A DNA stretch of 64,000 bases from an uncultured bacterium (GTDB taxonomy: Bacteria; Spirochaetota; B62-G9; DRHN01). How positions within the stretch are numbered: the stretch's first letter is position 1; each line of letters starts with the position of its first letter. The notes under the pieces are model-generated. The model was not told the DNA's origin and ran no database searches. It was given only the letters and a program-made list of their open reading frames with translations. The DNA is taken from the NCBI GenBank assembly GCA_965603595.1, contig CBFDDP010000002.1, forward strand, positions 847-64,846. The letters are read 5' to 3'. Positions 1-64,000 of the stretch are shown here, piece by piece. A program made the position numbers and the translations under genes.

Positions 1-1
1 T

Positions 2-382
2 GGCACCAACACCTTACAGCTTGCCTACCGAGGTATCCCCGCACTGGTTGTTGCACCGGCAAACAAGCCCGAGATCGTACCGATCGAGGGAGCTGCCAAC
101 ATGGTGAAGTTGATTCCCCTTGCGGGTAAACTGCTGGTTCGCATGGCCATAAAATCCTACATCAAACGCTATCCTCTCACCGCACTCCCAAACATATACA
201 TGAATGCAGAGATACTGCCCGAGCTCGTCGGAGTGCTTGAAACAGATGATATCACCCGGAAGATTCAGGAGCTTTTAACGGGTGATGCCCTCGCGAAAAT
301 AGGGGAAAGGCTTTCCTGTTTTCAATTCGATGCCAATCCCGTAGATATAATCGTACGGGAAGTCTGGGGAAGCCCCTCATAA
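2..382 (+). CDS. lpxB: Lipid-A-disaccharide synthase (LpxB, GT19), C-terminal fragment. The 5' end lies upstream of the window.
   Basis: An open frame (phase 2) runs in from the window edge, containing the listed 93-aa ORF. The translation GTNTLQLAYRGIPALVV...LPNIYMNAEILPELVG resembles the LpxB C-terminal motifs (SGTAxLExxL..PMVV.YR...SLPNLLAGRELVxELLQ). Confidence 0.5.
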   Translation, partial: GTNTLQLAYRGIPALVVAPANKPEIVPIEGAANMVKLIPLAGKLLVRMAIKSYIKRYPLTALPNIYMNAEILPELVGVLETDDITRKIQELLTGDALAKIGERLSCFQFDANPVDIIVREVWGSPS

Positions 383-469
383 CCTTCTGGGGGGGTACCT
401 GTCAGCAACCACACAAGTTTGTATACGCCTCCAGTGATGCCCGGCGGCAACATACTGGCGTTTTTTAGC

Positions 470-496
470 TTGACAAAAAAAAATGCATGGTATACA
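470..496 (+). promoter_or_regulatory. Putative sigma70-type promoter for the ABC transporter operon (TTGACA -35 at 470-475, TATACA -10 at 491-496).
   Basis: A perfect TTGACA hexamer, 15-16 nt from a TATACA/ATACAA box, about 50 nt upstream of the binding-protein ATG. Confidence 0.3.
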
Positions 497-545
497 AAGG
501 CATGGGGGGAATTATGGCTAATTTCAATAGAAAGGAGATTCAACG

Positions 546-1541
546 ATGAAGAACAAAAAGTTAATGGTCATCGCGCTTGTGACCCTTTTCTGCTTTACAG
601 TCATGGTTCCAAGCATGCTCTTTGCAAAGGATGACAAACCGGGCAAGGGGATGTACTTTCGCCTTGTCACACACGGCGGCAACGACCCCTTCTGGGCAGT
701 CTTCCAGCAGGGGATGAGAGATGCTGCCAACGAGCTTGGCTGCAGGGCTGACATCGATCTCGCGGGTTCTGATCTCCAGCTCCAGCAGAAACGATTTCAG
801 GAAGCAGTGGCAATGAGGCCCGATGGAATAGCGCTTGTTATCAATAACAACACGATGTGGGACAAGCCCGTTGCCGATGCCATCGCCAAGGGCATCCTCG
901 TCATCGGCACCAACAACGATGATGAGCAGGGATCGGCTGGCAATGCCAGGCTCGCCTACATCGGGCAGAACGAACGGCGTGCCGGATTGATGATCGGACG
1001 TGCGGTATTGGAGGCTGCCAAGAAATCGGGCAAGAACATGTCGAACCTCAAGGTCGCCGCAGCGGTAGAGGTTCCCGGTGCCAACTACGGTGTCGTCAGG
1101 AGTTCGGGAATCAAGGATGCAATGATAGAATATGGCGTAAAGGGAGACATAGAAATAGTCGACGCAACACTGGAAATGACCACCGCAGAGTCGAGAATCA
1201 CCTCCTATGTGATTGCGAATCCTGACATCGACTGTCTCTTCGGTCTTGGCGGCATCACAACCGACAGAATCACCTCGGCACTGAAGAACGCCAGGAAGAA
1301 ACCGGGACAGGTCCTTGCCGGCGGATTCGATGCCGCACCGGGTACGCTGACCGGCCTCGAGACCAACTACATGGTCGCCTCGATCGATCAGCAGCAGTAC
1401 CTGCAGGGCTACTTCTCGGTGTATGTGCTCTATCTGATGAAGAATTACGGATTTGCACCTCAGATCGACACCGGCGGTTACCTCATCACCAAGGACAACA
1501 TCGAACTGATCAAGAAACTGTCACCGAAACACATCAGGTAA
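546..1541 (+). CDS. Periplasmic sugar-binding protein of an ABC transporter (periplasmic binding protein / LacI-like fold, ribose/xylose type), with a signal peptide.
   Basis: N-terminal hydrophobic signal sequence (MKNKKLMVIALVTLFCFTVMVPSMLFA). Peripla_BP-like composition with the typical GGNDPFW and GTNNDD segments. First gene of an ABC operon. Confidence 0.8.
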   Translation: MKNKKLMVIALVTLFCFTVMVPSMLFAKDDKPGKGMYFRLVTHGGNDPFWAVFQQGMRDAANELGCRADIDLAGSDLQLQQKRFQEAVAMRPDGIALVINNNTMWDKPVADAIAKGILVIGTNNDDEQGSAGNARLAYIGQNERRAGLMIGRAVLEAAKKSGKNMSNLKVAAAVEVPGANYGVVRSSGIKDAMIEYGVKGDIEIVDATLEMTTAESRITSYVIANPDIDCLFGLGGITTDRITSALKNARKKPGQVLAGGFDAAPGTLTGLETNYMVASIDQQQYLQGYFSVYVLYLMKNYGFAPQIDTGGYLITKDNIELIKKLSPKHIR

Positions 1542-1737
1542 CGGTAACGATGAAATAGTCATTGATTCCAACTGCACTGGCCCCGAGTCTCACGGCTCGG
1601 GGCCCGATTTTCAACCGCAGTTTTTAGCGGGTTATGTGTGCAGGAGCACTGCGGCCTATTCGTGGACACTCGATGAGTGGTTGAGTAGCAGGAGGATATT
1701 TCCAAAAACCCTATCCGGGGAAAGGAATGGTTATTTC

Positions 1738-2712
1738 ATGCAACGTTTTTTTAATCGTTTTTTTTCTTTCAGGGCATCATTTACGCTTGTCGTTTTTATT
1801 GCACTGCTCATCTTTTTCGGTATATTTTCCGCCGACCACAGCTTCTTCAAGGCGGCAAATCTTACAGCAATGACACGGCTCGCACCAGACCTGGGACTCG
1901 TCGCCCTCGGTGTCGGGTTGCTCATGATCGCAGGGGAGTTCGATCTCTCCGTTGCATCAACCATACCACTCAGCTCCTTTGTGTTTGTTAAACTACTCAG
2001 CTGGGGAACTCCACTCATATTCTGCCTGCTCGTGACCTTCTTCGCGGGTGCGCTCGTCGGATTCCTGAACGGTATGATAGTCACAAAGACGAAGCTCCCC
2101 TCCTTCATCGTGACGCTGGGCACCATGCTCTTCTGGCGCGGGCTCGTCTATGCGGCCTCGCGCATGATGCCTATCGGTATACGTGCATGGCTCGATTTCG
2201 GATCATGGATCGAAAAGATGTTTGTGGGGAGTGTGTTCGGTGTGATCCCGGTTCAGATACTCTGGCTTCTGTTCTTCGCAATCGTCCTCGGTTTTCTTCT
2301 TCACTTCAATAAGTTCGGCAACTGGGTCTATGTGACCGGCGATAATGTGACCGCAGCCCGTGCAATGGGCGTAAACACGGACGGAGTTAAAATCACCTGT
2401 TACATGATCGTCGGCTTCCTGTGCGCTTTCATGGGCATGATGCAGAATATACGTATCGAATCCTTTGCCGCAAATCAGGGTGTCGGTTTCGAACTCAAGG
2501 CGATTGCTTCCTCAGTTGTGGGGGGAACAGTGCTCAGCGGCGGCATCGGGAGCATACCGGGTATATTCCTGGGAACGCTCACCATACATATAATCGAAAA
2601 TGGCCTCATACTCATGGGTGCGCCTCCCTTCGGTATCAGTGCCTTTATCGGTGCGGCTATCATCATATTTGCGGTACTCAACGTTGCCGCGGCCCGCGTA
2701 AGCGGCAAATAA
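1738..2712 (+). CDS. ABC transporter permease (RbsC/BPD_transp_2 family).
   Basis: Multiple TM segments and the conserved LMIAGEFDLSVAS motif. Start chosen at the ATG at 1738 (MQRFF...), which is preceded by GGAAAGGA. The longer ORF from 1636 has no RBS. Confidence 0.85.
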   Translation: MQRFFNRFFSFRASFTLVVFIALLIFFGIFSADHSFFKAANLTAMTRLAPDLGLVALGVGLLMIAGEFDLSVASTIPLSSFVFVKLLSWGTPLIFCLLVTFFAGALVGFLNGMIVTKTKLPSFIVTLGTMLFWRGLVYAASRMMPIGIRAWLDFGSWIEKMFVGSVFGVIPVQILWLLFFAIVLGFLLHFNKFGNWVYVTGDNVTAARAMGVNTDGVKITCYMIVGFLCAFMGMMQNIRIESFAANQGVGFELKAIASSVVGGTVLSGGIGSIPGIFLGTLTIHIIENGLILMGAPPFGISAFIGAAIIIFAVLNVAAARVSGK

Positions 2713-2732
2713 ACGGTTTTCAGGAGAATGAA

Positions 2733-3530
2733 ATGAGTGATCAAAAATTCCCTGCTGCAAAGAAGGCGTCAATAAAAAGTGCGAAAAAGGATGCTCCGAT
2801 TGTCAGGATGGTCGATATCGACAAGTGGTTCGGCAAGGTATGCGCCTTGAGGAATATTGACTTTCATGTGAACCAAGCTGAGATAGTCGGTCTGGTGGGT
2901 GACAACGGTGCGGGAAAATCCACGCTGATCAAGGTACTGTCGGGCTTCCACCGCGCTGATAAAGGGGAGATCTTCTTTGAGGGAAACCGGGTAAACTTCA
3001 ACAGTCCGAAGGATGCAAAGCGGCTTGGTATAGAAACTGTGTATCAGGAGCAGGCCCTCGCGCCCCACGTTTCCATCGCCCGGAACGTATTCATGGGAAG
3101 GGAACCCACCAGGGGTCTCGGTTTTATGGACCGGAAGAAGATGGATGAGGAGAGCATGGGCGCAATCACCAAACTGGGGCTCCGCATCAAGGATCCGGAA
3201 GCGGTGGTTGAGGCCCTCTCCGGCGGACAGCGGCAGGGAGTGGCAATTGCCCGTGTGCTCTACTTTGAGGCAAAGCTGGTCATACTCGATGAGCCAATCA
3301 TCGCGCTTTCCGTCAAGGAGTCGCAGCAGGTACTTGGTTTCACACAGCAGCTCAAGGCCCAGGGCATCTCGGTCATTTTTATCACGCATAATATATTTCA
3401 TGTTTTCCAGGTGGCCGACCGGTTTTTCATACTATCACACGGCGAGGCGTTGGCCGATGTGAAGAAGGAAGATACGAATATCGATCATCTCATTGAGCTG
3501 ATCGTGAGCGGCACGCTGGAGAAGATGTGA
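2733..3530 (+). CDS. ABC transporter ATP-binding protein with a single nucleotide-binding domain.
   Basis: Walker A GDNGAGKST, signature LSGGQRQ, Walker B ILDEP and H-loop ITHN. The ATG at 2733 is preceded by CAGGAGAA. The listed longer ORF from 2421 overlaps the permease and is rejected as the start. Confidence 0.85.
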   Translation: MSDQKFPAAKKASIKSAKKDAPIVRMVDIDKWFGKVCALRNIDFHVNQAEIVGLVGDNGAGKSTLIKVLSGFHRADKGEIFFEGNRVNFNSPKDAKRLGIETVYQEQALAPHVSIARNVFMGREPTRGLGFMDRKKMDEESMGAITKLGLRIKDPEAVVEALSGGQRQGVAIARVLYFEAKLVILDEPIIALSVKESQQVLGFTQQLKAQGISVIFITHNIFHVFQVADRFFILSHGEALADVKKEDTNIDHLIELIVSGTLEKM

Positions 3531-3568
3531 TCCCCTGAAGGAACAATGTATGAAGAGGGAAGGAGTAT

Positions 3569-4576
3569 ATGGCAGAAAAAGCTTCGAGGAAAAATAAATT
3601 GGGAAGCGCCCTGTTACGGATGCGCGCCCTGAGCGTGTTTATTATTTTCGTACTGCTATTCATCGTGTTTGCCGTATTCTCGCCCGGTCACCGGTTCAGC
3701 AGCGGGGAAAACATGCAGATATTCATGTCCATTGGTGCGGAGTTCAATATCGTGGCAATCGTGGTGGGCATGCTCATGATTGCCGGCGAGTTCGATCTCT
3801 CGGTTGGCTCGATACTCGTGTTTTCAAGCTGGAACTTCTACGTGCTGTACAATGCGGGTGTGCATATACTGCTTACATTCATACTGGTTCTCTGCATCGG
3901 CGGCGTCGTTGGTTTTATCAACGGTATCATCACCGTGAAGGCAAAGATACCCTCATTCATCACCACACTGGGAACAATGCTGTTGTGGCGGGGTGTGACG
4001 CTGATGTGGTCGGGGGGCCTGCAGGCAGGCATGGACCTGGAGCAGAACCCGATCATGTACAAGGCAATTACCGGTTCCATTGGCAACCTCATCCCTGCGC
4101 AGTTCCTATGGTTTCTCCTGATCGCGCTCATTATTGCCCTGGTCATGCACTTTCACAAGTTCGGCAACTGGATCTTCACCACCGGCGACAACAAGATGGC
4201 TGCACGGGCCATGGGAATCAATACTGACCGCATCAAGATCATCTGCTTCATGGTTGTGGGCACTGCAGTCGCCTTTGTGGCTGTCATGCAGATGTACAGG
4301 GCGAGCACCTTTTCAGCCCGTGCAGGTGACGGATGGGAGCTCAAAGCCATTGCCGCTTCCGTGGTTGGCGGGACGGCACTTACCGGCGGTATAGGGAGTA
4401 TGATGGGTATATTCTGGGGTGCCCTGGTTATCTCAATTATCGAGAACGGGCTTATCTTTTTGAGAATCAACTACTGGTGGATCTTTACCGTGTTCGGGGT
4501 GATTATCGTATCTACAGCTATCATATCCAAGTATCTCGAGCAGCGACGCGTTATGGCGGGCGCGGAAAAAACCTGA
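3569..4576 (+). CDS. Second ABC transporter permease (RbsC/BPD_transp_2 family).
   Basis: LMIAGEFDLSVGS motif and multiple TM helices. Paralogous to the 1738..2712 permease. A GGGAAGGAG RBS lies upstream. Confidence 0.85.
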   Translation: MAEKASRKNKLGSALLRMRALSVFIIFVLLFIVFAVFSPGHRFSSGENMQIFMSIGAEFNIVAIVVGMLMIAGEFDLSVGSILVFSSWNFYVLYNAGVHILLTFILVLCIGGVVGFINGIITVKAKIPSFITTLGTMLLWRGVTLMWSGGLQAGMDLEQNPIMYKAITGSIGNLIPAQFLWFLLIALIIALVMHFHKFGNWIFTTGDNKMAARAMGINTDRIKIICFMVVGTAVAFVAVMQMYRASTFSARAGDGWELKAIAASVVGGTALTGGIGSMMGIFWGALVISIIENGLIFLRINYWWIFTVFGVIIVSTAIISKYLEQRRVMAGAEKT

Positions 4577-4655
4577 CTGCTGAGAATGATCAGTTATCCT
4601 TCGATACTCAAGATCTGGACAGGAAGGGGGATGGAAAAAAGCTGAAAAAATATGG

Positions 4656-4684
4656 TTGACAAAAAAGAGTATACATACTAAGAA
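4656..4684 (+). promoter_or_regulatory. Putative promoter for the trpB2 leader transcript (TTGACA -35 at 4656-4661, 17-nt spacer, TAAGAA -10-like).
   Basis: A perfect -35 hexamer with a weak -10, about 35 nt upstream of the leader peptide ATG. Confidence 0.3.
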
Positions 4685-4717
4685 TAGTTTCAATCCTATA
4701 CAAGGGCTGTTCGATAC

Positions 4718-4777
4718 ATGAAGTCAGCACTGTTTAACATCGTGGTTGATTGGTGGTGGTGGACCGGCTCCCGGTAG
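4718..4777 (+). CDS. Trp-operon-type leader peptide of 19 aa, MKSALFNIVVDWWWWTGSR, with four consecutive Trp codons.
   Basis: ATG at 4718. TGG TGG TGG TGG at 4751-4762. TAG at 4775-4777. Immediately followed by alternative hairpins and a terminator upstream of trpB2. Confidence 0.6.
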   Translation: MKSALFNIVVDWWWWTGSR

Positions 4778-4846
4778 GAGTGGTCCATCCGGTTCGAAGA
4801 ACTGCACCGTGGACTTCTCCACCGGGAGAAGCCCACGGTTTTTTTG
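4745..4846 (+). promoter_or_regulatory. Transcription attenuator with Trp-codon control: segments 1:2 pause/anti-antiterminator, 2:3 antiterminator, 3:4 terminator.
   Basis: TGGACC (4759-4764, overlapping the Trp codons) can pair with GGTCCA (4783-4788). GGAGTGGTCCA (4778-4788) is nearly complementary to TGGACTTCTCC (4810-4820). Terminator: CCGTGGACTTCTCC (4807-4820), ACCG, GGAGAAGCCCACGG (4825-4838), then TTTTTTT (4839-4845). Confidence 0.55.
4807..4846 (+). terminator. Rho-independent attenuator terminator (14-bp imperfect stem plus a U7 tract).
   Basis: Inverted repeat CCGTGGACTTCTCC / GGAGAAGCCCACGG followed by TTTTTTT. Confidence 0.6.
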
Positions 4847-4855
4847 TGTACTAGA

Positions 4856-4886
4856 GGCCGTGGGATACACATCCCGCGGCTTTTTT
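4856..4886 (+). terminator. Second, tandem hairpin plus U-tract downstream of the attenuator.
   Basis: GCCGTGGGA (4857-4865), loop, TCCCGCGGC (4872-4880, one mismatch), then TTTTTT (4881-4886). A further perfect hairpin GTGCGCCC/GGGCGCAC lies at 4892-4911. Confidence 0.4.
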
Positions 4887-4972
4887 AAATTGTGCGCCCG
4901 GCAGGGCGCACCATCTGGAAAGAGGCACACATTTTTGAGGGTGTATATAAATCTTTATTGAAGGAGAGTGCA

Positions 4973-6337
4973 ATGGAAAGAACAAAGTATGTTCTGGACG
5001 AAAAGGATTTACCAACGAAGTGGTACAACATTCAGGCGGACCTTCCTGAGCCCCTGCCCCCGCCACTCCATCCGGGAACAGGACAGCCCCTCGGACCGGA
5101 GGATCTGGCTCCCCTGTTTCCCATGGAGCTCATTAAGCAGGAGGTGAGTCAGGAGCGATTCATCGAGATTCCCGAGGAGGTGCTCGATATCTACAAGCTG
5201 TGGCGCCCCACGACTCTGTTCAGGGCCCGCAGGCTCGAGAAGGCCCTCGATACCCCGGCCAAGATCTACTACAAGTACGAGGGGACAAGCCCTCCCGGCA
5301 GCCACAAGCCCAATACCTCTGTACCGCAGGTCTACTACAGCATGAAGGAGGGGATCAAGCGGATTTCCACAGAAACAGGTGCAGGTCAGTGGGGAAGCTC
5401 TCTTGCCTTTGCTGGCGCATGTTTCAATGTTGATATCAAGGTGTATATGGTACGTATTTCCTACAATCAAAAGCCCTATCGCCGGGTCATGATGCAGACA
5501 TGGGGTGCGGAGTGCGTTCCGTCGCCTTCACCGGACACGAATGCCGGAAGGAGCATGCTCGAGCGTGATCCTGACTGCCCCGGAAGCCTCGGGCTTGCCA
5601 TTTCAGAGGCTGTAGAGGATGCCGTGTCCCGCGAAGATACCCATTATTCTCTCGGGAGCGTTCTCAACCATGTGCTGCTGCATCAGACCGTTGTCGGTCT
5701 CGAGGCAAAGGCCGTGCTCGAGGATATCGGCGACTATCCCGACATTCTGGTCGGCTGTGTGGGAGGAGGTTCGAATTTTGCGGGGCTATTCCTGCCCTTC
5801 CTGAAGGACAAGATCGATGGCAAGAAGCCGGACCTGCGTGTCGTCAACGTGGAACCTGCGAGCTGCCCCACTCTGACAAGAGGGCCCTACGCCTACGATT
5901 TCGGTGATGAGGCAGGACTCACACCCCTGTTGAAGATGTTTACCTTGGGGCACGGTTTTATCCCACCGCCCGTGCATGCGGGGGGTTTGCGCTATCACGG
6001 CATGGCGCCCATCGTCTGCCATCTGCTGAACATCGGACTGGTCGAGGCAGTGGCCATACATCAGCTCGAAACCTTCGAGGCAGGCATCACCTTTGCGAAG
6101 AACGAGGGGATCATCGCAGCGCCTGAAACCGACCACGCGATCAGGACAACTATCATAGAAGCTCTGAAGTGCAAGGAGACGGGAGAAAAGAAGACCATAC
6201 TCTTCAACTGCAGCGGCCACGGTCACTTCGACATGAGTGCCTATGAAGCATACCTGGCAGGCAAGCTGCATGATTACGAGTACCCACAGGAAAAAATCGA
6301 GCAGGCACTCAAGGACCTTCCGAAGGTCCCTTCCTGA
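4973..6337 (+). CDS. trpB: TrpB2-type tryptophan synthase beta-like PLP enzyme (stand-alone indole-scavenging type).
   Basis: The [28 protein letters not shown]-terminus is typical of the TrpB2 family. PLP-enzyme motifs ([14 protein letters not shown]) are present. The ATG at 4973 sits behind a perfect AAGGAGA RBS. The listed longer ORF from 4892 has no RBS. Confidence 0.85.
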
Positions 6338-6364
6338 TCAGGGAATAGTTGAGACTCACCATCA

Positions 6365-6403
6365 GGGCAGGGGGGGAGCACTCTTTCCTGCCCGATTATT
6401 TTT
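6365..6403 (+). terminator. Rho-independent terminator after trpB2.
   Basis: GGGCAGG (6365-6371), 15-nt loop, CCTGCCC (6387-6393), then GATTATTTTT. Confidence 0.55.
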
Positions 6404-6511
6404 CAGCTCCTCCATCCCCTGGAACTGAAGCCGGGATATTGACAAATAATCCATTTTGTGTATCGTTTAGAGTGATACGGGAGCATATCAGCAACCGTGA
6501 GGGTGTACTTC

Positions 6512-7762
6512 ATGGACAGAAATGATGAGAAGCGGGACATGAGCCTGGAGGAGCTTGACCTTCTCAACCAAATCGGTAGGGAGTTCTCCTCAACGCTCGA
6601 TCTCGAAAACGTGATAGGCCGTGTGATGAGCAGGGTAAAGGAGGTGCTCTGCTGTGAGGCGAGCTCGGTCATCCTGTACGATGAGGTGAAGGATTCGCTT
6701 GTCTTCTATGCAGCATCGGGGGCAGGGGCACATGATATCATGGGACTCGCTATCCCCCGGGGAAAGGGCATTGCAGGCTGGGTATACAGCCAGGGGACGC
6801 CTCTTGTCGTGGATGATGTGGCCCATGACGAGCGATTCTATTCTGGTATCGATCGGATAACCGGTGTGGAGACGAAATCCCTTGTCTGTGTTCCGATCAT
6901 GAAGAAAAGCCACATGCTCGGTGTACTGGAGGGAATCAACAAACAGGGAAGCCCCTTCGACCAGAAGGATGTGGCTATGCTCACAGCTATATCTCAGCTC
7001 GCTGCAATATCAATCGAAAACTCCAGGATACACAGCAACCTCGAAGAGAGCAACCGTGAGCTCCGCCTGCTGAACCGTGAAATGGAGGAGTTTGTACACA
7101 TGGTCTCCCACGACCTGCAAACTCCGCTCGCCTCAATCGAGGGGTACACCGGCCTCATACGGTCTGAAATGGGAGAGCAGTTGAGTAAAGGGAACACACT
7201 GCGGGGGTATCTGCAGAGAATCGAGGAAAACAGCAGGGATATGCTCCAGTTCGTACGGCGGCTGCTCGAATACGGCAGGCTGCAGCACAGTAAGATAGTT
7301 ATTGATGAGTTTAATCCGCTCGGTATACTGCATGAGGTGCTCACACTTCTCAGTGGAGAAATCGAGGAGAGAAATGCAAAGGTGCTTCACCCGAAACGCA
7401 TGCCCGTCATACGCTATGACCGTCATCTTTTTCATCATATCCTGCTCAACCTCATTCAGAACAGTCTCAAATATGCACACGACACACTTCCCAGACTGAT
7501 CATCGAAATAGGCGTGCACAGGGAGGAGTATGCCTATCACTTCTTTGTGCGGGACAACGGCCCCGGACTTTCCGATGAGGAGCAGCGGAAGGTTTTCAAT
7601 TTATACGAACGGGGTGAAGGAAGGGAGGTCTCCGGCGGCCACGGAATCGGTCTTGCATTCGTGAAGAAGGCAGTACAGCTTCTGAACGGCACTGTGTGGA
7701 TCGAGAGCAGGCAGGGCGGGGGAACCACCTTCTACTTCTCCGTGCAGCGTCCACGGCTGTAG
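6512..7762 (+). CDS. GAF-domain sensor histidine kinase (GAF, HisKA, HATPase_c).
   Basis: GAF-like N-terminal half. H-box MVSHDLQTPL. C-terminal N/G1/G2 boxes (NLIQNSLKYA, DNGPGL, GHGIGL). The ATG at 6512 is in frame with an alternative GTG at 6497. Confidence 0.8.
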   Translation: MDRNDEKRDMSLEELDLLNQIGREFSSTLDLENVIGRVMSRVKEVLCCEASSVILYDEVKDSLVFYAASGAGAHDIMGLAIPRGKGIAGWVYSQGTPLVVDDVAHDERFYSGIDRITGVETKSLVCVPIMKKSHMLGVLEGINKQGSPFDQKDVAMLTAISQLAAISIENSRIHSNLEESNRELRLLNREMEEFVHMVSHDLQTPLASIEGYTGLIRSEMGEQLSKGNTLRGYLQRIEENSRDMLQFVRRLLEYGRLQHSKIVIDEFNPLGILHEVLTLLSGEIEERNAKVLHPKRMPVIRYDRHLFHHILLNLIQNSLKYAHDTLPRLIIEIGVHREEYAYHFFVRDNGPGLSDEEQRKVFNLYERGEGREVSGGHGIGLAFVKKAVQLLNGTVWIESRQGGGTTFYFSVQRPRL

Positions 7763-7924
7763 GACATTGTCTTCGCGAATCGCTGTACGGGGTAAACTGT
7801 CCGCACCTGTACGATGCTTCCTGTAAGAAAGTTGCCACAGCTTTGTTTCGACTTCAGTTCATGACCAGTTGAAAACTCGACAGCTACTTTATATATTATG
7901 GGGGGAGGTACCGGGAGACAATCA

Positions 7925-9994
7925 ATGGAGAGGAAGCAGGCTAAGGAGAGAATGGCCTACCTTCTGGCGGAGGTGACGAGGAATCAGGACCTCTACTACA
8001 GAGATGCGCAGCCCGAAATAGGCGACGGAGAGTATGACGTGCTGTTCGATGAGCTCCAAGAACTGGAGCGACACTACCCCGAATTTGCGTCTCCCGACAG
8101 TCCAACCAAACGAGTCGGCTCTGACCTGGACAACGATTTTCCGGAAGTGGCACACCCGACTCCCATGCTCAGTCTCGAAAAGGTCTACACCACCGATGAC
8201 CTTGAGGAATGGATTGGGAAGGCTGAAAGGGATGGGGGGGGTACACTCTCCTTTGTAGTTGAGGAGAAGGTGGACGGTTCCACTATAGTGCTCCACTACC
8301 GGGAAGGGCTGCTCGTGAGAGCCGTCACGCGCGGTGACGGCTATGTGGGTAACGATATAACGGAGAACGTACGGACTATCCGTGATATCCCACTCCGGCT
8401 CCGCGAACCGGTTACTTCGGTATTCCGCGGTGAGATCTACATCGAGAAGCTCGATTTTGAAAAATTCAACGAGGCAACGGGAAATATCTATGCCAACCCG
8501 AGGAATTTTGCTGCAGGAAATCTAAGGAGAAAGCGCAGCATGGAAGTTGCCGCCATACCCCTCAGGTCCTTCGTGTATGAGGGGCTGAATGCTGAATCTG
8601 ATACGCAGGAACATATCCATGTGCTGCACCGGCTCTCGGGCCTGGGTTTCTTGATCAGTGATAATATAGGATTCTTTTCTCGAGACTTCTTACAGACCAG
8701 CTATGATTCTATATTCAAGGATCATGCATGGTTGCGGGGGGATGTCAAAGGGCTTCCCTCCTTTATTCAGGAACAGCTGGAGAGGAGAGAACTTCTTCCC
8801 TATGAGATTGACGGCTATGTGGTGAAGGTTAACGAGTATGCACAGCGGGAACGTATGGGCTTCACTGCGCATCACCCAAGGTGGGCCATGGCGTACAAGT
8901 TTGAGGCGCCGCAAGCGGTATCGACGATCGAGAATATTGAGGTGCAGGTGGGACGTACGGGCAGAATAACACCGGTGGCACGCATAGCGCCGGTCTGGAT
9001 TGCCGGGAGTACGGTGAGTAACGTGACGCTCCACAATCAGGATTATATACTCGGTCTCGATGCAGCCATAGGTGATCGGGTCAGTGTGAGCAAGCGGGGC
9101 GACGTGATACCGGCGGTTGAAGATGTGCTGGAGAAGAATGATGCAGGGAATGGGGCCTTTGTGCTTCCCGACAACTGCCCTGTGTGCTCCACCCGCCTTG
9201 TGCGTGACGGAGCACATCATTTCTGTCCAAACCTGGGCTGTCCCGCCCGGGTTTTCGGCAGAATCACCTTTTTTGCCGCCAGAGGGCAGATGGATATCTC
9301 AAACCTCGGTTCTGAGACGATCAGGGCACTGCTCGACATGGGGCTCATCAAAGACATACCGGACATCTACACTTTTGACCCCGACCGCCTCATCGATGTG
9401 GAGGGATTCGGCGAGAAAAAGGTGATGTTGCTGCGGGAAGGAATAGAGAAGAGTAGGCAGCAGCCCTTCGTCGTGGTTCTCACAGCGCTGGGACTTGACG
9501 AGGTCGGGCCGAAGATAGTGGAGCTTCTTATCGAGGGAGGGTATGATTCGATCGACAAACTCATCGAAGCATCCCACCGGCAGGACCCTGAACTCTTCAC
9601 CCGGATTCAGGGGATTGGTCCCAAGACAGCACAGAAGCTCATCGATCAGCTGAGGGACCCATTTATCCTTGACATGATCGATCGGCTGCGTAAGGCTGGG
9701 CTGACCTTTCGCCTGACGACATCCCGCGAGAAGGATGACGTTTCCCAGATATTTCATGGCCAGGTCTGGTGTGTGACGGGTAGCTTCAGCCATTTCAAAC
9801 CCCGGGACAGGGCCATGGAAGAGGTGAAACGACGCGGAGGCAGGGTCGTCTCGAGCGTGACTGGGAGCACTTCCCATCTGCTCGTGGGGGAGAATCCTGG
9901 AGGCAAGTATGAAAAAGCTCGAAAGCTTGGGACTGCCCTGGTGTATGAGGAGGATTTTCTTAAACGAATAGCGAACGAAAAGGGAGAACAATGA
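7925..9994 (+). CDS. ligA: NAD-dependent DNA ligase LigA.
   Basis: Adenylation motif KVDG, OB domain, the zinc finger CPVCSTRLVRDGAHHFCPNLGCP, HhH repeats and a C-terminal BRCT. The ATG at 7925 is preceded by GGGAGA. The ORF extends to 7898 without an RBS. Confidence 0.9.
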   Translation: MERKQAKERMAYLLAEVTRNQDLYYRDAQPEIGDGEYDVLFDELQELERHYPEFASPDSPTKRVGSDLDNDFPEVAHPTPMLSLEKVYTTDDLEEWIGKAERDGGGTLSFVVEEKVDGSTIVLHYREGLLVRAVTRGDGYVGNDITENVRTIRDIPLRLREPVTSVFRGEIYIEKLDFEKFNEATGNIYANPRNFAAGNLRRKRSMEVAAIPLRSFVYEGLNAESDTQEHIHVLHRLSGLGFLISDNIGFFSRDFLQTSYDSIFKDHAWLRGDVKGLPSFIQEQLERRELLPYEIDGYVVKVNEYAQRERMGFTAHHPRWAMAYKFEAPQAVSTIENIEVQVGRTGRITPVARIAPVWIAGSTVSNVTLHNQDYILGLDAAIGDRVSVSKRGDVIPAVEDVLEKNDAGNGAFVLPDNCPVCSTRLVRDGAHHFCPNLGCPARVFGRITFFAARGQMDISNLGSETIRALLDMGLIKDIPDIYTFDPDRLIDVEGFGEKKVMLLREGIEKSRQQPFVVVLTALGLDEVGPKIVELLIEGGYDSIDKLIEASHRQDPELFTRIQGIGPKTAQKLIDQLRDPFILDMIDRLRKAGLTFRLTTSREKDDVSQIFHGQVWCVTGSFSHFKPRDRAMEEVKRRGGRVVSSVTGSTSHLLVGENPGGKYEKARKLGTALVYEEDFLKRIANEKGEQ

Positions 9995-10704
9995 GTTACG
10001 CTGAAAAGTATGAACATCAGATGAAGGAGTTTCTGCAGGTGTGCAGGAGACTCAGTGAAAACATGTATGTAACCAGTCATGGTGGGAATCTGGCATGGCG
10101 CCTGGAGGAAGACCTGATCCTCATTACCCCTACCAAACTGAACAAGGGAGATATCAGGATAGAGGACCTGGTATTCATCGATCTCGAAGGAAAGAGGATT
10201 GAAGGTGAGCGAAAACCCACCGGTGAAACGCCCATGTACCTGAACTTCTTTGGGCAACGGCCGGATATTTCATCGGTGATACACTGCCACCCTCCCTACA
10301 CCAATGCCTTTGCCATCGCTGAGGGTAACAACTGGCTCATGCGGCCGACCTTCCCCGAAACATCCACTGAAGTAGGACCGGTCCCGGTGGTTCCCTACGG
10401 AGAGCCGCTCACGCAGAAACTGGCCGATAATTTCCTGCCCTATCTCAGAAAATACAATGCCTTTCTCATGGAAAATCACGGACTGGTCATCATGAGCCCC
10501 GAGGGCATATACCGAACCCTCGAACTCATCGAGATACTTGAAGTGACGTCTCAATCTCTTGTTGCGGCGCTGGCAATCGGAGAGATCAGGGAGATATCGA
10601 GAGAGGATGTGCAGGACCTCGACAACACCATGCGCACCCGAAACCTGCCGCTGTTCGGAGCGCCGGGTGTGAACAGATCACTCGTTGATCTTTATTTTAC
10701 TTAA
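9991..10704 (+). CDS. Class II aldolase/adducin-family protein (fuculose-phosphate aldolase or MTRu-1-P dehydratase-like).
   Basis: Fold-typical segments SHGGNLAWR, HCHPPYTNAF and MENHGLV. The start ATGA overlaps the ligA stop. Confidence 0.7.
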   Translation: MSYAEKYEHQMKEFLQVCRRLSENMYVTSHGGNLAWRLEEDLILITPTKLNKGDIRIEDLVFIDLEGKRIEGERKPTGETPMYLNFFGQRPDISSVIHCHPPYTNAFAIAEGNNWLMRPTFPETSTEVGPVPVVPYGEPLTQKLADNFLPYLRKYNAFLMENHGLVIMSPEGIYRTLELIEILEVTSQSLVAALAIGEIREISREDVQDLDNTMRTRNLPLFGAPGVNRSLVDLYFT

Positions 10705-11828
10705 ATGATGCGTCTTTCCAGGAAAGGGTTTATCCGGGTTACGATCTCGTAGTTGATCGTGCCGGCCCATCCTGCCATGGTCTCTGCAGAGATAGTCTCT
10801 TTTTCACAGGTCCCCAGAAGAACCACCTCGTCCTCTAGGCCCACGCCCTCGATGTCGGTAATGTCGATCATGGTGAGGTTCATGCATACCCTCCCGATGA
10901 CCGGGGCCCGTTTTCCATGTACGAGGACATAGGCGTTGTTCCCCAGCCTCCGATCATACCCGTCGGCATATCCGATGGGAAGGACAGCCATGGTTGTGCG
11001 CCTCGTCGCTCTGTAGGAGCAGCCGTATCCAATATAACTTCCCTCGTGCAGGACCTTGATCTGCGCAATTTTCGTTTTCCAGGTCAGGACAGGGCGCAGA
11101 TCGGGTACGCTGCCCGCTCCCATTTTTGCCGAGATAAAGGTCTCTCTTGAGGGCCAGAGGCCGTATATGCCGATGCCTGCGCGAAGCATGTTGAAGTGTG
11201 TCTGGGGAAAGAGAATGCTCGCTGCCGTGCATGCGGTGTGTACGATGGGAAGGGTGAGTTTCATGCTGTCGAGGATTTGAAGTGCCCGGTGAAAGAGTGA
11301 GAGCTGATGCTCTGAATATTCGTGATTGAGCGTGTCTTCTATATTGGCAAAATGTGTTGAAAGGCCTTCGAGTTTAACCCCCTCTGCCCTCACTATCCCT
11401 TCGACAAAGCTGCCGATTTCCTCGACCTGGATCCCCTGCCGTCCCGTTCCTGTTTCCACTTTCAGGTGCACCCGTGCGGGTTTTTCATCGTGCAGCTTCG
11501 CAAGTGCATCGATGGTTTCACGGTTGTATACCGTGAGGCGGAGGTCTGACTCCACAGCCTCGCGCAGGCGGTTCAGCGGTACATGGCCGAGCAGGAGCAC
11601 CGGTTTCTGAACCCCCAGCTCCCTGAGTTCGAGTCCCTCATCGAGTGAGTTTACGGCAAACCAGTCGGACGAGGGAAGGAGCTTCACCATCTGAGCCACA
11701 CCGTGGCCATAGGCGTTGGATTTCACCACAGCACAGAACTGTACACCATCGCCTGCACAGGCCTTCAGTTCACGTACATTGTGGTCAGGGGCTTCCCTGT
11801 CGAGTTCAATCCACACAAGGCTGCTCAT
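10701..11828 (-). CDS. alr: Alanine racemase.
   Basis: N-terminal PLP-Lys motif AVVKSNAYGHGV and the whole-length Ala racemase pattern. Convergent with, and 4-nt overlapping, the aldolase gene. Confidence 0.9.
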   Translation of the reverse strand: MSSLVWIELDREAPDHNVRELKACAGDGVQFCAVVKSNAYGHGVAQMVKLLPSSDWFAVNSLDEGLELRELGVQKPVLLLGHVPLNRLREAVESDLRLTVYNRETIDALAKLHDEKPARVHLKVETGTGRQGIQVEEIGSFVEGIVRAEGVKLEGLSTHFANIEDTLNHEYSEHQLSLFHRALQILDSMKLTLPIVHTACTAASILFPQTHFNMLRAGIGIYGLWPSRETFISAKMGAGSVPDLRPVLTWKTKIAQIKVLHEGSYIGYGCSYRATRRTTMAVLPIGYADGYDRRLGNNAYVLVHGKRAPVIGRVCMNLTMIDITDIEGVGLEDEVVLLGTCEKETISAETMAGWAGTINYEIVTRINPFLERRII

Positions 11829-12020
11829 GACACCTAAGCATACTATGAGTATTCTTACCTGACAACAGGAAACACTGTTCCGGCCACCCTGCTGCTGTGG
11901 AAAAGTTCTTGCAACTTGAGGCGGTTACATAAATAATAAAGTGACTGTCGCTCTGGTACTTTCGTAACTTTCTGGCAAATCGCGCTATATTAGTATCATA
12001 CATGGAATGCGGGGGCATAT

Positions 12021-13004
12021 ATGCCGGGTAAAGCTGAACTGCTCAAACAGGTACCTATTTTTTCCGAGCTTTCACAGAGAGCGCTGGATACAGTGGCCCG
12101 TTACAGCAGGTATTACAAATATGGCACGGGTGAAGTCATTTTCGATGATAACAGCCGGGGGGAGGAACTCTTTGTCATCAAGAACGGCGAGGTGCTCATC
12201 ACCAAGCATCATGCTGAGGGAGACAGGGACATCGCGCGTTTCATAGCCGGTGAAACCTTCGGTGACCTCGAACTGTTCGATGAAGCTTCCAGGTCCACAG
12301 TGGCGACTGCACTAACAGAAACAGTGCTTCTCCAGTTTCCAGGCAAGGACTTTCTGCTCGAAGACCTGCTTCGGAGGCACGCGAAAATATTCGCTCCCGT
12401 GCTTCACAGCCTGCTCGTTGTTATTGCCCGGCGTATCCGTGATACGAACAAGCTCATCTCTGAGAATGCACCCTGGGTACAGGACCTGCGGAGACAGCTG
12501 CACACCGATAAGCTGACAGGCCTGTACAACCGCACCTACCTCGAGGAGGATTTCTCCGAACTTCTATCCGGATATGGAGAAGGAACAGCACTCATCATGG
12601 TAAAGCCGGACAGATTCAAACATATCAACGATCGATTCGGACATGAAACGGGAGACCGAGTATTGCGGGTCATGGCGCAGACACTGCTCGATGCGGCAGG
12701 CAGTGAAGGGTTGGCTGCACGGTACAGGGGAGATGAATTTGCGGTCATTCTGCCGGCTGCAGGGATTGAACGGTCCCGGAATCTGGCACGGGACATCGGA
12801 AAGGCGATGGGTTCAATCGACATGGGGAAACTGGTGGGAGAAGCGTACGAACCCATAACCGTAAGTACAGGGGTTGCCCTCTATTCCCGTGATGGCAAAA
12901 CGAATATGGAACTGATACAGAGTGCCTTTGAACTGATGTTCATGGCGCAGGAAGCCGGCGGTAATTGTGTTCTCCATGCCGGCGACGCGGTGGAGGTACG
13001 CTAG
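12021..13004 (+). CDS. Cyclic-nucleotide-binding (CAP-like) domain fused to a GGDEF domain with a non-canonical RGDEF active-site motif.
   Basis: The N-terminal cNMP-binding fold (FSELSQRALDTV...GEVIF...GETFGDLELF) is followed by the GGDEF-domain hallmarks LTGLYNR, DRFKHINDRFGHETGD and ARYRGDEFAVILP. There is no RxxD I-site before the motif. Confidence 0.8.
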   Translation: MPGKAELLKQVPIFSELSQRALDTVARYSRYYKYGTGEVIFDDNSRGEELFVIKNGEVLITKHHAEGDRDIARFIAGETFGDLELFDEASRSTVATALTETVLLQFPGKDFLLEDLLRRHAKIFAPVLHSLLVVIARRIRDTNKLISENAPWVQDLRRQLHTDKLTGLYNRTYLEEDFSELLSGYGEGTALIMVKPDRFKHINDRFGHETGDRVLRVMAQTLLDAAGSEGLAARYRGDEFAVILPAAGIERSRNLARDIGKAMGSIDMGKLVGEAYEPITVSTGVALYSRDGKTNMELIQSAFELMFMAQEAGGNCVLHAGDAVEVR

Positions 13005-13985
13005 ATGGCGCGAGAAGCTGTTGAATTCCTGAAACAGGTTGAGCTCTTCTCCCTTCTCGGCGATGAAGAGATTGAATCTATAATAGAGTTTCTTCGTACA
13101 ATCCATGTCGATGAGGCCGGAACGCTGTTCAGGCAGGGGGATGAGGGCCATGAGCTCTACATCGTCCGTTCCGGGAAGATACGGGTTGCAATCACACTGC
13201 ATGACGGCCGGGAAAAGGACATCACCGAGTTTTTGCCTGGAGATTTTTTTGGAGAAATGTCCATTTTCGAGAATGCTCCCCGCTCTGCCACCTGTTACGC
13301 CAGTGAGCAGAGCAGCCTCTACGCGCTCATGGGTAGGGATTTCTACAGACTCATAAAGGATTCGCCGTCGCTTGCCATAAAGATCATGTACAGGATGTCA
13401 AATATTACGACACGCCGTTTACGCAGCACCGGTGAGTTCCTCTCCGACATGGTGGTGTGGGGGAAAAGGGCCCGCAAACGTGCAATAACCGATGAGCTGA
13501 CCGGCGTATACAACCGCCACTTCCTCGATGATGCTCTGGAGAATCAGATACACCGAGCAAGGGAAGGTGGAAGCCCGCTCTCTGTCGTTATGGTCGACCT
13601 GGACCACTTCAGGTCGATCAACGATGCCTATGGTCATGAAGTGGGCGACGAGATTCTCCTCTCAGCGGTCGAGATTTTTAAGAGGCATCTCAGAGAGAGG
13701 GATATCCTGGCCCGCTACGGCGGTGATGAGTTCACCATTCTCCTGCCGCACACGGGAATCGAGAAAGCGAGAAGCCTAGCGCAGATGGTCTGTGATGAGA
13801 TGGAGCAGGTCGAGACGCTGCAGCATCGTGGCGGCACACTGACCCGGGTAACCACTTCGCAGGGCATAGCAGCTTTCCCAACCCACGCGAATAACCTGCC
13901 CGCTCTGATGAAAAAGGCAGATGAGGCACTGTACAGGGCGAAGGAGCTTGGCAGAAACAGAGTTGTCTGTGCCGCAGACAGCTAG
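13005..13985 (+). CDS. Cyclic-nucleotide-binding domain fused to a canonical GGDEF diguanylate cyclase with an RxxD I-site.
   Basis: The cNMP-binding N-terminus is followed by LTGVYNR, DHFRSINDAYGHEVGD and RERDILARYGGDEFTILLP (I-site RERD five residues upstream of GGDEF). The start ATG immediately follows the TAG of the upstream paralogue. Confidence 0.85.
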   Translation: MAREAVEFLKQVELFSLLGDEEIESIIEFLRTIHVDEAGTLFRQGDEGHELYIVRSGKIRVAITLHDGREKDITEFLPGDFFGEMSIFENAPRSATCYASEQSSLYALMGRDFYRLIKDSPSLAIKIMYRMSNITTRRLRSTGEFLSDMVVWGKRARKRAITDELTGVYNRHFLDDALENQIHRAREGGSPLSVVMVDLDHFRSINDAYGHEVGDEILLSAVEIFKRHLRERDILARYGGDEFTILLPHTGIEKARSLAQMVCDEMEQVETLQHRGGTLTRVTTSQGIAAFPTHANNLPALMKKADEALYRAKELGRNRVVCAADS

Positions 13986-14041
13986 GTCGGGCAGTCCTGG
14001 TATTGCGCATGTGAGTGCTTTCATCGATGGAGGGACCATAC

Positions 14042-15202
14042 ATGAAGAAAGTTCCTATCACCACTATTTATGAAAAGAACAGGGTTATCGAAAATATCAT
14101 TGACGCCATGCTTACGAGGAATAAATTCCTGCTTCTGGGTCACCGCAATCCCGATGAAGACTGCATTGCCTCTATGGTTGCCTTCTCACTCCTTCTTGGA
14201 AAAATGTACAAGGATGCCGAGATCTGTCTCGGTGAGAAGGTGCACGAACACTTTCAGTATCTTTTTAATATCTGCCGATACAATTCAATCACCCTCGTCG
14301 ATGCATGCGAGAGCTTTGAAGACAGCATTGACACAATAGTCATATGCGATACGCCGAAACCTTCCATGATTGAGCGCAACCGCATGATTGAGAAGCTCTT
14401 TGAAGACCCGGCGGTACTAAAGATCGAAATCGATCACCATATCGGTGCCGACTCGACCTATATTGGTGATCAGGGCTACTGTCTGGTTACCGATGCCACC
14501 TCCTCGAGCGAGCTCGTTGGACATCTCGCTCTTAAAATGAGGAACCGACGGGGACTTGTTGATCAATTCCAGATCAACGAGGTCCTTTCCCGCAATGTCA
14601 TACTTGCCATACTCACCGGAATTATCGGTGATACCAACATGGGTCAGTTTCTTAAATCACGGCGGGAGAAGAAGTTATACCACATTTTCAGTTCTATGCT
14701 CAACAACCTCCTCGCTGAGGAGACGGTCAAAGAATCAAACTTCAAGAACATGGACGAAATCTTTAAGGAATTGCACCGACTCTCGACAAAGGAAGACCAC
14801 AGTTATCGATACTTTATGGACCGGAAGCAGTTTTCCCAGTCCATCGGCTGGGTCGCACTCGACGAGGGCGATACGGAAAAACTCTTTCGCAATGTAGACG
14901 AGCAAACGGTGGTAAATGTTGTACGGGCGGTTGCAAATGAACTTGCTGAGGAAAGCGGCAGACTGAGTCTCGTTTCCTATTACGATAAACCCGGGCTTTC
15001 AGACCTTATACAGTTCCGCATGCGGAGGAGCCAGGCATACAAGAAGTACGATTTGCGGGAGATGCTCACGCTCTTCTCCATAGAGAACGGAGGCGGCCAT
15101 GAGGGGGCTATCGGATTCCGCCTCCCCCGTTCTGAAATCGATGATTACAATCTGTATGTGCAGGGCCTCATTGGAGGGCTTGAGAAGGTGCTCCCCGCAT
15201 AA
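14042..15202 (+). CDS. DHH/DHHA1-family phosphoesterase (NrnA-like nanoRNase / pAp phosphatase type).
   Basis: Motifs HRNPDEDC, ICDT and EIDHHIG, with a C-terminal DHHA1-like GGGH (ENGGGHEGA). The ATG at 14042 is preceded by GGAGGGA. The ORF extends to 14015. Confidence 0.7.
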   Translation: MKKVPITTIYEKNRVIENIIDAMLTRNKFLLLGHRNPDEDCIASMVAFSLLLGKMYKDAEICLGEKVHEHFQYLFNICRYNSITLVDACESFEDSIDTIVICDTPKPSMIERNRMIEKLFEDPAVLKIEIDHHIGADSTYIGDQGYCLVTDATSSSELVGHLALKMRNRRGLVDQFQINEVLSRNVILAILTGIIGDTNMGQFLKSRREKKLYHIFSSMLNNLLAEETVKESNFKNMDEIFKELHRLSTKEDHSYRYFMDRKQFSQSIGWVALDEGDTEKLFRNVDEQTVVNVVRAVANELAEESGRLSLVSYYDKPGLSDLIQFRMRRSQAYKKYDLREMLTLFSIENGGGHEGAIGFRLPRSEIDDYNLYVQGLIGGLEKVLPA

Positions 15203-15215
15203 GCCTCCCTTTTCG

Positions 15216-15244
15216 TTGACATCCATGGTCTATCATTCTATTTT
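15216..15244 (+). promoter_or_regulatory. Putative promoter for acr3-arsC (TTGACA 15216-15221, 17 nt, TATTTT).
   Basis: Hexamer spacing read directly. No arsR gene lies between it and acr3. Confidence 0.3.
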
Positions 15245-15289
15245 TCTGCACAGATACACACACCTTTTGGTGATGAGGAGGCTTAATCG

Positions 15290-16416
<1,127 letters not shown>

Positions 16417-16420
<4 letters not shown>

Positions 16421-16821
16421 AACAATCGGTACTGTTTATCTGCACCCACAATTCCGCCCGTTCACAGATGGCGGAGGGGCTCTTGAATCACTTCCGCGGT
16501 GACAGTTTCAGGGGATACAGCGCCGGTATCGAGGCGACCCGCGTGCATCCCTATGCAGTGCGCGCACTTGCCGATATCGGTATCGATACAAGCGGGCATC
16601 GTTCTAAAACGGTTGAAGAGTTTCAGGGAGAAACCTTCGATACAGTTGTAACCGTGTGTGACAATGCGCGTGAGTCCTGTCCCTTTTTCCCGGGAAGAAG
16701 GGTGATTCACCGGAGCTTTCGCGACCCGTCGTGCACGGAAGGAAGTGATGCTGAAATACTACAGGACTTCAGAGAGGTGCGGGACGAGATACGGGCCTGG
16801 ATCGATGAGGAGTTTATATGA
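16417..16821 (+). CDS. arsC: Arsenate reductase of the LMW-PTP, thioredoxin-coupled type.
   Basis: The [14 protein letters not shown]-loop (CX5R) with downstream Cys residues. 134 aa. Confidence 0.85.
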
Positions 16822-17570
16822 GCTCCTCCATCTTGTGTTTCACTGCCGCATAGACGCCCTTTCCCCTATTCTCCATGATTGTTCGCACAAAAGCTGAGCC
16901 CACGATTGAGGCGTGCACATGGGGTGCAAGAAGATCTATCTGCTCTCGATGAGAAATCCCGAAACCTGCAAGAATCCTGATCTCCCTCTTACCGGTGGCA
17001 GTGCTGATCCTTCGTAAAAACCCGATGTTGTCGTCTCCTATCTCTGTGACCTTTCCCGTTATACCCTTTCTGAGCGCAGCGTACAGGAAGCGTGGCTCAG
17101 AATGGAGTATGGATTCCAGCCGCTGCGGCCCTATGGTGGGAGCAACCACAGGTACGGCACTCATACCATACTTCTCTGACAGGCGGAACAGGTCTTCATC
17201 ATAGTCAAAGGGCAGGTCAGGAACGATGAGCCCCTGTACCCCCTGCTGCGCGCAGCTATCGATAAAGGCTTCAACACCGCTGTGGAACAGGGTGTTCCCG
17301 TAGCACATGATGAAGATGGGGGTGTCGGATATCGCACGAATACTGCTTACAAGCTCGAACCCGCGCCTGACCTTGAATCCATTTTCAAGGGCTTGTGTAC
17401 AGGCAGTCTGAATGGCAGGCCCGTCTGCTGTTGGGTCGCTGAAGGGGAACTGTATCTCCAGATAGGTACTCCCTCCGTCTATCATGGCAGCGGCGACTTC
17501 CATTGAACTGGCCCCATCGGGATAATAGGCCACCATATGAGTCATCAGCCTATGCTTCATCTTCTCTTCC
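16814..17570 (-). CDS. trpA: Tryptophan synthase alpha chain.
   Basis: MKHRLMTHMVAYYPDG...YLEIQFPFSDPTADGP...GFGIS is the TrpA pattern. The start ATG was mapped at 17570-17568. The listed 419-aa ORF is an upstream in-frame extension overlapping trpB. Confidence 0.9.
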
Positions 17571-18827
17571 TTCCTGCAGGAGAAAATCTCTCCAGCCTTT
17601 TCCGGCAAGCTGCTTTGCCAGTATGAAGAGGTCCTTGTCTCCGCGTCCGGACATGTGGACAATAATCGCCCGGTTTTCGGGCAGTTCAGGTGCCATTTCC
17701 AGTGCCGCTGCTCCCGCATGTGCTGATTCGAGGGCGAATATGAGGCCTTCATGGGAGGCAAAGAACCGAACCGCTGCAAGCGATTCATCGTCGCTCGCAC
17801 TGGTGAATTCGATACGGCCATCCTGCCCCAATCTGGCGAGCTGTGGACCGATTCCTGGATAATCGAGACCGGCCGATATGGAGTGTGTTTTCCCGACCTG
17901 CCCGTCATCGTCGAGCAGGAACAGAGATTTGTAGCCGTGTACAATACCGGGTCTGCCGAAGCCCCCCATCCTCGCAGCGTGTTCTCCCGGGCCTGAGCCT
18001 CTGCCGCCAGCCTCAACCCCGACGAGGCGCGGTTTCTCACGGCCAAGAAAAGGCGCGAAGAACCCGATTGCATTGGACCCTCCGCCCACGCAGGCGATGA
18101 GCGCCTCGACTTCCAGGCCCAGTCTTACCATCTCCTCCTCAACCTCTCTGCCAATGACTGACTGGAACTCCCGGACCATATCGGGGTAGGGTGAGGGCCC
18201 CAGGGCTGAACCGATGAGGTAGTGGGTGGATGTGAAGCTTCCCGCCCAGTCCCTGAGAGCCTCGTTGATAGCATCCTTGAGCGTTTTGGAGCCCGAAACA
18301 ACGGGAACGACCTCGGCCCCGAAAAGCTCCATCCAGAAAACGTTGGGCCGCTGCCGCCACATGTCTATTTCACCCATGTACACACGGCACTTCAGGCCGA
18401 GCTTTGCGCAGGCAGCCGCGGTCGCCACACCATGCTGGCCGGCTCCTGTTTCAGCAATGATTCTTTCCTTACCCATGCGCTTGGCGAGCAGCGCCTGGCC
18501 CAGCGCATTGTTGATCTTGTGGGCTCCCGTGTTTGCAAGGCCTTCGAGCTTGATATAGATTTGGGCGCCACCGCAGCTGTGGGTTGCGTTCTGTGCAAAG
18601 AGAAGAGGTGTCGGTCGTCCCGCATAGGAGACCAGAAGGTCCTGTAGTTCTGAGCAGTATGCATCGCTATCCATGCTCTCTCGCCAGGCTATCTCGAGTT
18701 CATCGAGGGGTGTCCTCAGTATCTCGGCAACGTAACGACCGCCGAAATCACCGAAATAGTCGTTGTATATCCCTTTCACCTGCTTCTCCTCATTACGATG
18801 GGGTTCATGTATCTGTATCCATGCCAT
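17550..18827 (-). CDS. trpB: Tryptophan synthase beta chain (TrpB1 type).
   Basis: NDYFGDFGGRYV, the PLP Lys in GAHKINNALGQ, and GGGSNAIG. Start MAWIQ mapped to the ATG at 18827. The listed 557-aa ORF is an artefactual extension. Confidence 0.9.
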   Translation of the reverse strand: MAWIQIHEPHRNEEKQVKGIYNDYFGDFGGRYVAEILRTPLDELEIAWRESMDSDAYCSELQDLLVSYAGRPTPLLFAQNATHSCGGAQIYIKLEGLANTGAHKINNALGQALLAKRMGKERIIAETGAGQHGVATAAACAKLGLKCRVYMGEIDMWRQRPNVFWMELFGAEVVPVVSGSKTLKDAINEALRDWAGSFTSTHYLIGSALGPSPYPDMVREFQSVIGREVEEEMVRLGLEVEALIACVGGGSNAIGFFAPFLGREKPRLVGVEAGGRGSGPGEHAARMGGFGRPGIVHGYKSLFLLDDDGQVGKTHSISAGLDYPGIGPQLARLGQDGRIEFTSASDDESLAAVRFFASHEGLIFALESAHAGAAALEMAPELPENRAIIVHMSGRGDKDLFILAKQLAGKGWRDFLLQEGREDEA

Positions 18828-20274
18828 AAGAACCGGTGATCTTGCATATGCCTTCGATTTCCTTGAAGAATTGTACCATGATGCTAGAGTCCTTGGTCCC
18901 GGGTTCGGATTCAAGCCTGCTCGAGGCGTCGATGAGTTCCGGCTCAAAGGAGCTGATAATCTCTGCAACGTTATCGGGTCCGATGCCCCCTGCCAGCCAA
19001 AGAGGGTGCAGCCTGCGGACAGACTCGATGAGTTTTGTCGATATCCTCTGCCCTGTGCCCCCGGGTTTTCCGGGAACGAAGGCATCGACCAGGACCCGGG
19101 GGCAGTGGAAGGAGTCGATACGCTCCACATCCTCATCTCCCCCGATCCGCAGGGCCTTGTAATAGGGAAAGGCCGCCCTGTAGCAGTTGTCCGGGTGCTC
19201 ATCACCATGAAACTGCAGGGCATCTATGCATCCTTCCGACAGAAGCCTGTTCACGGCGCTATCGATCGACCGGTCCTCTTCCCCATGCACCACGACTGCC
19301 ACCTTGAGCTGTTTGAGGTCGGTGATTCTTTCGGGAAGTCCGGGATCCGCACATCTGGGTGAATCGGCAAATATGAAACCAAGTACATGGGCACCCAGTT
19401 CCGCGGCGAGCCGGGCATCCCGTTCCCTGGTGATTCCGCATATCTTCACCAGCGGCTTTCCTTCAGCCATGGAGGAGAAGAGGCGGTACCAGAAATCTCC
19501 AATGCCTTCCCGCTCGAGGGCGGTTATCCGTCCGATGAGGTCTGTATCCCTCATCGCACCTTCGCCGATGAGCATTCCTGTAAAACCGCCGGACAGGGCA
19601 ACTGCCGCATCCTCGGTGGAGCGTATACCTGATTCAAAAACCGTACGGGTACTCCAGTCTATGGATTTTTTAAGGGCAAGAGGGACTGCCGGATCAATAC
19701 GAAAGGTCGCTAAGTTCCTGCTGTTTATTCCCGTTATATCAGGCTGCACCAAAGCTGCCTTACTGAGGTCCTCGCGGTCGTGTACTTCAAGGAGAACCTC
19801 GAGACCGAGGCTCTTTGCCCTGCGATACAGTCTGCCCAGTGTGCCTGCGTCATGCATGGAGGCAATGAGGAGTATTGCATCTGCCCCTGCCCTGTAGGAA
19901 ACCGTGATATCATCCTCATCGAGAATGAAATCCTTCCGCATGACGCAGAGGTCAGGGAAGGAGTTCTTGATCCTGAACAGGTCCTCCAGTGAACCGTGAA
20001 AATATGTCTCCTCGGTGAGGACTGAGAGGGTTTTAATTCCCCTCTTGGCGTAGTGTCCGGCCTGGCGGACTGCATCAGCTTCCACTGCAAAGATCCCGCG
20101 AGACGGTGAGCCCCGCTTGACTTCACTGGCAATGAAAAAATCCCTGCCCGGCTGCAGTCTTCCGAAGGGAACAAGGGGTACGGTTCTGCGTCGAGGAAGG
20201 CTGCGCCCCATACTGGGGCCCAGGCGAGCGATACTCCTCTTTCTCGCCTCGACGATTTCATCGATGATACTCAT
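18805..20274 (-). CDS. trpC: Bifunctional indole-3-glycerol-phosphate synthase / phosphoribosylanthranilate isomerase (fused TrpC-TrpF).
   Basis: An N-terminal IGPS pattern followed by a PRAI domain starting near [11 protein letters not shown]. 489 aa. Overlaps trpB by 23 nt. Confidence 0.85.
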
Positions 20275-21887
20275 GCGCCTACCCCCCTCTCCCGTAGTGT
20301 GAGCCCGACCTTTCTGATCTCATCCAGTTTCTCCGCAGTCCTTCCCGATTCCAGAGCCTCAAGGGCAGCCCTGTACCCCTCTGCAATCCCCAAAGCCTTG
20401 CCGGCAACGTAGAGGGCTGCACCTGCATTGAGAGCCACTGATTCTCTCAGGGTGTGATTTCCGCCTCCTCCCAGCAGCTCCAGGGCAATGTCGGCGTTGT
20501 CTTCCGGTGTACCGCCCATGAGATCATCCATGGAACATTCTTTAATACCCAGCTCTTCTGGACGGAGGAGATACTCGACAGCCCCATTCCCACTTCCGGT
20601 TTCCACAACGGTTGTGGGTGCGCACACCGAGATCTCGTCGAGACCGTCGTGGCTATGTACAGCCATGACTTTTTTCCTTCCAAGCATATGGGAAGCCTGT
20701 GCCATGGGTGTACAGAGGTTCCCGCTGTAGACGCCGAGAAGCTGGAAGTCAACGTCAGCAGGATTGATGAGTGGTCCGAGAAGGTTCATCACCGTTTGAA
20801 TACCGAGCTCTCTTCGAACAACTGCAACGTGCTTCATCGAACGGTGATAGAGAGGGGCAAAGAAGAAGGCGAATCCCGTTTGCTGCAGGAGCTTCTCTGC
20901 TTCATCGGGCTGCAGATCGATCGGGATACCGAGCCGCTCATAGAAATCGGCACTCCCGGAACGGGAACTGACGCTTCTGTTCCCATGCTTGGCGACCCGT
21001 ACACCGCAGGATGTGGCAATAAGCGCAGCCATGGATGATATATTGAAGGTCCCGGAATGGTCTCCTCCTGTACCACAGGTATCGATGCAGGGTTCCGTGC
21101 TGTGCACCGACAATTTCTTTCGGTTCAGGACAGAGGCAAGTCCGTAGAGCTCTTCTGCCGTAACCTGCCTCGTGTTCATGGCTGTAAGAAAGGAGGCGGT
21201 TTGCGCTTCGGTGAGTTCTCCGTTTGTCATCTCCTCCATAATCGATGCGGCCTGCTCCCCGGAGAGTTCTTCACCTGAAAGTATGTGTGTTATGATGTCG
21301 GGTATATTGAAAGGTTCCCGAATGTAGTGGATGAAATTTTGCAGGATCTTCTTGCCGTATTCCGACGCGATGGATTCGGGGTGAAACTGAACACCCTCCA
21401 CGACGTGTTCCCGGTGCCGAATACCCATGATTTCCCCGTCTTTTGTGAAAGCGGTTATCTCCAGCTCAGGCGGAAGGGTCTCGCGATACACGGCCAGAGA
21501 ATGATAGCGTGTCAGCCTGACGGGTGAGGGTATGTTTCTGAAGAGACCTTTGCCGTCATGGACGATGTCATCGGTTTTACCGTGCACGATGCTGTTGGCC
21601 CGCTTTATGGAGCCACCGAAGGCGTACCCGATGGCCTGATGGCCAAGACAGACTCCCAGTATCGGTATCCTGCCTGTGAAGTGGGTGATCACTTCAACCG
21701 ATATTCCAGCCTCATCGGGTCTTCCAGGACCGGGTGATATGAGTATGGCTTCCGGACACAGGTCTTCGATGCGGGGGATATCGATACGGTCATTCCTGAA
21801 CACCTGTACCTCGCCGTCGTAGAGCTGCGTTATGTACTGATAGAGGTTGTAGGTAAAAGAGTCATAGTTGTCGATGATGAGAATCAT
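20271..21887 (-). CDS. trpD: Bifunctional anthranilate synthase component II (glutamine amidotransferase) / anthranilate phosphoribosyltransferase (fused TrpG-TrpD).
   Basis: N-terminal class-I GATase ([15 protein letters not shown]...GVCLGHQ) followed by the TrpD motifs DTCGTGGD and KHGNRSVSS. 538 aa. Confidence 0.85.
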
Positions 21888-21889
21888 GA

Positions 21890-23389
21890 TTACACCTCCA
21901 TTCCCAGTGATTTACCGAGGGCACGTAATTTTTCAGATGTTTCCTCGAGCTCCCGTTCCGGGACAGAATCCCACACAATGCCTGCTCCCGCCTGCAGAAT
22001 AAGCAAATCATCCTTGCGCAATGCGCTCCGGATGGTGATACAGGTGTCAAGGGAACCATCGGGTTCGATATACCCCACTAGACCGGCATAGAAGCTGCGG
22101 GCGCACTCTTCGAGTGAGTCAACGATTTCCATGGCTCGTATTTTCGGTGCCCCGGATACCGTCCCTGCGGGGAAGGTTTTTCGTATTGCCTCGATTCCCC
22201 TCCTGTCCGGCCTGAGCTCACCCTCAACCTGCGATACAATATGCATCACATGTGAGTAATGCTCTACTGCATTGAATTCCGTAACCTCCACGGTACCGGG
22301 AACGCACACGCGGCCCAGGTCATTGCGTGCGAGGTCTACGAGCATCAAATGTTCGGCCCGCTCCTTTTCATCGGAAAGAAGTTCTTTCTCCAGTGCCAGG
22401 TCCTCTTCCCGGGTTTCACCTCTCCGGCGCGTGCCGGCGATGGGTCGGGTGATGACGCGATTCCCCTCGACTTTGACGTGCATCTCAGGGGAAGAGCCGA
22501 AGAGCTGAAATGAGCCGAAATCAAGGAAAAACATGTAGGGTGAGGGGTTGAGAGAGCGAAGCCGCCTATAGGCTTCGAGGCCCGGCATCTCGGTTTGAAG
22601 AATGACCCGTCTCGACAGCACACCCTGCAGTATGTTCCCCTTCTTTATTTCCCGACGTATCCTGATAACCCCGTCTGTAAATCGATCCTTTTCTGAATCG
22701 GGACTCAACATGATACACCCATACTCTCTCTGAGAGGGGCTCAGATAATTAAAGTCCAGATCGTGTATGCGTTCTTCGGTCTCGTCAACCGCGCGTTCAA
22801 GGTTTATTTCGAAACCGTCATAGTTCAGGGCCACGATGGAGATAGTGTCAGTGTAGTGATCAAAGATAAGAAACAGGTTGCCGCACATGAATGCCGCCTC
22901 TGGCAAACCCAGGCTGTCGATCTTCGACTTCAGACGTACATCATCGAAATGGCGCGCAAACTCATAGCTAAGATAGCCGATTCCGCCTGCGGGGAAGGGA
23001 AAACTGCGGTGTTCCTCTCTATGCTGGTCTGCCAGGGACTGAAGAACATCAAGGATGTCTCCTGACGGAGAGTGGGCTCCTGACGGTGCGTGAGTACCTG
23101 ATGCAAAATTGGCTCCCGACCATGTACGGGCCCCTGTCGAGGAGTGCTCTGTACCCTGTGGCAGGGGAAACACCTCGCCGTCACGGACAAGGGTTATGGA
23201 CCCGCCATCTTGCTGAACCTTAAATGCTTCCTTCACCAGAATGAGTGAGAACCGTGCCTTGCCCCTGGCAAAGGAAGCTGATTCGAGTAGTGCCCGTCCG
23301 TCCAGCTTTCTATACAGCGAATAGGGGGTGAATTTTTCCCCTGAAATGACCCTGACCATGCTGTTTTTTATCTTTCTCTCAGTTCGCAT
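21890..23389 (-). CDS. trpE: Anthranilate synthase component I.
   Basis: Chorismate-binding-enzyme pattern (LESA, GYLSYE, RGxYAGxVGY). An AGGAGG RBS lies 7 nt upstream of the ATG. Preceded by the attenuator. Confidence 0.9.
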
Positions 23390-23418
23390 GAGCTTTTCCT
23401 CCTGAAGAATATTCCCTC

Positions 23419-23458
23419 AATAGAAAAAGGCCGTAAAACCGAAATCGGTCTTACGGCC
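23419..23458 (-). terminator. Attenuator terminator of the trp operon on the minus strand.
   Basis: Minus-strand transcript GGCCGUAAGACCGA, UUUC, GGUUUUACGGCC, then UUUUUCUAUU, about 30 nt upstream of trpE. Confidence 0.6.
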
Positions 23459-23468
23459 TGTACGAAAC

Positions 23469-23510
23469 AGGCCGCAGAACCTGGCTTGTCTGAGCCAGAA
23501 CCTGCGGCCT
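23469..23510 (-). promoter_or_regulatory. Attenuator upstream hairpin (9-bp AGGCCGCAG/CUGCGGCCU outer stem with a nested CUGGCU/AGCCAG stem). Its 3' arm can alternatively pair with the terminator's 5' arm as an antiterminator.
   Basis: Perfect inverted repeats read directly. CGGCCU (3' arm) is complementary to AGGCCG at the start of the terminator stem. Confidence 0.5.
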
Positions 23511-23534
23511 ATCAGGTGAACGCACTGGTTCCGG

Positions 23535-23612
23535 CTAGTGCCAGAACCACCACCGGTTGTTATTGTTCGATGTAATCACTGTATCGAAACCCTGCATTTT
23601 TTTCTCACTCAT
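23535..23612 (-). CDS. trpL: Trp operon leader peptide of 25 aa, MSEKKMQGFDTVITSNNNNRWWFWH, with 3 Trp codons in the last five positions.
   Basis: Reverse complement of 23535-23612 reads ATG ... CGG TGG TGG TTC TGG CAC TAG. It sits between a TTGACA promoter and the attenuator hairpins. Confidence 0.55.
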   Translation of the reverse strand: MSEKKMQGFDTVITSNNNNRWWFWH

Positions 23613-23635
23613 TTCTACTCTGTAGAAGTTGACCT

Positions 23636-23663
23636 AGGATACCCTATGCTCATGAAATGTCAA
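23636..23663 (-). promoter_or_regulatory. Putative sigma70 promoter of the trp operon (minus strand): TTGACA -35 at 23663-23658, 16-nt spacer, TATCCT -10 at 23641-23636.
   Basis: Reverse complement of 23636-23663 reads TTGACATTTCATGAGCATAGGGTATCCT. Confidence 0.35.
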
Positions 23664-23673
23664 GAGAAATCGG

Positions 23674-24285
23674 TCACATGCGTACAAAATCGTTGTGCCG
23701 CTTCTCCTCTCCAATGGTGGTGTGCTCACCATGTCCGGTATACACCCTGGTGTCATCGGGTAGCACGTAGAGTCTCTGAAGTATACTGACCCGCAGATCT
23801 TCCGCTGAACCTGTGGGAAGGTCCGTCCTTCCCACAGAGTGGTAGAAGAGGGTGTCGCCTGCAAAGAGCATATCCCTGATCCTTATACAGATACTTCCCA
23901 CCGTATGGCCCGGTGTGTGTATGACCTCAAGATCGGTTCCGTCAAAGGGGAGCCTGTCCCCATCTTCGAGAAGCTTATCTGGTGCTACGGAGATATAGGG
24001 AGAGTCAACCATGATAGAGAGGTTCAGCCCCGGATTCAAAAGCATTGTATAATCATACTTGCTGACAACCAGTGTGGTGTCGTAGCGGGCTTTCAGTGCG
24101 TTGTTGCATCCGATATGGTCGTAATGCCCGTGCGTATCAATTATATAGAGGAGTTTTCGCTTGCCTATTTCCGGGTAAATGAGTTCGGGGTTCCCTCCGG
24201 GATCGATTACAACTGCCTCCTGTTCATTTCTCAGGATATAGCAATTTGATGACATGATGCCCAACACTTTTGGTATCAGCTGCAT
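23674..24285 (-). CDS. MBL-fold metallo-hydrolase (hydroxyacylglutathione hydrolase-like).
   Basis: HxHxDH motif IDTHGHYDHIG and downstream His/Asp ligands. 203 aa. Confidence 0.75.
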   Translation of the reverse strand: MQLIPKVLGIMSSNCYILRNEQEAVVIDPGGNPELIYPEIGKRKLLYIIDTHGHYDHIGCNNALKARYDTTLVVSKYDYTMLLNPGLNLSIMVDSPYISVAPDKLLEDGDRLPFDGTDLEVIHTPGHTVGSICIRIRDMLFAGDTLFYHSVGRTDLPTGSAEDLRVSILQRLYVLPDDTRVYTGHGEHTTIGEEKRHNDFVRM

Positions 24286-24294
24286 ACACCTATC

Positions 24295-24750
24295 CTAGAG
24301 TGGATTAAGCTCTCTGGAGTTCACGATGATGGTAACAGGCCCGTCGCCCTTGAGGCTGACTTCCATCTTTGCTCCGAAACACCCTTCCTGCACCCGAATA
24401 TCGTAGCGACGAAACTCCTCGATGGCCATTCGGTAGAGTGGTTCTGCAATCGCTGGCGGAGCGGCACGGGTGAAGGATGGCCGCCTCCCCTTTTTTGTAT
24501 CCGCAAGCAGGGTAAACTGCGACACGATGAGTATTTCGCCGCCTGTATCGATGAGAGAACGGTTGAGATTTCCCTGTGGATCACTGAAAATGCGAAGATA
24601 TACGGTTTTCCGGGTAATATATTCGATGTCTGCCTGACTGTCATCGTGACCAATGCCGAGTAAGAGGAGAATTCCTGGCCCGATTTCAGAGATGGCCTCT
24701 CCCTCTACCGCCACCTTCGCGCTGCATACCCTCTGAATCAATGCAATCAT
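24295..24750 (-). CDS. dtd: D-aminoacyl-tRNA deacylase.
   Basis: MIALIQRV...SQFTLLADTKKGRRPSF matches the Dtd signature (SQFTL, GxRP). 151 aa. Confidence 0.9.
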   Translation of the reverse strand: MIALIQRVCSAKVAVEGEAISEIGPGILLLLGIGHDDSQADIEYITRKTVYLRIFSDPQGNLNRSLIDTGGEILIVSQFTLLADTKKGRRPSFTRAAPPAIAEPLYRMAIEEFRRYDIRVQEGCFGAKMEVSLKGDGPVTIIVNSRELNPL

Positions 24751-24788
24751 GTTTTCGTCTCGGGTTTGCCCCGATTATGCGGCGGGTA

Positions 24789-26876
24789 TTACTTCTCCTT
24801 GGCTTCCTCTTCCTTCCTTCGCTGCGTCTCAGTCACGACGTCTTCGGCAATCTTCCCGCTTATGGGATCGTAGTGGGAGAACTCCATCTCAAAGGATCCC
24901 GTACCCGAAGTAATTGACCTGAGTTCAATGGAGTATTTGAGCAGTTCTGATTGGGGAACCTTGGCCCGGATCTTCTGAATTCCGCCGACGAGATTATCCA
25001 TGCCGAGCACTCTTCCCCTTTTCGAGTTCAGATCACTCATGATATCACCCGTATACTGATCACTTACATAGACGCTGAGATTCATGACCGGTTCGAGCAG
25101 GGTGGGTTTTGACTGCTCCATGGCCAGCTTGAAGGCCTGCCTTCCCGCGATCTTGAAGGAGAGCTCGGAAGAGTCGACATCATGGTAGGAGCCGAAGACA
25201 AGGCTTACCCTGACATCGACGACGGGGTATCCAGCAACTACGCCTTCCTCCATGGCTCCAGCGATACCCTTTTCCACGCCGGGAATATACCCTTTCGGTA
25301 TGACTCCGCCCACGATCTTGTCGACAAACTCGAAACCAACGCTTCGATCAAGCGGTTCGATTTCAAGGTGCACTTCACCGTACTGTCCATGTCCACCCGA
25401 CTGCTTCTTGTGCTTGTAGTTTGCCTTGCCGGCTGCCTGAATGGTCTCGCGATAGGCCACGAGAGGCGTGGATGTTATGAATTCGATACCATGTTTTTCC
25501 TTGATGCGGGAGAGGATGATGTTGAACTGCAGTTCACCCATGCCCGATATGACGGTCTGCTTGGTCTCCTTGTTGTAATCCACATGGAAGGATACGTCCT
25601 CTTCGGTAGCCCGCTGTATGAGCATGTTGAGCTTGTCTTCCTCTTTCTTGTTCTTCGCCTTGATTGCCACACTGTGCACGGGGCTGGGAAGCTTGAAATC
25701 TGGAAAGCTCACCTCCCTGTCGGGAGAGCAGAGCGTATGGCCTGTTTCCGCATAGGGCAGCTTGGTGAGCACAACAATGTCGCCTTCTGAAGCGTCCCCC
25801 TTCAGGGGGATCTGGTTTCTGCCAAAGGGCAGGGCAAGCTTGGAGAGCTTCTCCTTTCTTCCCAGCGTGGCATTGTAGACTTCTTCATCTGAGTGCAGTA
25901 CGCCGGAAAAGATCCTGAGGAACGATATCTTTCCCGCAAATTGATCGATTATGGTTTTAAATACCACTCCGGAGAATTCGGAGTCACTGCTACGGAGGAT
26001 TTCCACTTCCTTGCTGTGGTCGTTTGCGTCCACAGCTGGCATTTTTTTCCGGTAATCCGAGGGAGGTGCTAGAAGCGTTATCATATCGAGGGCATCTGAG
26101 ATCCCGCGGTTCATGGAACTGGACCCGCACAGTACGGGAACCGAATCTCCCTGCATCACCATCTCGCGTAAGCCCTGCATGATTTCATCTTCCGTGAGGG
26201 TCTCACCTTCAAGGTACTTTTCGGTAAGCTCGTCCGTTGATTCTGCTGCGGTTTCGATCAGTTCGTTCTTCAGGTTCTCGGCCTCATCCTTCAGATCATC
26301 AGGGATATCTCCCTCCTTTCCCTCTTTCTGATCGCCGTCGTACAGAAGGGCCTTCATCCTGATGAGGTCCACGACACCCTTGAATCCTGCCTCCTGTCCA
26401 ACAGGAATTTGCACGGGAAAGAGTTTTACCCCCAGGTTCTTTCGTATGTTTTCGAGTACCGAGTTGAAATCTGCCCTCTCCTTGTCCATCTTGTTGATGA
26501 ATATGATGACAGGCTTTTCCATATCCTTTGCCCGGGCCCAGAGCTTCGAGGTCTCTATCTCAACGCCGTTTACCGCATCAATAATGAGGAGGATCGAATC
26601 AACGCCGTAGAGGGAGGAGACGATCTCGCCGGAAAAGTCGGGGGAACCCGGCGTGTCGACGATGTTTACACGGTAGTCATTATGATCAACCGAAAAGACG
26701 GCTGATTTTATCGAGATCTTCCGTTTGATCTCCTCCTCGTCATAGTCGCTCTGGGATTTACCATCGTCAACTTTTCCGAGCGTGTCAATCGCGCCTAGAT
26801 CCCACAGCAGAGTGTCCACAAAGGATGTTTTTCCCACCGATGTGTGTCCGGTAAGCGCGATATTGATCTTCTTCAT
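24789..26876 (-). CDS. fusA: Elongation factor G family GTPase (EF-G paralogue, not in a str-operon context).
   Basis: G1 GHTSVGKTS, DTPGSPDF, NKMD, and EF-G domains II-V. 695 aa. Co-directional with dtd and the MBL hydrolase. Confidence 0.8.
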   Translation of the reverse strand: MKKINIALTGHTSVGKTSFVDTLLWDLGAIDTLGKVDDGKSQSDYDEEEIKRKISIKSAVFSVDHNDYRVNIVDTPGSPDFSGEIVSSLYGVDSILLIIDAVNGVEIETSKLWARAKDMEKPVIIFINKMDKERADFNSVLENIRKNLGVKLFPVQIPVGQEAGFKGVVDLIRMKALLYDGDQKEGKEGDIPDDLKDEAENLKNELIETAAESTDELTEKYLEGETLTEDEIMQGLREMVMQGDSVPVLCGSSSMNRGISDALDMITLLAPPSDYRKKMPAVDANDHSKEVEILRSSDSEFSGVVFKTIIDQFAGKISFLRIFSGVLHSDEEVYNATLGRKEKLSKLALPFGRNQIPLKGDASEGDIVVLTKLPYAETGHTLCSPDREVSFPDFKLPSPVHSVAIKAKNKKEEDKLNMLIQRATEEDVSFHVDYNKETKQTVISGMGELQFNIILSRIKEKHGIEFITSTPLVAYRETIQAAGKANYKHKKQSGGHGQYGEVHLEIEPLDRSVGFEFVDKIVGGVIPKGYIPGVEKGIAGAMEEGVVAGYPVVDVRVSLVFGSYHDVDSSELSFKIAGRQAFKLAMEQSKPTLLEPVMNLSVYVSDQYTGDIMSDLNSKRGRVLGMDNLVGGIQKIRAKVPQSELLKYSIELRSITSGTGSFEMEFSHYDPISGKIAEDVVTETQRRKEEEAKEK

Positions 26877-27050
26877 CCTGTCCTCCAGGTCCAGACTTCC
26901 CGCATGCTATTTAGGGTACGCTCACTATACTCATGCGGAAGGGCATGCGTCAAGATTTTTGTAAATAAGCGATCTTGCAGGCTCTTCCCGTCCCAATCTA
27001 TTGCATTTTGAAGGGTAGAGTGTTATGTTTAACTGTAGTTAATAAGGAGA

Positions 27051-27079
27051 ATAAAAGATAAGAAAAGATATCGCTACGC
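27051..27079. repeat. Direct repeat copy 1 (ATAAAAGATAAGAAAAGATATCGCTACGC).
   Basis: The near-identical core AAAAGATATCGCTACGC recurs at 27171-27200. It is followed by a run of GC-rich GCGCT/GCTAGC palindromic motifs at 27080-27105. Confidence 0.5.
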
Positions 27080-27163
27080 GAGCGCTTCGCTAGCGCTACG
27101 CTAGGTTGAGTTTTCAAACTTGTCAAAAAAAAGAATCAAATTTGACTCAAATGTGCATTGTGT

Positions 27164-27214
27164 TGGCGAACAAAAAGATAATAAAAGATATCGCTACGCT
27201 AGCTTTTTGTTCGC
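27164..27214. repeat. Direct repeat copy 2, enclosed by a perfect 13-bp inverted repeat GGCGAACAAAAAG / CTTTTTGTTCGCC.
   Basis: 27164-27176 and 27202-27214 are exact reverse complements. The loop carries AAAAGATATCGCTACGC. Confidence 0.5.
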
Positions 27215-27240
27215 CCTAATACTCGCGGAGATTCTGCCTG

Positions 27241-29091
27241 ATGAAACTATACCCCGCCCTGCTGCTGGCCGCGCTGGCGTTCGTCTCCTGCGTTTCCTAC
27301 TCCGTACAGGAAAACTCTACCGTTCAGAATGTGGACTCCAAAATACTCGAGGAGTTTGAAGAGCACCGGGAAAATGGTGATTTTTACGGAGCCGCACGGA
27401 GTTATATCGAATTCATGATTTGCTGCCAGGATGAACGTGCCGATGAGCTGCGCGATGAACTCTCCTCACTGTACGGGGAAAAGGTGAAACAGTTCAAGAG
27501 TGAGGGAAATAATCTCGCTCTTATCGAACACACCTACTCCTACATAAACCTTCTGGACGACCACCTCTCCGACGATGATCGATCAACCCTGGAAGGCGAT
27601 ATTGCAACCTATATCGGGCTGTATATCGAGGCTGACCTGAAGGGCAAGGGCGGGCTCGAACAGGCGTCCTGGCTCACGTATCTCGACAGGTTTGCCGTGG
27701 CAGAGGGAGCCGTACACATCAGGTCGTCCCTCGTCGATCTATTTCTGCAGAGAAACAATCCGGTTCTCTCGAAGAAATATCTCGATCTTCTGTCTGCCAG
27801 TGTGGAACAGTCAGGCCAGAACGCAGAGGCGGCCTCAGGGGAGTTTGACACCCTTGCCGACCGGGTTGCAGAGTTGCAATCGAGAAGCAGTGATATCTCG
27901 GAAGTGGCGATCGAGAATGCGGTGAAGAGCAGTGTTAAGATAATCGTTGATCGCGGTATAAAGACTGAAGGTGGTGTGGGAGTACGCGATCAGGCACTTG
28001 GAACAGGTATCGTAATAGATTCGCGGGGCTACATACTGACCAACCATCACATTATTGAGTCAGACGTTGATCCAACCTATGAGGGATACTCAAGAGTGTA
28101 CGTGATTCCAGGCAAGGACGAGAATATCCGCTTTGTGGCCAGGGTCGTCGGATACGATGAGGTGTTCGATCTTGCCCTTCTCAAAGTTGAGAAGCAGCTC
28201 GAATCGCGCATCATGATAGGCGATTCGGACACCCTGAGACAGGGGGAGAAGGTCGTTGCAATCGGGAATCCTGTCGGATTGACGAATACCGTGACATCCG
28301 GGATTGTCAGCTCAACCGATAGGCCCTACCTTCAGATCGGAGGCGTCATACAGATCGATGCTGCGCTCAACCCCGGTAATTCGGGTGGAGCGCTTATTGA
28401 CAATGACGGGTATCTGGTGGGTATCGCATTTGCGGGACTTGCAAGCTTCGAAAATCTTAACTTTGCCATTCCCTCCAAGCACATGCTCTCTATTTTGGGG
28501 CGGCTCTACGCAGGGGACAGGACAGGGCGCAGCTGGATTGGATGTTCACTCGATGAGGGTGAGGAGGGGCTGACCATTGCGTATATCGTACCCAACAGCC
28601 CTGCTGAAGTATCGGGACTGGAGATCGGAGATATCATCCTTTCAGTGAACGGCAAACAGGTGTCGACACTATTTGAGGTTCAGGATGCTTTCTCCAACCT
28701 CAACAGTCCAATGATCGGTATCATGGAAATCCAGCGGGACGGTGAGAGGATTGACAGAAAGCTATATCTTATCGAGCGGCCCGTCTACCCCGCCCTCTAC
28801 ATATATGAACGGGATGCAAGGGAAAAAATCATTACCCCTCTCTATGGCATGGTGCTTTCCCAGATCGAGCAGGAGCGCAAGAAGGTATATGTGGTTTCGA
28901 AAATCCTGAGCGGTTCCGTTGCGATCAGCGTTGGCATTGCGGAAGGTGATGTGCTTAAAATCAGGGACCTGAAATATGACGAAGAAGGCAAGGTATTCTA
29001 TCTGATCGTCGAATTGAAATCAAAACGTTTCGGAAACATCAATAAGGGTATGGTTCTGTACCGATATATCGAGGTAAACGCTTTTATATAA
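27241..29091 (+). CDS. Lipoprotein with a trypsin-like (S1C / HtrA-like) serine protease domain and a PDZ domain.
   Basis: Signal peptide with lipobox (LAFVSC). Catalytic His in TNHHII and Ser in GNSGGAL. PDZ-like region (GLEIGDIILSVNG). Confidence 0.8.
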   Translation: MKLYPALLLAALAFVSCVSYSVQENSTVQNVDSKILEEFEEHRENGDFYGAARSYIEFMICCQDERADELRDELSSLYGEKVKQFKSEGNNLALIEHTYSYINLLDDHLSDDDRSTLEGDIATYIGLYIEADLKGKGGLEQASWLTYLDRFAVAEGAVHIRSSLVDLFLQRNNPVLSKKYLDLLSASVEQSGQNAEAASGEFDTLADRVAELQSRSSDISEVAIENAVKSSVKIIVDRGIKTEGGVGVRDQALGTGIVIDSRGYILTNHHIIESDVDPTYEGYSRVYVIPGKDENIRFVARVVGYDEVFDLALLKVEKQLESRIMIGDSDTLRQGEKVVAIGNPVGLTNTVTSGIVSSTDRPYLQIGGVIQIDAALNPGNSGGALIDNDGYLVGIAFAGLASFENLNFAIPSKHMLSILGRLYAGDRTGRSWIGCSLDEGEEGLTIAYIVPNSPAEVSGLEIGDIILSVNGKQVSTLFEVQDAFSNLNSPMIGIMEIQRDGERIDRKLYLIERPVYPALYIYERDAREKIITPLYGMVLSQIEQERKKVYVVSKILSGSVAISVGIAEGDVLKIRDLKYDEEGKVFYLIVELKSKRFGNINKGMVLYRYIEVNAFI

Positions 29092-29105
29092 GTTGAGGAT
29101 TGTCA

Positions 29106-30191
29106 TCATTGTACGCGGCTGAGGCTTCGCTCTATCCACGCATCGGCCATTCCCTCATAACCCTCTGCATCTTTGCTCAACACGAAATATTTCACCGCCT
29201 CCTCATAATCTCTGAGATAGTAGGAGCACTGTCCGGCGTGGAATGCTGCGGACCCTCGCTCCTCCATGGTCAGATCACCCCTGCTGAGTATGGATCTGAA
29301 ATTGTCGAGTGCCCTGCCGTAGTTGCCCGTGTAGAAGTTGCTTCTCAGATTCTGTTCGATAAGCTCACAGGGTGACAATGTTCCCGCCGCCTTCCTTGGC
29401 TCTTCCACCTCCGGTTTTTCCCTGTCCTCAGGACCGGTTTCCTGCACAGGCTCCATCTCGAGCTTCCTCACGACTGTCTCACCCTCTTCGGCCTCGATGA
29501 GAAATGGTCCTGAGATGACATTTCTACCGGGAATGAGGGTTTTGTTCTCCACACCGAGCCTGTTCAGAGCGGTAATGGCCATGAACACTGGCGTGTTTTC
29601 CCGGACCCTTAATTCGAAACGCCCATCATCCCCAGTAACAGTTGCATAGGGCTCTGTATCATCCACCTTTGTGATGGGTATCATGCCTGTATAGAGATTG
29701 TAGGTATACTCATCGGTTGCCGGTATGAATTGAATGGAAAGCCGGTGCTCACCATTTTCATGATCGAGTTCTGTTATGTTAAAGGTGTCGATCACCTCGG
29801 GCAAGGGTGAAAAGTCAATAGGGCTGGTTGTGGTGTTTAGATACGGTATGAGGTCGGGGAACTCCTCAGTTACAGTGACAGCGTAGTAGAACCGGCCGTC
29901 AACCCCGGGAGAATCTTTCAGTGGGATTTCCCCGGCACTGATTTCACCGATCAGGGTCGAACGCTCAATATCCGCCTGCGATATGATCGGCTTATCAGAT
30001 CTGTACACGCGATACTGCAGCTTAGGGTCTTCAATTGGTTCGAAACTCAGGCTCACAAAGCCCTCCTCGTACTTCGGGCTTATGAGTGTGACAAACCTGT
30101 CTTTGGTGACCAATCCCTCATGGCCGATAAGCGGCAGTGCTGCAATGGAGAAGAATATGCCGATGAGCTGTAATACCCTTGGAATTTTCAT
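29106..30191 (-). CDS. Hypothetical secreted/membrane-anchored protein with a TPR-like C-terminus.
   Basis: N-terminal hydrophobic segment and no recognisable catalytic motif. The ORF is long with good codon periodicity. Confidence 0.45.
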   Translation of the reverse strand: MKIPRVLQLIGIFFSIAALPLIGHEGLVTKDRFVTLISPKYEEGFVSLSFEPIEDPKLQYRVYRSDKPIISQADIERSTLIGEISAGEIPLKDSPGVDGRFYYAVTVTEEFPDLIPYLNTTTSPIDFSPLPEVIDTFNITELDHENGEHRLSIQFIPATDEYTYNLYTGMIPITKVDDTEPYATVTGDDGRFELRVRENTPVFMAITALNRLGVENKTLIPGRNVISGPFLIEAEEGETVVRKLEMEPVQETGPEDREKPEVEEPRKAAGTLSPCELIEQNLRSNFYTGNYGRALDNFRSILSRGDLTMEERGSAAFHAGQCSYYLRDYEEAVKYFVLSKDAEGYEGMADAWIERSLSRVQ

Positions 30192-30247
30192 GAACCTGTT
30201 CCCGTACTAGCAGTATCGACAGGTCGAGCATGTTTTTTGATGGTGGG

Positions 30248-31411
30248 TTATTTTATGGCGTCCTTGATATCCTTCACTCTGTCAGTGCGTTCCCAAGTGA
30301 AAGAATCACGGCCGAAATGTCCGTATGCGGCCGTTTCACGATACACCGGTTTCCTGAGGTCGAGGGTCTCAATTATACTGTGCGGTGTGAGGTCGAATAC
30401 CTTCTTTATTGCATGAACAATCGCCTCATCCTCCACCTCACTGGTTCCATGGGTGTCAACCGTGACTGATATGGGCTCTGCGACACCGATAGCGTAGGCG
30501 AGCTGTATCTCGCACTCCGCCGCGATGCCTGCAGCAACAATATTTTTTGCAACGTATCGGGCCATGTACGCTGCACTCCTGTCAACCTTGGTCGGGTCCT
30601 TTCCGGAGAAAGCCCCGCCGCCGTGACTGCCGAAACCGCCATAGGTATCAACCATTATTTTCCTGCCTGTGAGTCCAGTATCACCATGGGGCCCCCCGAT
30701 GACGAAACGACCGGTCGGATTGATGTGGTAGGTGATCTGTTTTTCATCTATATACTTAGCAGGCACCACTTTTGTGATAACCTGCTCGATCATGTCGCGT
30801 CGGATCTCTTCATGGGTCACATCAGCGGAATGCTGTGTGGAGATGACCACTGTATCGACCCGTAAAGGTTTTCCGCCGTCATACTCAACGGTGACCTGGG
30901 ATTTCGCGTCCGGTTTGAGGTAGGTAATTTTACCTGTCTTCCGAAGGTCTGCAAGCCTGAGGAGAAGCTTGTGTGCGAGCATGATGGGGAGGGGCATCAG
31001 TTCATCAGTCTGGTTCACTGCATACCCGAACATCATTCCCTGATCGCCCGCACCTTCTTCCTTGTGGAACCCCTTGCCGCCGGTGACGCCCTGCGAAATG
31101 TCCGGTGACTGCTCATCGATGCTTGTGATGACCGAGCATGCCTCCCAGTCGAAGGCCAGTTCAGGTTCAGTATACCCAATGGATTTTATGGTACCACGCA
31201 CCACCTTTGGAATATCCACATAGGCTTCGGTTGTGAGCTCGCCTGCTACAAAGGCGAGTCCTGTGGTGACAAGCGTTTCAATGGCGACCCTGCTGTGTGG
31301 ATCTTTGTCGATGCACGCATCGAGTATGGCGTCAGACACCTGGTCGGCAATCTTGTCCGGATGGCCTTCCGACACTGATTCTGAGGTGAAGAGGTGTCGA
31401 GATTTATTCAT
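30248..31411 (-). CDS. metK: S-adenosylmethionine synthetase.
   Basis: [24 protein letters not shown], plus [16 protein letters not shown]. The ATG maps to 31411. The ORF extension to 31513 is rejected. Confidence 0.9.
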
Positions 31412-31616
31412 GTGGGTATGCTCCCTGTTGACAGAGTTTTGTGAGGTGTAAAAATTATAAACAAACCTTGATTTGTCAAGACAATATTGGACAACTCCGA
31501 TATATGTGTACACGCACTGGCATAGCCCTCGAAGGACCTTTCGCTATTGCCTGCTACAGGGTGATAGACCTTGACACGGGCCCGGGTGCCTAGTACCTTT
31601 TTTTGGGTCCTCTATC

Positions 31617-32489
31617 ATGGTGCATATGAATGTTCGAGACAGACCAATAGGTATATTCGATTCCGGTATCGGCGGCTTAACTGTTGCAGCGGCCATCAAA
31701 GAGGCTCTCCCTTCTGAGGAAATCGTCTATTTCGGCGACCTCCTGCATCTTCCATACGGCTCCAAATCGAGCAGGGCTGTTCTGGATTTCACAAGGGCGG
31801 CTGTACAGTTTCTTCTGGCGAGGGCGGTTAAACTCGTTGTAATCGCCTGCAACACGGCAACCTCTGTCGCCAAGGAAAGTATTGAGCGCGAAATCGATGT
31901 TCCCGTTGTGGGGGTGATCGAGCCTGGTGCACGGGCTGCCTGTAAAGTCACGAGATCAGACCGAATCGGTGTAATCGGTACACAGAGGACAATTGCGAGC
32001 AATGCCTACCGGGATGCGATTCATGTATTTGATCCCGGGATGTCAGTTTATCAGAAAGCCACGCCTCTTCTCGTGCCACTTATCGAGGAAGGCTGGCAGT
32101 CCCATCCTGTTATGCAGATGGTGCTCTCAGAATACCTGAAGGACTTCGCTGATGGGGGAGTTGATACAGTGGTGCTTGGATGTACACATTATCCTCTGAT
32201 AAAATCGGAGGTACAGGATATATTGAAGGGTGTGCAGGTTGTCGATTCAGCAGACACCACGGTCCAGGCGATTATCAGCATCATGAGAGATGCTGGTATT
32301 CAGCGTGAAAACCCGCCGGGGTTTACAGAGAAGAAGGGCTCCTATGAAATCTATCTGACAGACTATACTGATGTGTTCAAGTCAATGGGGGAGCAGATAC
32401 TCGGCAGGGCGCTCGATGATTTGAGCATTATTACCCTGAACTGGACGGAAGGGAAGATCAACTACCACGTACCCCTGAAACAGCTGTAA
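31617..32489 (+). CDS. murI: Glutamate racemase.
   Basis: IGIFDSGIGGLTV and VIACNTAT motifs. 290 aa. Confidence 0.9.
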   Translation: MVHMNVRDRPIGIFDSGIGGLTVAAAIKEALPSEEIVYFGDLLHLPYGSKSSRAVLDFTRAAVQFLLARAVKLVVIACNTATSVAKESIEREIDVPVVGVIEPGARAACKVTRSDRIGVIGTQRTIASNAYRDAIHVFDPGMSVYQKATPLLVPLIEEGWQSHPVMQMVLSEYLKDFADGGVDTVVLGCTHYPLIKSEVQDILKGVQVVDSADTTVQAIISIMRDAGIQRENPPGFTEKKGSYEIYLTDYTDVFKSMGEQILGRALDDLSIITLNWTEGKINYHVPLKQL

Positions 32490-32508
32490 GGAGTAAAGAG
32501 GAGACGGT

Positions 32509-33501
32509 ATGAGGACGATACAAAGGTTGGCTGTCGCAGCCGGCGTCTCTATGTGCGTTGTGACCCTTGCGGTCACAACCGCTAGGGCAGAGATCATTAA
32601 TGGAATCGCCTGTAAGGTGGGCAGGGATATCATCACGGTCAATGAATTCAACAACACCTATGAGCAGCTAAAGGCGAGGGCATATATGTTTGGCATGCCC
32701 GTTCCCGGCAGGCAGGAGGTGATGGATGGGCTCATAGAAAACCTCCTCATCAAACGTGAAGCTGAGAGGAGGGGGCTCGTTGTGTCGGAGAGTGAGCTCG
32801 ATGAGATCATTAACAATATAAAAGAGCAGGGAAATATCAGCGATGAAGAGTTTCAGGCCCAGCTCCGCCAGGAGGGGTTGACGGAGGAGGAACTCCGCGA
32901 CCATTTCAGATCTGAACGTCTTAGGGACCGCCTTGTCAATTTATTCATATCGGGGAGCGATTATGGTATTTCGGAGAAGGAACTGAAAGATTTCTATGAG
33001 GACCCGGCAAACCGACGTCTCTTTGCGACCCCGGGCACGGTCACACTTGCCCAGATCTACATTCCCGTGCCCAACGAACTGAGCTATCAGGAGGCCCTCG
33101 AGCTCAAGGAACGGGCCAACATGATCTCAGAAGAGGCACAGAGCGGTAAGAGTTTCGAAGAACTCGTTATGCAGTATTCGGCTGCTGCGAACAAGGAAAG
33201 AAACCGGGGGAATCTTGGGTCCTTTACGGAGGAACAGTTGCTCTCATTCATGAATCCGCAGGATGTGAATCTCATATTTTCTATGGAAAAGGGAGATGTT
33301 ACCCCACCAATAAGGATGCAGGACGGTTACTACATATTCAGGATCAATGACATTGTCGAGGCCAAGCAGCTCTCCTATGAGGAATCACAGGAAAGGATAC
33401 AGAGCTTCCTCCTGAAACTGAAGGGCGAGAAGAGACTGGAAACCTGGCTGGATGAAGAGAGAGTTGCGACGAGAATTGAGATCGTCATGGAAATGGAGTA
33501 G
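32509..33501 (+). CDS. SurA/PrsA-like periplasmic peptidyl-prolyl isomerase (parvulin/PpiC domain) with a signal peptide.
   Basis: N-terminal signal sequence, SurA-N-like helical region and a rotamase-like C-terminal half. Confidence 0.6.
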   Translation: MRTIQRLAVAAGVSMCVVTLAVTTARAEIINGIACKVGRDIITVNEFNNTYEQLKARAYMFGMPVPGRQEVMDGLIENLLIKREAERRGLVVSESELDEIINNIKEQGNISDEEFQAQLRQEGLTEEELRDHFRSERLRDRLVNLFISGSDYGISEKELKDFYEDPANRRLFATPGTVTLAQIYIPVPNELSYQEALELKERANMISEEAQSGKSFEELVMQYSAAANKERNRGNLGSFTEEQLLSFMNPQDVNLIFSMEKGDVTPPIRMQDGYYIFRINDIVEAKQLSYEESQERIQSFLLKLKGEKRLETWLDEERVATRIEIVMEME

Positions 33502-33504
33502 CGG

Positions 33505-33930
33505 TTGGGTTCACGGAGAAGTGCACGTATTATAGCGCTTCAGACTCTTTATCAGATCGATATGAGCGGTGTGCATAGGGATGAAATTCTTACATTTGAC
33601 TGGCTCGATAAGAAGTATGATGATGCCACCATTGATTTTGCCCGCCGCCTTGTGCAAGGTACGATCAACGACCTGCGCAAAATCGATGATCACATCAAGA
33701 GACAGCTCGAGCATTGGGACCTGGACCGTGTGTCCTATGTTGACCGGGCGATCCTGAGATTCTCCACCTATTCACTCTTCTCTCAGAATGATGTGCCCGA
33801 TACGGTCATCATCAATGAGGCTATCGACATTGCAAAGATTTTTGGATCCGATGACTCCTACCGGTTTGTCAATGGAGTTCTGGACGGTATACGAAAGGAA
33901 AAAAACAGGGAGAAAGAAGGGCTTGTGTGA
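33505..33930 (+). CDS. nusB: Transcription antitermination factor NusB.
   Basis: RRSARIIALQTLYQID is the NusB signature N-terminus. 141 aa. Confidence 0.9.
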   Translation: MGSRRSARIIALQTLYQIDMSGVHRDEILTFDWLDKKYDDATIDFARRLVQGTINDLRKIDDHIKRQLEHWDLDRVSYVDRAILRFSTYSLFSQNDVPDTVIINEAIDIAKIFGSDDSYRFVNGVLDGIRKEKNREKEGLV

Positions 33931-35780
33931 ACCCTTTTAAGGATATGGGGAAACGCACCCGCAAGGCTATTGGTTACGCGGTCGTTGCCTCTCTTATCGG
34001 ACTGGGCATTCTCACCTATTTCATTCTGCAAAACCGCATAGTTCCATCTTCCCCCCCTCAGCGCGAAAGAGCGGATACATCTCTGCAGGACGGCATTAAC
34101 CATTACAGGCAGGGAGAATACGAGCAGTCCCGGTTGTTCCTCATAAACGTGGTCGATGCGTCTTGGGATCGAAGGACGAAAAGTACCGCTGCTCTGTACC
34201 TCGGCAATATCTCCTATCGAAAAGGCGACTATGAAGACGCAATCCACTGGTATGGGGAATCATTTCATTTCGATGATGAAAACATGTTTGCTTATTACAA
34301 TGCGGCACTGGTGTCTTCAAAAACAGGTAATCTCCAGAAGGCGTTGAGATACGCCAAAGGTGCCGCCCAACTCTGGGGTGATGACTCGCGCGCGGGCCTC
34401 CTTCTCGCCAATATATACTTCAGCATGGGACGCCTTGGGAGGGCCTCACAACACTACATGAAATTAACGTATGAGAAGGGTATCTCGCAGTACAACCTTT
34501 CCCTGACACTGCTATGTGAGGGAAAGAGACCTGAAGCGCTTGATATACTGCAAACCATCGCCTCCGATCAGAACACAGATGTACTCATGAGAGCGCTGAG
34601 CTCCTATACCGCCGCAACGGTCGGATCTGATATGTATGATGGGGTTCCGGCCCTGCCCGCCAAAGAGGCTTCTGACCATATGGAACAGGCCTTTCTCATT
34701 TTCGATGCACACCCCGCGGTAAATTATAACCGTGCCCTCCTGTTCCTTCGTGAAAGAAGGCATGATGAGGCCATCGATCTGCTGCGCTCACGGGCGACCG
34801 GTTCTGAACATACACTGCTTCTAGGCTATGCGCTGTATCAGTATGGTGACTACCGTAAGGCATTGCAAATCTGGGAGGAACTGTACGAAGAGAATGATGA
34901 GGATGATGGCCGGATTGCCCATGTATTGGGAGATATTCATTACCATCTCAGCAACTACCGTTCCGCCGCAACATATTATCAGGTGGCTGTACGCAGCGGA
35001 CACGCTGTGGGAGCCTATGGCAATCTTGTATATACCTATGTGCAGATGGGAGAATATGAGCAGGCCTTTCAGGCATGCGATGCATACGCTGAAGCGGCCG
35101 TAGATGATGTAAAACCCTTACTCTGCCTTGCAGACCTATATTTTTACACAGGTCACCAAAAACAAGCCATGGACACGCTCGAAAATGCGGTCAGGCTCAT
35201 CGGTGATGATGAAGATGGACTCGAGAGGGTTGCTGCACTCTACGCACGACACGGTATGTATAACAGTGCCCTCCGCCAGTATGTGCGAATTCTCTCCGAG
35301 CAGTCCGACCGCAGCGACATACACGGGAGAATCGCAGAGATATACCTGCGTACCGGGCATGCTGCCCGGGCTCGCGATGAGCTCGAATTGCTTCTGCAGA
35401 ATGAACAGAACAGTGATATACTGTACAGAACTTCCATACTCCTTGCCGGGGTAGAGGGGGGAGCTGAAGCGAGAGAACGGTTGGACCGATTGGTCCTGGA
35501 TTTTCCAGACCGTTATGAGGCCTACTACAATACCGCTGTTCTGCTCTTCCAGGAGGGTGAGTATGGGGAAACACTGGAGATTATTGACGGGTATCTGGAA
35601 AGTGAGGGGGAACTCGATGGCAAAGCTGCCTCGCTCATGCACACCCTTTCGGGTGTTGCCAGCGCCCGGCTCGGCATGAAGGACAGGGCGGCTGTCCTCT
35701 TTTCGAAAGCTGTAGAGCTCGATGAGGATAATGAGCTCGCTGTCATTAATCTGAAGCTGGTTCAGGAATACCCATTTTAG
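33927..35780 (+). CDS. Membrane-anchored tetratricopeptide-repeat protein.
   Basis: One N-terminal TM helix followed by more than 10 TPR-like repeats. No enzymatic motif. Confidence 0.55.
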   Translation: MNPFKDMGKRTRKAIGYAVVASLIGLGILTYFILQNRIVPSSPPQRERADTSLQDGINHYRQGEYEQSRLFLINVVDASWDRRTKSTAALYLGNISYRKGDYEDAIHWYGESFHFDDENMFAYYNAALVSSKTGNLQKALRYAKGAAQLWGDDSRAGLLLANIYFSMGRLGRASQHYMKLTYEKGISQYNLSLTLLCEGKRPEALDILQTIASDQNTDVLMRALSSYTAATVGSDMYDGVPALPAKEASDHMEQAFLIFDAHPAVNYNRALLFLRERRHDEAIDLLRSRATGSEHTLLLGYALYQYGDYRKALQIWEELYEENDEDDGRIAHVLGDIHYHLSNYRSAATYYQVAVRSGHAVGAYGNLVYTYVQMGEYEQAFQACDAYAEAAVDDVKPLLCLADLYFYTGHQKQAMDTLENAVRLIGDDEDGLERVAALYARHGMYNSALRQYVRILSEQSDRSDIHGRIAEIYLRTGHAARARDELELLLQNEQNSDILYRTSILLAGVEGGAEARERLDRLVLDFPDRYEAYYNTAVLLFQEGEYGETLEIIDGYLESEGELDGKAASLMHTLSGVASARLGMKDRAAVLFSKAVELDEDNELAVINLKLVQEYPF

Positions 35781-35984
35781 GCCCTTGTTCAAACTTCTGG
35801 GCTCTGCTATACTAATGAGGAGTAATGTGTATCATATATGGTTAGCCACTGACGATACTTAAAATATGAGGGCTGCCACGTGCATCTGTAGCAGAGGGGA
35901 AGGTTTACCCTGCAGGGTACAGATACCCTTAGGGGCACAGAGGCCTGTAAGAAGCCGCGTGTCAATCTCTGAGAAGCTTTCATT

Positions 35985-38381
35985 ATGAAGATCAACACTA
36001 AGAAAAAAATCAACCTCAGTGCAGAAAGCAAGAACCTGATCAAGGTGCGTGACTTTGTGGTGAAGTATGGCCGCAAGATGGGCCTTCTCCCAAAGCAGGT
36101 GAGTGAAGTGAAGCTTGCGGTCGACGAGGCGGTGTCGAACATCATCCGCCATGCCTACGGTGGTGGGAGGGGTAATTTCCAGGTCGAGATGACAAAATTC
36201 GAAAGTGCCGTGGAATTGAAGATCATTGATCAGGGAGTTGAGTTTGACTGGTATTCAGTCCTGGAACCCGACCTTTACAAGTATGTGGAGACGAGGCGAA
36301 AGGGTGGCCTGGGGATCTGGCTCATAAAGAAACTCATCGATGAGGTGGAGTATAAGAGGCTCGAGAACAACAATATCCTTACCATGAAGATATACATCGA
36401 TGAGGTGGTCGCCAAAGAGTTCGCCCGTGAGGTCCGGGGGCGGTTCAGCATCAGGATACGCTATGCGGTCTACGCGCTTGGTATGGTTGGTATCATAGTA
36501 TTAACGGCCTTTATTATTGGAAGCAGGGTGCAGAGCACCATTATTGAGAAAAGGTTGAATGAACGCTACGAATCGGTAACCAGACAGGTTTCGGAAACTG
36601 CGTCCGACCTCATTCTCGACGGCGATGATCTTGCCCTTGCAAACCTGGCAGTCTCGGTCCGCCAGAATGACAACACCCTTGGGTATGTCATTGTCACGGA
36701 TACGGATAATCTGATACTTGCCCACACCGATGTGAAGCGAATATACACAACCTACAATAAGCCCTCCGGGATTTTGGATAATGCAGTGTTCGAACTGAGG
36801 GAAGTCGAGTACAGAAGTGCAGGGAGTACGGCCAGATTCAAGCACTTTGCTGCACGTGTGGTATATGTAAACACTGCAGAGGGACAGTCGAGAAATCTCG
36901 GGGAAGTGCACATCGGAATCGACCAGAATGTGTTCCTCCAGAGAATCGACGCTGCAAAGGAAAACACAAGGGTGGCCCTCATAGCCGTGTTCTTTGGAGG
37001 TACGACCATCATCGGGGTCATCCTTATCGGCTCCACCTTCATCTCTCCAATCACCAAGCTTGCCGATGAAATCTCCCGTATCAGTGCCACCGGGCAGGCC
37101 CGTGAGCTGAGCTTCGCAACGAGGAACCCGGAGGTAGGCAGGATTGGTCAGGCTTTCAACGAGATCATGCGCAATCTGCGCATGACGCAGGGTCAGCTTA
37201 CCGACCAGACACGTCTGCGGCGCGAACTGCAGCTCGCTCAGGAGATACAGAATGCCCTTCTGCCCAAGCAGGTGCCGACCCTGGATGGGTTTGACATAGA
37301 TGCTGCCTACCGGGCCGCTCTGGAGGTGGGTGGTGACTACTACGATTTCTTCGAGGTGGACAAAAATTCCATCGGCATCGTGGTTGCCGACGTTTCTGGT
37401 AAGGGAATCGGAAGTTCGATGGTCATGACCATGATCAGGACTTCCATGCGTCTGGAGGCACGCGGGAACAAACGTGCGTCCTTTGTGCTCGACAAGGTGA
37501 ACCGTATCGCAGTGGAGGATATCAAAAAGGGCATGTACGTCACCATGTACTATGTAATCCTCGATGCCAAGAAGCGCATCGTGAATTACGCAAGTGCCGG
37601 GCACAACCCCATGATTATTTACCGGAGTGATACGAAAACGGTGAGCTTCCTCAATCCCGTGGGTATAGCTGTGGGCATCGACCTGGGGAACACCGACGAG
37701 TTCAAGAAGCGTATCACCAGTGAGAAGCTGAAGCTGAAAAAGGGGGATCTGTTATTTATCTATACGGACGGCATCACCGAGGCGATGGACGAGAAACGCG
37801 AACAGTTTGGGGAGAATCGGCTCATTGACTTCATACAGCAATACGCGCATCTGCCCGCAAGTGAGTTCAAGGCGAAGCTGAACGAGGAGCTCACCGCCTT
37901 TACCAAGGGCTATCCGCAGAGCGATGATATCACCTTCGTTGTCATCAAGCTCGAGATGAGCCCGGCCGAGATCAGGCAGGCCAAGATACTCCGTCTCTTT
38001 GAGCTGCTCGAGGAGGAAGTTCCCCTTGACGATGTCCTCGAGCAGACTGGTATCTCCCATGAGGAGTATCAGGAACTCAATGAGAAACGGGAGCAGCTCG
38101 GTGACGAGGCGATCAAGGTTGTGGCGGAGGAGGAAAAGGAGGAGGCAGAGCTGGGCCATGCGTCGCACGAACAGGTCAAGCTGCTTACCCAGATCATACG
38201 GCAGAATCCCGAGTACGGGGTGACGCGGTTGACAAACCTCCTGAACAGCGAGGAGTACGGGTCACAGGGCGTGAAGGAGAGTGTGGTCAAGAGGGAGCTC
38301 GTGCGTATGAAGCTCGATAGTCGGGAGAAGCGCGAGGCCTTTTCCAAGCGTGAGCTTCCCACCTGGGCTTCCTACAAGTAG
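35985..38381 (+). CDS. Fusion protein: RsbW/SpoIIAB-like anti-sigma Ser kinase domain (HATPase_c_2), TM, sensor, TM, HAMP, PP2C/SpoIIE Ser phosphatase, and a C-terminal acidic helical extension.
   Basis: N-terminus AVDEAVSNIIRHAY...GGLGIWLIKKLIDEVEY (kinase). Two TM helices flanking a ~150-aa segment. HAMP (TKLADEISRISATGQ...). PP2C motifs DVSGKGIGSSMVMT and YTDGITEAMDE. 798 aa. Confidence 0.8.
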   Translation: MKINTKKKINLSAESKNLIKVRDFVVKYGRKMGLLPKQVSEVKLAVDEAVSNIIRHAYGGGRGNFQVEMTKFESAVELKIIDQGVEFDWYSVLEPDLYKYVETRRKGGLGIWLIKKLIDEVEYKRLENNNILTMKIYIDEVVAKEFAREVRGRFSIRIRYAVYALGMVGIIVLTAFIIGSRVQSTIIEKRLNERYESVTRQVSETASDLILDGDDLALANLAVSVRQNDNTLGYVIVTDTDNLILAHTDVKRIYTTYNKPSGILDNAVFELREVEYRSAGSTARFKHFAARVVYVNTAEGQSRNLGEVHIGIDQNVFLQRIDAAKENTRVALIAVFFGGTTIIGVILIGSTFISPITKLADEISRISATGQARELSFATRNPEVGRIGQAFNEIMRNLRMTQGQLTDQTRLRRELQLAQEIQNALLPKQVPTLDGFDIDAAYRAALEVGGDYYDFFEVDKNSIGIVVADVSGKGIGSSMVMTMIRTSMRLEARGNKRASFVLDKVNRIAVEDIKKGMYVTMYYVILDAKKRIVNYASAGHNPMIIYRSDTKTVSFLNPVGIAVGIDLGNTDEFKKRITSEKLKLKKGDLLFIYTDGITEAMDEKREQFGENRLIDFIQQYAHLPASEFKAKLNEELTAFTKGYPQSDDITFVVIKLEMSPAEIRQAKILRLFELLEEEVPLDDVLEQTGISHEEYQELNEKREQLGDEAIKVVAEEEKEEAELGHASHEQVKLLTQIIRQNPEYGVTRLTNLLNSEEYGSQGVKESVVKRELVRMKLDSREKREAFSKRELPTWASYK

Positions 38382-38640
38382 GGATAATGCGTTGTATGTG
38401 AACTTTTCAGTTGCTTTTCAATTTCGGTTTGGAGTACAATTATTCTATGTATAGTAAATAATGACGCATCATGAAGCCTTTTTCATTTTTTTATCTGAGA
38501 ATAAGGGTTATGTTGATGGGTGCCTTGTTACGCGATGCTGCGAAAATACAGGGCTGCCTATAAATTCACTATGTTCAAGTGGCGATATATACTATATTGA
38601 GTCGAAGCGATAGAGCTTCCGAGGTACTGAGGAGGAGTGG

Positions 38641-39351
38641 ATGCCAGATATTCAGGTTGATGTCAGATACGACGGTGACAGCGATGAGATAGCCATTATC
38701 GATGCGAAGGGTTTCATCGACACCACCACTGCTCCCGAGCTCGAGAAGAAGCTCGAAGAGCAGTTGGCACTTAATAAATACAGGATAGTCGTGAATCTTG
38801 AAAATATCGACTACGTGAGCAGTGCAGGATGGGGTGTTTTCGTTTCTGAGATCCGGGAAATTCGGGAGAACAGCGGTGACCTCGTTCTTGTGAACATGTC
38901 TCCCGATGTGTATGATGTCTATGAGCTCATGGAGTTTTCATCCATACTGAAGTCCTACGACAGTGTGGAAGAGGCTATTGCAGGTTTCACAGGTAAGGAG
39001 TTCAAGAAGGAGGAGCCGAAACTTGCACCTGGGCCAGCTCTCCCACCGAGGCCTGAGCCTGTACAACCCCAAGTGCAACCAGAGCAGCAGGCGCCTGCCC
39101 AGACCGCACAGCCACAGGCTACATCGGGTACCGATGTCTATTCCTATGCTCAGAGTGAACTCGGCAAACGTATCATACATATCATCGTCGATAATCCCTA
39201 CTACAAAGTGAAGGAGATCGCAAAGGCACTAAGGCTCCCCAACTACGGTGGTATGAAGGTGGGCGGTGGTGCCGTTAAAAAAGAATTGAAGAGCATGGGA
39301 TTGTCAGACAAACAGCAGCGTTTTGAGCTCGCTTTGAAGGGACGCGGCTAA
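38641..39351 (+). CDS. STAS-domain anti-sigma-factor antagonist (SpoIIAA/RsbV-like) with a Pro/Gln-rich linker and an extra ~60-aa C-terminal domain (possible helix-turn-helix).
   Basis: STAS fold with the phosphorylatable Ser motif IDYVSSAGWG. Linker PGPALPPRPEPVQPQVQPEQQAPAQTAQPQ. C-terminus RIIHIIVDNPYYKVKEIAKALRLP. Confidence 0.8.
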   Translation: MPDIQVDVRYDGDSDEIAIIDAKGFIDTTTAPELEKKLEEQLALNKYRIVVNLENIDYVSSAGWGVFVSEIREIRENSGDLVLVNMSPDVYDVYELMEFSSILKSYDSVEEAIAGFTGKEFKKEEPKLAPGPALPPRPEPVQPQVQPEQQAPAQTAQPQATSGTDVYSYAQSELGKRIIHIIVDNPYYKVKEIAKALRLPNYGGMKVGGGAVKKELKSMGLSDKQQRFELALKGRG

Positions 39352-39415
39352 TCCAGGCCTATTTAGCCACCCTATCCACAGTGCAACAAAAACTTCAGAA
39401 TAGCGGGTGAGAAGC

Positions 39416-41647
39416 ATGGAAACCAAGGTGGCCGATTACCTGATAACAGTTGAAAAGGTAACCAGGGAACTCTCACAGATAGAGTCCATAAAACAGCTGC
39501 CACAGTATATTGCAAGTCAGCTTTCATCCGCATTGAATGATAACGTTCAATATGCCTTCGTTGACAGGGAATCAAACAATATCTATGAATCCTCCCACAT
39601 TGACAGCAATGTCAAGAATTTACTGCCCTTTTTCCTGGACGACAGGTTTACGGACGAGTTGAAGAAGCTCGACTGGAGCGTGGTTGACTCGAGGGGGGTG
39701 CGTTTTCTTTTCAAGGAGGTTTTTGGCCACGAATCAGACCTGGAGGCATCCTTTCTCATCCTGCCAAAGAAACGGGGTGACCTGATCGTCTACTTCTCTG
39801 TGCTCTGGGGGAGCAATAAACTCGAGAAGATCGACAAGGAGGAGGTCGATTTCATTTCCTCTGTGTGCAGTGCTGCTGAACTGAAGATTGTGAGCCTGCT
39901 TGGCGTTGCCAATCAGGCAGGAGACAGGGATTTAAGGCGCAAGGCCTTTGAGCTGAAAGAAATTTCCGGTATGGGCGTCGATCTAACCTCACTTGGCAAG
40001 GAGGATTTTTTTGGCAGTTTTCTCCTGAACGTCATGGGGAGAGCGCTCAGTAAGACGGCTGTTATCTTCCTTTCGACCAATGAAAACAACACTGAGTATG
40101 CACCTGTCGCGTCCAGAGGTGTGCTCAAGAAATTTGTGGAGAATATCCATTTCACAGATAAAAACTCATTCATTCAGGAGCTGAGAAAGCGGCAGGAAGC
40201 AATGGCTATACCGGATATGCTTGACATACTGGACGATGAGGAGAAAGACAGCTTCATCAAACTCGAGGCTGCTGTTCTCGTCCCCCTCATCTCTAAGAAT
40301 GGATTGATCGGCCTGCTCACACTCGGCGAACGTATGAATATGCAGCCCTACTCTGAAAAGGTCTATGACTCTATTAAGATCTATAGTAACCAGATGGTGA
40401 TGGCGATCGAAAACTCCAAACTTTCCAACCTTCGCTATGCCTTTTCGCGTTATGTTTCCCATCAGCTCGTCGACGGCATTCTTTCCGATCTGGATAAGGT
40501 TAAGCTAGGAGGAGAGCGGCGGAAGGTCACCGTTCTCTTTGCAGATATTCGAGGGTTCACCTCGATGGCCGAGAAGATGAAGCCTGAGGAGGTTGTAGAC
40601 CTGCTCAACACCTATCTATCGGGACTGACCGATATCGTATTCAAGTTCGAGGGAACCCTCGACAAGTATATTGGCGACTGCCTTATGGCTGTGTTCGGCA
40701 CACCCATCTCTCACTACAATGATGCGGAGCGGGCGACCATAACCGCCATAGAGATGCAGAAATATGTGGAGGAGATCAACGCCAAGAGGGAAAAGAAAGG
40801 CCTCCCCGAGGTGGCGATAGGTGTCGGGCTCAACACCGGTCATGCCATATCAGGAAATATGGGCTCGGTAGACCGGATGGACCTTACGGTCATCGGTGAT
40901 GTAGTCAATATTGCCTCAAGGCTTGAAGGGATTGCCGGTCGCGGCCAGATACTGGCCACCCGTGAAGTGTATGAAGAGGTGAAGTATGTTGTAGACGCCG
41001 AGTTTCTGGACAGTGTGACGGTGAAGGGTAGAGCACAGGCCGTTGACGTGTATGAGATCAAGGGTCTTATGGCAGGGAGGTTCCTGAGTGTGCTCGAACG
41101 GGTGGAACCCTACAAGGTTGGCCACTATCTCAATATTGCCGGGGATGCAGAGCTCATAGGCCAGAAGCTTGGATTTCCCATGGAAGAACTCATCAAACTC
41201 CGTTCCGCAATCCTGCTTATCGATATCGGCAGAATCGGACTGAGTGAGGGTATATTCAATAAGAAAGATAAGTTAACCCCCGAAGAGTTTGAAGTGGTGA
41301 AGAGTCATGTCATTCGGGGTGCTGAGTATGTTGAAAAGAAGCTGAATCTCTTCAAGGAGGGTATTGAACTCGTGAAGTATCATCACGAGTTTTACGACGG
41401 CAGTGGGTATCCCGACGGTCTCAAGGGTGAGGATATCCCACTCTGGGCACGGATCGTTTCAGTAGTCGATTCTTACTATGCCATGATCTCCAGCCGGCCA
41501 TTTAGAGAGCCCCTCAAAGAGGAGCAGGCCATAGCCATTCTCAATGATGAGAAGGGCAAGAAATACGATCCGAAAATAGTTGACGTCTATACTGGAATCC
41601 TTAGAAAACGGCTGCACGAAAACGTCGAAGCGGGTACCCCTGCATGA
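39416..41647 (+). CDS. GAF-like N-terminal region, class III adenylate/guanylate cyclase catalytic domain, and HD-GYP phosphodiesterase domain.
   Basis: Cyclase motifs VTVLFADIRGFT, KYIGDCLMAVFG and VGLNTGHAISGNMGS. HD-GYP motifs (H..HHEFYDGSGYPDGL). The ATG at 39416 is in frame with a GTG at 39407. Confidence 0.85.
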   Translation: METKVADYLITVEKVTRELSQIESIKQLPQYIASQLSSALNDNVQYAFVDRESNNIYESSHIDSNVKNLLPFFLDDRFTDELKKLDWSVVDSRGVRFLFKEVFGHESDLEASFLILPKKRGDLIVYFSVLWGSNKLEKIDKEEVDFISSVCSAAELKIVSLLGVANQAGDRDLRRKAFELKEISGMGVDLTSLGKEDFFGSFLLNVMGRALSKTAVIFLSTNENNTEYAPVASRGVLKKFVENIHFTDKNSFIQELRKRQEAMAIPDMLDILDDEEKDSFIKLEAAVLVPLISKNGLIGLLTLGERMNMQPYSEKVYDSIKIYSNQMVMAIENSKLSNLRYAFSRYVSHQLVDGILSDLDKVKLGGERRKVTVLFADIRGFTSMAEKMKPEEVVDLLNTYLSGLTDIVFKFEGTLDKYIGDCLMAVFGTPISHYNDAERATITAIEMQKYVEEINAKREKKGLPEVAIGVGLNTGHAISGNMGSVDRMDLTVIGDVVNIASRLEGIAGRGQILATREVYEEVKYVVDAEFLDSVTVKGRAQAVDVYEIKGLMAGRFLSVLERVEPYKVGHYLNIAGDAELIGQKLGFPMEELIKLRSAILLIDIGRIGLSEGIFNKKDKLTPEEFEVVKSHVIRGAEYVEKKLNLFKEGIELVKYHHEFYDGSGYPDGLKGEDIPLWARIVSVVDSYYAMISSRPFREPLKEEQAIAILNDEKGKKYDPKIVDVYTGILRKRLHENVEAGTPA

Positions 41648-42843
41648 GTGAAATCTCCAAAAAGCTGGTCGTTTCTAGCGATCTGGAGAAGAACCTCATC
41701 TTTCAGAGTCTCCTCAGGATGAAGGAGCCGATCGAACTGGAGCTTGGCGGATTTCGTTATCCGGGTTTCGTGAAACGCTATGATAGGAAGAGCATTCTCC
41801 TCGACATGCAGACCCCTCTGAAAATGGATGTTGGGGGGCCTGTTCGCGCCCATTTTATCTTCCACAACAGTTACCATTATTTTGACACCGCCGCGCAGAA
41901 GAAGGATGATAGCCATATTCAGCTTCTGCTCCCCGAGAAGATCAACAGGAATATGCTCCGCGCCAATGACCGTATTGATGGGCTGAACCGTGTGTTCATG
42001 CGATTCAAGATCCTGATTCATTCAAAGCGAAAAGAACTCTTGAGCTCCTCTCTCCTAGATGAACGAGTAATCATGCAGGAGGTGAGTAAGCCAAAGCCCG
42101 CCGTGGACAAGATACTTGCCGGGATCAAGCGGCTCGTCTCCGATTTTGCCCAGAACTTTCAGGTCAAAATATTCAAAGAGGATGAAAAACTTTCCTTTGA
42201 TGAGAGTATTCTCAAGCAGTCCGGGAAGATCTTTCTTATCTATGACTCTTTTGAGGACAACATCGAGGGCAGAAGGCATTTTGAGCAGGAGGTCATTGGC
42301 ATCAGTGATGCATATGCGCTCCTGATTCATGCAGGAGAATCGAGAAAGAACGCTGAAAGTAAACTGCTAGATCTGCTTCAGCAGAAGAGAAACGGCAATG
42401 TCTTTTCTGAGAGTCTCATACCGCTCATGCTGGAAGGCGAGGTTGTGGGATATATCCGCCTGTTCAACGACATGGATTATCATCGAAGCATAAAACCCGC
42501 ATTCGCTCTTCGCGCGGCAAAGTATGCCACTGTTCTCGTGGAAGCTCTTGTGAAGTATGATTACTTCACTCTCGAAAGCGGGGAGGAATTCGATGTACCT
42601 GTTATCAATGTGAGTGCGGGAGGACTCCTGTTCAAGCTCGACAGGTCTGCGGTAAAACAGTATCTTATTCTCCGCACCACGCTCATGATGACGATTCAAT
42701 TTACCACACATCTGGTTGAGGCGAGCGGTGTTATACACCGCATCGATAAGGAACGGTCCGAATTCGGCGTTAAATTTTTTATGATAAACGAGGTTGACAG
42801 CCAGTTTATCGATGATGTGGTGCATGGCAAGGTAAAGGTGTAG
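41644..42843 (+). CDS. PilZ-domain protein (YcgR-like N-terminal domain plus a C-terminal PilZ with a DxSxGG-like motif).
   Basis: The C-terminus VINVSAGGLLFKL matches the (D/N)xSxGG c-di-GMP-binding motif. An upstream RxxxR is not obvious. The ATGA overlaps the stop of the cyclase/HD-GYP gene. Confidence 0.6.
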   Translation: MSEISKKLVVSSDLEKNLIFQSLLRMKEPIELELGGFRYPGFVKRYDRKSILLDMQTPLKMDVGGPVRAHFIFHNSYHYFDTAAQKKDDSHIQLLLPEKINRNMLRANDRIDGLNRVFMRFKILIHSKRKELLSSSLLDERVIMQEVSKPKPAVDKILAGIKRLVSDFAQNFQVKIFKEDEKLSFDESILKQSGKIFLIYDSFEDNIEGRRHFEQEVIGISDAYALLIHAGESRKNAESKLLDLLQQKRNGNVFSESLIPLMLEGEVVGYIRLFNDMDYHRSIKPAFALRAAKYATVLVEALVKYDYFTLESGEEFDVPVINVSAGGLLFKLDRSAVKQYLILRTTLMMTIQFTTHLVEASGVIHRIDKERSEFGVKFFMINEVDSQFIDDVVHGKVKV

Positions 42844-42867
42844 CTGTGTACCCTGTGGGAGGCACAT

Positions 42868-43326
42868 ATGGCAGCAAAAAATGGACAGGAGATGAACAGT
42901 GTAATCGGTGAGGGTTCCATCTTCGAGGGGAAGTTTTACATCAACGGTTCTCTGCAGATAGATGGAAGGTTCGAGGGGGATATTCGTACTGATGAACATG
43001 TTTTGGTCGGTGAAACAGGCAAGGTTAAAACCGATATTGTTGCGCGGAGAGTCATCGTCGCCGGTACAGTCATAGGCAATATTGAGGCTGATGAAGAGGT
43101 GCATCTGCTTACCACGGGACGTGCGCTCGGGAATATCCGTGCTCCAAAAGTGAACGTTGAAGACGGCGCTATCATAGAGGGTGAGGTATCGATCAGCGCA
43201 GGTCAGAAGAAAGATGTGAAGCGGGTAATCGAAGAGTCCTTCTCGGCAGGACCGAAACTGAACGACATGCTCAAGGGACAGAAACGCATCAGTGAAGAGG
43301 AGAAGGAAACACCGCAGGATGCATGA
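42868..43326 (+). CDS. Bactofilin (polymer-forming cytoskeletal protein, DUF583).
   Basis: Repetitive beta-helical pattern (GxVxGxIxA...) typical of bactofilins, with an N-terminal short tail. 152 aa. Confidence 0.8.
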   Translation: MAAKNGQEMNSVIGEGSIFEGKFYINGSLQIDGRFEGDIRTDEHVLVGETGKVKTDIVARRVIVAGTVIGNIEADEEVHLLTTGRALGNIRAPKVNVEDGAIIEGEVSISAGQKKDVKRVIEESFSAGPKLNDMLKGQKRISEEEKETPQDA

Positions 43327-44065
43327 GCTGAAGAACGGAACCGAGATTGAGTACATCAGGCAGTCCTGCAGGATCGTTGCTGAGCTGCTTGAGTACTTGA
43401 GGGAGATTGTAAAAAATGGTGTTACCACAGGGTGGCTCGATCAGGAGGCAGAAGAATTTATTGAGAAGCGTGGTGCAATACCGGCCTTCAAGAACTACAA
43501 CGGATTCCCTGCATCAATCTGTTCATCGATCAATGAAGAGGTCATTCATGGCATACCAGGTGAGTACCGACTTCAGGAAGGCGATATACTGAGTGTTGAT
43601 GTGGGTGTGAACAAGGCCAGATATTTCGGTGATGCAGCCGTTACCATCCCTGTCGGACAAATCTCAGATGGAAAGAGAAAACTTCTGGAGACGACTGAGC
43701 GTGCCCTCTATGCGGGAATAGAAAAAGCGGTTCACCACAACCATGTGTCCGATATATCTCGGGCCGTCCAGAACGTGGTGGAAGGAGAGGGATTTTCGGT
43801 GGTTCGGGATTTTGTAGGGCATGGTGTTGGTAAGAGGCTGCACGAGGAACCTCCCATACCCAACTATAAAACACCAGGCAGAGGGCCGCAATTGCTCGAA
43901 GGGATGACACTCGCCATTGAACCTATGGTGAACATGGGTGGGTATGAAGTGTACATCAGGGACGACAACTGGACAGTTGTCACAAAGGACGGTACACCCT
44001 CGGCCCACTTTGAACATACCATACTGGTGCGCGACGGGGAGCCCGATATCCTCACCCTGCTCTAA
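43319..44065 (+). CDS. map: Methionine aminopeptidase type I.
   Basis: Metal-ligand pattern (D..D, H, E..E) and pita-bread fold motifs. The ATG at 43319 overlaps the bactofilin stop by 8 nt. Confidence 0.9.
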   Translation: MHELKNGTEIEYIRQSCRIVAELLEYLREIVKNGVTTGWLDQEAEEFIEKRGAIPAFKNYNGFPASICSSINEEVIHGIPGEYRLQEGDILSVDVGVNKARYFGDAAVTIPVGQISDGKRKLLETTERALYAGIEKAVHHNHVSDISRAVQNVVEGEGFSVVRDFVGHGVGKRLHEEPPIPNYKTPGRGPQLLEGMTLAIEPMVNMGGYEVYIRDDNWTVVTKDGTPSAHFEHTILVRDGEPDILTLL

Positions 44066-44085
44066 GAATTAAGGTGAATTATGGG

Positions 44086-44270
44086 AACACATCACTTAAT
44101 TAGTCGCTGGTGAACAATTCATTTTTATACATTGTTTATCATTCACCAGCTCAATCATTAGTGCTTAACGTATTAACTTTCAAGTATTTATTGTAATGAC
44201 AGTGATTACATACGGTGAAAATGCGAATTAATCACCACGCACTAATTATTTGTAATGGTGACAGCTCATC
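44086..44270. repeat. AT-rich (~30% GC) intergenic island with two perfect inverted repeats (CTGGTGAA/TTCACCAG with a 27-nt loop, and GTGATTA/TAATCAC) and repeated TAATTA motifs.
   Basis: Read directly. It contrasts with the flanking ~52% GC sequence. Lies upstream of asnS. Confidence 0.4.
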
Positions 44271-44303
44271 ATAGGAATGTGCAGACAGAAGGGGGAGTGA
44301 TTC

Positions 44304-45608
44304 GTGGGTATCAATGGCTTTTCCATTGTCCATGCGGCCCGTTATGTCGGTCAGGAGGTTGTACTGAGGGGGTGGGTGCGCCACATTCGCTCGAGCGGGT
44401 CCCTCTTCTTCATTGAGATGAGGGACGGGACCGGCATACTACAGGTGGTTGTCGCAAAAGATGAGTTGTCCCAAGAGGCATTCCAGAATTGCACCCAAAT
44501 GCGTATCGAGGCCTCCCTGGAGATTCGCGGCACGTTAAAGGAGGAGAGGCGCGCCCCGGGAGGTTATGAGATTTCAGCCACGGATGTGAAGCTCATACAG
44601 GTTCCCACCCATGAGTATCCCCTGTCCAAGAAGGGACACGGTACTGATTTTCTCATGGAACACCGGCATCTGTGGATTCGGTCGAGCAGGCAGCTTGCGA
44701 TCCTCAGGGTCAGAAGCGAGCTCGTACGGCTGCTCAGGGACTATTTCCATGAAAAGGGATTTGTGCTCATTGATACACCAATATTGACGGGTTCCATCGG
44801 GGAGAGCGCAGGCAACCTCTTTCAAACGAAATATTTCGACCTGGGAAATGCATATCTCGCACAGACGGGTCAGCTCTATCTCGAGGCAGCGGCAAGCGCG
44901 CTTGGGAAGGTTTTTTGTCTCGGGCCAACCTTCCGTGCTGAAAAATCCAAGACGAGGCGGCATCTCACCGAGTTCTGGATGCTCGAGGCTGAAATGGCTT
45001 TCTACGATGCGAATATGAACATGGACCTTCAGGAGGACATGATTGCTACGGTCGTGCGTGGTGTTCTCGCTTCCTGTGAAACTGAACTCTCGGTCCTGAA
45101 ACGGGATGTGGAGCCCCTGAAAAAGATCCACACCCCCTTTCCACGTATCGACTATGGGGAGGCGATTCAGCTTCTACAAGAAAAGGGTTTCACCGTCTCT
45201 TGGGGTGACGATATCGGCGGTGATGAGGAAACATGCCTTTCAGAGAGTTTCGAGAATCCGGTGTTCGTGTGCAACTATCCGCGAGAGATCAAGGCTTTCT
45301 ATATGATGCCGAATCTCGAGGATGAACGGACTGTATTGAACAACGATCTGCTTGCACCTGAGAGCTACGGTGAGATTATCGGGGGATCGCAGCGGAACCA
45401 TGATTACGGTTCACTGCGGCAGAGAATAGAGAAAGAGGGCCTCGACCCGGCATCCTATCGCTGGTACCTGGATCTCCGACAGTACGGGAGTGTGCCTCAC
45501 GCGGGTTTTGGGCTGGGTATCGAGAGGATGCTCAGCTGGATCTGTAAGCTCCCCCATGTGCGGGAGGCAATTCCATTTCCCCGATTGATCAACAGAATCT
45601 ACCCCTAG
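44304..45608 (+). CDS. asnS: Asparagine--tRNA ligase (class IIb aaRS).
   Basis: N-terminal OB anticodon-binding domain, class II motifs 1-3 (GFGLGIERM) and a typical AsnRS C-terminus. GTG start at 44304 with a GGGGGAG RBS. Confidence 0.7.
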   Translation: MGINGFSIVHAARYVGQEVVLRGWVRHIRSSGSLFFIEMRDGTGILQVVVAKDELSQEAFQNCTQMRIEASLEIRGTLKEERRAPGGYEISATDVKLIQVPTHEYPLSKKGHGTDFLMEHRHLWIRSSRQLAILRVRSELVRLLRDYFHEKGFVLIDTPILTGSIGESAGNLFQTKYFDLGNAYLAQTGQLYLEAAASALGKVFCLGPTFRAEKSKTRRHLTEFWMLEAEMAFYDANMNMDLQEDMIATVVRGVLASCETELSVLKRDVEPLKKIHTPFPRIDYGEAIQLLQEKGFTVSWGDDIGGDEETCLSESFENPVFVCNYPREIKAFYMMPNLEDERTVLNNDLLAPESYGEIIGGSQRNHDYGSLRQRIEKEGLDPASYRWYLDLRQYGSVPHAGFGLGIERMLSWICKLPHVREAIPFPRLINRIYP

Positions 45609-45634
45609 TACCGAGAAGAAAGGCCCGGGGTTTC

Positions 45635-46768
45635 GTGTTCAGAAGGATTGCACTCCCCATATCCATCGTCCTCACTTTCATGGCCCTGGAGCTGAATGCT
45701 TCGCACTTTTCGGTCTACGAGATCAGGGGCCGGGTCAGTATCTCCTATGCTTCAGGCGAAACCTTGACCCCACAACTCCACGACCCGATCGAGGGTCAAG
45801 CGACTATTCGTACCTACCACGACAGTTCCATCTCCTTCACGGGAAACGGGCATCATTACCGGGTATATGCCTCGAGTCTGGTTAGGCTGCAGGATGAACC
45901 CCTTCTCGTGTATGGAAAGCTCTCAAAATCCACGGGCAAAGACTTTGTTGACCTGCACTTCTACTATGTCCCTGCACCGGCGCAGGGGAGAACCATGAAG
46001 GTGGTGGTCCGCTCCAGTGATGATGGTATTGAGGTGAAAGCGTCACTCCTCACTGATAGCGGCAACGGCAGAACGCTCACGGTGTACCATCTCGGCGGGG
46101 GAAAGTACAGGGCCCTTACCGGTTTTGACTGTGAAGCCCCGGCTTTCCGGTACAAGCTTGATATAGTGGCAACGAGGGACAGCTTCAGCTACACGAAGGT
46201 AATCTATCCCTTCTATCTGCGGGAAACCAAGTTTCCCACCGGCAGGGTGATGCTGGCTCCAGCTAAGAGCAACCTCTTACAGCCGTCTGAGAGGAAGCGA
46301 AGGGAAAGCGACCGTCTTATGCAGGTCCTTGCCACATCTTCGGAACAGAGCCTGTGGGACGGCCCCTTTATCCAGCCTCTTGCGGTGTCTGAAATCATTT
46401 CATCCTTCGGGAAGAAACGTACGTACTATATTGGTAGGAAACGCATCAGTGTACGGCATCACCGGGGTATCGATTACAGAGCTGCACGGGGAACACCCGT
46501 CTTTGCACCGAATCACGGTATCGTTGTTCTCACCGCGGACAGGGTAACCACCGGCAGCACCCTGGTTATCGATCATGGGCACGGTGTTTTTTCCCTCTTC
46601 TTCCACCTTGATTCCATTTCAGTGGAAGAGGGTGCCCGAGTGAGATCGGGAGACAAAGTCGCAGAGGCAGGCTCAACGGGAATTGCAGTCGGCTCACACC
46701 TGCACTGGGGTATTTGGGTCGATGGTACATACGTGAACCCGCTTGATTGGCTGAAAAGAAATTTTTAG
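45635..46768 (+). CDS. M23-family (LytM-type) peptidoglycan metalloendopeptidase.
   Basis: HxxxD (HRGIDY) and HxH (HLHWGIW) motifs. N-terminal signal/TM. GTG start. Confidence 0.8.
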   Translation: MFRRIALPISIVLTFMALELNASHFSVYEIRGRVSISYASGETLTPQLHDPIEGQATIRTYHDSSISFTGNGHHYRVYASSLVRLQDEPLLVYGKLSKSTGKDFVDLHFYYVPAPAQGRTMKVVVRSSDDGIEVKASLLTDSGNGRTLTVYHLGGGKYRALTGFDCEAPAFRYKLDIVATRDSFSYTKVIYPFYLRETKFPTGRVMLAPAKSNLLQPSERKRRESDRLMQVLATSSEQSLWDGPFIQPLAVSEIISSFGKKRTYYIGRKRISVRHHRGIDYRAARGTPVFAPNHGIVVLTADRVTTGSTLVIDHGHGVFSLFFHLDSISVEEGARVRSGDKVAEAGSTGIAVGSHLHWGIWVDGTYVNPLDWLKRNF

Positions 46769-46778
46769 GGGGACCGAT

Positions 46779-47612
46779 ATGGACAGTTATTCGGAGAAAA
46801 TTGATCAGGCGCTGCATTTTCTGGAGGAACAGGCGGTTGGCGATGTGCAAAACGCCATGATTCTCGGCTCCGGGCTGGGTGGGATTGCCGATGAGGTCCT
46901 GGAGGGGATTGTTATGCCTTATGCTGAAATTCCGGGTTTTCCCGTCGCGACCATACCGGGACACCGCGGCGAGGCGATTTTCGGTAAACTGGGTGGTAAA
47001 CCGGTACTTATTTTCAGCGGGAGATTTCATTTCTATCAGGGATTTTCATTACAAGAAGTCACCCTCCCCGTACGGGTGGCGGCCCGGCTCGGCGTGAAGA
47101 ACATGATCATCACCAATGCCTGCGGGGGAATCAACGATGCATTGAATCCAGGTGATATCATGATCATCAGGGACCATATCAATCTCATGGGAAGCAATCC
47201 ACTCATCGGTATCGATACGGGTACCTTCGGGACCCCCTTTATCGACATGAGTGACCCCTACGACGGTGAACTACGAGAAGTTGTGCACGAGCTCGCGTTA
47301 AAAAAGCCTGAGATCGGTGAGCTCAGGGAGGGAGTGTATGTGGCCGTGACCGGTCCGAGCTATGAGACAAAGGCTGAAATTTCCTTTTTTAAACAGGTCG
47401 GAGCGGATGCTGTGGGCATGTCGACAGTACCCGAAGTGATCGTGTGCCGACAGGAGGGCATCAGGGTCATCGGTATATCGGCTGTGTCCAACATGGCGGC
47501 GGGTATACAAAAGGCAGCACTGAGCCATCAGAAAGTACTCGACACGACGGCAAAGATGAGAGCCCGTCTTATTCTTCTGGTCAAGGAACTGCTCGAACAT
47601 GTCCTCACCTGA
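46779..47612 (+). CDS. Purine nucleoside phosphorylase of the PNP/MTAP (trimeric) family.
   Basis: The GSGLGG phosphate-binding loop, ITNACGG and MSTVPE motifs. 277 aa. Confidence 0.75.
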   Translation: MDSYSEKIDQALHFLEEQAVGDVQNAMILGSGLGGIADEVLEGIVMPYAEIPGFPVATIPGHRGEAIFGKLGGKPVLIFSGRFHFYQGFSLQEVTLPVRVAARLGVKNMIITNACGGINDALNPGDIMIIRDHINLMGSNPLIGIDTGTFGTPFIDMSDPYDGELREVVHELALKKPEIGELREGVYVAVTGPSYETKAEISFFKQVGADAVGMSTVPEVIVCRQEGIRVIGISAVSNMAAGIQKAALSHQKVLDTTAKMRARLILLVKELLEHVLT

Positions 47613-50049
47613 AACGGACCCAATGAAAGACCTGTTCAGAGAAGAGGCCATTACCGCCATGCGTGAGGAGATCCGCAGTTCCCGAGGGCAGGAAGTTCTT
47701 TTCTTCGGGTGGATGGATTTTCAAAACAGGGTAGACCGGGTGGAGGTTATTGCCCGGGGCAACGATGAAAGCGTGGGGCTTCCGCTCGAGAGGAGCTATC
47801 TTCCCGATGTCATCATACACAACCATCCCGCTGACAGTGTGACACCCTCCGAGCAGGATATCCGCATATCCTCTCACCTTGCCGACCGCGGTGTGGGGTT
47901 CGTCATCGTCAATAGCTCCTGCAGCGATGCATACGTGGTCGTGGAGCCTGTGGAGAAAAGGGAGCGTACGCCTCTTGACGCAGATGAACTCGCCGCATGG
48001 GTCACAGAAGGCGGCCCCTTCAGCTCTGCTCTGGAAAACTTCGAAGAGCGTGAAGGCCAGAAGGAGATGATCGCACACATATGTGATGCCTTTAACGGGG
48101 ATGCAAGGGCCTTAATAGAGGCAGGAACCGGCATCGGCAAATCGCTCGCCTATCTTATACCCGCGGTCCACTGGTCGCTGACCAATAATGAGAAGGTTGT
48201 TATCTCCACCAATACAATTAATCTGCAGGAGCAGCTGCTCTACAAGGACATACCTGACCTACACTCTGTGATGGACGAGGATTTTTCCTATATCCTTATG
48301 AAGGGACGGGGCAACTACATCTGCTTCAACAGGCTGGACGAGGCGCGTCAGGATCTCTTCTCTCTCATCGATGAGGAGGAACTGCATCAGTTCAATGCAA
48401 TTGTGGACTGGCTGAACACAGCCGAAGAGGAGAGCCTCTCACATCTCCCCTTCATTCCCAAACCCTCCCTCTGGGAAAAGATCAATTCGCAGTCCGGTAC
48501 CTGTGTCGGTGGCAGATGCGCGTATTTCAGTAGATGCCCGGTCAACAGGATCAGGCGGGATGCAGCGCGGGCACATGTTCTCGTTACCAACCACCATTAC
48601 CTGCTGGCCGACGCGCAGCTTGGCGAGGGCAGTGCGTCTCTTCTCCCCTCCTACAGGCGGGTCATTTTCGATGAGGCGCACAACCTGGAGGATTCGGCAA
48701 CTTCCTTTTTTACGAGAATGGTGAAACTCTCCTCGACCTTAAAACTGATGGGCCGTATCTATTCCGGGGCACGGAAGAGCAGGGGATATCTGGTATTTCT
48801 TCAGAAGAAAAAAAGCCTCTCCGACAGTGATACGTTGAAGCGCCTCATGGCTGCCACGGTGGAGGTACGCTCCCTCCTGTTTGACATGTTTGAGAAGCTG
48901 GGGGAGTTTTTCTCGCTCCATACACCGTCAAGCGGAAATGATCGAAGACCCGTGATCGAGATCAACGAGGAGGTAAAAAACAACCCTTACTGGACGCAGG
49001 ATCTTCTCCCGTCCATAGGCCGCTTCTACAGGGGATGCACACAGCTTGCCGGCGACCTGGTCGATCTGCGTCAGATGCTCGATACGAAAACCGATGACAT
49101 GGCCGGACGACAGGTGGACGGTCTCGTTATGGGCCTCATGGAGGCAGCCCATACAATCGATTTTTTCCTCGGCGAGGGCGAAGAGCGATACGTACGGTGG
49201 ATTGAGAAAAAGGCTGAGATAGGGATGGTGGTTGCCCCTGTAGAAATCGGGGATTCATTGCAGGATCTGGTATTTCACAGAATGCGAAGTGCCATTCTGA
49301 CCTCAGCGACTCTCACCGTCGGAGGTAGTTTCCAATTCCTGAAGGACAGGCTTTCTATGGAGGGGACCGATATTGAGGTAAGCATTCCGTCCTCATTCGA
49401 GTATAACCGTCAGATGAAGGTGCTCATTCCCAGCGATGTGGCAGAGCCCGGACATCCCCGCTGTGCAGATGACATCAGCAGGGCAATTCTGGGTATCCTG
49501 CAGAGGACCCGGGGAAGGGCATTTGTGCTTTTTACGTCCTACAAGATGCTCGAGGTCACCCACAACATGATCGGTGATGCCCTGAGAGATATGGGATGCA
49601 CGGTATTCAGGCAGGGGTCGGACTCCAGGAGAAATCTCCTCGATCATTTCAAGGCTGATATACACTCCGTTCTCTTTGGAACCGTGAGTTTCTGGGAGGG
49701 GGTCGATGCCCCCGGTCGTACACTCGAGTGTGTTATCATTACGAAACTTCCTTTCAAAGTACCGACCGAACCGATCATCAAGGCCCGTTCGGGGAAGATA
49801 CTTCAGCAGGGCGGCAATCCCTTTCTCGATTATCAGGTTCCCCTTGCCGTGATCAAGCTGCGGCAGGGGGTCGGCCGTTTGATCAGAAACCGCAGTGACC
49901 GGGGAATTATTGTCATACTGGACCCCCGAATTCTTCTCAAGAAATACGGTTCTATCTTTCTCGATTCCATTCCCACCTCCAACGTATTTCAGGGAACACT
50001 GCAGGGCGTTCTCGAGCAGACTGAAGGCTTCATCGGCATTACTCCTTGA
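47599..50049 (+). CDS. dinG: DinG/Rad3-family Fe-S DNA helicase with an N-terminal RadC-like JAB/MPN domain.
   Basis: The N-terminal HNHPADSVTPSEQD fits the RadC/JAMM HxHx7Sx2D motif. Walker A GTGIGKS, DEAH box DEAH, and an Fe-S Cys cluster (C..CVGGRC..C). 816 aa. Confidence 0.8.
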   Translation: MSSPETDPMKDLFREEAITAMREEIRSSRGQEVLFFGWMDFQNRVDRVEVIARGNDESVGLPLERSYLPDVIIHNHPADSVTPSEQDIRISSHLADRGVGFVIVNSSCSDAYVVVEPVEKRERTPLDADELAAWVTEGGPFSSALENFEEREGQKEMIAHICDAFNGDARALIEAGTGIGKSLAYLIPAVHWSLTNNEKVVISTNTINLQEQLLYKDIPDLHSVMDEDFSYILMKGRGNYICFNRLDEARQDLFSLIDEEELHQFNAIVDWLNTAEEESLSHLPFIPKPSLWEKINSQSGTCVGGRCAYFSRCPVNRIRRDAARAHVLVTNHHYLLADAQLGEGSASLLPSYRRVIFDEAHNLEDSATSFFTRMVKLSSTLKLMGRIYSGARKSRGYLVFLQKKKSLSDSDTLKRLMAATVEVRSLLFDMFEKLGEFFSLHTPSSGNDRRPVIEINEEVKNNPYWTQDLLPSIGRFYRGCTQLAGDLVDLRQMLDTKTDDMAGRQVDGLVMGLMEAAHTIDFFLGEGEERYVRWIEKKAEIGMVVAPVEIGDSLQDLVFHRMRSAILTSATLTVGGSFQFLKDRLSMEGTDIEVSIPSSFEYNRQMKVLIPSDVAEPGHPRCADDISRAILGILQRTRGRAFVLFTSYKMLEVTHNMIGDALRDMGCTVFRQGSDSRRNLLDHFKADIHSVLFGTVSFWEGVDAPGRTLECVIITKLPFKVPTEPIIKARSGKILQQGGNPFLDYQVPLAVIKLRQGVGRLIRNRSDRGIIVILDPRILLKKYGSIFLDSIPTSNVFQGTLQGVLEQTEGFIGITP

Positions 50050-50097
50050 CAATTTAGCATTTATCCATACTATATAGATCGAAGTGAACTCGCCGAC

Positions 50098-52008
50098 ATG
50101 AGGATCCAGCCCTTGGGCAATTTCTATATTACTACACCTATCTACTATGTGAACGATGAGCCTCATATAGGGCATGCCTACTCCACCATACTTGCAGATG
50201 TTCTGTCGCGATATCACCGTCTTTTCGGGGAAGAGGTGTTCTTCTCCACCGGTACAGATGAGCACGGGCAGAAGGTGAAGGAGGCTGCTGAGCGGAGGAA
50301 CATCACCCCTAAGGAACACGTTGACGAGATGGTGACCAGGTTTCTGAAACTCTGGAAGAAGCTGGACATCAGCTATTCCCGCTTTATACGCACAACCGAG
50401 AGACGCCATCAGTTCGTGGTCCAGAGTATGCTTACCTATCTCTATGAGCGCGGAGATATATACTTCGACACCTACGTGGGCAGGTACTGCGTTTCAGAGG
50501 AGCGTTTTTTCACTGAAAAGGACCTTGTCGAGGGTTTCTGTCCCTCCTGCGGCGGTGAGGTCATCACCATCGAGGAGAAGAACTATTTCTTCAAACTTGC
50601 AAAGTACCGGGACTGGCTCACCGATTATATTAAATCCCATGCTGATTTTATTAAGCCCAGAACGAGAAAGAACGAGATACTGGGTTTTCTCAAGAACGGG
50701 CTCACAGATCTCTGCATATCCCGTCCCAAGCAGAGAATGGACTGGGGTATTGAGATCCCCTTTGACAAGAAATTCGTCACCTATGTGTGGTTCGATGCGC
50801 TCATCAACTACGTCAGCAATATCGGCGTGTACAGGGACAACATCTCCTTTCAGAAATGGTGGCCCTGCAATGTACACCTGATCGGCAAGGACATTGTAAC
50901 GACCCATGCTGTGTACTGGCCCATTATGCTCAAGTCCGGTGGTTTCGAGCTTCCTGAAACGATCTTTGCCCATGGCTGGTGGCTGCTCCAGGATGAGAAG
51001 ATGAGCAAGTCAAGGGGCAATGTGGTGAAGCCCATCAAACTCATCGATAGGTACGGACCTGAGTCCTTCCGGTACGTGCTCATGAAGAACATGAGCCTCG
51101 GCTCGGATGCAAGCTTTTCAGAAGAGCTCATGCAGAGTACCATCAATACCGATTTGGCCAATGATTATGGAAACCTGCTCTCCCGCATATTGAAGATGGT
51201 CCACAAGTATTTCGATGGCGTAGTCCCCGAACCTGCCCGGACAGAAGAGCGTTTCGTGAAGAAGGTTGGGTCACTACACAAAAGTGTGAAAAACAATATT
51301 GAAAAGTTGGAGCTGAACAAGGCAATAGATTCCATACTCAATTTTGTAAAATTGATCAATAAGTATATCGAAGACAAGGCGCCCTGGGAGCTGCAGAAGA
51401 ACGGAAAGATTGATGCGTTAAAAACAGTGATGTACACGGCCCTGGAGGCCTTCAGGATCGCCACGCTGTATCTGGCACCCATAATCGTGAAGAAGGCGGA
51501 TGAAGCCCTCTCGCTCATCGGCGGGGAGGCATCAGCCCGTACAGATAAGACAAACGGGGATCCGGAGAGGCTTGCTTGGGGAAAACTCGAGCCGGGGAAA
51601 AAGGTAGGTGAAACCGGGGGGCTGTTCCCCAGGATTCTGGTTGAACCCTCTCGAAAGAAAGGAAAAGAGATGGCAAAGGATGACGGGAGAATCGACATCG
51701 ATTACCTGAAAGAGGTCGATCTCAGAATCGGCACGGTACTTGAGGCTGAAAAAGTCGCTAAATCAAAAAAACTGCTAAGGCTGACTGTGGATATTGGGAA
51801 GGAGAAACGAAACCTCGTAGCCGGTGTTGCCGAGTACTATAAACCGGCTGAGTTGATTGGAAAACAGATTGTCATCGTTGCAAACCTGAAGCCGACAACC
51901 ATTATGGGCATTGAATCCAATGGCATGCTCCTTGCCGCATCAAAGGGGAAAAAGCTTACCGTTCTGAGTGTGGACAGGGAAATCGATCCTGGAAGCGCGG
52001 TAAGCTGA
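50098..52008 (+). CDS. metG: Methionine--tRNA ligase with a C-terminal EMAP/Trbp111-type tRNA-binding domain.
   Basis: HIGH (HIGHAYS), KMSKS, a zinc knuckle (CPSCGGE) and a C-terminal OB domain. Confidence 0.9.
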   Translation: MRIQPLGNFYITTPIYYVNDEPHIGHAYSTILADVLSRYHRLFGEEVFFSTGTDEHGQKVKEAAERRNITPKEHVDEMVTRFLKLWKKLDISYSRFIRTTERRHQFVVQSMLTYLYERGDIYFDTYVGRYCVSEERFFTEKDLVEGFCPSCGGEVITIEEKNYFFKLAKYRDWLTDYIKSHADFIKPRTRKNEILGFLKNGLTDLCISRPKQRMDWGIEIPFDKKFVTYVWFDALINYVSNIGVYRDNISFQKWWPCNVHLIGKDIVTTHAVYWPIMLKSGGFELPETIFAHGWWLLQDEKMSKSRGNVVKPIKLIDRYGPESFRYVLMKNMSLGSDASFSEELMQSTINTDLANDYGNLLSRILKMVHKYFDGVVPEPARTEERFVKKVGSLHKSVKNNIEKLELNKAIDSILNFVKLINKYIEDKAPWELQKNGKIDALKTVMYTALEAFRIATLYLAPIIVKKADEALSLIGGEASARTDKTNGDPERLAWGKLEPGKKVGETGGLFPRILVEPSRKKGKEMAKDDGRIDIDYLKEVDLRIGTVLEAEKVAKSKKLLRLTVDIGKEKRNLVAGVAEYYKPAELIGKQIVIVANLKPTTIMGIESNGMLLAASKGKKLTVLSVDREIDPGSAVS

Positions 52009-52037
52009 CCATACCTCAATTTACATGACACTGCCAC

Positions 52038-52079
52038 ATGAAATGCAGACCCCGCCCCCAGGCAGGGCCTGCATTTCAT
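52038..52079 (+). promoter_or_regulatory. Perfect 11-bp inverted repeat ATGAAATGCAG / CTGCATTTCAT with a GC-rich 20-nt loop, downstream of metG.
   Basis: Read directly. There is no immediate U-tract; a T6 run follows about 20 nt later. Confidence 0.3.
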
Positions 52080-52178
52080 TAGCCACTTTCGGCATTGGGG
52101 TTATTTTTTACCATGTCTTTTGTGCCGATATATTAAGCAGGCAACATCCCTGAGTATGGGGATATCACATGCTACCCA

Positions 52179-53636
52179 GTGTGGAGCAGCTATATGAGAC
52201 GGGTACTCATTTACGGTGCCGGTGAAGCCGGCGAGATGGTCCTTGCGGAAATCAGGCGGCGTCCCGAGGAAAACATCGAGGTACAGGGGTTCATGGATGA
52301 TGACGCAGCCAAACTGGGGACCTCTCGGGGAAATGTACCCGTATATGGGGGCAGGAAAAACCTTCGAAAAGTGATTCGTGCACATGCCATAAACGAAGTA
52401 ATCATAGCCATGCCCTCCATAGCGAAAACTGCCATACGAGAAATTGTCCGTACCTGTAAACAGGAAAAGGTCAAACTCCTCATCGTTCCTTCGACGCGGG
52501 AAATCATCGAGGGGAATGTAAGCTATGAACAGATCAAGAGCATCCACCCCGCTGACCTGCTTGACAGGGAGGAGGTGCGCATCGAATCTGAAAAGATTCG
52601 GGGTTATGTCAGAGGGCGGGTGGTGCTCGTCACCGGTGCAGCCGGATCGATCGGTTCAGAGCTCGTAAAAAAACTTCTTACCTACGAGCCGGCGGAGCTG
52701 GTGCTTCTGGATATCAGTGAGAATGGACTCTTCTATCTCCTTCAGACCATCGGGGAAGGCGGTCCTAAGAAGGCCGGAGTTGTCAGAGCGAGGGTATCGG
52801 ACATCAAGAATGGCCCCATGATTGAAGAGATCTTCATGAAGCACAGGCCTGAAATCCTCTTTCATGCTGCCGCCTATAAACATGTACCGATCATGGAGGA
52901 CAATATCCGTATGATCTTTCTCAACAATGTGGTCGGGACAGCAAACCTCCTGCGGTTTGCGCTGTACTACGGCGTTGAACGGTTTATCGGTATTTCAACG
53001 GACAAGGCCGTGTGCCCGGTTTCCGTCATGGGAAAGACCAAACGTATTGGCGAGCTCCTCGTGAAGTGTTATGCCGCGAAGGGACTGAGGGCGAGCAGTG
53101 TACGGTTCGGCAATGTACTCGGTTCCAACGGCAGTGTCATAACGGTATTCAAGCGGCAGATCGAGCGCGGAGGTCCCGTAACTATCACCTCACCCGGAAT
53201 GGAACGCTACTTCATGACCGTCGATGAGGCAGTAAGCCTTGTCCTTCAGGCCGGAACCCTTGAAGGACGGGGAGACATCTATGTGCTCGAAATGGGAGAC
53301 CCCATTCGCATTCGCGACCTGGCGGAGAACCTGATAATTCTTTCAGGCTGCACACCCGCTGTGGATATGGAGATTCAATATACCGGTGTGCGCGCTGGAG
53401 AGAAGCTCACCGAAGAGCTCTTCCATAAAGGGGCAAAGGTCTCAGAGAGCCCTCACAGGGGCATATACATAGAGGAATGTAACCCTGACTGCAGCGGGCT
53501 CGTTAAGCTTGTCCAAAGTACAGAGAAAGAGATACATCTCCTGGAAGAGCATGCATTGAACGGGATCATGGACAGTATAATCGGAAGCAGCTTGCCACTT
53601 CTCCATCCTCCATCGCTTCAACATAAAAATCCCTGA
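52179..53636 (+). CDS. Polysaccharide biosynthesis protein of the CapD/WbpM/PglF type (NDP-sugar 4,6-dehydratase / epimerase, SDR family).
   Basis: Rossmann motif TGAAGSIG and a YxxxK catalytic pair (AAYKH). CapD-like overall. Confidence 0.8.
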   Translation: MWSSYMRRVLIYGAGEAGEMVLAEIRRRPEENIEVQGFMDDDAAKLGTSRGNVPVYGGRKNLRKVIRAHAINEVIIAMPSIAKTAIREIVRTCKQEKVKLLIVPSTREIIEGNVSYEQIKSIHPADLLDREEVRIESEKIRGYVRGRVVLVTGAAGSIGSELVKKLLTYEPAELVLLDISENGLFYLLQTIGEGGPKKAGVVRARVSDIKNGPMIEEIFMKHRPEILFHAAAYKHVPIMEDNIRMIFLNNVVGTANLLRFALYYGVERFIGISTDKAVCPVSVMGKTKRIGELLVKCYAAKGLRASSVRFGNVLGSNGSVITVFKRQIERGGPVTITSPGMERYFMTVDEAVSLVLQAGTLEGRGDIYVLEMGDPIRIRDLAENLIILSGCTPAVDMEIQYTGVRAGEKLTEELFHKGAKVSESPHRGIYIEECNPDCSGLVKLVQSTEKEIHLLEEHALNGIMDSIIGSSLPLLHPPSLQHKNP

Positions 53637-53698
53637 AAAAGTATTGACAAATAGGCATCTTTCGTTAGTCTTTAGTATAGAGTACCCTGGAGCATAAT

Positions 53699-53929
53699 AT
53701 GGACTTTCCTGAGGAACACGGGGACCCTGAGGTTTCTAGTGATGTAGAAGAATCGGAAGATCTCGACACTGAACCCTGCATCAACAAGACTTTCGTTTGT
53801 GAGGATTGTGACTTCCGCTGGCAGGAAAAGATATATCCGGAAAGAAACGACTTTCCGGACTACGAGGACGAGCTCGGCGGTGTCCATGCCTGTCCAATGT
53901 GTGGCTCTGTGAACGTCTCGTTCTATTAG
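53699..53929 (+). CDS. Small acidic zinc-ribbon protein (CxxC...CxxC).
   Basis: 76 aa with a very acidic N-terminus, CEDC at residues 44-47 and CPMC at residues 65-68. The end overlaps the miaB upstream region. Confidence 0.45.
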   Translation: MDFPEEHGDPEVSSDVEESEDLDTEPCINKTFVCEDCDFRWQEKIYPERNDFPDYEDELGGVHACPMCGSVNVSFY

Positions 53930-54042
53930 TTGTCTCTTACCTCCATTCATCAACTCTTCTGAAAACCACGCCCGTGTTTTTCATTCTGCCAGGATGGCAA
54001 AAGGGTATTATCATATGCGCAGTAATCAAACCTGTGCAATGG

Positions 54043-55371
54043 ATGAGCAGAATGGCCGCCACATATTTTATAGAAACATACGGATGTGAGATGAACAAGT
54101 CGGATTCAATCGACATCGCCCTCTCCTTCCAGGCAAGGGGATTTGAGGAGGCCTCCTGTGAGGATGATGCTGATGTTATCGTGCTCAACACCTGTTCGGT
54201 GCGCAGGCATGCAGAGGAGCGTGTCTTCGGCCGGCTGGGCTACTATCGCTCACTTTGTACCAGGCGCCGCGGAGAGCCTCTCATTGTGCTGGCAGGATGC
54301 ATGGCACAGGAGCAAAGCGATCGAATCAGGGAACTATTTCCCGAGATAAAGGTGGTGGCCGGAACCTATCACTATATGCATATCCCCGATGCAGTCCGGA
54401 AGTACAGCCGAACCGGAAACCCTGTGGTACTGACAGACAGGGAGCAGTACGATTTTTCCCCCTTCAAAGGTTCGAGAGCAGAGGGGCACAGCGCATGGGT
54501 CAACATCATCATGGGGTGCAGCAATTACTGCAGCTACTGCATTGTCCCCCATCTGCGCGGTCCAGAGAAGAGTAAACCTGCTGGAGCGGTGATCGATGAA
54601 GTGCGCCAGCTGGCCGATCGGGGGGTGGTGGAAATAACACTGCTGGGCCAGAATGTCAATGCATACGGAAGAGACAGCGGCGATATAAGCTTTACAGACC
54701 TACTTGAAAGGATCAATGATATTGAGGGCATTCAGTGGATTCGCTTCCTCACCTCCCATCCAAGAGACTTCGACCATGACATCGTCAGGCGTATAGCCGG
54801 GCTTGAGAAGGTCTGCAGTCATGTGCATCTTCCTCTGCAAAGCGGTTCGGACAGGATACTTTCGTTGATGAACCGGCAGTATACGCTGGACCATTACCGG
54901 TCGATTGTGGATGCAATCCGCACTCATTTTTCCGATGCGGCGATTATCACAGACCTCATCGTCGGATTTCCCACTGAGTCTGATGAAGATTTTTCCATGA
55001 CCCTCGATGTGGTGCGTGAAATACGCTACGATGATGCCTTCACCTATCGCTATTCATCCCGCCCCTTTACGAGGGCGTCGGCGCTTCCGACCTCCTCCGA
55101 TACTGCTGCTGCTGCAGGTCGGCGGCTTGAAGAACTGATTGAACTGCAGCGAAGTATCTCCCATCAGAGAAATGAGGATGAGATAGGTAAGCGCGTCACC
55201 GTTTTGATTGAGCGTGAGAGCAAGAAGAATAGTTCTGAAATGCTGTGCAAGACTGAGAAAAACAAGATGGTGGTTGTTCCTACCGATATGGGGCCGGGTA
55301 GATTCATCGATGTGGAGATAGAAAGTGTTTCCGGAAACACCCTGCGCGCCCGTGAAGTGCGCGCAGTCTGA
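54043..55371 (+). CDS. miaB: tRNA-i6A37 methylthiotransferase MiaB (radical SAM).
   Basis: N-terminal MTTase Cys (YGCEMN, NTCSVR), radical-SAM CxxxCxxC (CSNYCSYC) and a TRAM domain. The ATG at 54043 was chosen within the longer ORF. Confidence 0.85.
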   Translation: MSRMAATYFIETYGCEMNKSDSIDIALSFQARGFEEASCEDDADVIVLNTCSVRRHAEERVFGRLGYYRSLCTRRRGEPLIVLAGCMAQEQSDRIRELFPEIKVVAGTYHYMHIPDAVRKYSRTGNPVVLTDREQYDFSPFKGSRAEGHSAWVNIIMGCSNYCSYCIVPHLRGPEKSKPAGAVIDEVRQLADRGVVEITLLGQNVNAYGRDSGDISFTDLLERINDIEGIQWIRFLTSHPRDFDHDIVRRIAGLEKVCSHVHLPLQSGSDRILSLMNRQYTLDHYRSIVDAIRTHFSDAAIITDLIVGFPTESDEDFSMTLDVVREIRYDDAFTYRYSSRPFTRASALPTSSDTAAAAGRRLEELIELQRSISHQRNEDEIGKRVTVLIERESKKNSSEMLCKTEKNKMVVVPTDMGPGRFIDVEIESVSGNTLRAREVRAV

Positions 55372-55416
55372 GCTGCAGTCTTCGGTACGAGAGGGAAGAT
55401 TTTTAGGAGGTATGGC

Positions 55417-56664
55417 ATGATGCGGCCGCATGGGGCATATCTGTGTATATCTCTACTCTTCTGCACACTCCTCTTTCCCTCCTATGCCATCCGCATGCAT
55501 GCCGAAGACGGTGGCCAGGTTCACCGCATGAGGTTTTTACCCCATGACATTGCCAACTCATACTTTCCATCCGGTGATGATTATATGATTCCCGTGGACA
55601 GGAAGACAGAAACCCTCATCGAGCGCGCCCAGGACTACGAATCCACAGGTAACTACCGCCAGGCCCTGAGATATTATTCCATGGCATACAGGAGGGCGGC
55701 AACCCCTGCGGCTCCCTATATAGGATTTAAACGGTGCACCATGGAGGAGCAGAGCGGGGATGCCACCCAATGCCTGAAAGATCTGATAGAAAATGCACCC
55801 GGCTTTCCTCTCATCGATGCTGTCCGATTCGAGCTCTCTTTCCGTCTTTTCCTGAAAGGTAGGTCCGCAGATGCACTGGAATATCTGTTCGCCATCGAGC
55901 AGAATGAGATGGGGGGAGCTATGATATTCACTCCCTCAGTGTACTACTTCTCCGGCATCATACTTGCGGACGATGGGGATCCTTCTGGAGCCCTCACTTT
56001 CTTTGCACAGGCGATTGAGTCTATGAACGCTACAGGCGGTGAAGAATATAGGGACATCTATCCTGGGCTCTATCTGGAGATTGCAAAATCTTTAATTGCT
56101 GTCGGGAGCTATGACCGGGCAGAGGATCTGCTCAAAGGTCTCTACGGTACCGCACCGCTGCTCATAGAGCAGTCCGAAGCGCTGTGGTACCTCGGCCAGG
56201 TCTACGCAGCGCAGACTCAATGGGATATGGCCCATGCCGTATATGCGGTGATCGTGACGCAGTATGCAGGCACCCCCTTTGCTCTGCTGGCACAGGCCGA
56301 ATTGGAAGGGATAGATGCTGACGGGTATGATACCCTGGCAGTACAGCCGGTGTATGATGAATCCCTCCTCACAGGCCGCCATGTGTATGGAGATGATGAG
56401 GCGGAAGACGTGGATGACTCAGCGGTGATCCGTGGAGGATATGCCCTGCAGCTTGGCTCTTTTTCCAGTGAAGGGAATGCTCAGAAGCTTGTCGGTCAGC
56501 TGCAAAATTTGGGTTATCCAGCCTTTCTTATTCAGGCACAGGTTGAGGATGTGGATTACTACAGGGTACGTGTGGGCTACTACTCCACAAAAGAAGAAGC
56601 CCGTACAGTCCTGAATGATCTTCAGGATCGGGGCTTCAACGGATTTATCATAGGGGATCAGTGA
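55417..56664 (+). CDS. TPR-repeat protein with a C-terminal SPOR (septal peptidoglycan-binding) domain and a signal peptide.
   Basis: Signal sequence, then TPR-like helical repeats. The C-terminus GYALQLGSFSSEGNAQKLVGQLQNLGYPAFL...YYRVRVGYYSTKEEA is the SPOR pattern. An AGGAGG RBS lies upstream. Confidence 0.65.
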   Translation: MMRPHGAYLCISLLFCTLLFPSYAIRMHAEDGGQVHRMRFLPHDIANSYFPSGDDYMIPVDRKTETLIERAQDYESTGNYRQALRYYSMAYRRAATPAAPYIGFKRCTMEEQSGDATQCLKDLIENAPGFPLIDAVRFELSFRLFLKGRSADALEYLFAIEQNEMGGAMIFTPSVYYFSGIILADDGDPSGALTFFAQAIESMNATGGEEYRDIYPGLYLEIAKSLIAVGSYDRAEDLLKGLYGTAPLLIEQSEALWYLGQVYAAQTQWDMAHAVYAVIVTQYAGTPFALLAQAELEGIDADGYDTLAVQPVYDESLLTGRHVYGDDEAEDVDDSAVIRGGYALQLGSFSSEGNAQKLVGQLQNLGYPAFLIQAQVEDVDYYRVRVGYYSTKEEARTVLNDLQDRGFNGFIIGDQ

Positions 56665-56665
56665 T

Positions 56666-59320
56666 ATGGCCATGCAGACCCCACTGATGGAACAGTACAC
56701 CCGGATCAAGCGGGAAAACGATGACTCCGTACTCCTCTTCAGACTGGGTGATTTCTACGAGATGTTCGAGAAGGATGCGGTGTACGCCTCGAGGGTCCTC
56801 AACATTACACTCACCAACCGAAACGGCATTCCAATGTGCGGTTTTCCCTTTCATGCTGCTGACACCTACATTGCAAAACTGCTGGGAGAGGGCAACAGAA
56901 TAGCTATTTGTGAACAGACAGAAGACCCCTCTCATGCGCGTGGTATTGTTAAACGGGAGGTCGTGGAGATTATTTCACCGGGTATTATTACCGATCCTGA
57001 GCTTCTGGACAACAAGAGCGCGAACTGCATCGCAGCGCTTCTCGGTACTGAGAGTAAGGGAGAACGGAAACTTGCAGTCGCATCGCTGGATGTTTCCACC
57101 GGTGAGTTTGTGTCGAGTCTTATCCGCGATGGAGATGTGATTGACCATGTGCTGAATGAAATCGAGGAGAACGGCATACGGGAAATCATCTATCCCGAAT
57201 CCCTCGATGAAGGGTCACTGCTGTCTGGAATTTTGGGCGGGGTCAGGAAGATGTATGCCGATGTGGTATTCCGCTCGAGGGAGGATCATCTCTTCAACGC
57301 TACGGATGCAGAGAGGTCACTTAAAAAGCATTATGCAGTTAAGAATACGGATGTATTCGAGCTGCGAGATAAGCTGGAAGTCACGGCCTGTGGTTCGCTG
57401 CTCTCATATGTGATGCAAAATGTCAAGCAGGAACTGAGGCATGTGCAGTGGGTGAGAGGTATTCAAAGAGAGCGGGCGCTGTTCATTGACAATGCCACGA
57501 AAAAACATCTGGAACTCACGCAGAATCAAACAGACGGCGGTAGTGCAGGGACTCTTCTCCACATCCTGGATCGAACCCAAACGGCAATGGGTGGACGCCT
57601 CATGCGCAGGAATCTGAGCAGCCCCTTCGGTACGAAAGAGCAGATTCAGGAACGGCTGCAAAAGGTATCCTTTTTCTATAAAAGAGGAGAAGCGGCGTCA
57701 TCAGCCAGGTCCTACCTTGCATGCATACTGGATATCGAACGCATCGTGTCCAAACTCTCGGTGGCAAAGGGGAATGCCCGTGATGCAATCGGATTGAAGG
57801 ATTCACTTCGTGCTGCTGCCGGGATGCGGGATGGGTTGACTGCTGTGGGTACGGAGCTCTTCCAGAGGGAACTGGAGGGGCTGGGCAATTTCAGTGGAAT
57901 CATCGACCTCATCGAAAAAGCAATCGATGCTGCACCGCCATTGAGTGTACATGAGGGGCGGATAATTCGGGATGGCTATGATGAACAGCTCGACAGGTAT
58001 CGAAGGCTTGGGCGTGAGAACAGGGAATGGATAAACAGGTATCAGCTGGAGGAACAGCGTCGACATGGCATTGCATCACTGAAGGTGCGGTACAACAAGA
58101 TCATTGGCTATTATATCGAGGTCACAAAACCAAACCTGCACCTGATACCCGCACACTATATCAAGAAACAGACCCTCGTCAACGCGGAGCGTTTTACGAC
58201 CGAGGAACTGGAGGAACATGAGACGCTTCTCATGGAGGCCAGGGACAAATCGGACACACTTGAGTACGAACTTTTCGAAAATATTCGAAGGGAAATCCTG
58301 CAGCATATGGAAAGGCTGTATCGGGCCGCGGAGGTGATTGCTTCTGTAGATGTGTGTGTAACTCTTGCAACTGGGGCCAAGGATAACGATTATACCGAGC
58401 CGGAAATAGTAGAGGAAAACATCATTGACATTGAAGGGGGGAGGCATCCCGTTGTGGAGGCCCTCGGTGAGGAGGCATTCATTGCCAATGACCTTGTCCT
58501 CAACGACAGTGACCGTCGTATCATGATTCTCACCGGACCAAATATGGCCGGTAAATCGACCTTCCTCAGACAGGCGGCCCTCATTATCATAATGGCGCAT
58601 ATGGGAGGTTATGTGCCGGCCAGACGAGCCCGCATAGGACTTGTCGATCGTGTATTTTCCCGAATCGGTGCCACTGACCGGCTCATCAAGGGCGAATCCA
58701 CCTTTCTTGTGGAGATGATCGAAACTTCGCGCATCCTCCACTATGCAACGGAGCGAAGCTTCATCATAATGGATGAGATCGGGCGTGGCACATCCACCTA
58801 TGACGGCCTTTCGATCGCCTGGGCAGTCCTCGAGTATCTGCTCGACGATACGGTTGGGGCGAAAGTACTGTTCGCCACTCATTATCATGAAATTACGGCC
58901 TTGAGAGATCGCTACGGTATTGTCAATTGCAATGTGACTGTGAAAGAGTGGAACAACAATGTGATTTTCCTGCGAAAAATCGTGCCGGGATCAGCCTCAA
59001 AAAGCTACGGTATAGAGGTCGCACGAATGGCGGGTATCCCTGACAGTGTAATCGAAAGGGCGAAATCCATTCTCAGCAGACTGGAAACAAATTTTGGAGG
59101 ACATATCCCCCTCTTTGTGGGAGAGAGAACCGATAGACCCGGCGGTCTTCAAGGGGATAGGGAAATCACCGATAGGGCGAAGCCCGATACACAGCTCGAC
59201 CTCTTTCCCTCCCCATATGAGATACTCATGAAGGAACTGGGGGAGGTTGATATAGAAAGTATAACGCCTCTTGAGGCGCTCAATATTCTCGATCGGCTGA
59301 AAAGAAGCATCTCAACTTGA
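56666..59320 (+). CDS. mutS: DNA mismatch repair protein MutS.
   Basis: Mismatch-binding N-terminus (GDFYEMF), Walker A GPNMAGKST, DEIGRGTST, and a C-terminal HTH. 884 aa. Confidence 0.95.
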   Translation: MAMQTPLMEQYTRIKRENDDSVLLFRLGDFYEMFEKDAVYASRVLNITLTNRNGIPMCGFPFHAADTYIAKLLGEGNRIAICEQTEDPSHARGIVKREVVEIISPGIITDPELLDNKSANCIAALLGTESKGERKLAVASLDVSTGEFVSSLIRDGDVIDHVLNEIEENGIREIIYPESLDEGSLLSGILGGVRKMYADVVFRSREDHLFNATDAERSLKKHYAVKNTDVFELRDKLEVTACGSLLSYVMQNVKQELRHVQWVRGIQRERALFIDNATKKHLELTQNQTDGGSAGTLLHILDRTQTAMGGRLMRRNLSSPFGTKEQIQERLQKVSFFYKRGEAASSARSYLACILDIERIVSKLSVAKGNARDAIGLKDSLRAAAGMRDGLTAVGTELFQRELEGLGNFSGIIDLIEKAIDAAPPLSVHEGRIIRDGYDEQLDRYRRLGRENREWINRYQLEEQRRHGIASLKVRYNKIIGYYIEVTKPNLHLIPAHYIKKQTLVNAERFTTEELEEHETLLMEARDKSDTLEYELFENIRREILQHMERLYRAAEVIASVDVCVTLATGAKDNDYTEPEIVEENIIDIEGGRHPVVEALGEEAFIANDLVLNDSDRRIMILTGPNMAGKSTFLRQAALIIIMAHMGGYVPARRARIGLVDRVFSRIGATDRLIKGESTFLVEMIETSRILHYATERSFIIMDEIGRGTSTYDGLSIAWAVLEYLLDDTVGAKVLFATHYHEITALRDRYGIVNCNVTVKEWNNNVIFLRKIVPGSASKSYGIEVARMAGIPDSVIERAKSILSRLETNFGGHIPLFVGERTDRPGGLQGDREITDRAKPDTQLDLFPSPYEILMKELGEVDIESITPLEALNILDRLKRSIST

Positions 59321-60715
59321 GGGTATTATGGCGGGTTTTTTAATTTCCACCCTTTTCAGGAGACGGTTAAACTGTGCTCCGCTGTAGAGCTCCAGTGCGC
59401 GTCCCTCGACGAAGTTTAATGCCTCGTCGGTGAACTCCGTATTCGTTATGCAGATCCCAAGCTTCGCTTTCGTTTCCTTCACTTTTTCGTAGAACTCACG
59501 TATTGCCAGCTGACCTACCTTTGAGGTTCCTCTGAAGAATTTGAAAAGAATGGTCATGTTTCTGTGCTTGTAAACTGCCTGTGCGAATATCTCAACAGAT
59601 GAGTCGCGCGGGCTGCCAACACGTATGATCACCACATTTTCGGCGAACTTAACCGCAATATGTCGGCACACTTTCAAAAAGCTGGACTGGGGGGCTGTCA
59701 TATATGCCTTGAGCACATTCGAGTACTTCATCTTTTCATACTTTTCCACCTTGGCACGAACGTCCCTGTAGTTCGGCGAACGAGCGAGGATTCGCTCCCA
59801 CTGTTTGAGGGCATTATGAATATCGCCATGTGCGAGATACACTTCCGCAATCTCATATATGATTTCAAACTTCTTGTCTCTCTGCAGCCCCTCTGATTTC
59901 AGTGCAAGTGTGAGCACCTTCAGTGCATCCGCATACTTCTTGTATGCACTGAGTAGCTTACCTGCTTCCATGAGGCTTACGGCTGTGAACCGCGAGTCCA
60001 CCCTCGCTTTGAGATAGTGTTTCAGTGCATCGTTGTGATTATCAAACTCATTGTGCACCTCGGCGAGATAAAAATGAACTTCGGGGTCCTGTGGGTTCAT
60101 GTTGTGAGCAAGCTTTAATACCCGGAGCGCATCAGCATATTTCTTCAGCTGATAAAAGATGATACCAATCTCCTTGAGTACTGTATAGTTGTCTCTCTGA
60201 ATGGAGAGGGCTTTCTTGAAGTACTTCAGGGCCTCGTTTAGCGCTTTGCGCTGTACTTCCAGCCTTCCGAGCTCTATATAGGGTTCTCCATCATCGGGGT
60301 CCAGCTTTCTTATGACCGTGTATGCCTTGTAGGCTTCATCAACATTACCGAGCTTTTTGTGGCAATCGGCAAGGAGTCCGTATATCTCCTTCTGGTCACT
60401 ATCTTCTCTGCCGCGGCTGTAGGTGAGCAGGTTCTGAAGCTGTACAACTGCCTCGCTATAATTACCGATCTCCATGAGCAGATGGCCAGCCTGTTTCCGC
60501 TTTTCCACGTCAAAGGGGTCTTTCCTGATCATTGCGAGCAATGTCTTTGCTGCATGTTCCTTTGAACCCGTCGCTATGCTCTTATGAATTGAGGATTTCA
60601 GTTTAACTTTTCTGAGGAGACGTATGACGTAGAAGGCACCAAGAAAGATGGCTGTGAAGATTGCAATAAAAACTATGGTAGGTAGCATGTTTCGTCCCAA
60701 CCCTATTGTAAGCAA
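59312..60715 (-). CDS. Membrane-anchored TPR-repeat protein with a C-terminal domain weakly suggestive of a Mrr-like restriction-endonuclease fold.
   Basis: N-terminal TM helix and 7 or more TPR repeats. The C-terminal ~130 aa (..VEIFAQAVYKH..KLGICITNTEFTDEA..) has a low-specificity, Mrr_cat-like pattern. Convergent overlap with mutS. Confidence 0.5.
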   Translation of the reverse strand: MLTIGLGRNMLPTIVFIAIFTAIFLGAFYVIRLLRKVKLKSSIHKSIATGSKEHAAKTLLAMIRKDPFDVEKRKQAGHLLMEIGNYSEAVVQLQNLLTYSRGREDSDQKEIYGLLADCHKKLGNVDEAYKAYTVIRKLDPDDGEPYIELGRLEVQRKALNEALKYFKKALSIQRDNYTVLKEIGIIFYQLKKYADALRVLKLAHNMNPQDPEVHFYLAEVHNEFDNHNDALKHYLKARVDSRFTAVSLMEAGKLLSAYKKYADALKVLTLALKSEGLQRDKKFEIIYEIAEVYLAHGDIHNALKQWERILARSPNYRDVRAKVEKYEKMKYSNVLKAYMTAPQSSFLKVCRHIAVKFAENVVIIRVGSPRDSSVEIFAQAVYKHRNMTILFKFFRGTSKVGQLAIREFYEKVKETKAKLGICITNTEFTDEALNFVEGRALELYSGAQFNRLLKRVEIKKPAIIPSS

Positions 60716-60847
60716 TGGTCAGGGGGCTGTCAATAAAAGTGGTAAAGGGCTGCTAAATACTACAAGAGTCTTGGCGTAGGAAGTGCGTCCTTATAGTGGA
60801 GAGAGGTTGCCAAGGCGTACCAAAGTGGTTACAATAGGTGTGAACCG

Positions 60848-61138
60848 ATGTTTCAATTTCCCTTTACACCTACCGTGTACTTCCACCTGTTTGATCTTGC
60901 ACTCGCGGTCTGTATATATGGAATTTCCATCGTGCTCTTTCTCACCTATAAACGTGGCAAACTGGGGCCGATACTATTCCTGGGACTCTTCATCTTCCCC
61001 CTGCAGTTCAGCATATGGTTTCTTCAGAGCAGGATCAGTCTGTCATTTCCCATGCAGATCGACATACTCGAAGTGTTTTATCTCTTCTTCGTGAAGTTCA
61101 GCGTTCTTGTGACCCTGATTCTTGCCAGACGCACATAG
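60848..61138 (+). CDS. Small hypothetical membrane protein (3 predicted TM helices).
   Basis: ATG start and strongly hydrophobic content. No homology is inferable. Confidence 0.3.
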   Translation: MFQFPFTPTVYFHLFDLALAVCIYGISIVLFLTYKRGKLGPILFLGLFIFPLQFSIWFLQSRISLSFPMQIDILEVFYLFFVKFSVLVTLILARRT

Positions 61139-61275
61139 ATGGCACATTTTTGCAGCTTGGAGGAACCCTTCGGGGGTGGTACCTATGTATGTGCCCCTAT
61201 ATCTTTGAGAAGCGAAAGTTGTATTGACTTTGCAGGGTGAATCCTATATCTTACTATAGGTTTTTGGAGGAGTGT

Positions 61276-61581
61276 ATGTACTGGCTGGTTGAATTGAATA
61301 ATAAACAGTATAAGATCGAAGCGGGTGAACCGGTACTTGTCGATAAGCTCGATGCGAAACAGGACAGTGAAATAAACATCGACAAGGTGCTGCTGATGAG
61401 AGGCGACAAGGATGAGGTCAAGGTCGGAACACCCTATCTGAAGGATGTCAAGCTCAAGGCCAAAATTCTTGGTAATGTAAGCGGGAAGAAGGTTCGGGTT
61501 TTCAAGTATAAACGCCGGAAAGATTACCGAAGAACGATTGGTTCAAGACCTCAGTACACTCAAATAATCGTTCAGGGCTAA
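61276..61581 (+). CDS. rplU: 50S ribosomal protein L21.
   Basis: [17 protein letters not shown]...[27 protein letters not shown] at 61266-61271. The listed ORF start at 61237 is rejected. Confidence 0.9.
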
Positions 61582-61597
61582 ACAGAGGGACAGTCCC

Positions 61598-61852
61598 ATG
61601 GCACACAAAAAGGGCGGCGGCAGCACAAAAAACAGTACGGACAGCAACTCCAAAAGGCTGGGTGTGAAACGATTTGCCGGTGAAGCTGTTACCGGTGGTT
61701 CAATTCTCGTCCGCCAGCGTGGCACCCGTATACACCCTGGAAAAAATGTGGGAAGAGGCAAAGACGATACCCTCTTCGCAAAAATGGACGGAGTAGTGAA
61801 ATTCGAAACATTCGGACATGGAAAGAGAAGGGTTTCCGTATATTCGGAATAA
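61598..61852 (+). CDS. rpmA: 50S ribosomal protein L27.
   Basis: [12 protein letters not shown]...[10 protein letters not shown] is the L27 signature. Confidence 0.95.
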
Positions 61853-61977
61853 ACCCTATTTTCCCCTTATTCTCACCCCAGAAACATTTTCAACATATCC
61901 GATCTATCCGGCAGTTGGGCTTACCATTTCTTAAAAAAATCGATATTATTATGATGATCTTCAACTTCGGTTAGCCT

Positions 61978-62970
61978 ATGTCGCGTTTTGTAGATGAGGT
62001 CGTTATAACTGTATGTTCCGGAAAAGGCGGAGCAGGGGCTGTTTCATTCAGGCGGGAGAAGTACGTCCCAAAGGGTGGACCAGACGGCGGTGATGGCGGG
62101 AAGGGTGGCGATGTCATCATACGTGTGAGAAGGGATCTTAAGACACTGTACCATCTCAAGGTGAAGGGCCTTATAAGAGCTAAAAACGGTATGCCCGGAA
62201 GGGACAGAAATCGACATGGTGCAGACGGAGGAGACAGCATTGTCAATGTACCTCCAGGTACCGTTATTCTCGATTCCCTGACAGGAAGGACACTCGCAGA
62301 TCTGACCATGGGTGGCGAGTCCTACACTGCTGTGCGGGGAGGCAGGGGGGGCAGGGGTAATACACGGTTTGCGACAGCAACCAACCAGGCGCCGCGTTAT
62401 GCACAGGGCGGCGAACCTGGCAGTGAGATCGTACTCACTCTCCACATCAAGGTCATTGCCGACATCGGGCTCGTGGGCCTTCCCAATGCTGGTAAATCCA
62501 CGCTTCTCTCTGTGATCACCAATGCTCGACCGAAAATTGCAGGATATCCCTTCACCACCCTTACCCCAAACCTTGGTGTCATGCAGTATGGGGACAGGAG
62601 TGAATACATCATTGCCGATATTCCCGGACTAATCGAGGGGGCAAGCTCAGGCCAGGGGCTTGGTATCCGGTTTCTCAAACATATAGAACGTACAAAAATA
62701 CTGCTTTTCCTTCTCGATCTCTTTGAGGAAAACTATGAGGAGCATTACCGGACCCTCATGGCAGAGTTGAAGAGCCACTCAAACATGCTGATCAACAAAC
62801 CTCGCCTTGTCGTGGGAACAAAGCTCGATGTTGTGGATGACGATCGTGTGGAGGCCTTTTTCTCCTCCGCTATCGAGGGAAGGAAGGTTGCCATATCATC
62901 GGTCATGGGAAGGGGTATCGATGAGCTGAAGGATGCGATTGTGCATCTCATGGAGGATCTCGGTGAGTGA
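61978..62970 (+). CDS. obg: GTPase Obg/CgtA.
   Basis: Gly-rich Obg fold (GGDGGKGGDV) and G-domain motifs GLPNAGKST and DIPGLIEGA. Confidence 0.9.
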   Translation: MSRFVDEVVITVCSGKGGAGAVSFRREKYVPKGGPDGGDGGKGGDVIIRVRRDLKTLYHLKVKGLIRAKNGMPGRDRNRHGADGGDSIVNVPPGTVILDSLTGRTLADLTMGGESYTAVRGGRGGRGNTRFATATNQAPRYAQGGEPGSEIVLTLHIKVIADIGLVGLPNAGKSTLLSVITNARPKIAGYPFTTLTPNLGVMQYGDRSEYIIADIPGLIEGASSGQGLGIRFLKHIERTKILLFLLDLFEENYEEHYRTLMAELKSHSNMLINKPRLVVGTKLDVVDDDRVEAFFSSAIEGRKVAISSVMGRGIDELKDAIVHLMEDLGE

Positions 62971-63559
62971 AAGACTTGGGATTTTTGGGGGGACCTTCAA
63001 TCCAATACATATTGGCCATTTGCGGCTTGCCGAAGATGTGCGCGAGCAATTTTTCATAGACCGCATACTCTTTATACCGACCAATAATCCTCCCCATAAA
63101 TCGCTGGAGTACAAGATCGATCCCCGGCATCGCCTGCATATGGTAAATATTGCCATTCAGGGAAACGACGCATTCTGCTGTGAGGATGTGGAGCTTGGGC
63201 GGGGCGGAAACTCCTATACTATAGACACAGTCGAGTATATCTATGCACATTACCAGTTCGAGGACAGGCCCTACTTTATACTCGGTTCCGATCTGATGCC
63301 GGAACTTCCCACCTGGAAGGATGTGGAGAGGCTGGTTGAGCTGGTGCACTTCATCGTATTGGTCCGGGCCAATTATCCATTTGCTAGCGGGAAGAGTAAT
63401 GATATAATAGGCTTGAAATACAGCCTCTACGAGGGCAGAAAAATAGAGATAAATTCTTCGGAAATACGGGATCTGATGCGGAAGGGCGAGAGTGTTCGTT
63501 ATCTCGTGACAGATCCCGTACTTGAATATATAGAGGATAATGGACTCTACAGACAGTAA
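62963..63559 (+). CDS. nadD: Nicotinate-nucleotide adenylyltransferase.
   Basis: GIFGGTFNPIHIGH (HxGH nucleotidyltransferase motif). A GTG start at 62963 is preferred; the listed ORF runs from 62933. Confidence 0.85.
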   Translation: MSERLGIFGGTFNPIHIGHLRLAEDVREQFFIDRILFIPTNNPPHKSLEYKIDPRHRLHMVNIAIQGNDAFCCEDVELGRGGNSYTIDTVEYIYAHYQFEDRPYFILGSDLMPELPTWKDVERLVELVHFIVLVRANYPFASGKSNDIIGLKYSLYEGRKIEINSSEIRDLMRKGESVRYLVTDPVLEYIEDNGLYRQ

Positions 63560-64000
63560 GGCTGAAATCCAGAAACGGGTGCGGGAGCTTCTCAGCCGAG
63601 AACGGTACGAGCACACCCTCGGCGTCTGCGATACTGCAGAGAGTCTCGCACGCCAGTACGGCTGTGATGTCGGGAAGGTAGTAAAATCAGCACTCCTTCA
63701 TGATATAGCCCGTGATTTTTCCGAGGATGAGATGCAGCGTGTGATCCGACAGGATGAACCGGATGCTGTTTTTTCCGAAACATTTCAGCATGAACCGCTG
63801 CTCCTCCATGCACGTGCAGGTGCGGTAGTTGCAAGGAATCAGTTTGGTATTGATGATAGGGAAATCCTTCGCGGTATTGAGCTCCATACAACGGGCGGCC
63901 CCGACATGGGCCTGCTTGAGCGAATTATTTTTGTGGCGGATTTCATTGAACCGGGAAGAACCATGCGTGGTGTGAAAAAGGCACGGCAACTAGCTCGGGA
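63540..64000 (+). CDS. yqeK: HD-domain hydrolase YqeK (bis(5'-nucleosyl)-tetraphosphatase-like). The 3' end lies beyond the window.
   Basis: ATG at 63540. The frame is open to the window end. LLHDIARDFS is an HD motif. Canonical position after nadD. Confidence 0.6.
   Translation, partial: MDSTDSKAEIQKRVRELLSRERYEHTLGVCDTAESLARQYGCDVGKVVKSALLHDIARDFSEDEMQRVIRQDEPDAVFSETFQHEPLLLHARAGAVVARNQFGIDDREILRGIELHTTGGPDMGLLERIIFVADFIEPGRTMRGVKKARQLAR

Follow-up and report, generated by a model that had tools for sequence, protein, structure and literature searches.

Five neighbouring genes of an uncultured Spirochaetota clade probably form three separable units

Five consecutive plus-strand genes at positions 35985-43326 of the 64 kb stretch of DNA analysed here (the window) are, with a probability of roughly 0.6, three separable units that adjoin one another in a single clade of uncultured Spirochaetota: a partner switch, a translationally coupled pair formed by an adenylate cyclase and a c-di-GMP receptor, and a bactofilin gene coupled to map. 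A single relay through all five is not demonstrated. This reading is built on domain content, sequence motifs, the coupling of genes and patterns of conservation, from which we infer the activities and the ligand binding discussed below. A preliminary description had read the cluster as a relay from a membrane signal to the cytoskeleton, and this interpretation is only partly supported. Position and strand of the five genes were borne out by the open reading frames (ORFs), and a Pfam search matched each item of the domain inventory that it had listed (HATPase_c_2/HAMP/PP2C, STAS, class III cyclase/HD-GYP, PilZ and bactofilin). Its claim that a sigma factor is absent also held, as no sigma-factor domain was found in a non-overlapping set of ORFs of at least 100 aa covering the whole window. 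The relay to the cytoskeleton itself remains unproven, and the view that the cluster cannot be mapped to a described system was not upheld, since its parts match SypE/SypA (PMC10120452), CapK/CapS (PMC13373217), SiaABCD (PMC8457831), the YcgR-GAZ family (PMC11800159) and degenerate HD-GYP domains fused to PilZN-PilZ (bioRxiv 10.1101/2021.11.05.467447).

A kinase/phosphatase sensor and its STAS partner

The first gene (35985..38381, plus strand) encodes a bifunctional sensor of 798 aa. Based on Pfam, transmembrane segments and motifs, it consists of an RsbW-type Ser kinase (aa 12-135; HATPase_c_2, 3.5e-25), TM1 (161-179), a periplasmic sCache_3_2 domain (187-319; 2.2e-6, at 28.2 bits just under the cut-off of 28.4), TM2 (330-348), HAMP (348-399; 1.2e-4, 22.8 bits, not reaching the cut-off of 25), PP2C/SpoIIE (460-656; SpoIIE, 6.4e-45), an acidic helical segment (657-722) and a basic HTH_21/HTH_32-like tail (723-798). 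The N, G1 and G2 boxes of the kinase and the PP2C residues D451, D469, D595, D647 and D648 are invariant in six orthologues. The second gene (38641..39351, plus strand) encodes a STAS protein of 236 aa with the STAS domain at aa 1-118 (Pfam STAS, 1.7e-17), a disordered Pro/Gln linker at 119-166 and a basic HTH_21-like tail at 167-236 (nt 39139-39348). According to Foldseek, the STAS domain resembles SpoIIAA (1tid_B; TM 0.88, rmsd 1.3 Å), and the putative phospho-acceptor is Ser60, within DYVSSAGWG. The AF2 model has a pLDDT of about 80 for the STAS domain, below 50 for the linker and 82-87 for the tail, which forms four helices and has a pI of 9.9.

The two tails are 34% identical (E 4e-9), so that, judged by sequence, kinase/PP2C and STAS substrate have a C-terminal transposase-type HTH_21/HTH_32-like domain in common. 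In the window proteins all Pfam matches of the tail are sub-threshold and point to no recognised DNA-binding family; a homologue of the kinase/PP2C in another lineage (L093) matches HTH_28 (31.1 bits), and also HTH_23 and HTH_32, C-terminal to its PP2C domain. A profile of the tail matched 229 cluster representatives, and in every STAS or kinase/PP2C-type protein among 18 sampled representatives it lies C-terminal to the STAS or PP2C domain. The tail is absent from the STAS proteins of L092 and L093, so the switch does not strictly require it.

One of the closest precedents is SypE/SypA of Vibrio fischeri (PMC10120452), where a single polypeptide likewise joins an RsbW-like Ser kinase at its N-terminus to a C-terminal PP2C, both acting on a conserved STAS Ser, and where the STAS protein acts downstream without involvement of a sigma factor. 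In contrast, the central input is REC in SypE and TM-sCache-TM-HAMP, a periplasmic ligand sensor, in the window; both window proteins carry the additional HTH_21/HTH_32-like tail, and their genes do not lie in a polysaccharide locus. CapK/CapS (PMC13373217) also pairs an anti-sigma-type GHKL kinase that has an HTH domain with a STAS substrate that has a C-terminal HTH-type domain. CapS is a STAS-wHTH repressor phosphorylated by CapK, and phosphorylation of its conserved STAS Ser regulates both its DNA binding and how the adjacent operon is expressed, a role that the window protein may have as well. However, CapK is cytoplasmic, activated by ssDNA and without PP2C, and the wHTH of CapS is MarR/ArsR-like and abuts STAS, whereas the window tail is transposase-type and follows a disordered linker of about 45 residues.

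We propose that the first two genes encode a sigma-free partner switch in which RsbW-type kinase, periplasmic Cache, HAMP and PP2C are combined in one membrane protein. Ligand binding by the Cache domain would shift the balance of kinase and phosphatase on Ser60 of the STAS protein, and the common tail may gather both proteins at one site, either DNA or each other. The output would lie within the pair itself, as phospho-controlled binding by the STAS-HTH protein comparable to CapS; alternatively, the STAS protein may act on a further target, as SypA does. This module may have an accessory in a membrane-anchored TPR protein of 617 aa (33927..35780, plus strand; TPR families in Pfam), which contains a single hydrophobic segment (aa 15-33): L092, L093 and L171 have a TPR gene immediately upstream of kinase/PP2C, and in P0257 and P0260 the kinase/PP2C itself carries C-terminal TPR repeats, the likeness in both cases being at the level of TPR repeats only.

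The cyclase/pseudo-HD-GYP protein and the YcgR-GAZ receptor

The third gene (39416..41647, plus strand) encodes a protein of 743 aa, whose start was placed at the ATG at 39416 and not at the ORF start at 39407, because its orthologues are 743-746 aa long. An N-terminal region without known fold is followed by a GAF-like domain (nt 40040-40414; GAF_3, 4.9e-5, only 24.2 bits against a cut-off of 27), a class IIIb adenylate cyclase (40520-41053; Guanylate_cyc, 8.2e-27) and a degenerate HD-GYP domain (41093-41578; HD_5, 7.3e-34). Members of its family come only from uncultured Spirochaetota. The cyclase is apparently active; residues D377, D421, K417, T491, N498, R502 and K537 are retained in 18-19 of 21 family members. 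The preliminary description had this protein destroy c-di-GMP, which the HD-GYP residues do not support. In PmGH numbering, the His of the HD dyad, H221, is replaced by Ile in the window protein and by Ile, Met or Tyr in all 21 aligned family members, E185 is Tyr in the window, and D308 is Tyr in the window and never acidic in the family. The losses at H221 and D308 are common to 21/21 members, in which the GYP motif and the substrate-contact residues are retained, and the window protein keeps the other metal ligands, GYP, I294 and R314. Loss of H221 predicts loss of c-di-GMP hydrolysis, and the domain most likely senses c-di-GMP as a pseudo-enzyme instead of hydrolysing it.

Comparable inactive HD-GYP proteins are ECA3548, HnoD and RpfG (bioRxiv 10.1101/2021.11.05.467447), which retain the fold despite changes in their HD or HHE motifs and regulate by binding or protein-protein contacts, as the window domain might. 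The window domain differs in having an intact HHExxDGxGYP, its losses being confined to H221, E185 and D308, and the fusion of an adenylate cyclase to a pseudo-HD-GYP is an architecture absent from that survey.

The start of the fourth gene (41644..42843, plus strand) overlaps the cyclase stop by 4 nt (ATGA), so the coupling to a PilZ gene that had been described earlier is real. The PilZ assignment also stood (Pfam PilZ, 4.5e-5, 24.1 bits, cut-off 22.5), but is incomplete: motifs, AF2 and Foldseek place this protein of 399 aa in the YcgR-GAZ family, which was described in 2025 and binds c-di-GMP (PMC11800159). It comprises PilZN (aa 1-100), R106xxxR110, a GAF-like GAZ insertion (about 130-305) and the remaining PilZ with N322xS324xxG327 (306-389). 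The motifs are conserved in 25 orthologues, the AF2 model has a pLDDT of 85.7, and the best Foldseek matches are MrkH, YcgR (5y6f), PP4397 and MotI, followed by GAF domains. The YcgR-GAZ protein of Leptospirales (LIC_11920; PMC11800159) likewise has PilZN, RxxxR, a GAF-like GAZ insertion and PilZ with [D/N]xSxxG, is Spirochaetota-restricted and seldom has flagellar genes nearby. Unlike this protein, the window protein matches DUF1577 only sub-threshold, and its orthologous group is clade-specific and always located 3' of the cyclase/HD-GYP gene.

In the three-unit reading, the GAF/class IIIb adenylate cyclase with its pseudo-HD-GYP and the YcgR-GAZ receptor form a translationally coupled pair, in which the pseudo-HD-GYP would sense c-di-GMP or dock YcgR-GAZ and thereby tune cAMP synthesis, and YcgR-GAZ would relay the c-di-GMP level to the flagellar motor or another target. 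Outside the cluster, 26 kb upstream, lie genes for two tandem cNMP-binding/GGDEF proteins (12021..13985, plus strand; Pfam), the first with RGDEF and the second with RYGGDEF and a RERD I-site. These are possibly cAMP-responsive diguanylate cyclases, which could close a loop from cAMP to c-di-GMP.

Bactofilin, gene order among relatives and alternative readings

The bactofilin gene (42868..43326, plus strand; 152 aa, Pfam Bactofilin 4e-27) begins 24 nt 3' of the YcgR-GAZ stop with the ribosome-binding site GGGAGG, a gap that is 12-312 nt wide in relatives. The methionine aminopeptidase gene map (43319..44065, plus strand; Peptidase_M24, 7.2e-46) overlaps the end of the bactofilin gene by 8 nt (ATGCATGA), and an overlap of 8-38 nt occurs in 8/8 relatives with called genes. 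Bactofilin is therefore tied to a housekeeping gene at least as tightly as to the PilZ gene, and would, co-translated with map, serve morphogenesis or housekeeping. As in described bactofilin-M23 peptidase pairs (PMC10945521), an M23 peptidase gene lies within 2.3 kb, in a phylum of helical cells, but in the window map and asnS intervene, and while LmdC binds bactofilin via a cytoplasmic tail, the window M23 protein lacks one, its N-terminus resembling only a signal peptide.

Any link from the partner switch to the coupled pair, or from this pair to bactofilin, would have to be inferred from gene order, and here the neighbourhood comparison cut both ways. Nine of ten related loci in the clade have the five-gene order, with proteins 60-71% identical, so partner switch and coupled pair may be functionally linked within this clade. 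However, the block is embedded in the conserved housekeeping synteny metK-murI-surA-nusB-TPR ... map-asnS-M23, thus adjacency alone is little proof of joint function, and distant kinase/PP2C-STAS pairs occur in other contexts. Tight coupling is limited to cyclase/YcgR-GAZ (spacing -8 to +31 nt in all relatives) and bactofilin/map. Kinase and STAS genes, and STAS and cyclase genes, are separated by AT-rich, unconserved spacers of 64-494 nt, the STAS-cyclase spacer measuring 64 nt in the window versus 175-494 nt in relatives.

It was previously suggested that the STAS protein controls the cyclase or the PilZ-bactofilin pair. Extended to a single relay, a Cache signal would lead to STAS phosphorylation, the STAS protein would regulate the cyclase/HD-GYP protein in the way of HsbA with HsbD or SiaC with SiaD, and YcgR-GAZ would transmit the resulting changes in cAMP or c-di-GMP to bactofilin or the motor. 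[quoted passage not shown] Partner switches governing diguanylate cyclases have been published (SiaABCD, PMC8457831, PMC7647112; HsbA, bioRxiv 10.1101/2024.11.25.625174). In these Pseudomonas systems, SiaABCD and HsbR/HsbA/HsbD, a PP2C and a kinase also control a small partner protein near or on a second-messenger cyclase, but the target is a GGDEF enzyme and the interaction is experimentally demonstrated, whereas the window has a class III adenylate cyclase fused to a pseudo-HD-GYP as the neighbour, and the link is positional only and found in one clade. Against a single relay, the long synteny does not single out the five genes, STAS and cyclase genes are separated by a long spacer of varying length, the coupling of bactofilin is to map and not to signalling genes, and the HD-GYP is degenerate. 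In five other lineages (L092, L093, L095, L171 and L172; 37-39% identity) the kinase/PP2C-STAS pair is self-contained among unrelated neighbours, never beside cyclase, YcgR-GAZ or bactofilin genes. L083/L084 have a divergent cyclase/HD-GYP gene alone, and one relative, L081, keeps cyclase-YcgR-GAZ-bactofilin-map behind unrelated upstream genes, the break falling exactly between STAS and cyclase. We consider control by the STAS protein unsupported and a single relay unlikely.

Still less likely is a switch like CapK/CapS, in which phosphorylation would release or recruit the STAS-HTH protein at the cyclase-YcgR-GAZ promoter, so that the partner switch controls transcription of the coupled pair. 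CapS is a proven repressor of its adjacent operon (PMC13373217), and the basic four-helix tail after STAS, the HTH cassette in the kinase/phosphatase as in CapK, and the position of the STAS gene directly 5' of the cyclase operon, across a spacer that is AT-rich and in relatives long, would fit such control. Yet a comparison of the STAS-cyclase spacers of nine loci brought out no conserved motif or palindrome, the tail resembles a transposase HTH and not the MarR-type wHTH, the disordered linker has no counterpart in the compact CapS, and other lineages have different downstream genes. Finally, pure synteny, i.e., five unrelated neighbours in a slowly rearranging region with cyclase/HD-GYP and YcgR-GAZ having merely a transcript in common, agrees with the full collinearity of metK to map in the clade and with a conservation of the signalling proteins equal to that of AsnS and NusB, but is highly improbable given the cyclase/YcgR-GAZ overlap or near-overlap in every relative, the c-di-GMP-type domains of both proteins, the single-polypeptide fusion of an inactive HD-GYP to PilZN-PilZ in ECA3548 (bioRxiv 10.1101/2021.11.05.467447), and the continued pairing of kinase/PP2C and STAS genes across distant lineages.

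The five genes and their neighbourhoods

ORF calling and a Pfam search bore out the five co-directional ORFs and all of the domains named in the preliminary description. On the + strand, the first ORF (35985-38381) matches HATPase_c_2 (3.5e-25), sCache_3_2 (2.2e-6), HAMP (1.2e-4) and SpoIIE/PP2C (6.4e-45), the second (38641-39351, +) STAS (1.7e-17), the third (39407-41647, +) GAF_3 (4.9e-5), Guanylate_cyc (8.2e-27) and HD_5 (7.3e-34), the fourth (41644-42843, +) PilZ (4.5e-5), and the fifth (42868-43326, +) Bactofilin (4e-27), with the sCache_3_2, HAMP and GAF_3 scores falling slightly under the curated Pfam cut-offs. Judging from orthologue lengths, the true start of the cyclase gene is the ATG at 39416, and its stop overlaps the start of the PilZ gene, as had been described, in the sequence ATGA. 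A scan of the whole window returned no Rfam families, and thus no riboswitch in the long spacers. The numbers of promoters and terminators found by scanning the window equalled the shuffled expectation, so that these scans set no operon boundaries.

A gene-neighbourhood search showed that the five-gene order is kept, at 60-71% identity, in nine of the ten loci with upstream context from related uncultured Spirochaetota (L002, L082 and L085-L091), where the block sits within a longer collinear stretch, metK-murI-surA-nusB-TPR ... map-(archease-rtcB)-asnS-M23-PNP-helicase. It is not kept in L081 (on CP070841, 3.53 Mb), which retains cyclase-YcgR-GAZ-bactofilin-map next to unrelated upstream genes, the PilZ gene product being of the YcgR-GAZ type described below. 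In all loci, the cyclase and YcgR-GAZ genes lie within -8 to +31 nt of each other and bactofilin overlaps map by 8-38 nt, and the distances are 12-312 nt between YcgR-GAZ and bactofilin, 122-371 nt between kinase and STAS, and 64-494 nt between STAS and cyclase, the latter spacer being AT-rich and without a conserved motif.

Scanning a metagenome collection and looking up two contigs revealed kinase/PP2C-STAS pairs in five further lineages. Those of L092/L093 and L095 share 37-39% identity, and those of L171 and L172 were reached through P0257 and P0230, two homologous proteins that were hit by a profile of the C-terminal domain discussed below. The neighbours of these distant pairs are TPR genes, gltX, genes for a NusG-like protein, a sigma-54 activator, Iso_dh and Obg, and unknowns, and none of the pairs in the five lineages has a cyclase/HD-GYP, YcgR-GAZ or bactofilin gene beside it. 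Kinase/PP2C and STAS together form a module of their own, which often comes with a TPR partner. Of note, L093 encodes a 278-aa PilZ protein on the opposite strand (6442-7278, -), 1.2 kb downstream of its pair, and this is the sole other lineage with a c-di-GMP receptor near the module.

Several observations concern the TPR neighbour. Two homologues, P0257 (1172 aa) and P0260 (1343 aa), are kinase/PP2C-HTH proteins fused to C-terminal TPR repeats. A TPR gene directly precedes the kinase/PP2C gene with a 13-nt gap in L171 (6101-11519) and a 4-nt overlap in L093 (705-4780), and the upstream TPR protein of the window (33927-35780) has one N-terminal membrane segment. These observations suggest that the kinase/PP2C-STAS module has a TPR protein as its third component. 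A comparison of the TPR protein of the window with those of L093 gave generic TPR similarity only. Between the TPR and kinase/PP2C genes, seven of nine related loci have the element GTCGATAA(T) in their spacer (L085:6362, L086:6216, L087:6228, L088:6193, L089:6316, L090:5925 and L091:9958), mostly with T(C/A)AA 15-16 nt upstream, and the window has only a degenerate copy, GACGATAC, at about 35860. The element is similar to a sigma-28 promoter, that of flaB2 in Treponema denticola (-35 TTAA, -10 CCGATAA; PMC9481697), a likeness that may point to membership of the kinase/PP2C gene in the late flagellar regulon.

A partner switch with a shared C-terminal tail

Two hydrophobic stretches of the 798-aa kinase/PP2C protein (aa 161-179 and 330-348) imply that its Cache domain faces outward, with the kinase, HAMP and PP2C domains on the cytoplasmic side. 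The kinase has its N, G1 and G2 boxes, and in six orthologues both E48, N52, H56, D82, G84, G107, G108 and G110 of the kinase and the metal-binding Asp set of the PP2C domain (D451, D469, D595, D647 and D648) are invariant. In the STAS protein, the phospho-acceptor position Ser60 is invariant within DYVSSAGWG, and the model superposes on SpoIIAA with a TM score of 0.88 (Foldseek). The pair therefore has the kinase, PP2C and STAS hallmarks of the partner-switching systems RsbW/RsbV/RsbU and SpoIIAB/SpoIIAA/SpoIIE, but differs from them in two respects. First, no sigma factor that the kinase could bind is encoded nearby, although one encoded farther away is possible: in accordance with the preliminary description, the Pfam search found no sigma-factor domain among the non-overlapping ORFs of at least 100 aa in the 64-kb window, nor in the related loci examined. 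Second, the STAS protein has, besides its single STAS domain with the phosphorylatable Ser at the start of helix 2, an additional C-terminal domain. Kinase and PP2C domains on one polypeptide, with the kinase N-terminal, are known from SypE, and the same architecture occurs in P0230, P0236, P0252, P0256, P0257 and P0260. Whereas SypE has a central REC input, two transmembrane segments, sCache_3_2 and HAMP take that place here. The pair would work in the manner of SypE/SypA (PMC10120452), a periplasmic Cache domain replacing REC as the input, and has an extra HTH-type domain on both proteins that is reminiscent of CapK/CapS.

This extra domain comprises the last 60-75 residues of the kinase/PP2C and STAS proteins, which are homologous to each other (34% identity, E 4e-9) and conserved among the orthologues of both. 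Both copies are basic (pI 9.6-9.9), and in the AF2 model of the STAS protein the tail forms a confident four-helix unit after a disordered Pro/Gln linker. A fold search with this model matched the STAS domain alone and gave nothing for the tail. Since a word-index search with the tail profile gave only 11 fragments, an exhaustive profile search was needed, and this yielded 229 cluster representatives, 18 of which were sampled for architecture. The sampled proteins were of four types: STAS plus tail, HATPase_c_2-sCache-HAMP-SpoIIE plus tail, the latter followed by C-terminal TPR repeats, and repeated HTH_21/HTH_32 units. In the L093 homologue (37% identity), HTH_28 and HTH_23 matches above threshold, together with an HTH_32 match, directly follow the PP2C domain. 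These profile matches and the L093 homologue indicate that the tail is of the transposase type, resembles HTH_21/HTH_32 and accompanies the partner switch. CapS carries a DNA-binding wHTH domain at its C-terminus. In the window proteins, the basic tail, which is tied to HTH_21/HTH_32 via profile matches, scores HTH_24, HTH_21 and HTH_Tnp_Tc3_2 below threshold only, and its DNA binding is putative. One 86-aa fragment, P0211 on an 825-nt contig, has a DnaJ-like start (MEDYYKVLGVSEKAT) joined to the kinase/PP2C tail domain, probably through an error in gene calling or assembly.

In CapK/CapS, the STAS-wHTH protein itself is the DNA-binding output (PMC13373217). If our inferences hold, a family of membrane-bound bifunctional kinase/phosphatases and its STAS substrates have a transposase-derived HTH-like domain in common, and the recent insight from CapK/CapS, namely that a STAS protein can itself be an output and does not have to antagonize an anti-sigma factor, would be widened to this family. 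A more far-reaching reading, which we consider unlikely, is that such pairs make up a class of sigma-free partner switches that is widespread and so far undescribed, in which a shared domesticated transposase HTH_21/HTH_32 domain takes enzyme and substrate to DNA, and that the STAS-HTH protein of this clade, switched by phosphorylation, directly gates transcription of the genes for a c-di-GMP-sensing adenylate cyclase and its YcgR-GAZ partner, turning a periplasmic signal into cAMP/c-di-GMP cross-talk that controls spirochaete motility. Of the three spacers aligned across nine loci, those between kinase and STAS and between STAS and cyclase showed nothing conserved except the ribosome-binding site, and hence no operator on which a CapS-like mechanism could act.

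The cyclase/HD-GYP and YcgR-GAZ proteins

The cyclase/HD-GYP architecture forms one family of ~80 clusters (50-99% identity), whose named sources are all uncultured Spirochaetota, and the next matches have no HD-GYP domain. A scan of the genome collection with the cyclase alignment relied on the pattern LFADIRxFT, which proved too general: the only orthologues it returned were those in L001 and L002, the other 78 loci being unrelated cyclases. The class III cyclase residues D377 and D421 (metal), K417, T491, N498 and R502 are present, and the catalytic residues are kept in 18-19 of 21 family members. The Lys/Thr pair presumably marks the window cyclase as class IIIb with ATP specificity.

We mapped the HD-GYP domain onto PmGH (4mcw), with a numbering check that recovered 18/18 reference residues. 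The HD dyad reads I602-D603 in the window, and the position of H221 is Ile, Met or Tyr in all 21 family members. E185 is replaced by Tyr, and D308 by Tyr, His, Gln or Asn and never by an acidic residue. H189, D222, H250, H276, H277 and D305 are essentially invariant in the family, and HHExxDGxGYP, I294 and R314 are invariant in 21/21 members. As cited in PMC12943098, H221A and D308A cripple PmGH, the former strongly lowering its activity. The idea that this protein destroys c-di-GMP is thus not supported. Instead, a site so strongly conserved in its altered form suggests, as far as can be judged from sequence, a pseudo-enzyme with a role in binding or regulation. Inactive HD-GYP proteins that act by binding or regulation are known, e.g. 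ECA3548, which is fused to PilZN-PilZ (bioRxiv 10.1101/2021.11.05.467447). The most divergent family members, P0076 and P0078 (L083:7717-9945 and L084:7299-9527), are doubly degenerate, having also lost cyclase residues (metal Asp to Gly, Arg to Gln, Lys to Glu), and their genes stand alone in an unrelated context, adjoining a radical SAM gene.

The PilZ gene product matches DUF1577 with 18.5 bits, under the cut-off of 25. Its R106xxxR110 is invariant and lies 200 residues before the conserved N322xS324xxG327. In the AF2 model (pLDDT 85.7), the ends match MrkH, YcgR, PP4397 and MotI, and the middle matches GAF domains. PilZN, RxxxR, a GAF-like insertion and a PilZ domain with [D/N]xSxxG together make up the YcgR-GAZ architecture. 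It was reported in 2025 from Leptospira, whose LIC_11920 protein binds c-di-GMP (PMC11800159). The window protein is therefore of this already-known type, and its motifs predict c-di-GMP binding.

The cyclase/HD-GYP and YcgR-GAZ pair is a candidate node for c-di-GMP/cAMP cross-talk. If our inferences hold, a pseudo-HD-GYP domain regulating a class III adenylate cyclase would be a direct converter of c-di-GMP into cAMP signals. Such a converter would complement the known opposite route, the activation by cAMP of a diguanylate cyclase, e.g. Lcd1 of Leptospira, and the window contains genes that fit this opposite route. Upstream of the adenylate cyclase gene, at a distance of 26 kb, lie two tandem genes for cNMP_binding-GGDEF proteins, the first (12021-13004, +) with RGDEF and the second (13005-13985, +) with a canonical RYGGDEF and an RERD I-site, followed by a DHH-family phosphoesterase gene (14015-15202, +). 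These are a candidate set for cAMP-responsive c-di-GMP synthesis and turnover, and the GGDEF genes (12021-13985) are a plausible return route from cAMP to c-di-GMP.

Three juxtaposed units or one relay

The preliminary description had interpreted the region as a candidate for a single relay from a membrane signal via cAMP/c-di-GMP to the cytoskeleton. This interpretation is supported in part: its domain inventory stands, the proposed destruction of c-di-GMP is not supported, and three units lying side by side account for the evidence better than a single relay does. They are the kinase/PP2C-STAS switch, the cyclase/HD-GYP and YcgR-GAZ pair, and bactofilin with map, for all of which we infer activities, ligand binding and protein contacts. 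The bactofilin-map unit is the least tied to the signalling genes. The PF04519 match of the bactofilin (4e-27) spans profile positions 1-97 of 98, covering the DUF583 beta-helical core. Pairing of the bactofilin with the M23 protein in the manner of LmdC was rejected as weak, the M23 protein being without a cytoplasmic tail and encoded two genes off.

A link from the partner switch to the cyclase unit is possible, since partner switches that act on nucleotide cyclases are known, i.e. SiaABCD (PMC8457831, PMC7647112) and HsbA-HsbD (bioRxiv 10.1101/2024.11.25.625174). The only basis for this link here is clade-specific adjacency: a switch next to a cyclase is seen in 9/10 clade loci and is absent in L081 and the five distant lineages. 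Two features of the region appear poorly described so far, namely a cyclase fused to a pseudo-HD-GYP domain and an HTH tail common to a bifunctional partner-switch enzyme and its substrate, and the ideas derived from them both concern uncultured Spirochaetota.

The window also encodes a soluble GAF-HisKA-HATPase_c histidine kinase without an adjoining response regulator (6497-7762, +). Two ORFs have no Pfam match, one of 103 aa (60783-61094, +) and one of 361 aa (29106-30191, -) that adjoins metK. An unannotated gene of 189-195 aa adjoins metK in L082 and L090.

Follow-up and report, generated by a model that had tools for sequence, protein, structure and literature searches.

A single gene in the window, a 64,000-nucleotide stretch of DNA from an uncultured spirochaete, raises the question of what one protein does with both a nucleotide cyclase and an HD-GYP domain. 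The original prediction was that it makes one second messenger and breaks another. Our analysis pointed instead to an adenylate cyclase carrying a conserved, non-canonical "ID-GYP" domain, which by analogy with DvhD of Desulfovibrio vulgaris probably serves to sense c-di-GMP or to dimerise.

39416–41647, forward strand: cyclase/HD-GYP gene, 743 amino acids plus stop (ORF call, Pfam domains)

In the ORF listing of the window the gene was a single forward-strand frame (39407/39416–41647), and ATG 39416 was taken as the likely start because a GGTGAG-like ribosome-binding site lies upstream and 743-aa homologues begin at the same ME.K. Pfam searches placed Guanylate_cyc at aa 369–546 (E 8e-27, 94 bits; 94.4 against a cut-off of 21.9) and HD_5 (PF13487) at aa 560–721 (E 7e-34, 117 bits, cut-off 27.2), with the HD profile PF01966 scoring 45 bits over the HD-GYP domain and GAF_3 matching weakly at aa 209–333 of the full-length protein. 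A class III cyclase and an HD-GYP-family domain thus lay in one polypeptide, as predicted, and the motif strings quoted earlier (FADIRGFT, KYIGD, NTG and HHEFYDGSGYPDGL) were all present. The architecture, observed directly, ran from the N-terminus as GAF-GAF, signalling helix, class III cyclase and HD-GYP, and a homologue search returned about 85 near-full-length proteins of equal length and architecture. Residues were counted in a family census of 78 full-length relatives from uncultured Spirochaetota (35–99% identity). The full-length AF2 model had a pTM of 0.53; its inter-domain geometry was unreliable and the arrangement of the domains was left uninterpreted.

39416–39904, forward strand: GAF-A-like domain, aa 1–163 (AF2 and Foldseek; this half is without a Pfam match)
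39905–39997, forward strand: low-confidence helical linker, aa 164–194 (pLDDT <50 in both AF2 models)
39998–40354, forward strand: GAF-B domain, aa 195–313 (Pfam GAF_3, fold matches, near-invariant loop LSTNENNTEY)
40355–40501, forward strand: long signalling helix and short helix into the cyclase, aa 314–362 (AF2 helices H314–346 and H349–357)

For the N-terminal ~340 aa, which had been described as GAF-like, the predicted fold is that of a tandem GAF. An AF2 model of aa 1–345 reached a pLDDT of 81, and its top Foldseek matches were tandem GAFs aligned over ~370–400 columns, both GAF-A and GAF-B being spanned in the alignments to PDE2A (1mc0, E 3e-10), PDE5A and CyaB2 (1ykd). GAF-B searched alone matched Pfam GAF_3 (E 8e-6, 26.7 bits), and many homologues carry precomputed GAF matches. 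The segment aa 314–362 aligned with the linker of a phytochrome-cyclase chimera (6fht). As in Anabaena CyaB1/CyaB2, the tandem GAF module lies N-terminal to a class III cyclase. Sequence identity to the GAFs of these cyclases and of PDE2A/PDE5A is only 11–14%, however, with the NKFDE-type signature residues dispersed and not reliably alignable; compared with CyaB1/CyaB2, the spirochaete protein also lacks a PAS domain, has an extra C-terminal domain and carries the invariant loop LSTNENNTEY of its own.

40502–41071, forward strand: class IIIb adenylate cyclase domain, aa 363–552 (PF00211, phmmer, Foldseek, residue census)

The closest solved structure to the cyclase domain was Pseudomonas aeruginosa CyaB (3r5g; phmmer E 3e-39), and Foldseek superposed the domain on 3r5g and 2w01 with TM 0.88–0.89 and rmsd 1.6–1.7. 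Six catalytic residues were all present (D377, K417, D421, T491, N498 and R502), each kept in 72–78 of the 78 relatives. The metal-binding Asp pair, D377 in FADIRGFT (76/78) and D421 in KYIGD (78/78), aligned with the equivalent Asp residues of CyaB and Cya2, and the transition-state pair was found in VVNIASR (N498, 77/78; R502, 72/78), so that the cyclase motifs were intact on alignment, as had been claimed. The substrate-specifying positions, proposed earlier as a check, were occupied by K417 (78/78) and T491 (77/78), the class IIIb ATP type, matching CyaB (DKFVGD / YTIIG) and CyaC. As 2w01, which is Cya2, was among the best structural matches, a guanylate cyclase was considered and rejected: Cya2 has Glu/Gly where Lys417/Thr491 stand here. 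As judged from its residues, the domain is a class IIIb adenylate cyclase with every residue needed to convert ATP to cAMP, and cAMP would be its product.

The six catalytic residues, including the Lys/Thr specificity pair, are shared with CyaB (39% identical in the Foldseek alignment, TM 0.88) and with Spirulina CyaC (1wc0/1wc1; 35–36% identical). In P. aeruginosa CyaB the sensor is a membrane MASE2 domain and nothing follows the cyclase, whereas the spirochaete protein has a cytosolic tandem GAF input and a C-terminal domain derived from HD-GYP.

41072–41644, forward strand: degenerate HD-GYP ("ID-GYP") domain, aa 553–743 (PF13487; alignments to V-cGAP3, PmGH, PA4781 and DvhD)
41219–41224, forward strand: codons of I602-D603, replacing the HD dyad (translation ILLIDIGRI)
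41381–41413, forward strand: intact HHEFYDGSGYP motif, aa 656–666 (family census)

The C-terminal domain belonged to the same fold family as the active enzymes PmGH (4mcw; E 1e-25), PA4781 (4r8z) and V-cGAP3 (5z7c), with E-values over the set from 1e-25 to 8e-30. It shared with them HHExxDGxGYP, the H189/H250/D305 equivalents (PmGH numbering) and RxY[K/R]. Within HHEFYDGSGYP, H657, E658, G662, G664, Y665 and P666 were invariant (78/78), with H656 in 77 and D661 in 75 relatives. The other metal ligands, equivalent to PmGH H189, H250, H276, H277 and D305, were H570, H631, H656, H657 and D685 and were kept in 74–78 of the 78 relatives when Asp and Glu were both counted at 685; D603 was found in all 78 and H631 in 77. 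The c-di-GMP recognition motif RxY[K/R] read RPFR, with R694 in 78/78 and R697 in 77/78. Seven of eight canonical-site contacts of DvhD were matched in the alignment (Y566, L620, Y665, M690, R694, F696 and E712), position 712 (DvhD E668) being variable in the family.

The HD half of the domain was different. The original prediction had described the HD-GYP motifs as all looking intact, quoting the HHE..GYP half alone, but the domain as a whole was not intact: ILLIDIGRI aligned with LLHDIGK of V-cGAP3, PmGH and PA4781, placing Ile-Asp at the HD dyad. Position 602 (PmGH H221) was Ile in 70, Met in 3, Val in 2, Tyr in 2 and Leu in 1 of the 78 relatives and His in none, while in a comparison set of unfused HD-GYP domains His stood there in 46/46. 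A sequencing error or recent mutation was rejected, as all 78 relatives, the most distant at 35% identity, carry one of these five residues there. R606 replaced the Lys of HDxGK (PmGH K225; Lys in 0/78), Y688 replaced D308, the Asp three residues past the last metal Asp (Asp in 0/78), and Y566 replaced E185 (Glu in 1/78). The KPG motif, elsewhere highly conserved, was KKD here and KK[E/G/D] in the family (Lys 75/78, Pro 10/78, Gly 24/78), a change that may lower the affinity for the second guanine. In PmGH, H221A, K225A and D308A each essentially abolish c-di-GMP hydrolysis, and E185 bridges the M-H metal pair, which is thought to supply the nucleophile (Bellini 2014, PMC4159591). Loss of the HD His and Asp metal ligands had been named beforehand as an observation that would speak against a phosphodiesterase; the His was lost (0/78) and the Asp (D603) was kept. 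The simple reading, a protein that produces one messenger while degrading another, is unlikely, because residues essential in PmGH are replaced throughout the family. Homologues are annotated automatically as "c-di-GMP phosphodiesterase class II", which for these cyclase/ID-GYP proteins is probably wrong.

A protein that makes cAMP and still hydrolyses c-di-GMP, through a binuclear metal centre remodelled from the remaining ligands, seems to us unlikely. The near-invariance of GYP and of six of the seven core ligands (H570, D603, H631, H656, H657 and D685) fits such an enzyme, as does an HD_5 score well over threshold, and RpfG-like proteins are reported in the literature to tolerate some substitutions; Galperin and Chou note possible activity in RpfG-type proteins without "a key His". 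The exchange of Lys for R606, moreover, is conservative. An additional His, present at position 655 in 43/78 (giving HHHE) and at 688 in 34/78, could serve as a ligand instead, but the window protein has Tyr at both. Against hydrolysis stand the replacement of the H221, K225 and D308 equivalents in 78/78 relatives and the absence of the M-H-bridging Glu. More distant members of the same domain order, furthermore, also lose HHE or GYP and keep the cyclase residues, a pattern typical of a domain that is not selected for catalysis.

The best match among solved HD-GYP structures was the cGAMP-specific V-cGAP3 (E 7.5e-30). Since some HD-GYPs hydrolyse cGAMP and changes in the RxxK/KPG region, altered here at KPG, shift specificity, the family substitutions might have re-tuned the active site of a working hydrolase towards 3'3'-cGAMP, pGpG or the cAMP produced by the adjoining domain. 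We regard this as very improbable: HD and the Lys are both present in V-cGAP3 and in the other enzymes active on cGAMP, RPFR is of the c-di-GMP type, and metal-dependent hydrolysis of any substrate is disfavoured by the missing essential catalytic residues. Cleavage of cAMP is not known for any HD-GYP.

Mean pairwise identity within the family was 70% for the cyclase, 68% for the signalling segment, 65% for the HD-GYP domain and 50–58% for the GAFs. Because it is conserved nearly as well as the cyclase and better than the GAFs, the ID-GYP domain is, on this sequence comparison, functional and not decaying. It could act without binding nucleotide, as a docking surface or scaffold for GGDEF, PilZ or STAS partners that places cAMP synthesis in a local complex. 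Catalytically inactive HD-GYP proteins that act through protein-protein contacts are documented (RpfG, HnoD and the "YN-GYP" protein PA2572), the GYP loop is invariant, and the genes for PilZ and STAS proteins are tightly linked to the cyclase gene. Two relatives, P0076 and P0078, keep the HD-GYP domain well despite a degenerate cyclase; the C-terminal domain can therefore have a role independent of cAMP synthesis. Pure docking nevertheless has no need of the conserved PmGH/DvhD c-di-GMP contacts (R694, R697, Y665, Y566, L620, M690 and F696) and leaves the retention of metal ligands unexplained, which makes it an unlikely account.

The conserved contacts are consistent with a receptor. [quoted passage not shown] DvhD (9RBZ/9RC0), PA2572, HnoD and ECA3548 likewise combine the HD-GYP fold with lost catalytic residues and a signalling role. 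These proteins have lost several ligands (HD to SQ, YN, SE or HT; HHE to MNE, QLE or ANE), whereas here the HD His is the one core ligand missing, a point against a receptor like DvhD or PA2572; nor does any of the four carry a fused nucleotide cyclase. That the other His/Asp ligands are so strictly conserved points to continued selection for metal binding and would also fit a remodelled active site.

We therefore favour, at a probability of roughly 0.55, a GAF-fed homodimeric adenylate cyclase in which a non-hydrolysing, c-di-GMP-binding ID-GYP domain tunes the pairing of the cyclase domains. The soluble protein would act as a homodimer, and a signal from the tandem GAF would pass through the long signalling helix to the class IIIb catalytic domain. 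The ID-GYP domain would have lost c-di-GMP turnover and would bind c-di-GMP, possibly with one remaining metal; binding would change its dimer state, as in DvhD, and through this allosteric coupling tune how the two cyclase domains pair. Synthesis of cAMP would then depend on both the c-di-GMP level and the GAF ligand, and a neighbouring kinase/phosphatase and STAS pair may add a phosphorylation-dependent input.

The cyclase/ID-GYP family is conserved across many uncultured Spirochaetota and offers a compact candidate for a route from c-di-GMP to cAMP. Known cross-talk between the two messengers is either transcriptional or runs from mononucleotide to dinucleotide via cNMP- or GAF-GGDEF enzymes; direct post-translational control of cAMP synthesis by c-di-GMP is not known to have been described and did not appear in the literature searched. 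If the favoured reading is true, ID-GYP would be a second, independent HD-GYP recruited as a receptor after DvhD, and with most metal ligands kept it could reveal the residues on which the difference between binding and hydrolysis depends.

35985–38381, forward strand: RsbW-like kinase/sCache/HAMP/PP2C (SpoIIE) fusion gene (Pfam; sub-threshold NCBIfam RsbW, SiaA and RssB)
38641–39351, forward strand: gene for a C-terminally extended, anti-sigma-antagonist-like STAS protein, 65 nt before the cyclase gene (PF01740 E 2e-17; TIGR00377 74 bits)
41644–42843, forward strand: PilZ gene of DUF1577/YcgR-GAZ type, a putative c-di-GMP receptor, its start overlapping the cyclase stop (ATGA)
42868–43326, forward strand: bactofilin gene, located 25 nt after the PilZ gene (PF04519 E 4e-27)

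The protein encoded directly downstream scored 24.1 bits for PilZ (cut-off 22.5) and 18.5 bits for DUF1577, below the cut-off of 25; an orthologue (L001) carries a precomputed PF07614 match. RxxxR (~aa 105–109) was found in 9/9 orthologues and (N/D)xSxxG (~aa 322–327) in 8/9, the remaining one (L008) having DIGVGG with Ser replaced by Gly. The two motifs lie ~215 aa apart, and the protein had at first seemed to be without RxxxR beside NxSxxG. This was resolved by the YcgR-GAZ (DUF1577) proteins, which run from PilZN and RxxxR through a GAF-like insert, which separates the two motifs, to (D/N)xSxxG and then the PilZ barrel; one such member binds c-di-GMP (PMC12943098). In motif order and PilZ score the downstream gene product fits this architecture.

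The order cyclase-PilZ-bactofilin was kept in eight related loci, and the three genes are probably co-transcribed. A promoter and terminator scan of 33.5–47.8 kb found sites no more frequent than in shuffled controls; operon boundaries were therefore inferred from gene spacing only.

On the other side, genes for a PP2C phosphatase, an RsbW-type kinase and a STAS substrate adjoin the cyclase gene (35985–38381 and 38641–39351). This linkage was directly observed in seven of the eight loci with upstream sequence, where the whole 18-kb region was syntenic, and was absent from CP070841 and distant members. The arrangement resembled SiaABCD of P. aeruginosa, in which a PP2C phosphatase, an RsbW-type kinase and a STAS-like substrate accompany a second-messenger cyclase. 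HptB-HsbR-HsbA-HsbD of the same species is another partner-switching control of a nucleotide cyclase. In SiaABCD the SiaC partner is reported to bind and activate the cyclase (PMC8457831). Compared with both systems, the output here would be a class III adenylate cyclase and not a GGDEF enzyme, and one protein unites kinase and phosphatase with sCache and HAMP.

12021–13004 and 13005–13985, forward strand: two tandem cNMP_binding-GGDEF genes, candidate cAMP readers (Pfam)

Two cNMP-binding GGDEF proteins had been placed at 12–14 kb, and Pfam bore this out. The first carries RGDEF, while the second combines GGDEF with an RERD I-site and a canonical FGE..RSAT cassette. The DHH protein encoded after the pair gave only a far sub-threshold NrnA match in NCBIfam, which was uninformative. 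A loop from cAMP back to c-di-GMP through these proteins is plausible, the link being a conjecture from co-occurrence 25 kb apart in the window. The larger scheme, in which c-di-GMP gates cAMP synthesis within one polypeptide and the cNMP-GGDEF proteins close a two-messenger feedback loop with GAF and STAS inputs, is tentative, and we would sooner expect some part of it to fail.

Leptospira Lcd1 is a cAMP-activated GAF-GGDEF enzyme. The PDB entry 5w10 bears the title "Lcd1 GAF domain in complex with cAMP ligand". Lcd1 and Xanthomonas XC_0250/XC_0249 (PMC3770947) provide precedents for signalling from a cyclic mononucleotide to c-di-GMP. In Xanthomonas cGMP is the messenger and the two genes lie side by side, whereas the genes here are 25 kb apart. 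In both systems, as here, one genome encodes a class III cyclase together with a GGDEF protein that binds a cyclic mononucleotide.

Literature searches retrieved no description of a cyclase-HD-GYP fusion. Other such fusions were sought among 1.8 billion representative proteins, where most two-stretch matches were tandem cyclases or tandem HD-GYPs. The domain order of the spirochaete protein was found in only four clusters (50% identity), all without the HD His, and one fusion of reverse order, P0201, had an intact HD-GYP domain.

A single long ORF (39407/39416–41647, + strand) was identified in the window. The ATG at 39416 is preceded by GGGTGAGAAGC. Near-full-length homologues (~85) are ~743 aa long and share an ME.K N-terminus, indicating that the predicted coordinates 39416–41647 are correct. 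The following domains were detected by Pfam in the 743-aa product, which also matched the HD family:

aa 369–546, Guanylate_cyc (E 8e-27)
aa 560–721, HD_5 (E 7e-34)
aa 209–333, GAF_3 (weak)

These matches indicated that the composite protein, predicted as one polypeptide joining a cyclase and an HD-GYP-type domain, was real, far beyond chance. Its homologues came almost throughout from metagenomes, the named ones being uncultured Spirochaetota MAGs, which assigns the window to an organism of this kind. No description of a cyclase-HD-GYP fusion was found in the literature searched. The automatic annotation names it a c-di-GMP phosphodiesterase. Judged by its sequence, the protein joins a tandem GAF module and a class IIIb adenylate cyclase to a conserved, catalytically compromised “ID-GYP” domain (aa 553–743, I602-D603 replacing the HD dyad). 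As a whole, the original prediction was partly confirmed as an observation and partly supported as an interpretation.

The predicted N-terminal GAF-like region was supported and sharpened to GAF-GAF. Residues 1–345 were modelled separately (pLDDT 81), and the best fold matches were tandem GAF-A/GAF-B modules aligned over both halves (PDE2A 1mc0, E 3e-10; PDE5A; cyanobacterial cyclase CyaB2 1ykd); single-GAF matches included the cAMP-bound Lcd1 GAF. A long helix (aa 314–346) runs into the cyclase domain, and a GAF-B loop, LSTNENNTEY, is family-specific and near-invariant.

The top solved relatives of the cyclase domain were P. aeruginosa CyaB (3r5g, E 3e-39), Synechocystis Cya2 (2w01) and Spirulina CyaC. 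In an AlphaFold model of the protein (55-sequence alignment, pLDDT 81), the cyclase superposed on solved relatives with TM 0.88–0.89. The intact catalytic site of the prediction was borne out by alignment to solved cyclases, which located the metal aspartates D377 and D421, the specificity pair K417 and T491 and the transition-state pair N498 and R502, each of the six being conserved in 72–78 of 78 full-length relatives (uncultured Spirochaetota, 35–99% identity). The substrate-specifying K417/T491 is of the class IIIb ATP type shared with CyaB and CyaC, whereas Glu and Gly take their places in the guanylate cyclase Cya2. From these residues we predict a competent adenylate cyclase.

The claim that the HD-GYP motifs all look intact did not hold. 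LLHDIGK of the active phosphodiesterases V-cGAP3, PmGH and PA4781 aligned with LLIDIGR here; of the HD metal ligands, the Asp was kept (D603) but the His was replaced by I602. PmGH residues (numbering of PMC4159591 and PMC12943098) were mapped onto the 78-sequence family alignment:

PmGH residues and their equivalents
H221: I602 here, His in 0/78
K225: R606 here, Lys in 0/78
D308: Y688 here, Asp in 0/78
R192 (partner of D308): N573 here, Arg in 0/78
E185: Y566 here, Glu in 1/78

The equivalents of H221, K225 and D308 were thus replaced in 78/78. Each of the PmGH substitutions H221A, K225A and D308A essentially abolished activity, and E185 bridges the M-H iron pair that probably supplies the nucleophile (Bellini et al., PMC4159591). 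The HD-position His was present in all 46 unfused HD-GYP domains gathered for comparison. Invariant or nearly so in the family were H570, D603, H631, H656, H657, D685 and the GYP loop, as were R694 and R697 of an RxY[K/R] motif. Mean pairwise identity was 65% for the HD-GYP-derived domain, 70% for the cyclase and 50–58% for the GAFs. Conservation near the cyclase level indicated a functional domain under selection, yet, on its residues, no canonical phosphodiesterase.

Degenerate HD-GYP domains with regulatory roles include PA2572 (“YN-GYP”), HnoD and ECA3548. The most relevant precedent, Desulfovibrio vulgaris DvhD (PDB 9RBZ/9RC0), was among the sequence matches of the domain. It binds c-di-GMP metal-free, hydrolysis being impossible, and its isolated HD-GYP domain forms a dimer in the presence of c-di-GMP (PMC13090378). 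Seven of its eight canonical-site contacts were matched by alignment (Y566, L620, Y665, M690, R694, F696 and E712; numbering, PMC13090378), the exception being K582 (F625 here). In the reading that we prefer, and infer at every step, c-di-GMP would set the dimer state of the C-terminal ID-GYP domain, and this state would regulate cAMP synthesis by the fused cyclase. Class III cyclase active sites are built across the dimer interface, so a C-terminal domain with a c-di-GMP-dependent dimer state would be a natural regulator. Unlike DvhD, the ID-GYP domain strictly retained six metal ligands. On this account the active site may be remodelled, leaving a bifunctional enzyme that still hydrolyses c-di-GMP, or the domain may bind c-di-GMP in a metal-dependent way. 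PmGH, left by EDTA with the GYP-side iron alone, still held c-di-GMP (PMC4159591). The protein combines known parts in a new way; its interest, moderate now, would be high if c-di-GMP does gate cAMP synthesis as preferred here.

With the cyclase plus HD-GYP half as query, 1.8 billion representative proteins were searched. The same domain order occurred in only four 50%-identity clusters (P0070, P0121, P0122 and P0123), and the HD His was absent from all four (dyads given: YD, LD, LD). P0122 and P0123 had also partly lost HHE (FNE, FHE), and P0122 the Tyr of GYP too; both had a complete cyclase and an N-terminal receiver domain. HD was kept in all the closest unfused HD-GYP relatives. The 589-aa protein P0201 had the reverse order (N-terminal region, HD-GYP, then a complete class III cyclase) and an intact HD-GYP (LLHDIGK, QHHERYDGSGYP), indicating that cyclase and HD-GYP were joined independently at least twice. 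P0201 would fit the original idea of an enzyme making one messenger and breaking the other. In relatives P0076 and P0078 the ID-GYP domain was well kept beside a degenerate cyclase (D377 to G, R502 to Q); by their residues, both enzyme domains look dead. These two (loci L002 and L003) form a family sub-branch, 50–55% identical, with an even higher HD_5 score and no adjacent PilZ gene; P0078 has an additional N498 to D.

In ATGA, the stop codon of the cyclase gene and the start of the gene behind it overlap. Two genes follow:

41644–42843, + strand, PilZ gene of YcgR-GAZ/DUF1577 type, its product a putative c-di-GMP receptor (PilZ just above threshold, DUF1577 below)
to 43326, + strand, bactofilin gene, starting 25 nt after the PilZ gene

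RxxxR of the PilZ protein (~aa 105–109) was conserved in 9/9 orthologues and (N/D)xSxxG (~aa 322–327) in 8/9, locus L008 having DIGVGG. The ~215 residues between them agree with the YcgR-GAZ architecture, PilZN followed by a PilZ domain split by a GAF-like insert, and LIC_11920 of this type binds c-di-GMP (PMC12943098). The cyclase-PilZ-bactofilin order was found in all eight related loci with downstream sequence. The placing of PilZ and bactofilin genes directly behind the cyclase (41644–43326, + strand) was conserved in related MAGs at 65–78% identity, a hint that a second messenger may control part of the cytoskeleton or of the cell-shape machinery of these spirochaetes. Promoter and terminator scans of the region around the gene were no better than shuffles.

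Upstream lies a partner-switching pair:

35985–38381, + strand, 798-aa kinase-phosphatase fusion (RsbW-like HATPase_c_2, sCache, HAMP, SpoIIE/PP2C)
38641–39351, + strand, STAS protein gene, ending 65 nt before the cyclase gene

The sensor of the fusion, an sCache_3_2 domain for which a membrane segment is predicted, lies with HAMP between kinase and phosphatase. A diguanylate cyclase is reportedly controlled by such a pair in HsbR-HsbA-HsbD, which the arrangement recalls. It also recalls SiaABCD, whose diguanylate cyclase is likewise under partner-switching control (PMC8457831). The pair adjoined the cyclase in 7/8 loci, yet in those genomes synteny extended over the entire region with its housekeeping genes, and the pair was absent from CP070841 and distant members, so a functional link to the cyclase is only suggestive. 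A ~60-aa C-terminal module is common to the STAS protein (38990–39351, + strand) and the fusion (38100–38381, + strand), with 34% identity (pairwise E 5e-9). It matched no Pfam family, a very weak HTH_24-like hit being the sole match, and may serve both partner-switching components as a tail for docking or for binding DNA.

The two cNMP-binding GGDEF proteins predicted at 12–14 kb were recovered by Pfam, each ORF combining cNMP_binding with GGDEF:

12021–13004, + strand, first ORF of the tandem, with RGDEF and a less canonical cNMP cassette
13005–13985, + strand, second ORF, with a canonical phosphate-binding cassette (FGEM..PRSAT), GGDEF and an RERD I-site

Lcd1 is a precedent for cyclic-mononucleotide control of GGDEF enzymes. 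Another is XC_0249 (PMC3770947). By analogy with both, the predicted cAMP to c-di-GMP loop through these proteins would be reasonable biology. Their genes lie 25 kb from the cyclase gene, and nothing in the analysis tied them to it. Directly after them lies the gene of a DHH-family protein (14015–15202, + strand), which might hydrolyse pGpG or nanoRNA; its sole NCBIfam hit was to NrnA, far below threshold.

Elsewhere in the window, a 360-aa ORF (29106–30191, − strand), flanked by a trypsin-PDZ protease gene and metK, had no Pfam match at E 1e-3. A TPR-repeat protein (59312–60715, − strand) carries a C-terminal Mrr_cat restriction-endonuclease-like domain. An 816-aa protein (47599–50049, + strand) joins an N-terminal RadC-like JAB domain to a DinG/XPD-type helicase (DEAD_2, Helicase_C_2), a pairing that struck us as unusual.

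Follow-up and report, generated by a model that had tools for sequence, protein, structure and literature searches.

What does a RadC-type domain do at the N-terminus of a bacterial DNA helicase, and what would it act upon? The question is raised by a gene at 47599..50049 (+) of the window, by which we mean the whole 64-kb stretch of DNA that was analyzed (64,000 nucleotides of an uncultured bacterium, GCA_965603595.1 CBFDDP010000002.1:847-64846). The gene is complete. It is a single uninterrupted ORF that encodes 816 amino acids plus a stop codon, as called on the window, with Pfam matches to RadC, DEAD, DEAD_2, ResIII, and Helicase_C_2 and more than 100 full-length homologues. A previous sequence-only reading had described its product as a RadC-like JAB/MPN domain fused to the N-terminus of a DinG helicase, and this is what we find: both sets of domains lie in one ORF, and the RadC match exceeds its Pfam cut-off. 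The likeliest interpretation is that of a repair helicase bringing a predicted active zinc hydrolase to obstacles on single-stranded DNA.

A RadC-type JAB/MPN domain with an intact metal site

The JAB/MPN domain covers approximately residues 14-118 (47638..47952, +), as delimited by PF04002, an AF2 model, and Foldseek. It consists of a helix (15-27), three strands (33-39, 45-53, 71-75), a second helix (85-95), and two further strands (100-104, 111-115). The Pfam RadC profile (PF04002) matches the 816-aa protein with 30.5 bits (E 3.8e-7), for a gathering cut-off of 22.1 bits. This is the family that had been expected for the N-terminal region, to which no different fold was assigned, and the profile also matches 36/36 of the aligned homologous N-terminal domains. 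When the PDB was searched by sequence only, residues 1-145 retrieved RadC 2QLC alone, as a weak match (E 0.19). The AF2 model of the same residues has a pLDDT of 91.9. Compared with the PDB by Foldseek, it has RadC 2QLC as the top match, followed by Rpn11, AMSH, and JAMM1, and the listed top 50 matches are all RadC 2QLC or JAMM/MPN proteins.

The peptide in which a JAMM signature had been recognized, IIHNHPADSVTPSEQD, is present in the protein, at residues 72-87 rather than at about 75-100, where it had been placed. It contains the signature HxHx7Sx2D as H74-x-H76-x7-S84-x2-D87. The motif, H74-N-H76-P-x6-S84-x2-D87 (47818..47859, +), comprises the zinc ligands plus a Ser, and when the whole 64-kb window is translated in six frames it is encountered only once. 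H74, H76, S84, and D87 are each found in 115/115 full-length homologues (37-99% identity). The Glu that had been postulated further upstream is E32, within 'GQEVLFFGW' (codon 47692..47694, +). It is the predicted general base of the JAMM site, and the position is occupied by Glu in 114 of the 115 homologues and by Asp in the remaining one. We assign the N-terminal domain to the RadC type of JAB/MPN domains; its JAMM metal site is intact. Since its catalytic residues are invariant, we predict that it is an active enzyme. The domain is acidic across the family (median pI 4.7, net charge -8), a property that is weak evidence of function.

A DinG/XPD-type helicase core

The C-terminal part is the core of a superfamily-2 Fe-S helicase of the DinG/XPD type, with motor domains 1 and 2 and the arch. 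All the elements of the complete DinG helicase that had been announced behind the JAB domain were found, i.e., Walker A, the DEAH box, the four cysteines, and Helicase_C_2. A linker (residues 119-148, 47953..48042, +), in which the secondary structure of the AF2 models includes a helix at 128-135, leads from the JAB domain to motor domain 1. The ExoDinG model PRK08074 (NCBIfam) begins to align within it, at residue 129, from profile position 239, a point beyond the exonuclease part of the model. Walker A (motif I) was identified by motif match as GTGIGKS (residues 176-182, 48124..48144, +), with K181 invariant and S/T182 conserved in the 115 homologues. The Fe-S cluster domain (48322..48537, +) is predicted from the conserved Cys242/302/307/313, whose spacing we take to be that of the 4-Cys Fe-S domain in DinG/XPD proteins. 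Of the homologues, 115/115 have C242, C307, and C313, and 114/115 have C302. The DEAH box (motif II, residues 358-361, 48670..48681, +), also a motif match, has invariant D358 and E359, while A360 is kept in 114/115 and H361 in 113/115. The C-terminal motor domain corresponds to Helicase_C_2 (PF13307, residues 631-793, 49489..49977, +; 153 bits, E 9.5e-45). The nearest NCBIfam models are YoaA (543 bits), the ExoDinG-type PRK08074 (492), and E. coli DinG (414). The full-length AF2 model (pLDDT 86.5, pTM 0.79) matches E. coli DinG 6FWR, S. aureus DinG 9II8/8ZEF, and XPD when searched with Foldseek.

A member of the RadC-like DinG family

The sequence-only reading held that the known N-terminal fusions of DinG are DnaQ-like exonucleases in Firmicutes, and that the JAB fusion could not be placed in a described family. 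Neither statement stands. Iyer et al. 2011 already reported a RadC-JAB domain fused to DinG in spirochaetes (PMC3239186), a report that the same group restated in 2017 (PMC5512222). A 2025 review defines a 'RadC-like DinG' subgroup and has members from Spirochaeta thermophila and Brachyspira in its Table S1 (PMC11981726). Since the fusion was reported in 2011 and named in 2025, the protein is one more ordinary representative of an established family: the product of 47599..50049 is a typical chromosomal RadC-like DinG. Its architecture and domain order are those of the proteins of Desulfuromonas soudanensis (A0A0M4DKS9), Spirochaeta thermophila (E0RQL2), and Brachyspira hyodysenteriae (A0A3B6VGN9). 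It also shares their E/HxH/D catalytic residues and their 4-Cys Fe-S domain ('4C' in Table S1, PMC11981726). With E0RQL2, of which the first 399 residues only were compared, it is collinear over residues 9-398 with 41% identity (E 3e-100). It comes from the same phylum as two of the listed members and is another orthologue, with no difference of substance. The lineage-specific gene neighbours described below (PNP, a beta-CASP nuclease, and an endonuclease-IV-like gene) are unmentioned in the accessible text of PMC11981726 and PMC3239186. A 99%-identical protein is already public, annotated as DinG. According to the 2025 review, no member of the subgroup has been studied experimentally (PMC11981726), and our literature searches found no experiment on a RadC-like DinG, no RadC catalysis, and no biochemical activity of canonical RadC.

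The fusion is widespread. A search for it in other genomes, suggested with the first description, showed that at least 598 species genomes carry the JAB domain and that there are many full-length fusions. In the species-genome loci that we fetched, the JAB domain was contiguous with DinG in 80 cases out of 80. We aligned 115 of the full-length homologues (37-99% identity). The identity to the query is 0.50 for the JAB domain and 0.49 for the helicase (r = 0.94), so that the JAB domain diverges at the rate of the helicase. A profile of this JAB subtype retrieved 1,321 cluster representatives from 1.84 billion proteins, the best 150 of which are DinG fusions or fragments. From this small number and from the nature of the best 150 we infer a divergent RadC sub-lineage. 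Short matches to the profile were treated as fragments and one of them was inspected: this seemingly stand-alone copy (P0128, 147 aa) turned out to be the leading part of a DinG gene broken by a frameshift. The contig of P0128 carries another split gene.

For comparison, we assessed membership in the neighbouring families. YoaA of E. coli (NF053712) is the best helicase model, with 542.9 bits. This is below its cut-off of 680, and YoaA has no N-terminal domain, whereas the JAB domain is present here. The predicted fold of RadC-like DinG is described as nearest to YoaA, including the C-terminal alpha-7 helix, and the criterion that separates the two is HolC (chi), the partner of YoaA, which is said to be absent from the organisms with RadC-like DinG (PMC11981726). 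ExoDinG (B. subtilis/S. aureus, 8ZEF, 9II8) has a related core (492 bits to PRK08074, Foldseek TM ~0.67) and likewise an extra N-terminal catalytic domain at the same attachment point. However, this extra domain is a DnaQ-like 3'-5' exonuclease of the RNase-H fold, whereas here it has the JAB/MPN fold, and the alignments of PRK08074 and TIGR01407 start no earlier than profile positions 237-239 and score below the cut-offs. In addition, Bacillales ExoDinG proteins are described as being without the full Cys set (PMC11981726), while the window protein has all four Cys. Canonical RadC/YicR (PF04002, 2QLC) belongs to the same JAB sub-clade by profile and has the same HNHP...PS..D motif. It has approximately 220 aa, with an N-terminal HhH domain, whereas here the JAB core alone aligns. 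The models of canonical RadC (YicR/UPF0758) score below their cut-offs (NF000642 22.5 bits vs 180; TIGR00608 17.7 vs 133.85).

Proposed function of the JAB domain

By analogy with E. coli DinG, YoaA, and XPD, the helicase would use ATP to move 5'->3' along single-stranded DNA, and it may have a role in repairing DNA or in freeing blocked replication forks. The JAB domain, which appears to occupy the position of the 3'-5' exonuclease of sister DinG proteins, would be carried by the motor to anything that stops the helicase, and would hydrolyse this obstacle by means of its zinc-activated water. We are confident in the identity of the protein and in this general logic of a hydrolase delivered by a helicase, the choice of substrate apart. 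As to the motor, S. aureus ExoDinG is reported to have exonuclease activity and no detectable helicase activity (PMC11981726), and motifs alone therefore cannot establish helicase activity. Repair is reported to show no defect in radC mutants of E. coli and of pneumococcus (Attaiech 2008, cited in PMC11981726 and PMC3239186).

Concerning the substrate, we lean towards a peptidase in preference to the published idea of a nuclease. The data mildly favour, short of demonstrating, a DNA-dependent peptidase. A plausible if tentative reading, built on analogy, is that the JAB domain trims proteins that are stuck or cross-linked to DNA, which would make the fusion a one-protein analogue of FANCJ plus SPRTN. 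We find somewhat doubtful the more detailed version, in which the Fe-S helicase drives the DNA-dependent peptidase 5'->3' on single-stranded DNA into trapped or tightly bound proteins, which it trims. The characterised JAB enzymes are all peptidases that act at the C-terminal end of ubiquitin and of proteins related to it (PMC5512222). We lean the same way from the invariance of the Ser that accompanies the predicted JAMM zinc ligands, and from the dedicated nucleases that are separately encoded beside the gene in two lineages. The acidity of the domain points weakly in this direction. There is also a precedent for a DNA-tethered protease in ArdC, which combines a single-stranded DNA-binding domain with a Spartan-like protease, and RadC-type JAB domains are reported to be fused to ArdC modules as well (PMC3239186). 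FANCJ, for its part, acts on DNA-protein crosslinks by unfolding them, probably ahead of their degradation by SPRTN. The likeness to these systems is one of function and no more than an analogy. FANCJ, a 5'-3' Fe-S helicase of the XPD/DinG family, is paired with a DNA-dependent metalloprotease, and the bacterial protein ArdC holds a metalloprotease on single-stranded DNA, but the proteases of SPRTN and ArdC are of the zincin type, not JAB, and FANCJ and SPRTN are separate proteins. We know of no RadC-type JAB domain with protease activity. Candidate targets of the putative JAB peptidase are DNA-protein crosslinks, trapped topoisomerase, and other adducts.

The published alternative is that the JAB domain is a nuclease, or another nucleic-acid-processing enzyme, that replaces the 3'-5' exonuclease of ExoDinG and trims the unwound strand (Iyer et al. 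2011, 2017). We regard it as possible, if short of probable. The JAB domain stands at the N-terminal position of the DnaQ-like exonuclease, with PRK08074 aligning from profile position 239 at residue 129, and other DinG subgroups bear exo-, pseudo-exo-, endo-, or HNH nuclease domains (PMC11981726). The known RadC fusions, with HhH, primase, and ArdC-N, are all described as DNA-related, and the JAB domain is assigned to the deaminase-like fold, which acts mostly on nucleotides (PMC3239186, PMC5512222). Aravind's group consider the RadC clade unlikely to have a groove for the ubiquitin tail (PMC5512222) and, given this and the nuclease-like position in sister DinGs, they favoured a nuclease. Yet the separate nuclease genes directly upstream in two lineages would make such an activity partially redundant, and the strong acidity of the domain also speaks against it. 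To our knowledge, cleavage of nucleic acid is not documented for any JAB/MPN domain.

By our estimate, the probability that remains beyond peptidase and nuclease goes to other or non-catalytic roles. We consider it quite unlikely that the domain leaves the substrates of the helicase alone, whether as a regulatory, oligomerisation, or partner-binding module like the inactive MPN- domains or as a hydrolase of a small molecule or nucleotide unrelated to the DNA obstacle. Inactive MPN scaffold domains are common in eukaryotic complexes. Iyer et al. mention fusobacterial versions that have lost the zinc ligands (PMC3239186). However, a pure scaffold is not expected to keep catalytic residues that are invariant, or nearly so, in 115 homologues spanning 37-99% identity. 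As to a small molecule, the conserved and translationally coupled PNP gene of Spirochaetota could hint at nucleoside chemistry, but this linkage is restricted to one phylum.

The fusion is already known, from the literature since 2011 and by name since 2025, and the sequence of the window adds little. RadC is among the most widespread bacterial proteins without a known activity (see the paper "RadC, a misleading name?"), and the fusion to DinG links its JAB domain to a motor with a known substrate, single-stranded DNA. Given the invariant catalytic residues and a motor on single-stranded DNA, deciding between nuclease and peptidase on the fusion would be informative for all of the RadC family, and perhaps also for the way in which bacteria clear their DNA of proteins stuck to it. 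This prospect was raised before by others, and hence the window itself opens no new question. If the peptidase reading is true, RadC-like DinG would do in one bacterial polypeptide what FANCJ and SPRTN do together, and the large RadC family would have its first biochemical function.

Genomic context

The neighbours of the gene in the window include map, asnS, an M23 peptidase, PNP, metG, miaB, and mutS, with the local order asnS, M23 peptidase, PNP, RadC-like DinG, and metG. The purine nucleoside phosphorylase (PNP) gene (46779..47612, +; NF006054 344 bits) overlaps the start of DinG by its last 14 nt. In 17 Spirochaetota loci, one of them the window, PNP is the gene directly upstream and has the same orientation, mostly with an overlap of 4-50 nt. 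It is a conserved neighbour in Spirochaetota, with no obvious link to repair and no shown functional link. In another lineage, a beta-CASP nuclease gene is found directly upstream in 12 loci, and an endonuclease-IV-like gene takes this upstream position in 2 Halanaerobiales-type loci. Clustering the neighbours of 68 loci gave lineage-specific partners only, with no universal gene partner. A tRNA scan of the window found none.

Searches of 72,556 plasmid records and 50,697 phage records found no match to the JAB domain, and on this absence we rejected the mobile-element, anti-restriction, and defence readings. Together, the neighbours in the window, the nuclease genes upstream in two other lineages, and the absence from the plasmid and phage collections suggest that the protein serves housekeeping or repair and not a mobile element or defence. 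It is very improbable that the protein is part of an anti-phage system or of a ubiquitin-like conjugation system, with the JAB domain as an isopeptidase (cf. Cap3/CBASS, Bub operons) or the helicase as CasDinG. The PADLOC 'typeIV_DinG' models do match the helicase part, with up to 423 bits, and the bacterial Ubl-deubiquitinase structures 8TYX and 9EA4 are among the Foldseek matches of the JAB domain. However, the window neighbours are all housekeeping genes and the domain is missing from the phage and plasmid collections. The PADLOC matches reflect generic DinG homology, and the CasDinG model (type IV CRISPR Csf4, TIGR03117) gives 93 bits for a cut-off of 400. The JAMM/MPN+ isopeptidases (Rpn11, AMSH, Cap3, JAMM1) share the JAMM motif E...HxH...S..D, but their association with Ubl, E1, and E2 is not matched: neither these genes nor cas/csf genes were found in the window, nor do they occur among the conserved neighbour clusters that the 68 loci yielded.

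Reading frame and start codon

The overlap with the PNP gene is exactly 14 nt (47612 vs 47599), as had been noted. The ATG at 47599 is the supported start, since the closest homologues (65-99% identity) likewise open with MSSP or MS-S. A second in-frame ATG, at 47623, corresponds to M9, and the JAMM motif lies 65 residues further downstream. A start at this codon would still include the motif, as had been pointed out, and would retain the entire JAB domain. It is hardly credible that the fusion is an artefact of annotation or assembly, with the true start beyond the JAB region or two genes merged: the 14-nt overlap and the second ATG might invite this view, but no stop codon separates the JAB and helicase domains, the architecture and length (~810-870 aa) are common to more than 100 independent homologues and 69 complete genomic loci, the MSSP N-terminus is kept in close relatives, and the conservation of the JAB domain equals that of the helicase. 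A promoter and terminator scan of 43000-53800 gave counts not above those of shuffled sequence and no evidence of a dedicated promoter or terminator for the DinG gene. The sole 10-of-12 promoter-like site in this region precedes metG.

The fusion protein and its domains

The gene at 47599..50049 on the forward strand is a single unbroken frame of 816 codons with an ATG start in the ORF listing. The sequence-only reading had proposed that it encodes a RadC-type JAB/MPN domain in front of an Fe-S DinG helicase, and both profile searches and structure models show this assignment to be correct. It had also taken the fusion to be undescribed, which is wrong. The architecture was reported by Iyer et al. 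(PMC3239186), was repeated by the same group in 2017 (PMC5512222), and is catalogued in Table S1 of a 2025 review (PMC11981726), where Spirochaeta thermophila E0RQL2 and one Brachyspira protein are listed as RadC-like members with four cysteines. The window protein is 41% identical to E0RQL2 and collinear with it over the available 399 residues (E 3e-100). Hence, the domain call stands and the claim of an undescribed fusion does not: the protein is an ordinary orthologue of the catalogued RadC-like DinG family, and the finding is not novel.

The catalytic motifs are all present. In the helicase these are a Walker A motif (GTGIGKS, residues 176-182), a DEAH box (358-361), and cysteines 242, 302, 307, and 313, as had been noted. 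The N-terminal peptide quoted for the RadC/JAMM signature exists, but lies at residues 72-87 rather than around 75-100; it contains H74-x-H76-x7-S84-x2-D87, and the upstream glutamate is at position 32. Six-frame translation of the whole 64-kb window gave no second copy of the H-x-H-x7-S-x2-D pattern. As predicted, Pfam assigns the N-terminus to RadC (PF04002, 30.5 bits, E 3.8e-7), above the gathering score of 22.1; the Prok-JAB profile scored below its cut-off. The helicase part matches Helicase_C_2 (153 bits), DEAD, ResIII, and DEAD_2. Its nearest NCBIfam families are YoaA (543 bits), the Bacillus-type ExoDinG PRK08074, i.e., DinG with an N-terminal DnaQ-like 3'-5' exonuclease (492 bits), and E. 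coli DinG (414 bits), all below their equivalog cut-offs, which indicates a distinct DinG subgroup. The PRK08074 alignment begins at profile position 239, corresponding to residue 129 of the window protein, and thus places the JAB domain exactly where ExoDinG has its exonuclease.

Structure models agree with these assignments. For residues 1-145, AlphaFold2 with 36 homologues as input gave a confident model (pLDDT 91.9). Its best PDB match is the RadC crystal structure 2QLC, and the next best matches are all JAMM/MPN enzymes (Caldiarchaeum Rpn11, AMSH/Sst2, proteasomal Rpn11, and Pyrococcus JAMM1). The model of the whole protein (pLDDT 86.5, pTM 0.79) resembles E. coli DinG (6FWR), S. aureus DinG (9II8, 8ZEF), XPD, and CasDinG. 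A sequence-only PDB search agrees on the helicase and gives only marginal matches for the JAB part.

In the closest homologues (65-99% identity) the N-terminus likewise reads MSSP or MS-S, in favour of the ATG at 47599 as start codon. Were translation to begin at the alternative ATG at 47623, the whole JAB domain would still be included, as had been anticipated. An ORF of 338 aa on the reverse strand (49393..50409) covers the last part of the DinG gene and the first part of metG; having no Pfam match and lying opposite two well-supported genes, it is most likely spurious.

Conservation and distribution of the fusion

The same fusion is common in other genomes. Among 5.8 billion proteins searched there were more than 100 full-length homologues (810-870 aa), and we aligned 114 of them with the query using MAFFT (n=115, 37-99% identity). 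In the JAB site, all 115 sequences have H74, H76, S84, and D87, and all but one have E32. The helicase is equally constant at K181, D358, E359, C242, C307, and C313, with C302 in 114 of 115. Many homologues without a precomputed PF04002 match nonetheless have the motif, and PF04002 matched all 36 N-terminal domains that were scanned one by one. Identity to the query is 0.50 for the JAB domain versus 0.49 for the helicase, and the two are correlated (r = 0.94), which points to one unit under equal constraint.

Among GTDB species, each scanned through one genome, at least 598 have the JAB subtype. It was contiguous with the DinG helicase in all 80 loci fetched; 69 of these are complete, and the remaining 11 are shortened or have an unmatched C-terminal end, mostly because of contig ends. 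A profile of the subtype matched 1,321 representatives among 1.84 billion clusters (569 at E <= 1e-10), and the best 150 of the 1,321 are either about 800-920 aa long or shorter pieces.

One short match was inspected as a candidate stand-alone JAB protein and turned out to be part of a frameshifted DinG. On this error-prone ENA metagenome contig (L081), the RadC-like DinG (4001..6405) was called as three genes of 147, 428, and 240 aa; the adjacent dihydroorotate dehydrogenase gene is likewise split, a sign that the assembly contains frameshift errors. Short database entries resembling stand-alone JAB domains may often be artefacts of this type.

Lineage-specific upstream genes

No partner gene is shared by all of the 68 loci analysed, but three genes occur upstream on the same strand in particular lineages. 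The first encodes a purine nucleoside phosphorylase (PNP), directly upstream in 17 Spirochaetota loci (the window and L001-L005, L007-L011, L026, L033, L057, L062, L065, and L068). Stop and start overlap in most of these by 4-50 nt. In the window, the PNP gene spans 46779..47612 (NF006054, 344 bits) and its end coincides with the first 14 nt of the DinG ORF (47599..47612), confirming the overlap noted earlier. The JAB domains of PNP-linked loci are just ~39-57% identical to the query. The overlap could reflect conserved translational coupling or merely old synteny, and a functional link is not evident.

The second is a beta-CASP/MBL-fold nuclease, at position -1 in 12 loci of KSB1, Calditrichota, and MAGs labelled 'Cytophagia' (L016, L028, L035-L038, L053, L054, L064, L069, L071, and L074). 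It is similar to TIGR04122, the 'ligase-associated DNA damage response exonuclease', at 243 bits against a cut-off of 325, and matches Pfam RMMBL. Flanking genes were inspected at four of the loci, and no ligase gene was seen near the pair there. The remaining flanking genes differ among the 12 loci, and the pair looks like a two-gene nuclease-helicase module. The third is endonuclease-IV-like (AP_endonuc_2, 163 bits) and is separated by 10 nt from the DinG gene downstream of it in two Halanaerobiales-type MAGs labelled Bacillota or Halanaerobiaceae (L072 and L073). RadC-like DinG is thereby paired with a DNA-repair nuclease in a second lineage, though in two loci only. These three neighbours appear to be small additions to what is said of RadC-like DinG in the relevant parts of the cited accounts.

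Possible function of the JAB domain

The JAB domain has an intact, strongly conserved predicted Zn-hydrolase site and is permanently attached to an XPD/DinG-type Fe-S helicase. By analogy with E. coli DinG, YoaA, and XPD, the motor would translocate 5'->3' on ssDNA and would serve repair or the clearing of stalled forks; the JAB domain might then work in cis on whatever the motor meets.

We lean slightly, and tentatively, towards peptidase activity on protein that is bound or cross-linked to DNA. According to PMC5512222, every characterised JAB enzyme is a peptidase; the serine of the JAMM signature is invariant in our 115 sequences, and the enzymes found by structure searches are, RadC aside, all peptidases. 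Separate dedicated nuclease genes adjoin RadC-like DinG in two lineages, and the JAB domain is acidic family-wide (median pI 4.7), which is weak evidence. There are also precedents for DNA-tethered metalloproteases: in ArdC an ssDNA-binding domain is joined to a Spartan-like protease, and RadC domains fused to ArdC modules are described in PMC3239186. FANCJ belongs to the same helicase family and unfolds DNA-protein crosslinks, likely as a step before degradation by SPRTN.

[quoted passage not shown] Iyer et al. placed the JAB-fused helicases close to exonuclease-fused versions and suggested that JAB might be a nuclease, by "non-homologous domain displacement" (PMC3239186). The domain indeed occupies the position of the nuclease domains of other DinGs, and the partners of RadC described in the three accounts are DNA-related (PMC11981726, PMC3239186, PMC5512222). 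The 2017 account adds that RadC-type JAB probably lacks the ubiquitin-tail groove (PMC5512222).

Another role, or a non-catalytic one, seems the least likely of the three. According to the cited accounts, radC mutants of E. coli and pneumococcus have no repair defect (PMC11981726, PMC3239186), and helicase activity is undetectable in S. aureus ExoDinG (PMC11981726). The DinG fusion offers a way to address which substrate a RadC-type JAB hydrolyses.

Chromosomal setting in the window

The setting of the gene is chromosomal housekeeping. It belongs to a tight same-strand run of methionine aminopeptidase, asnS, an M23 peptidase, PNP, RadC-like DinG, metG, a CapD-like enzyme, and miaB. JAB domain matches were absent from the plasmid and phage collections, and no cas, Ubl, E1, or E2 genes lie near the gene. 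PADLOC matches that might be read as type IV CRISPR reflect generic DinG homology, the curated Csf4 model scoring far below its cut-off. The numbers of promoter-like and terminator-like sites around the gene do not exceed those in shuffled sequence.

Beyond miaB, the window carries a complete mutS (56666..59320, MutS domains I-V), on the forward strand like the DinG gene and some 6.6 kb downstream of it; with several unrelated genes intervening, the arrangement does not suggest a shared operon. A small forward-strand ORF of 76 aa (53699..53929), situated between the genes for the CapD-like enzyme and miaB and overlapping the listed GTG start of miaB, lacks a Pfam match and has two cysteine pairs (CEDC...CPMC) of zinc-ribbon-like appearance.
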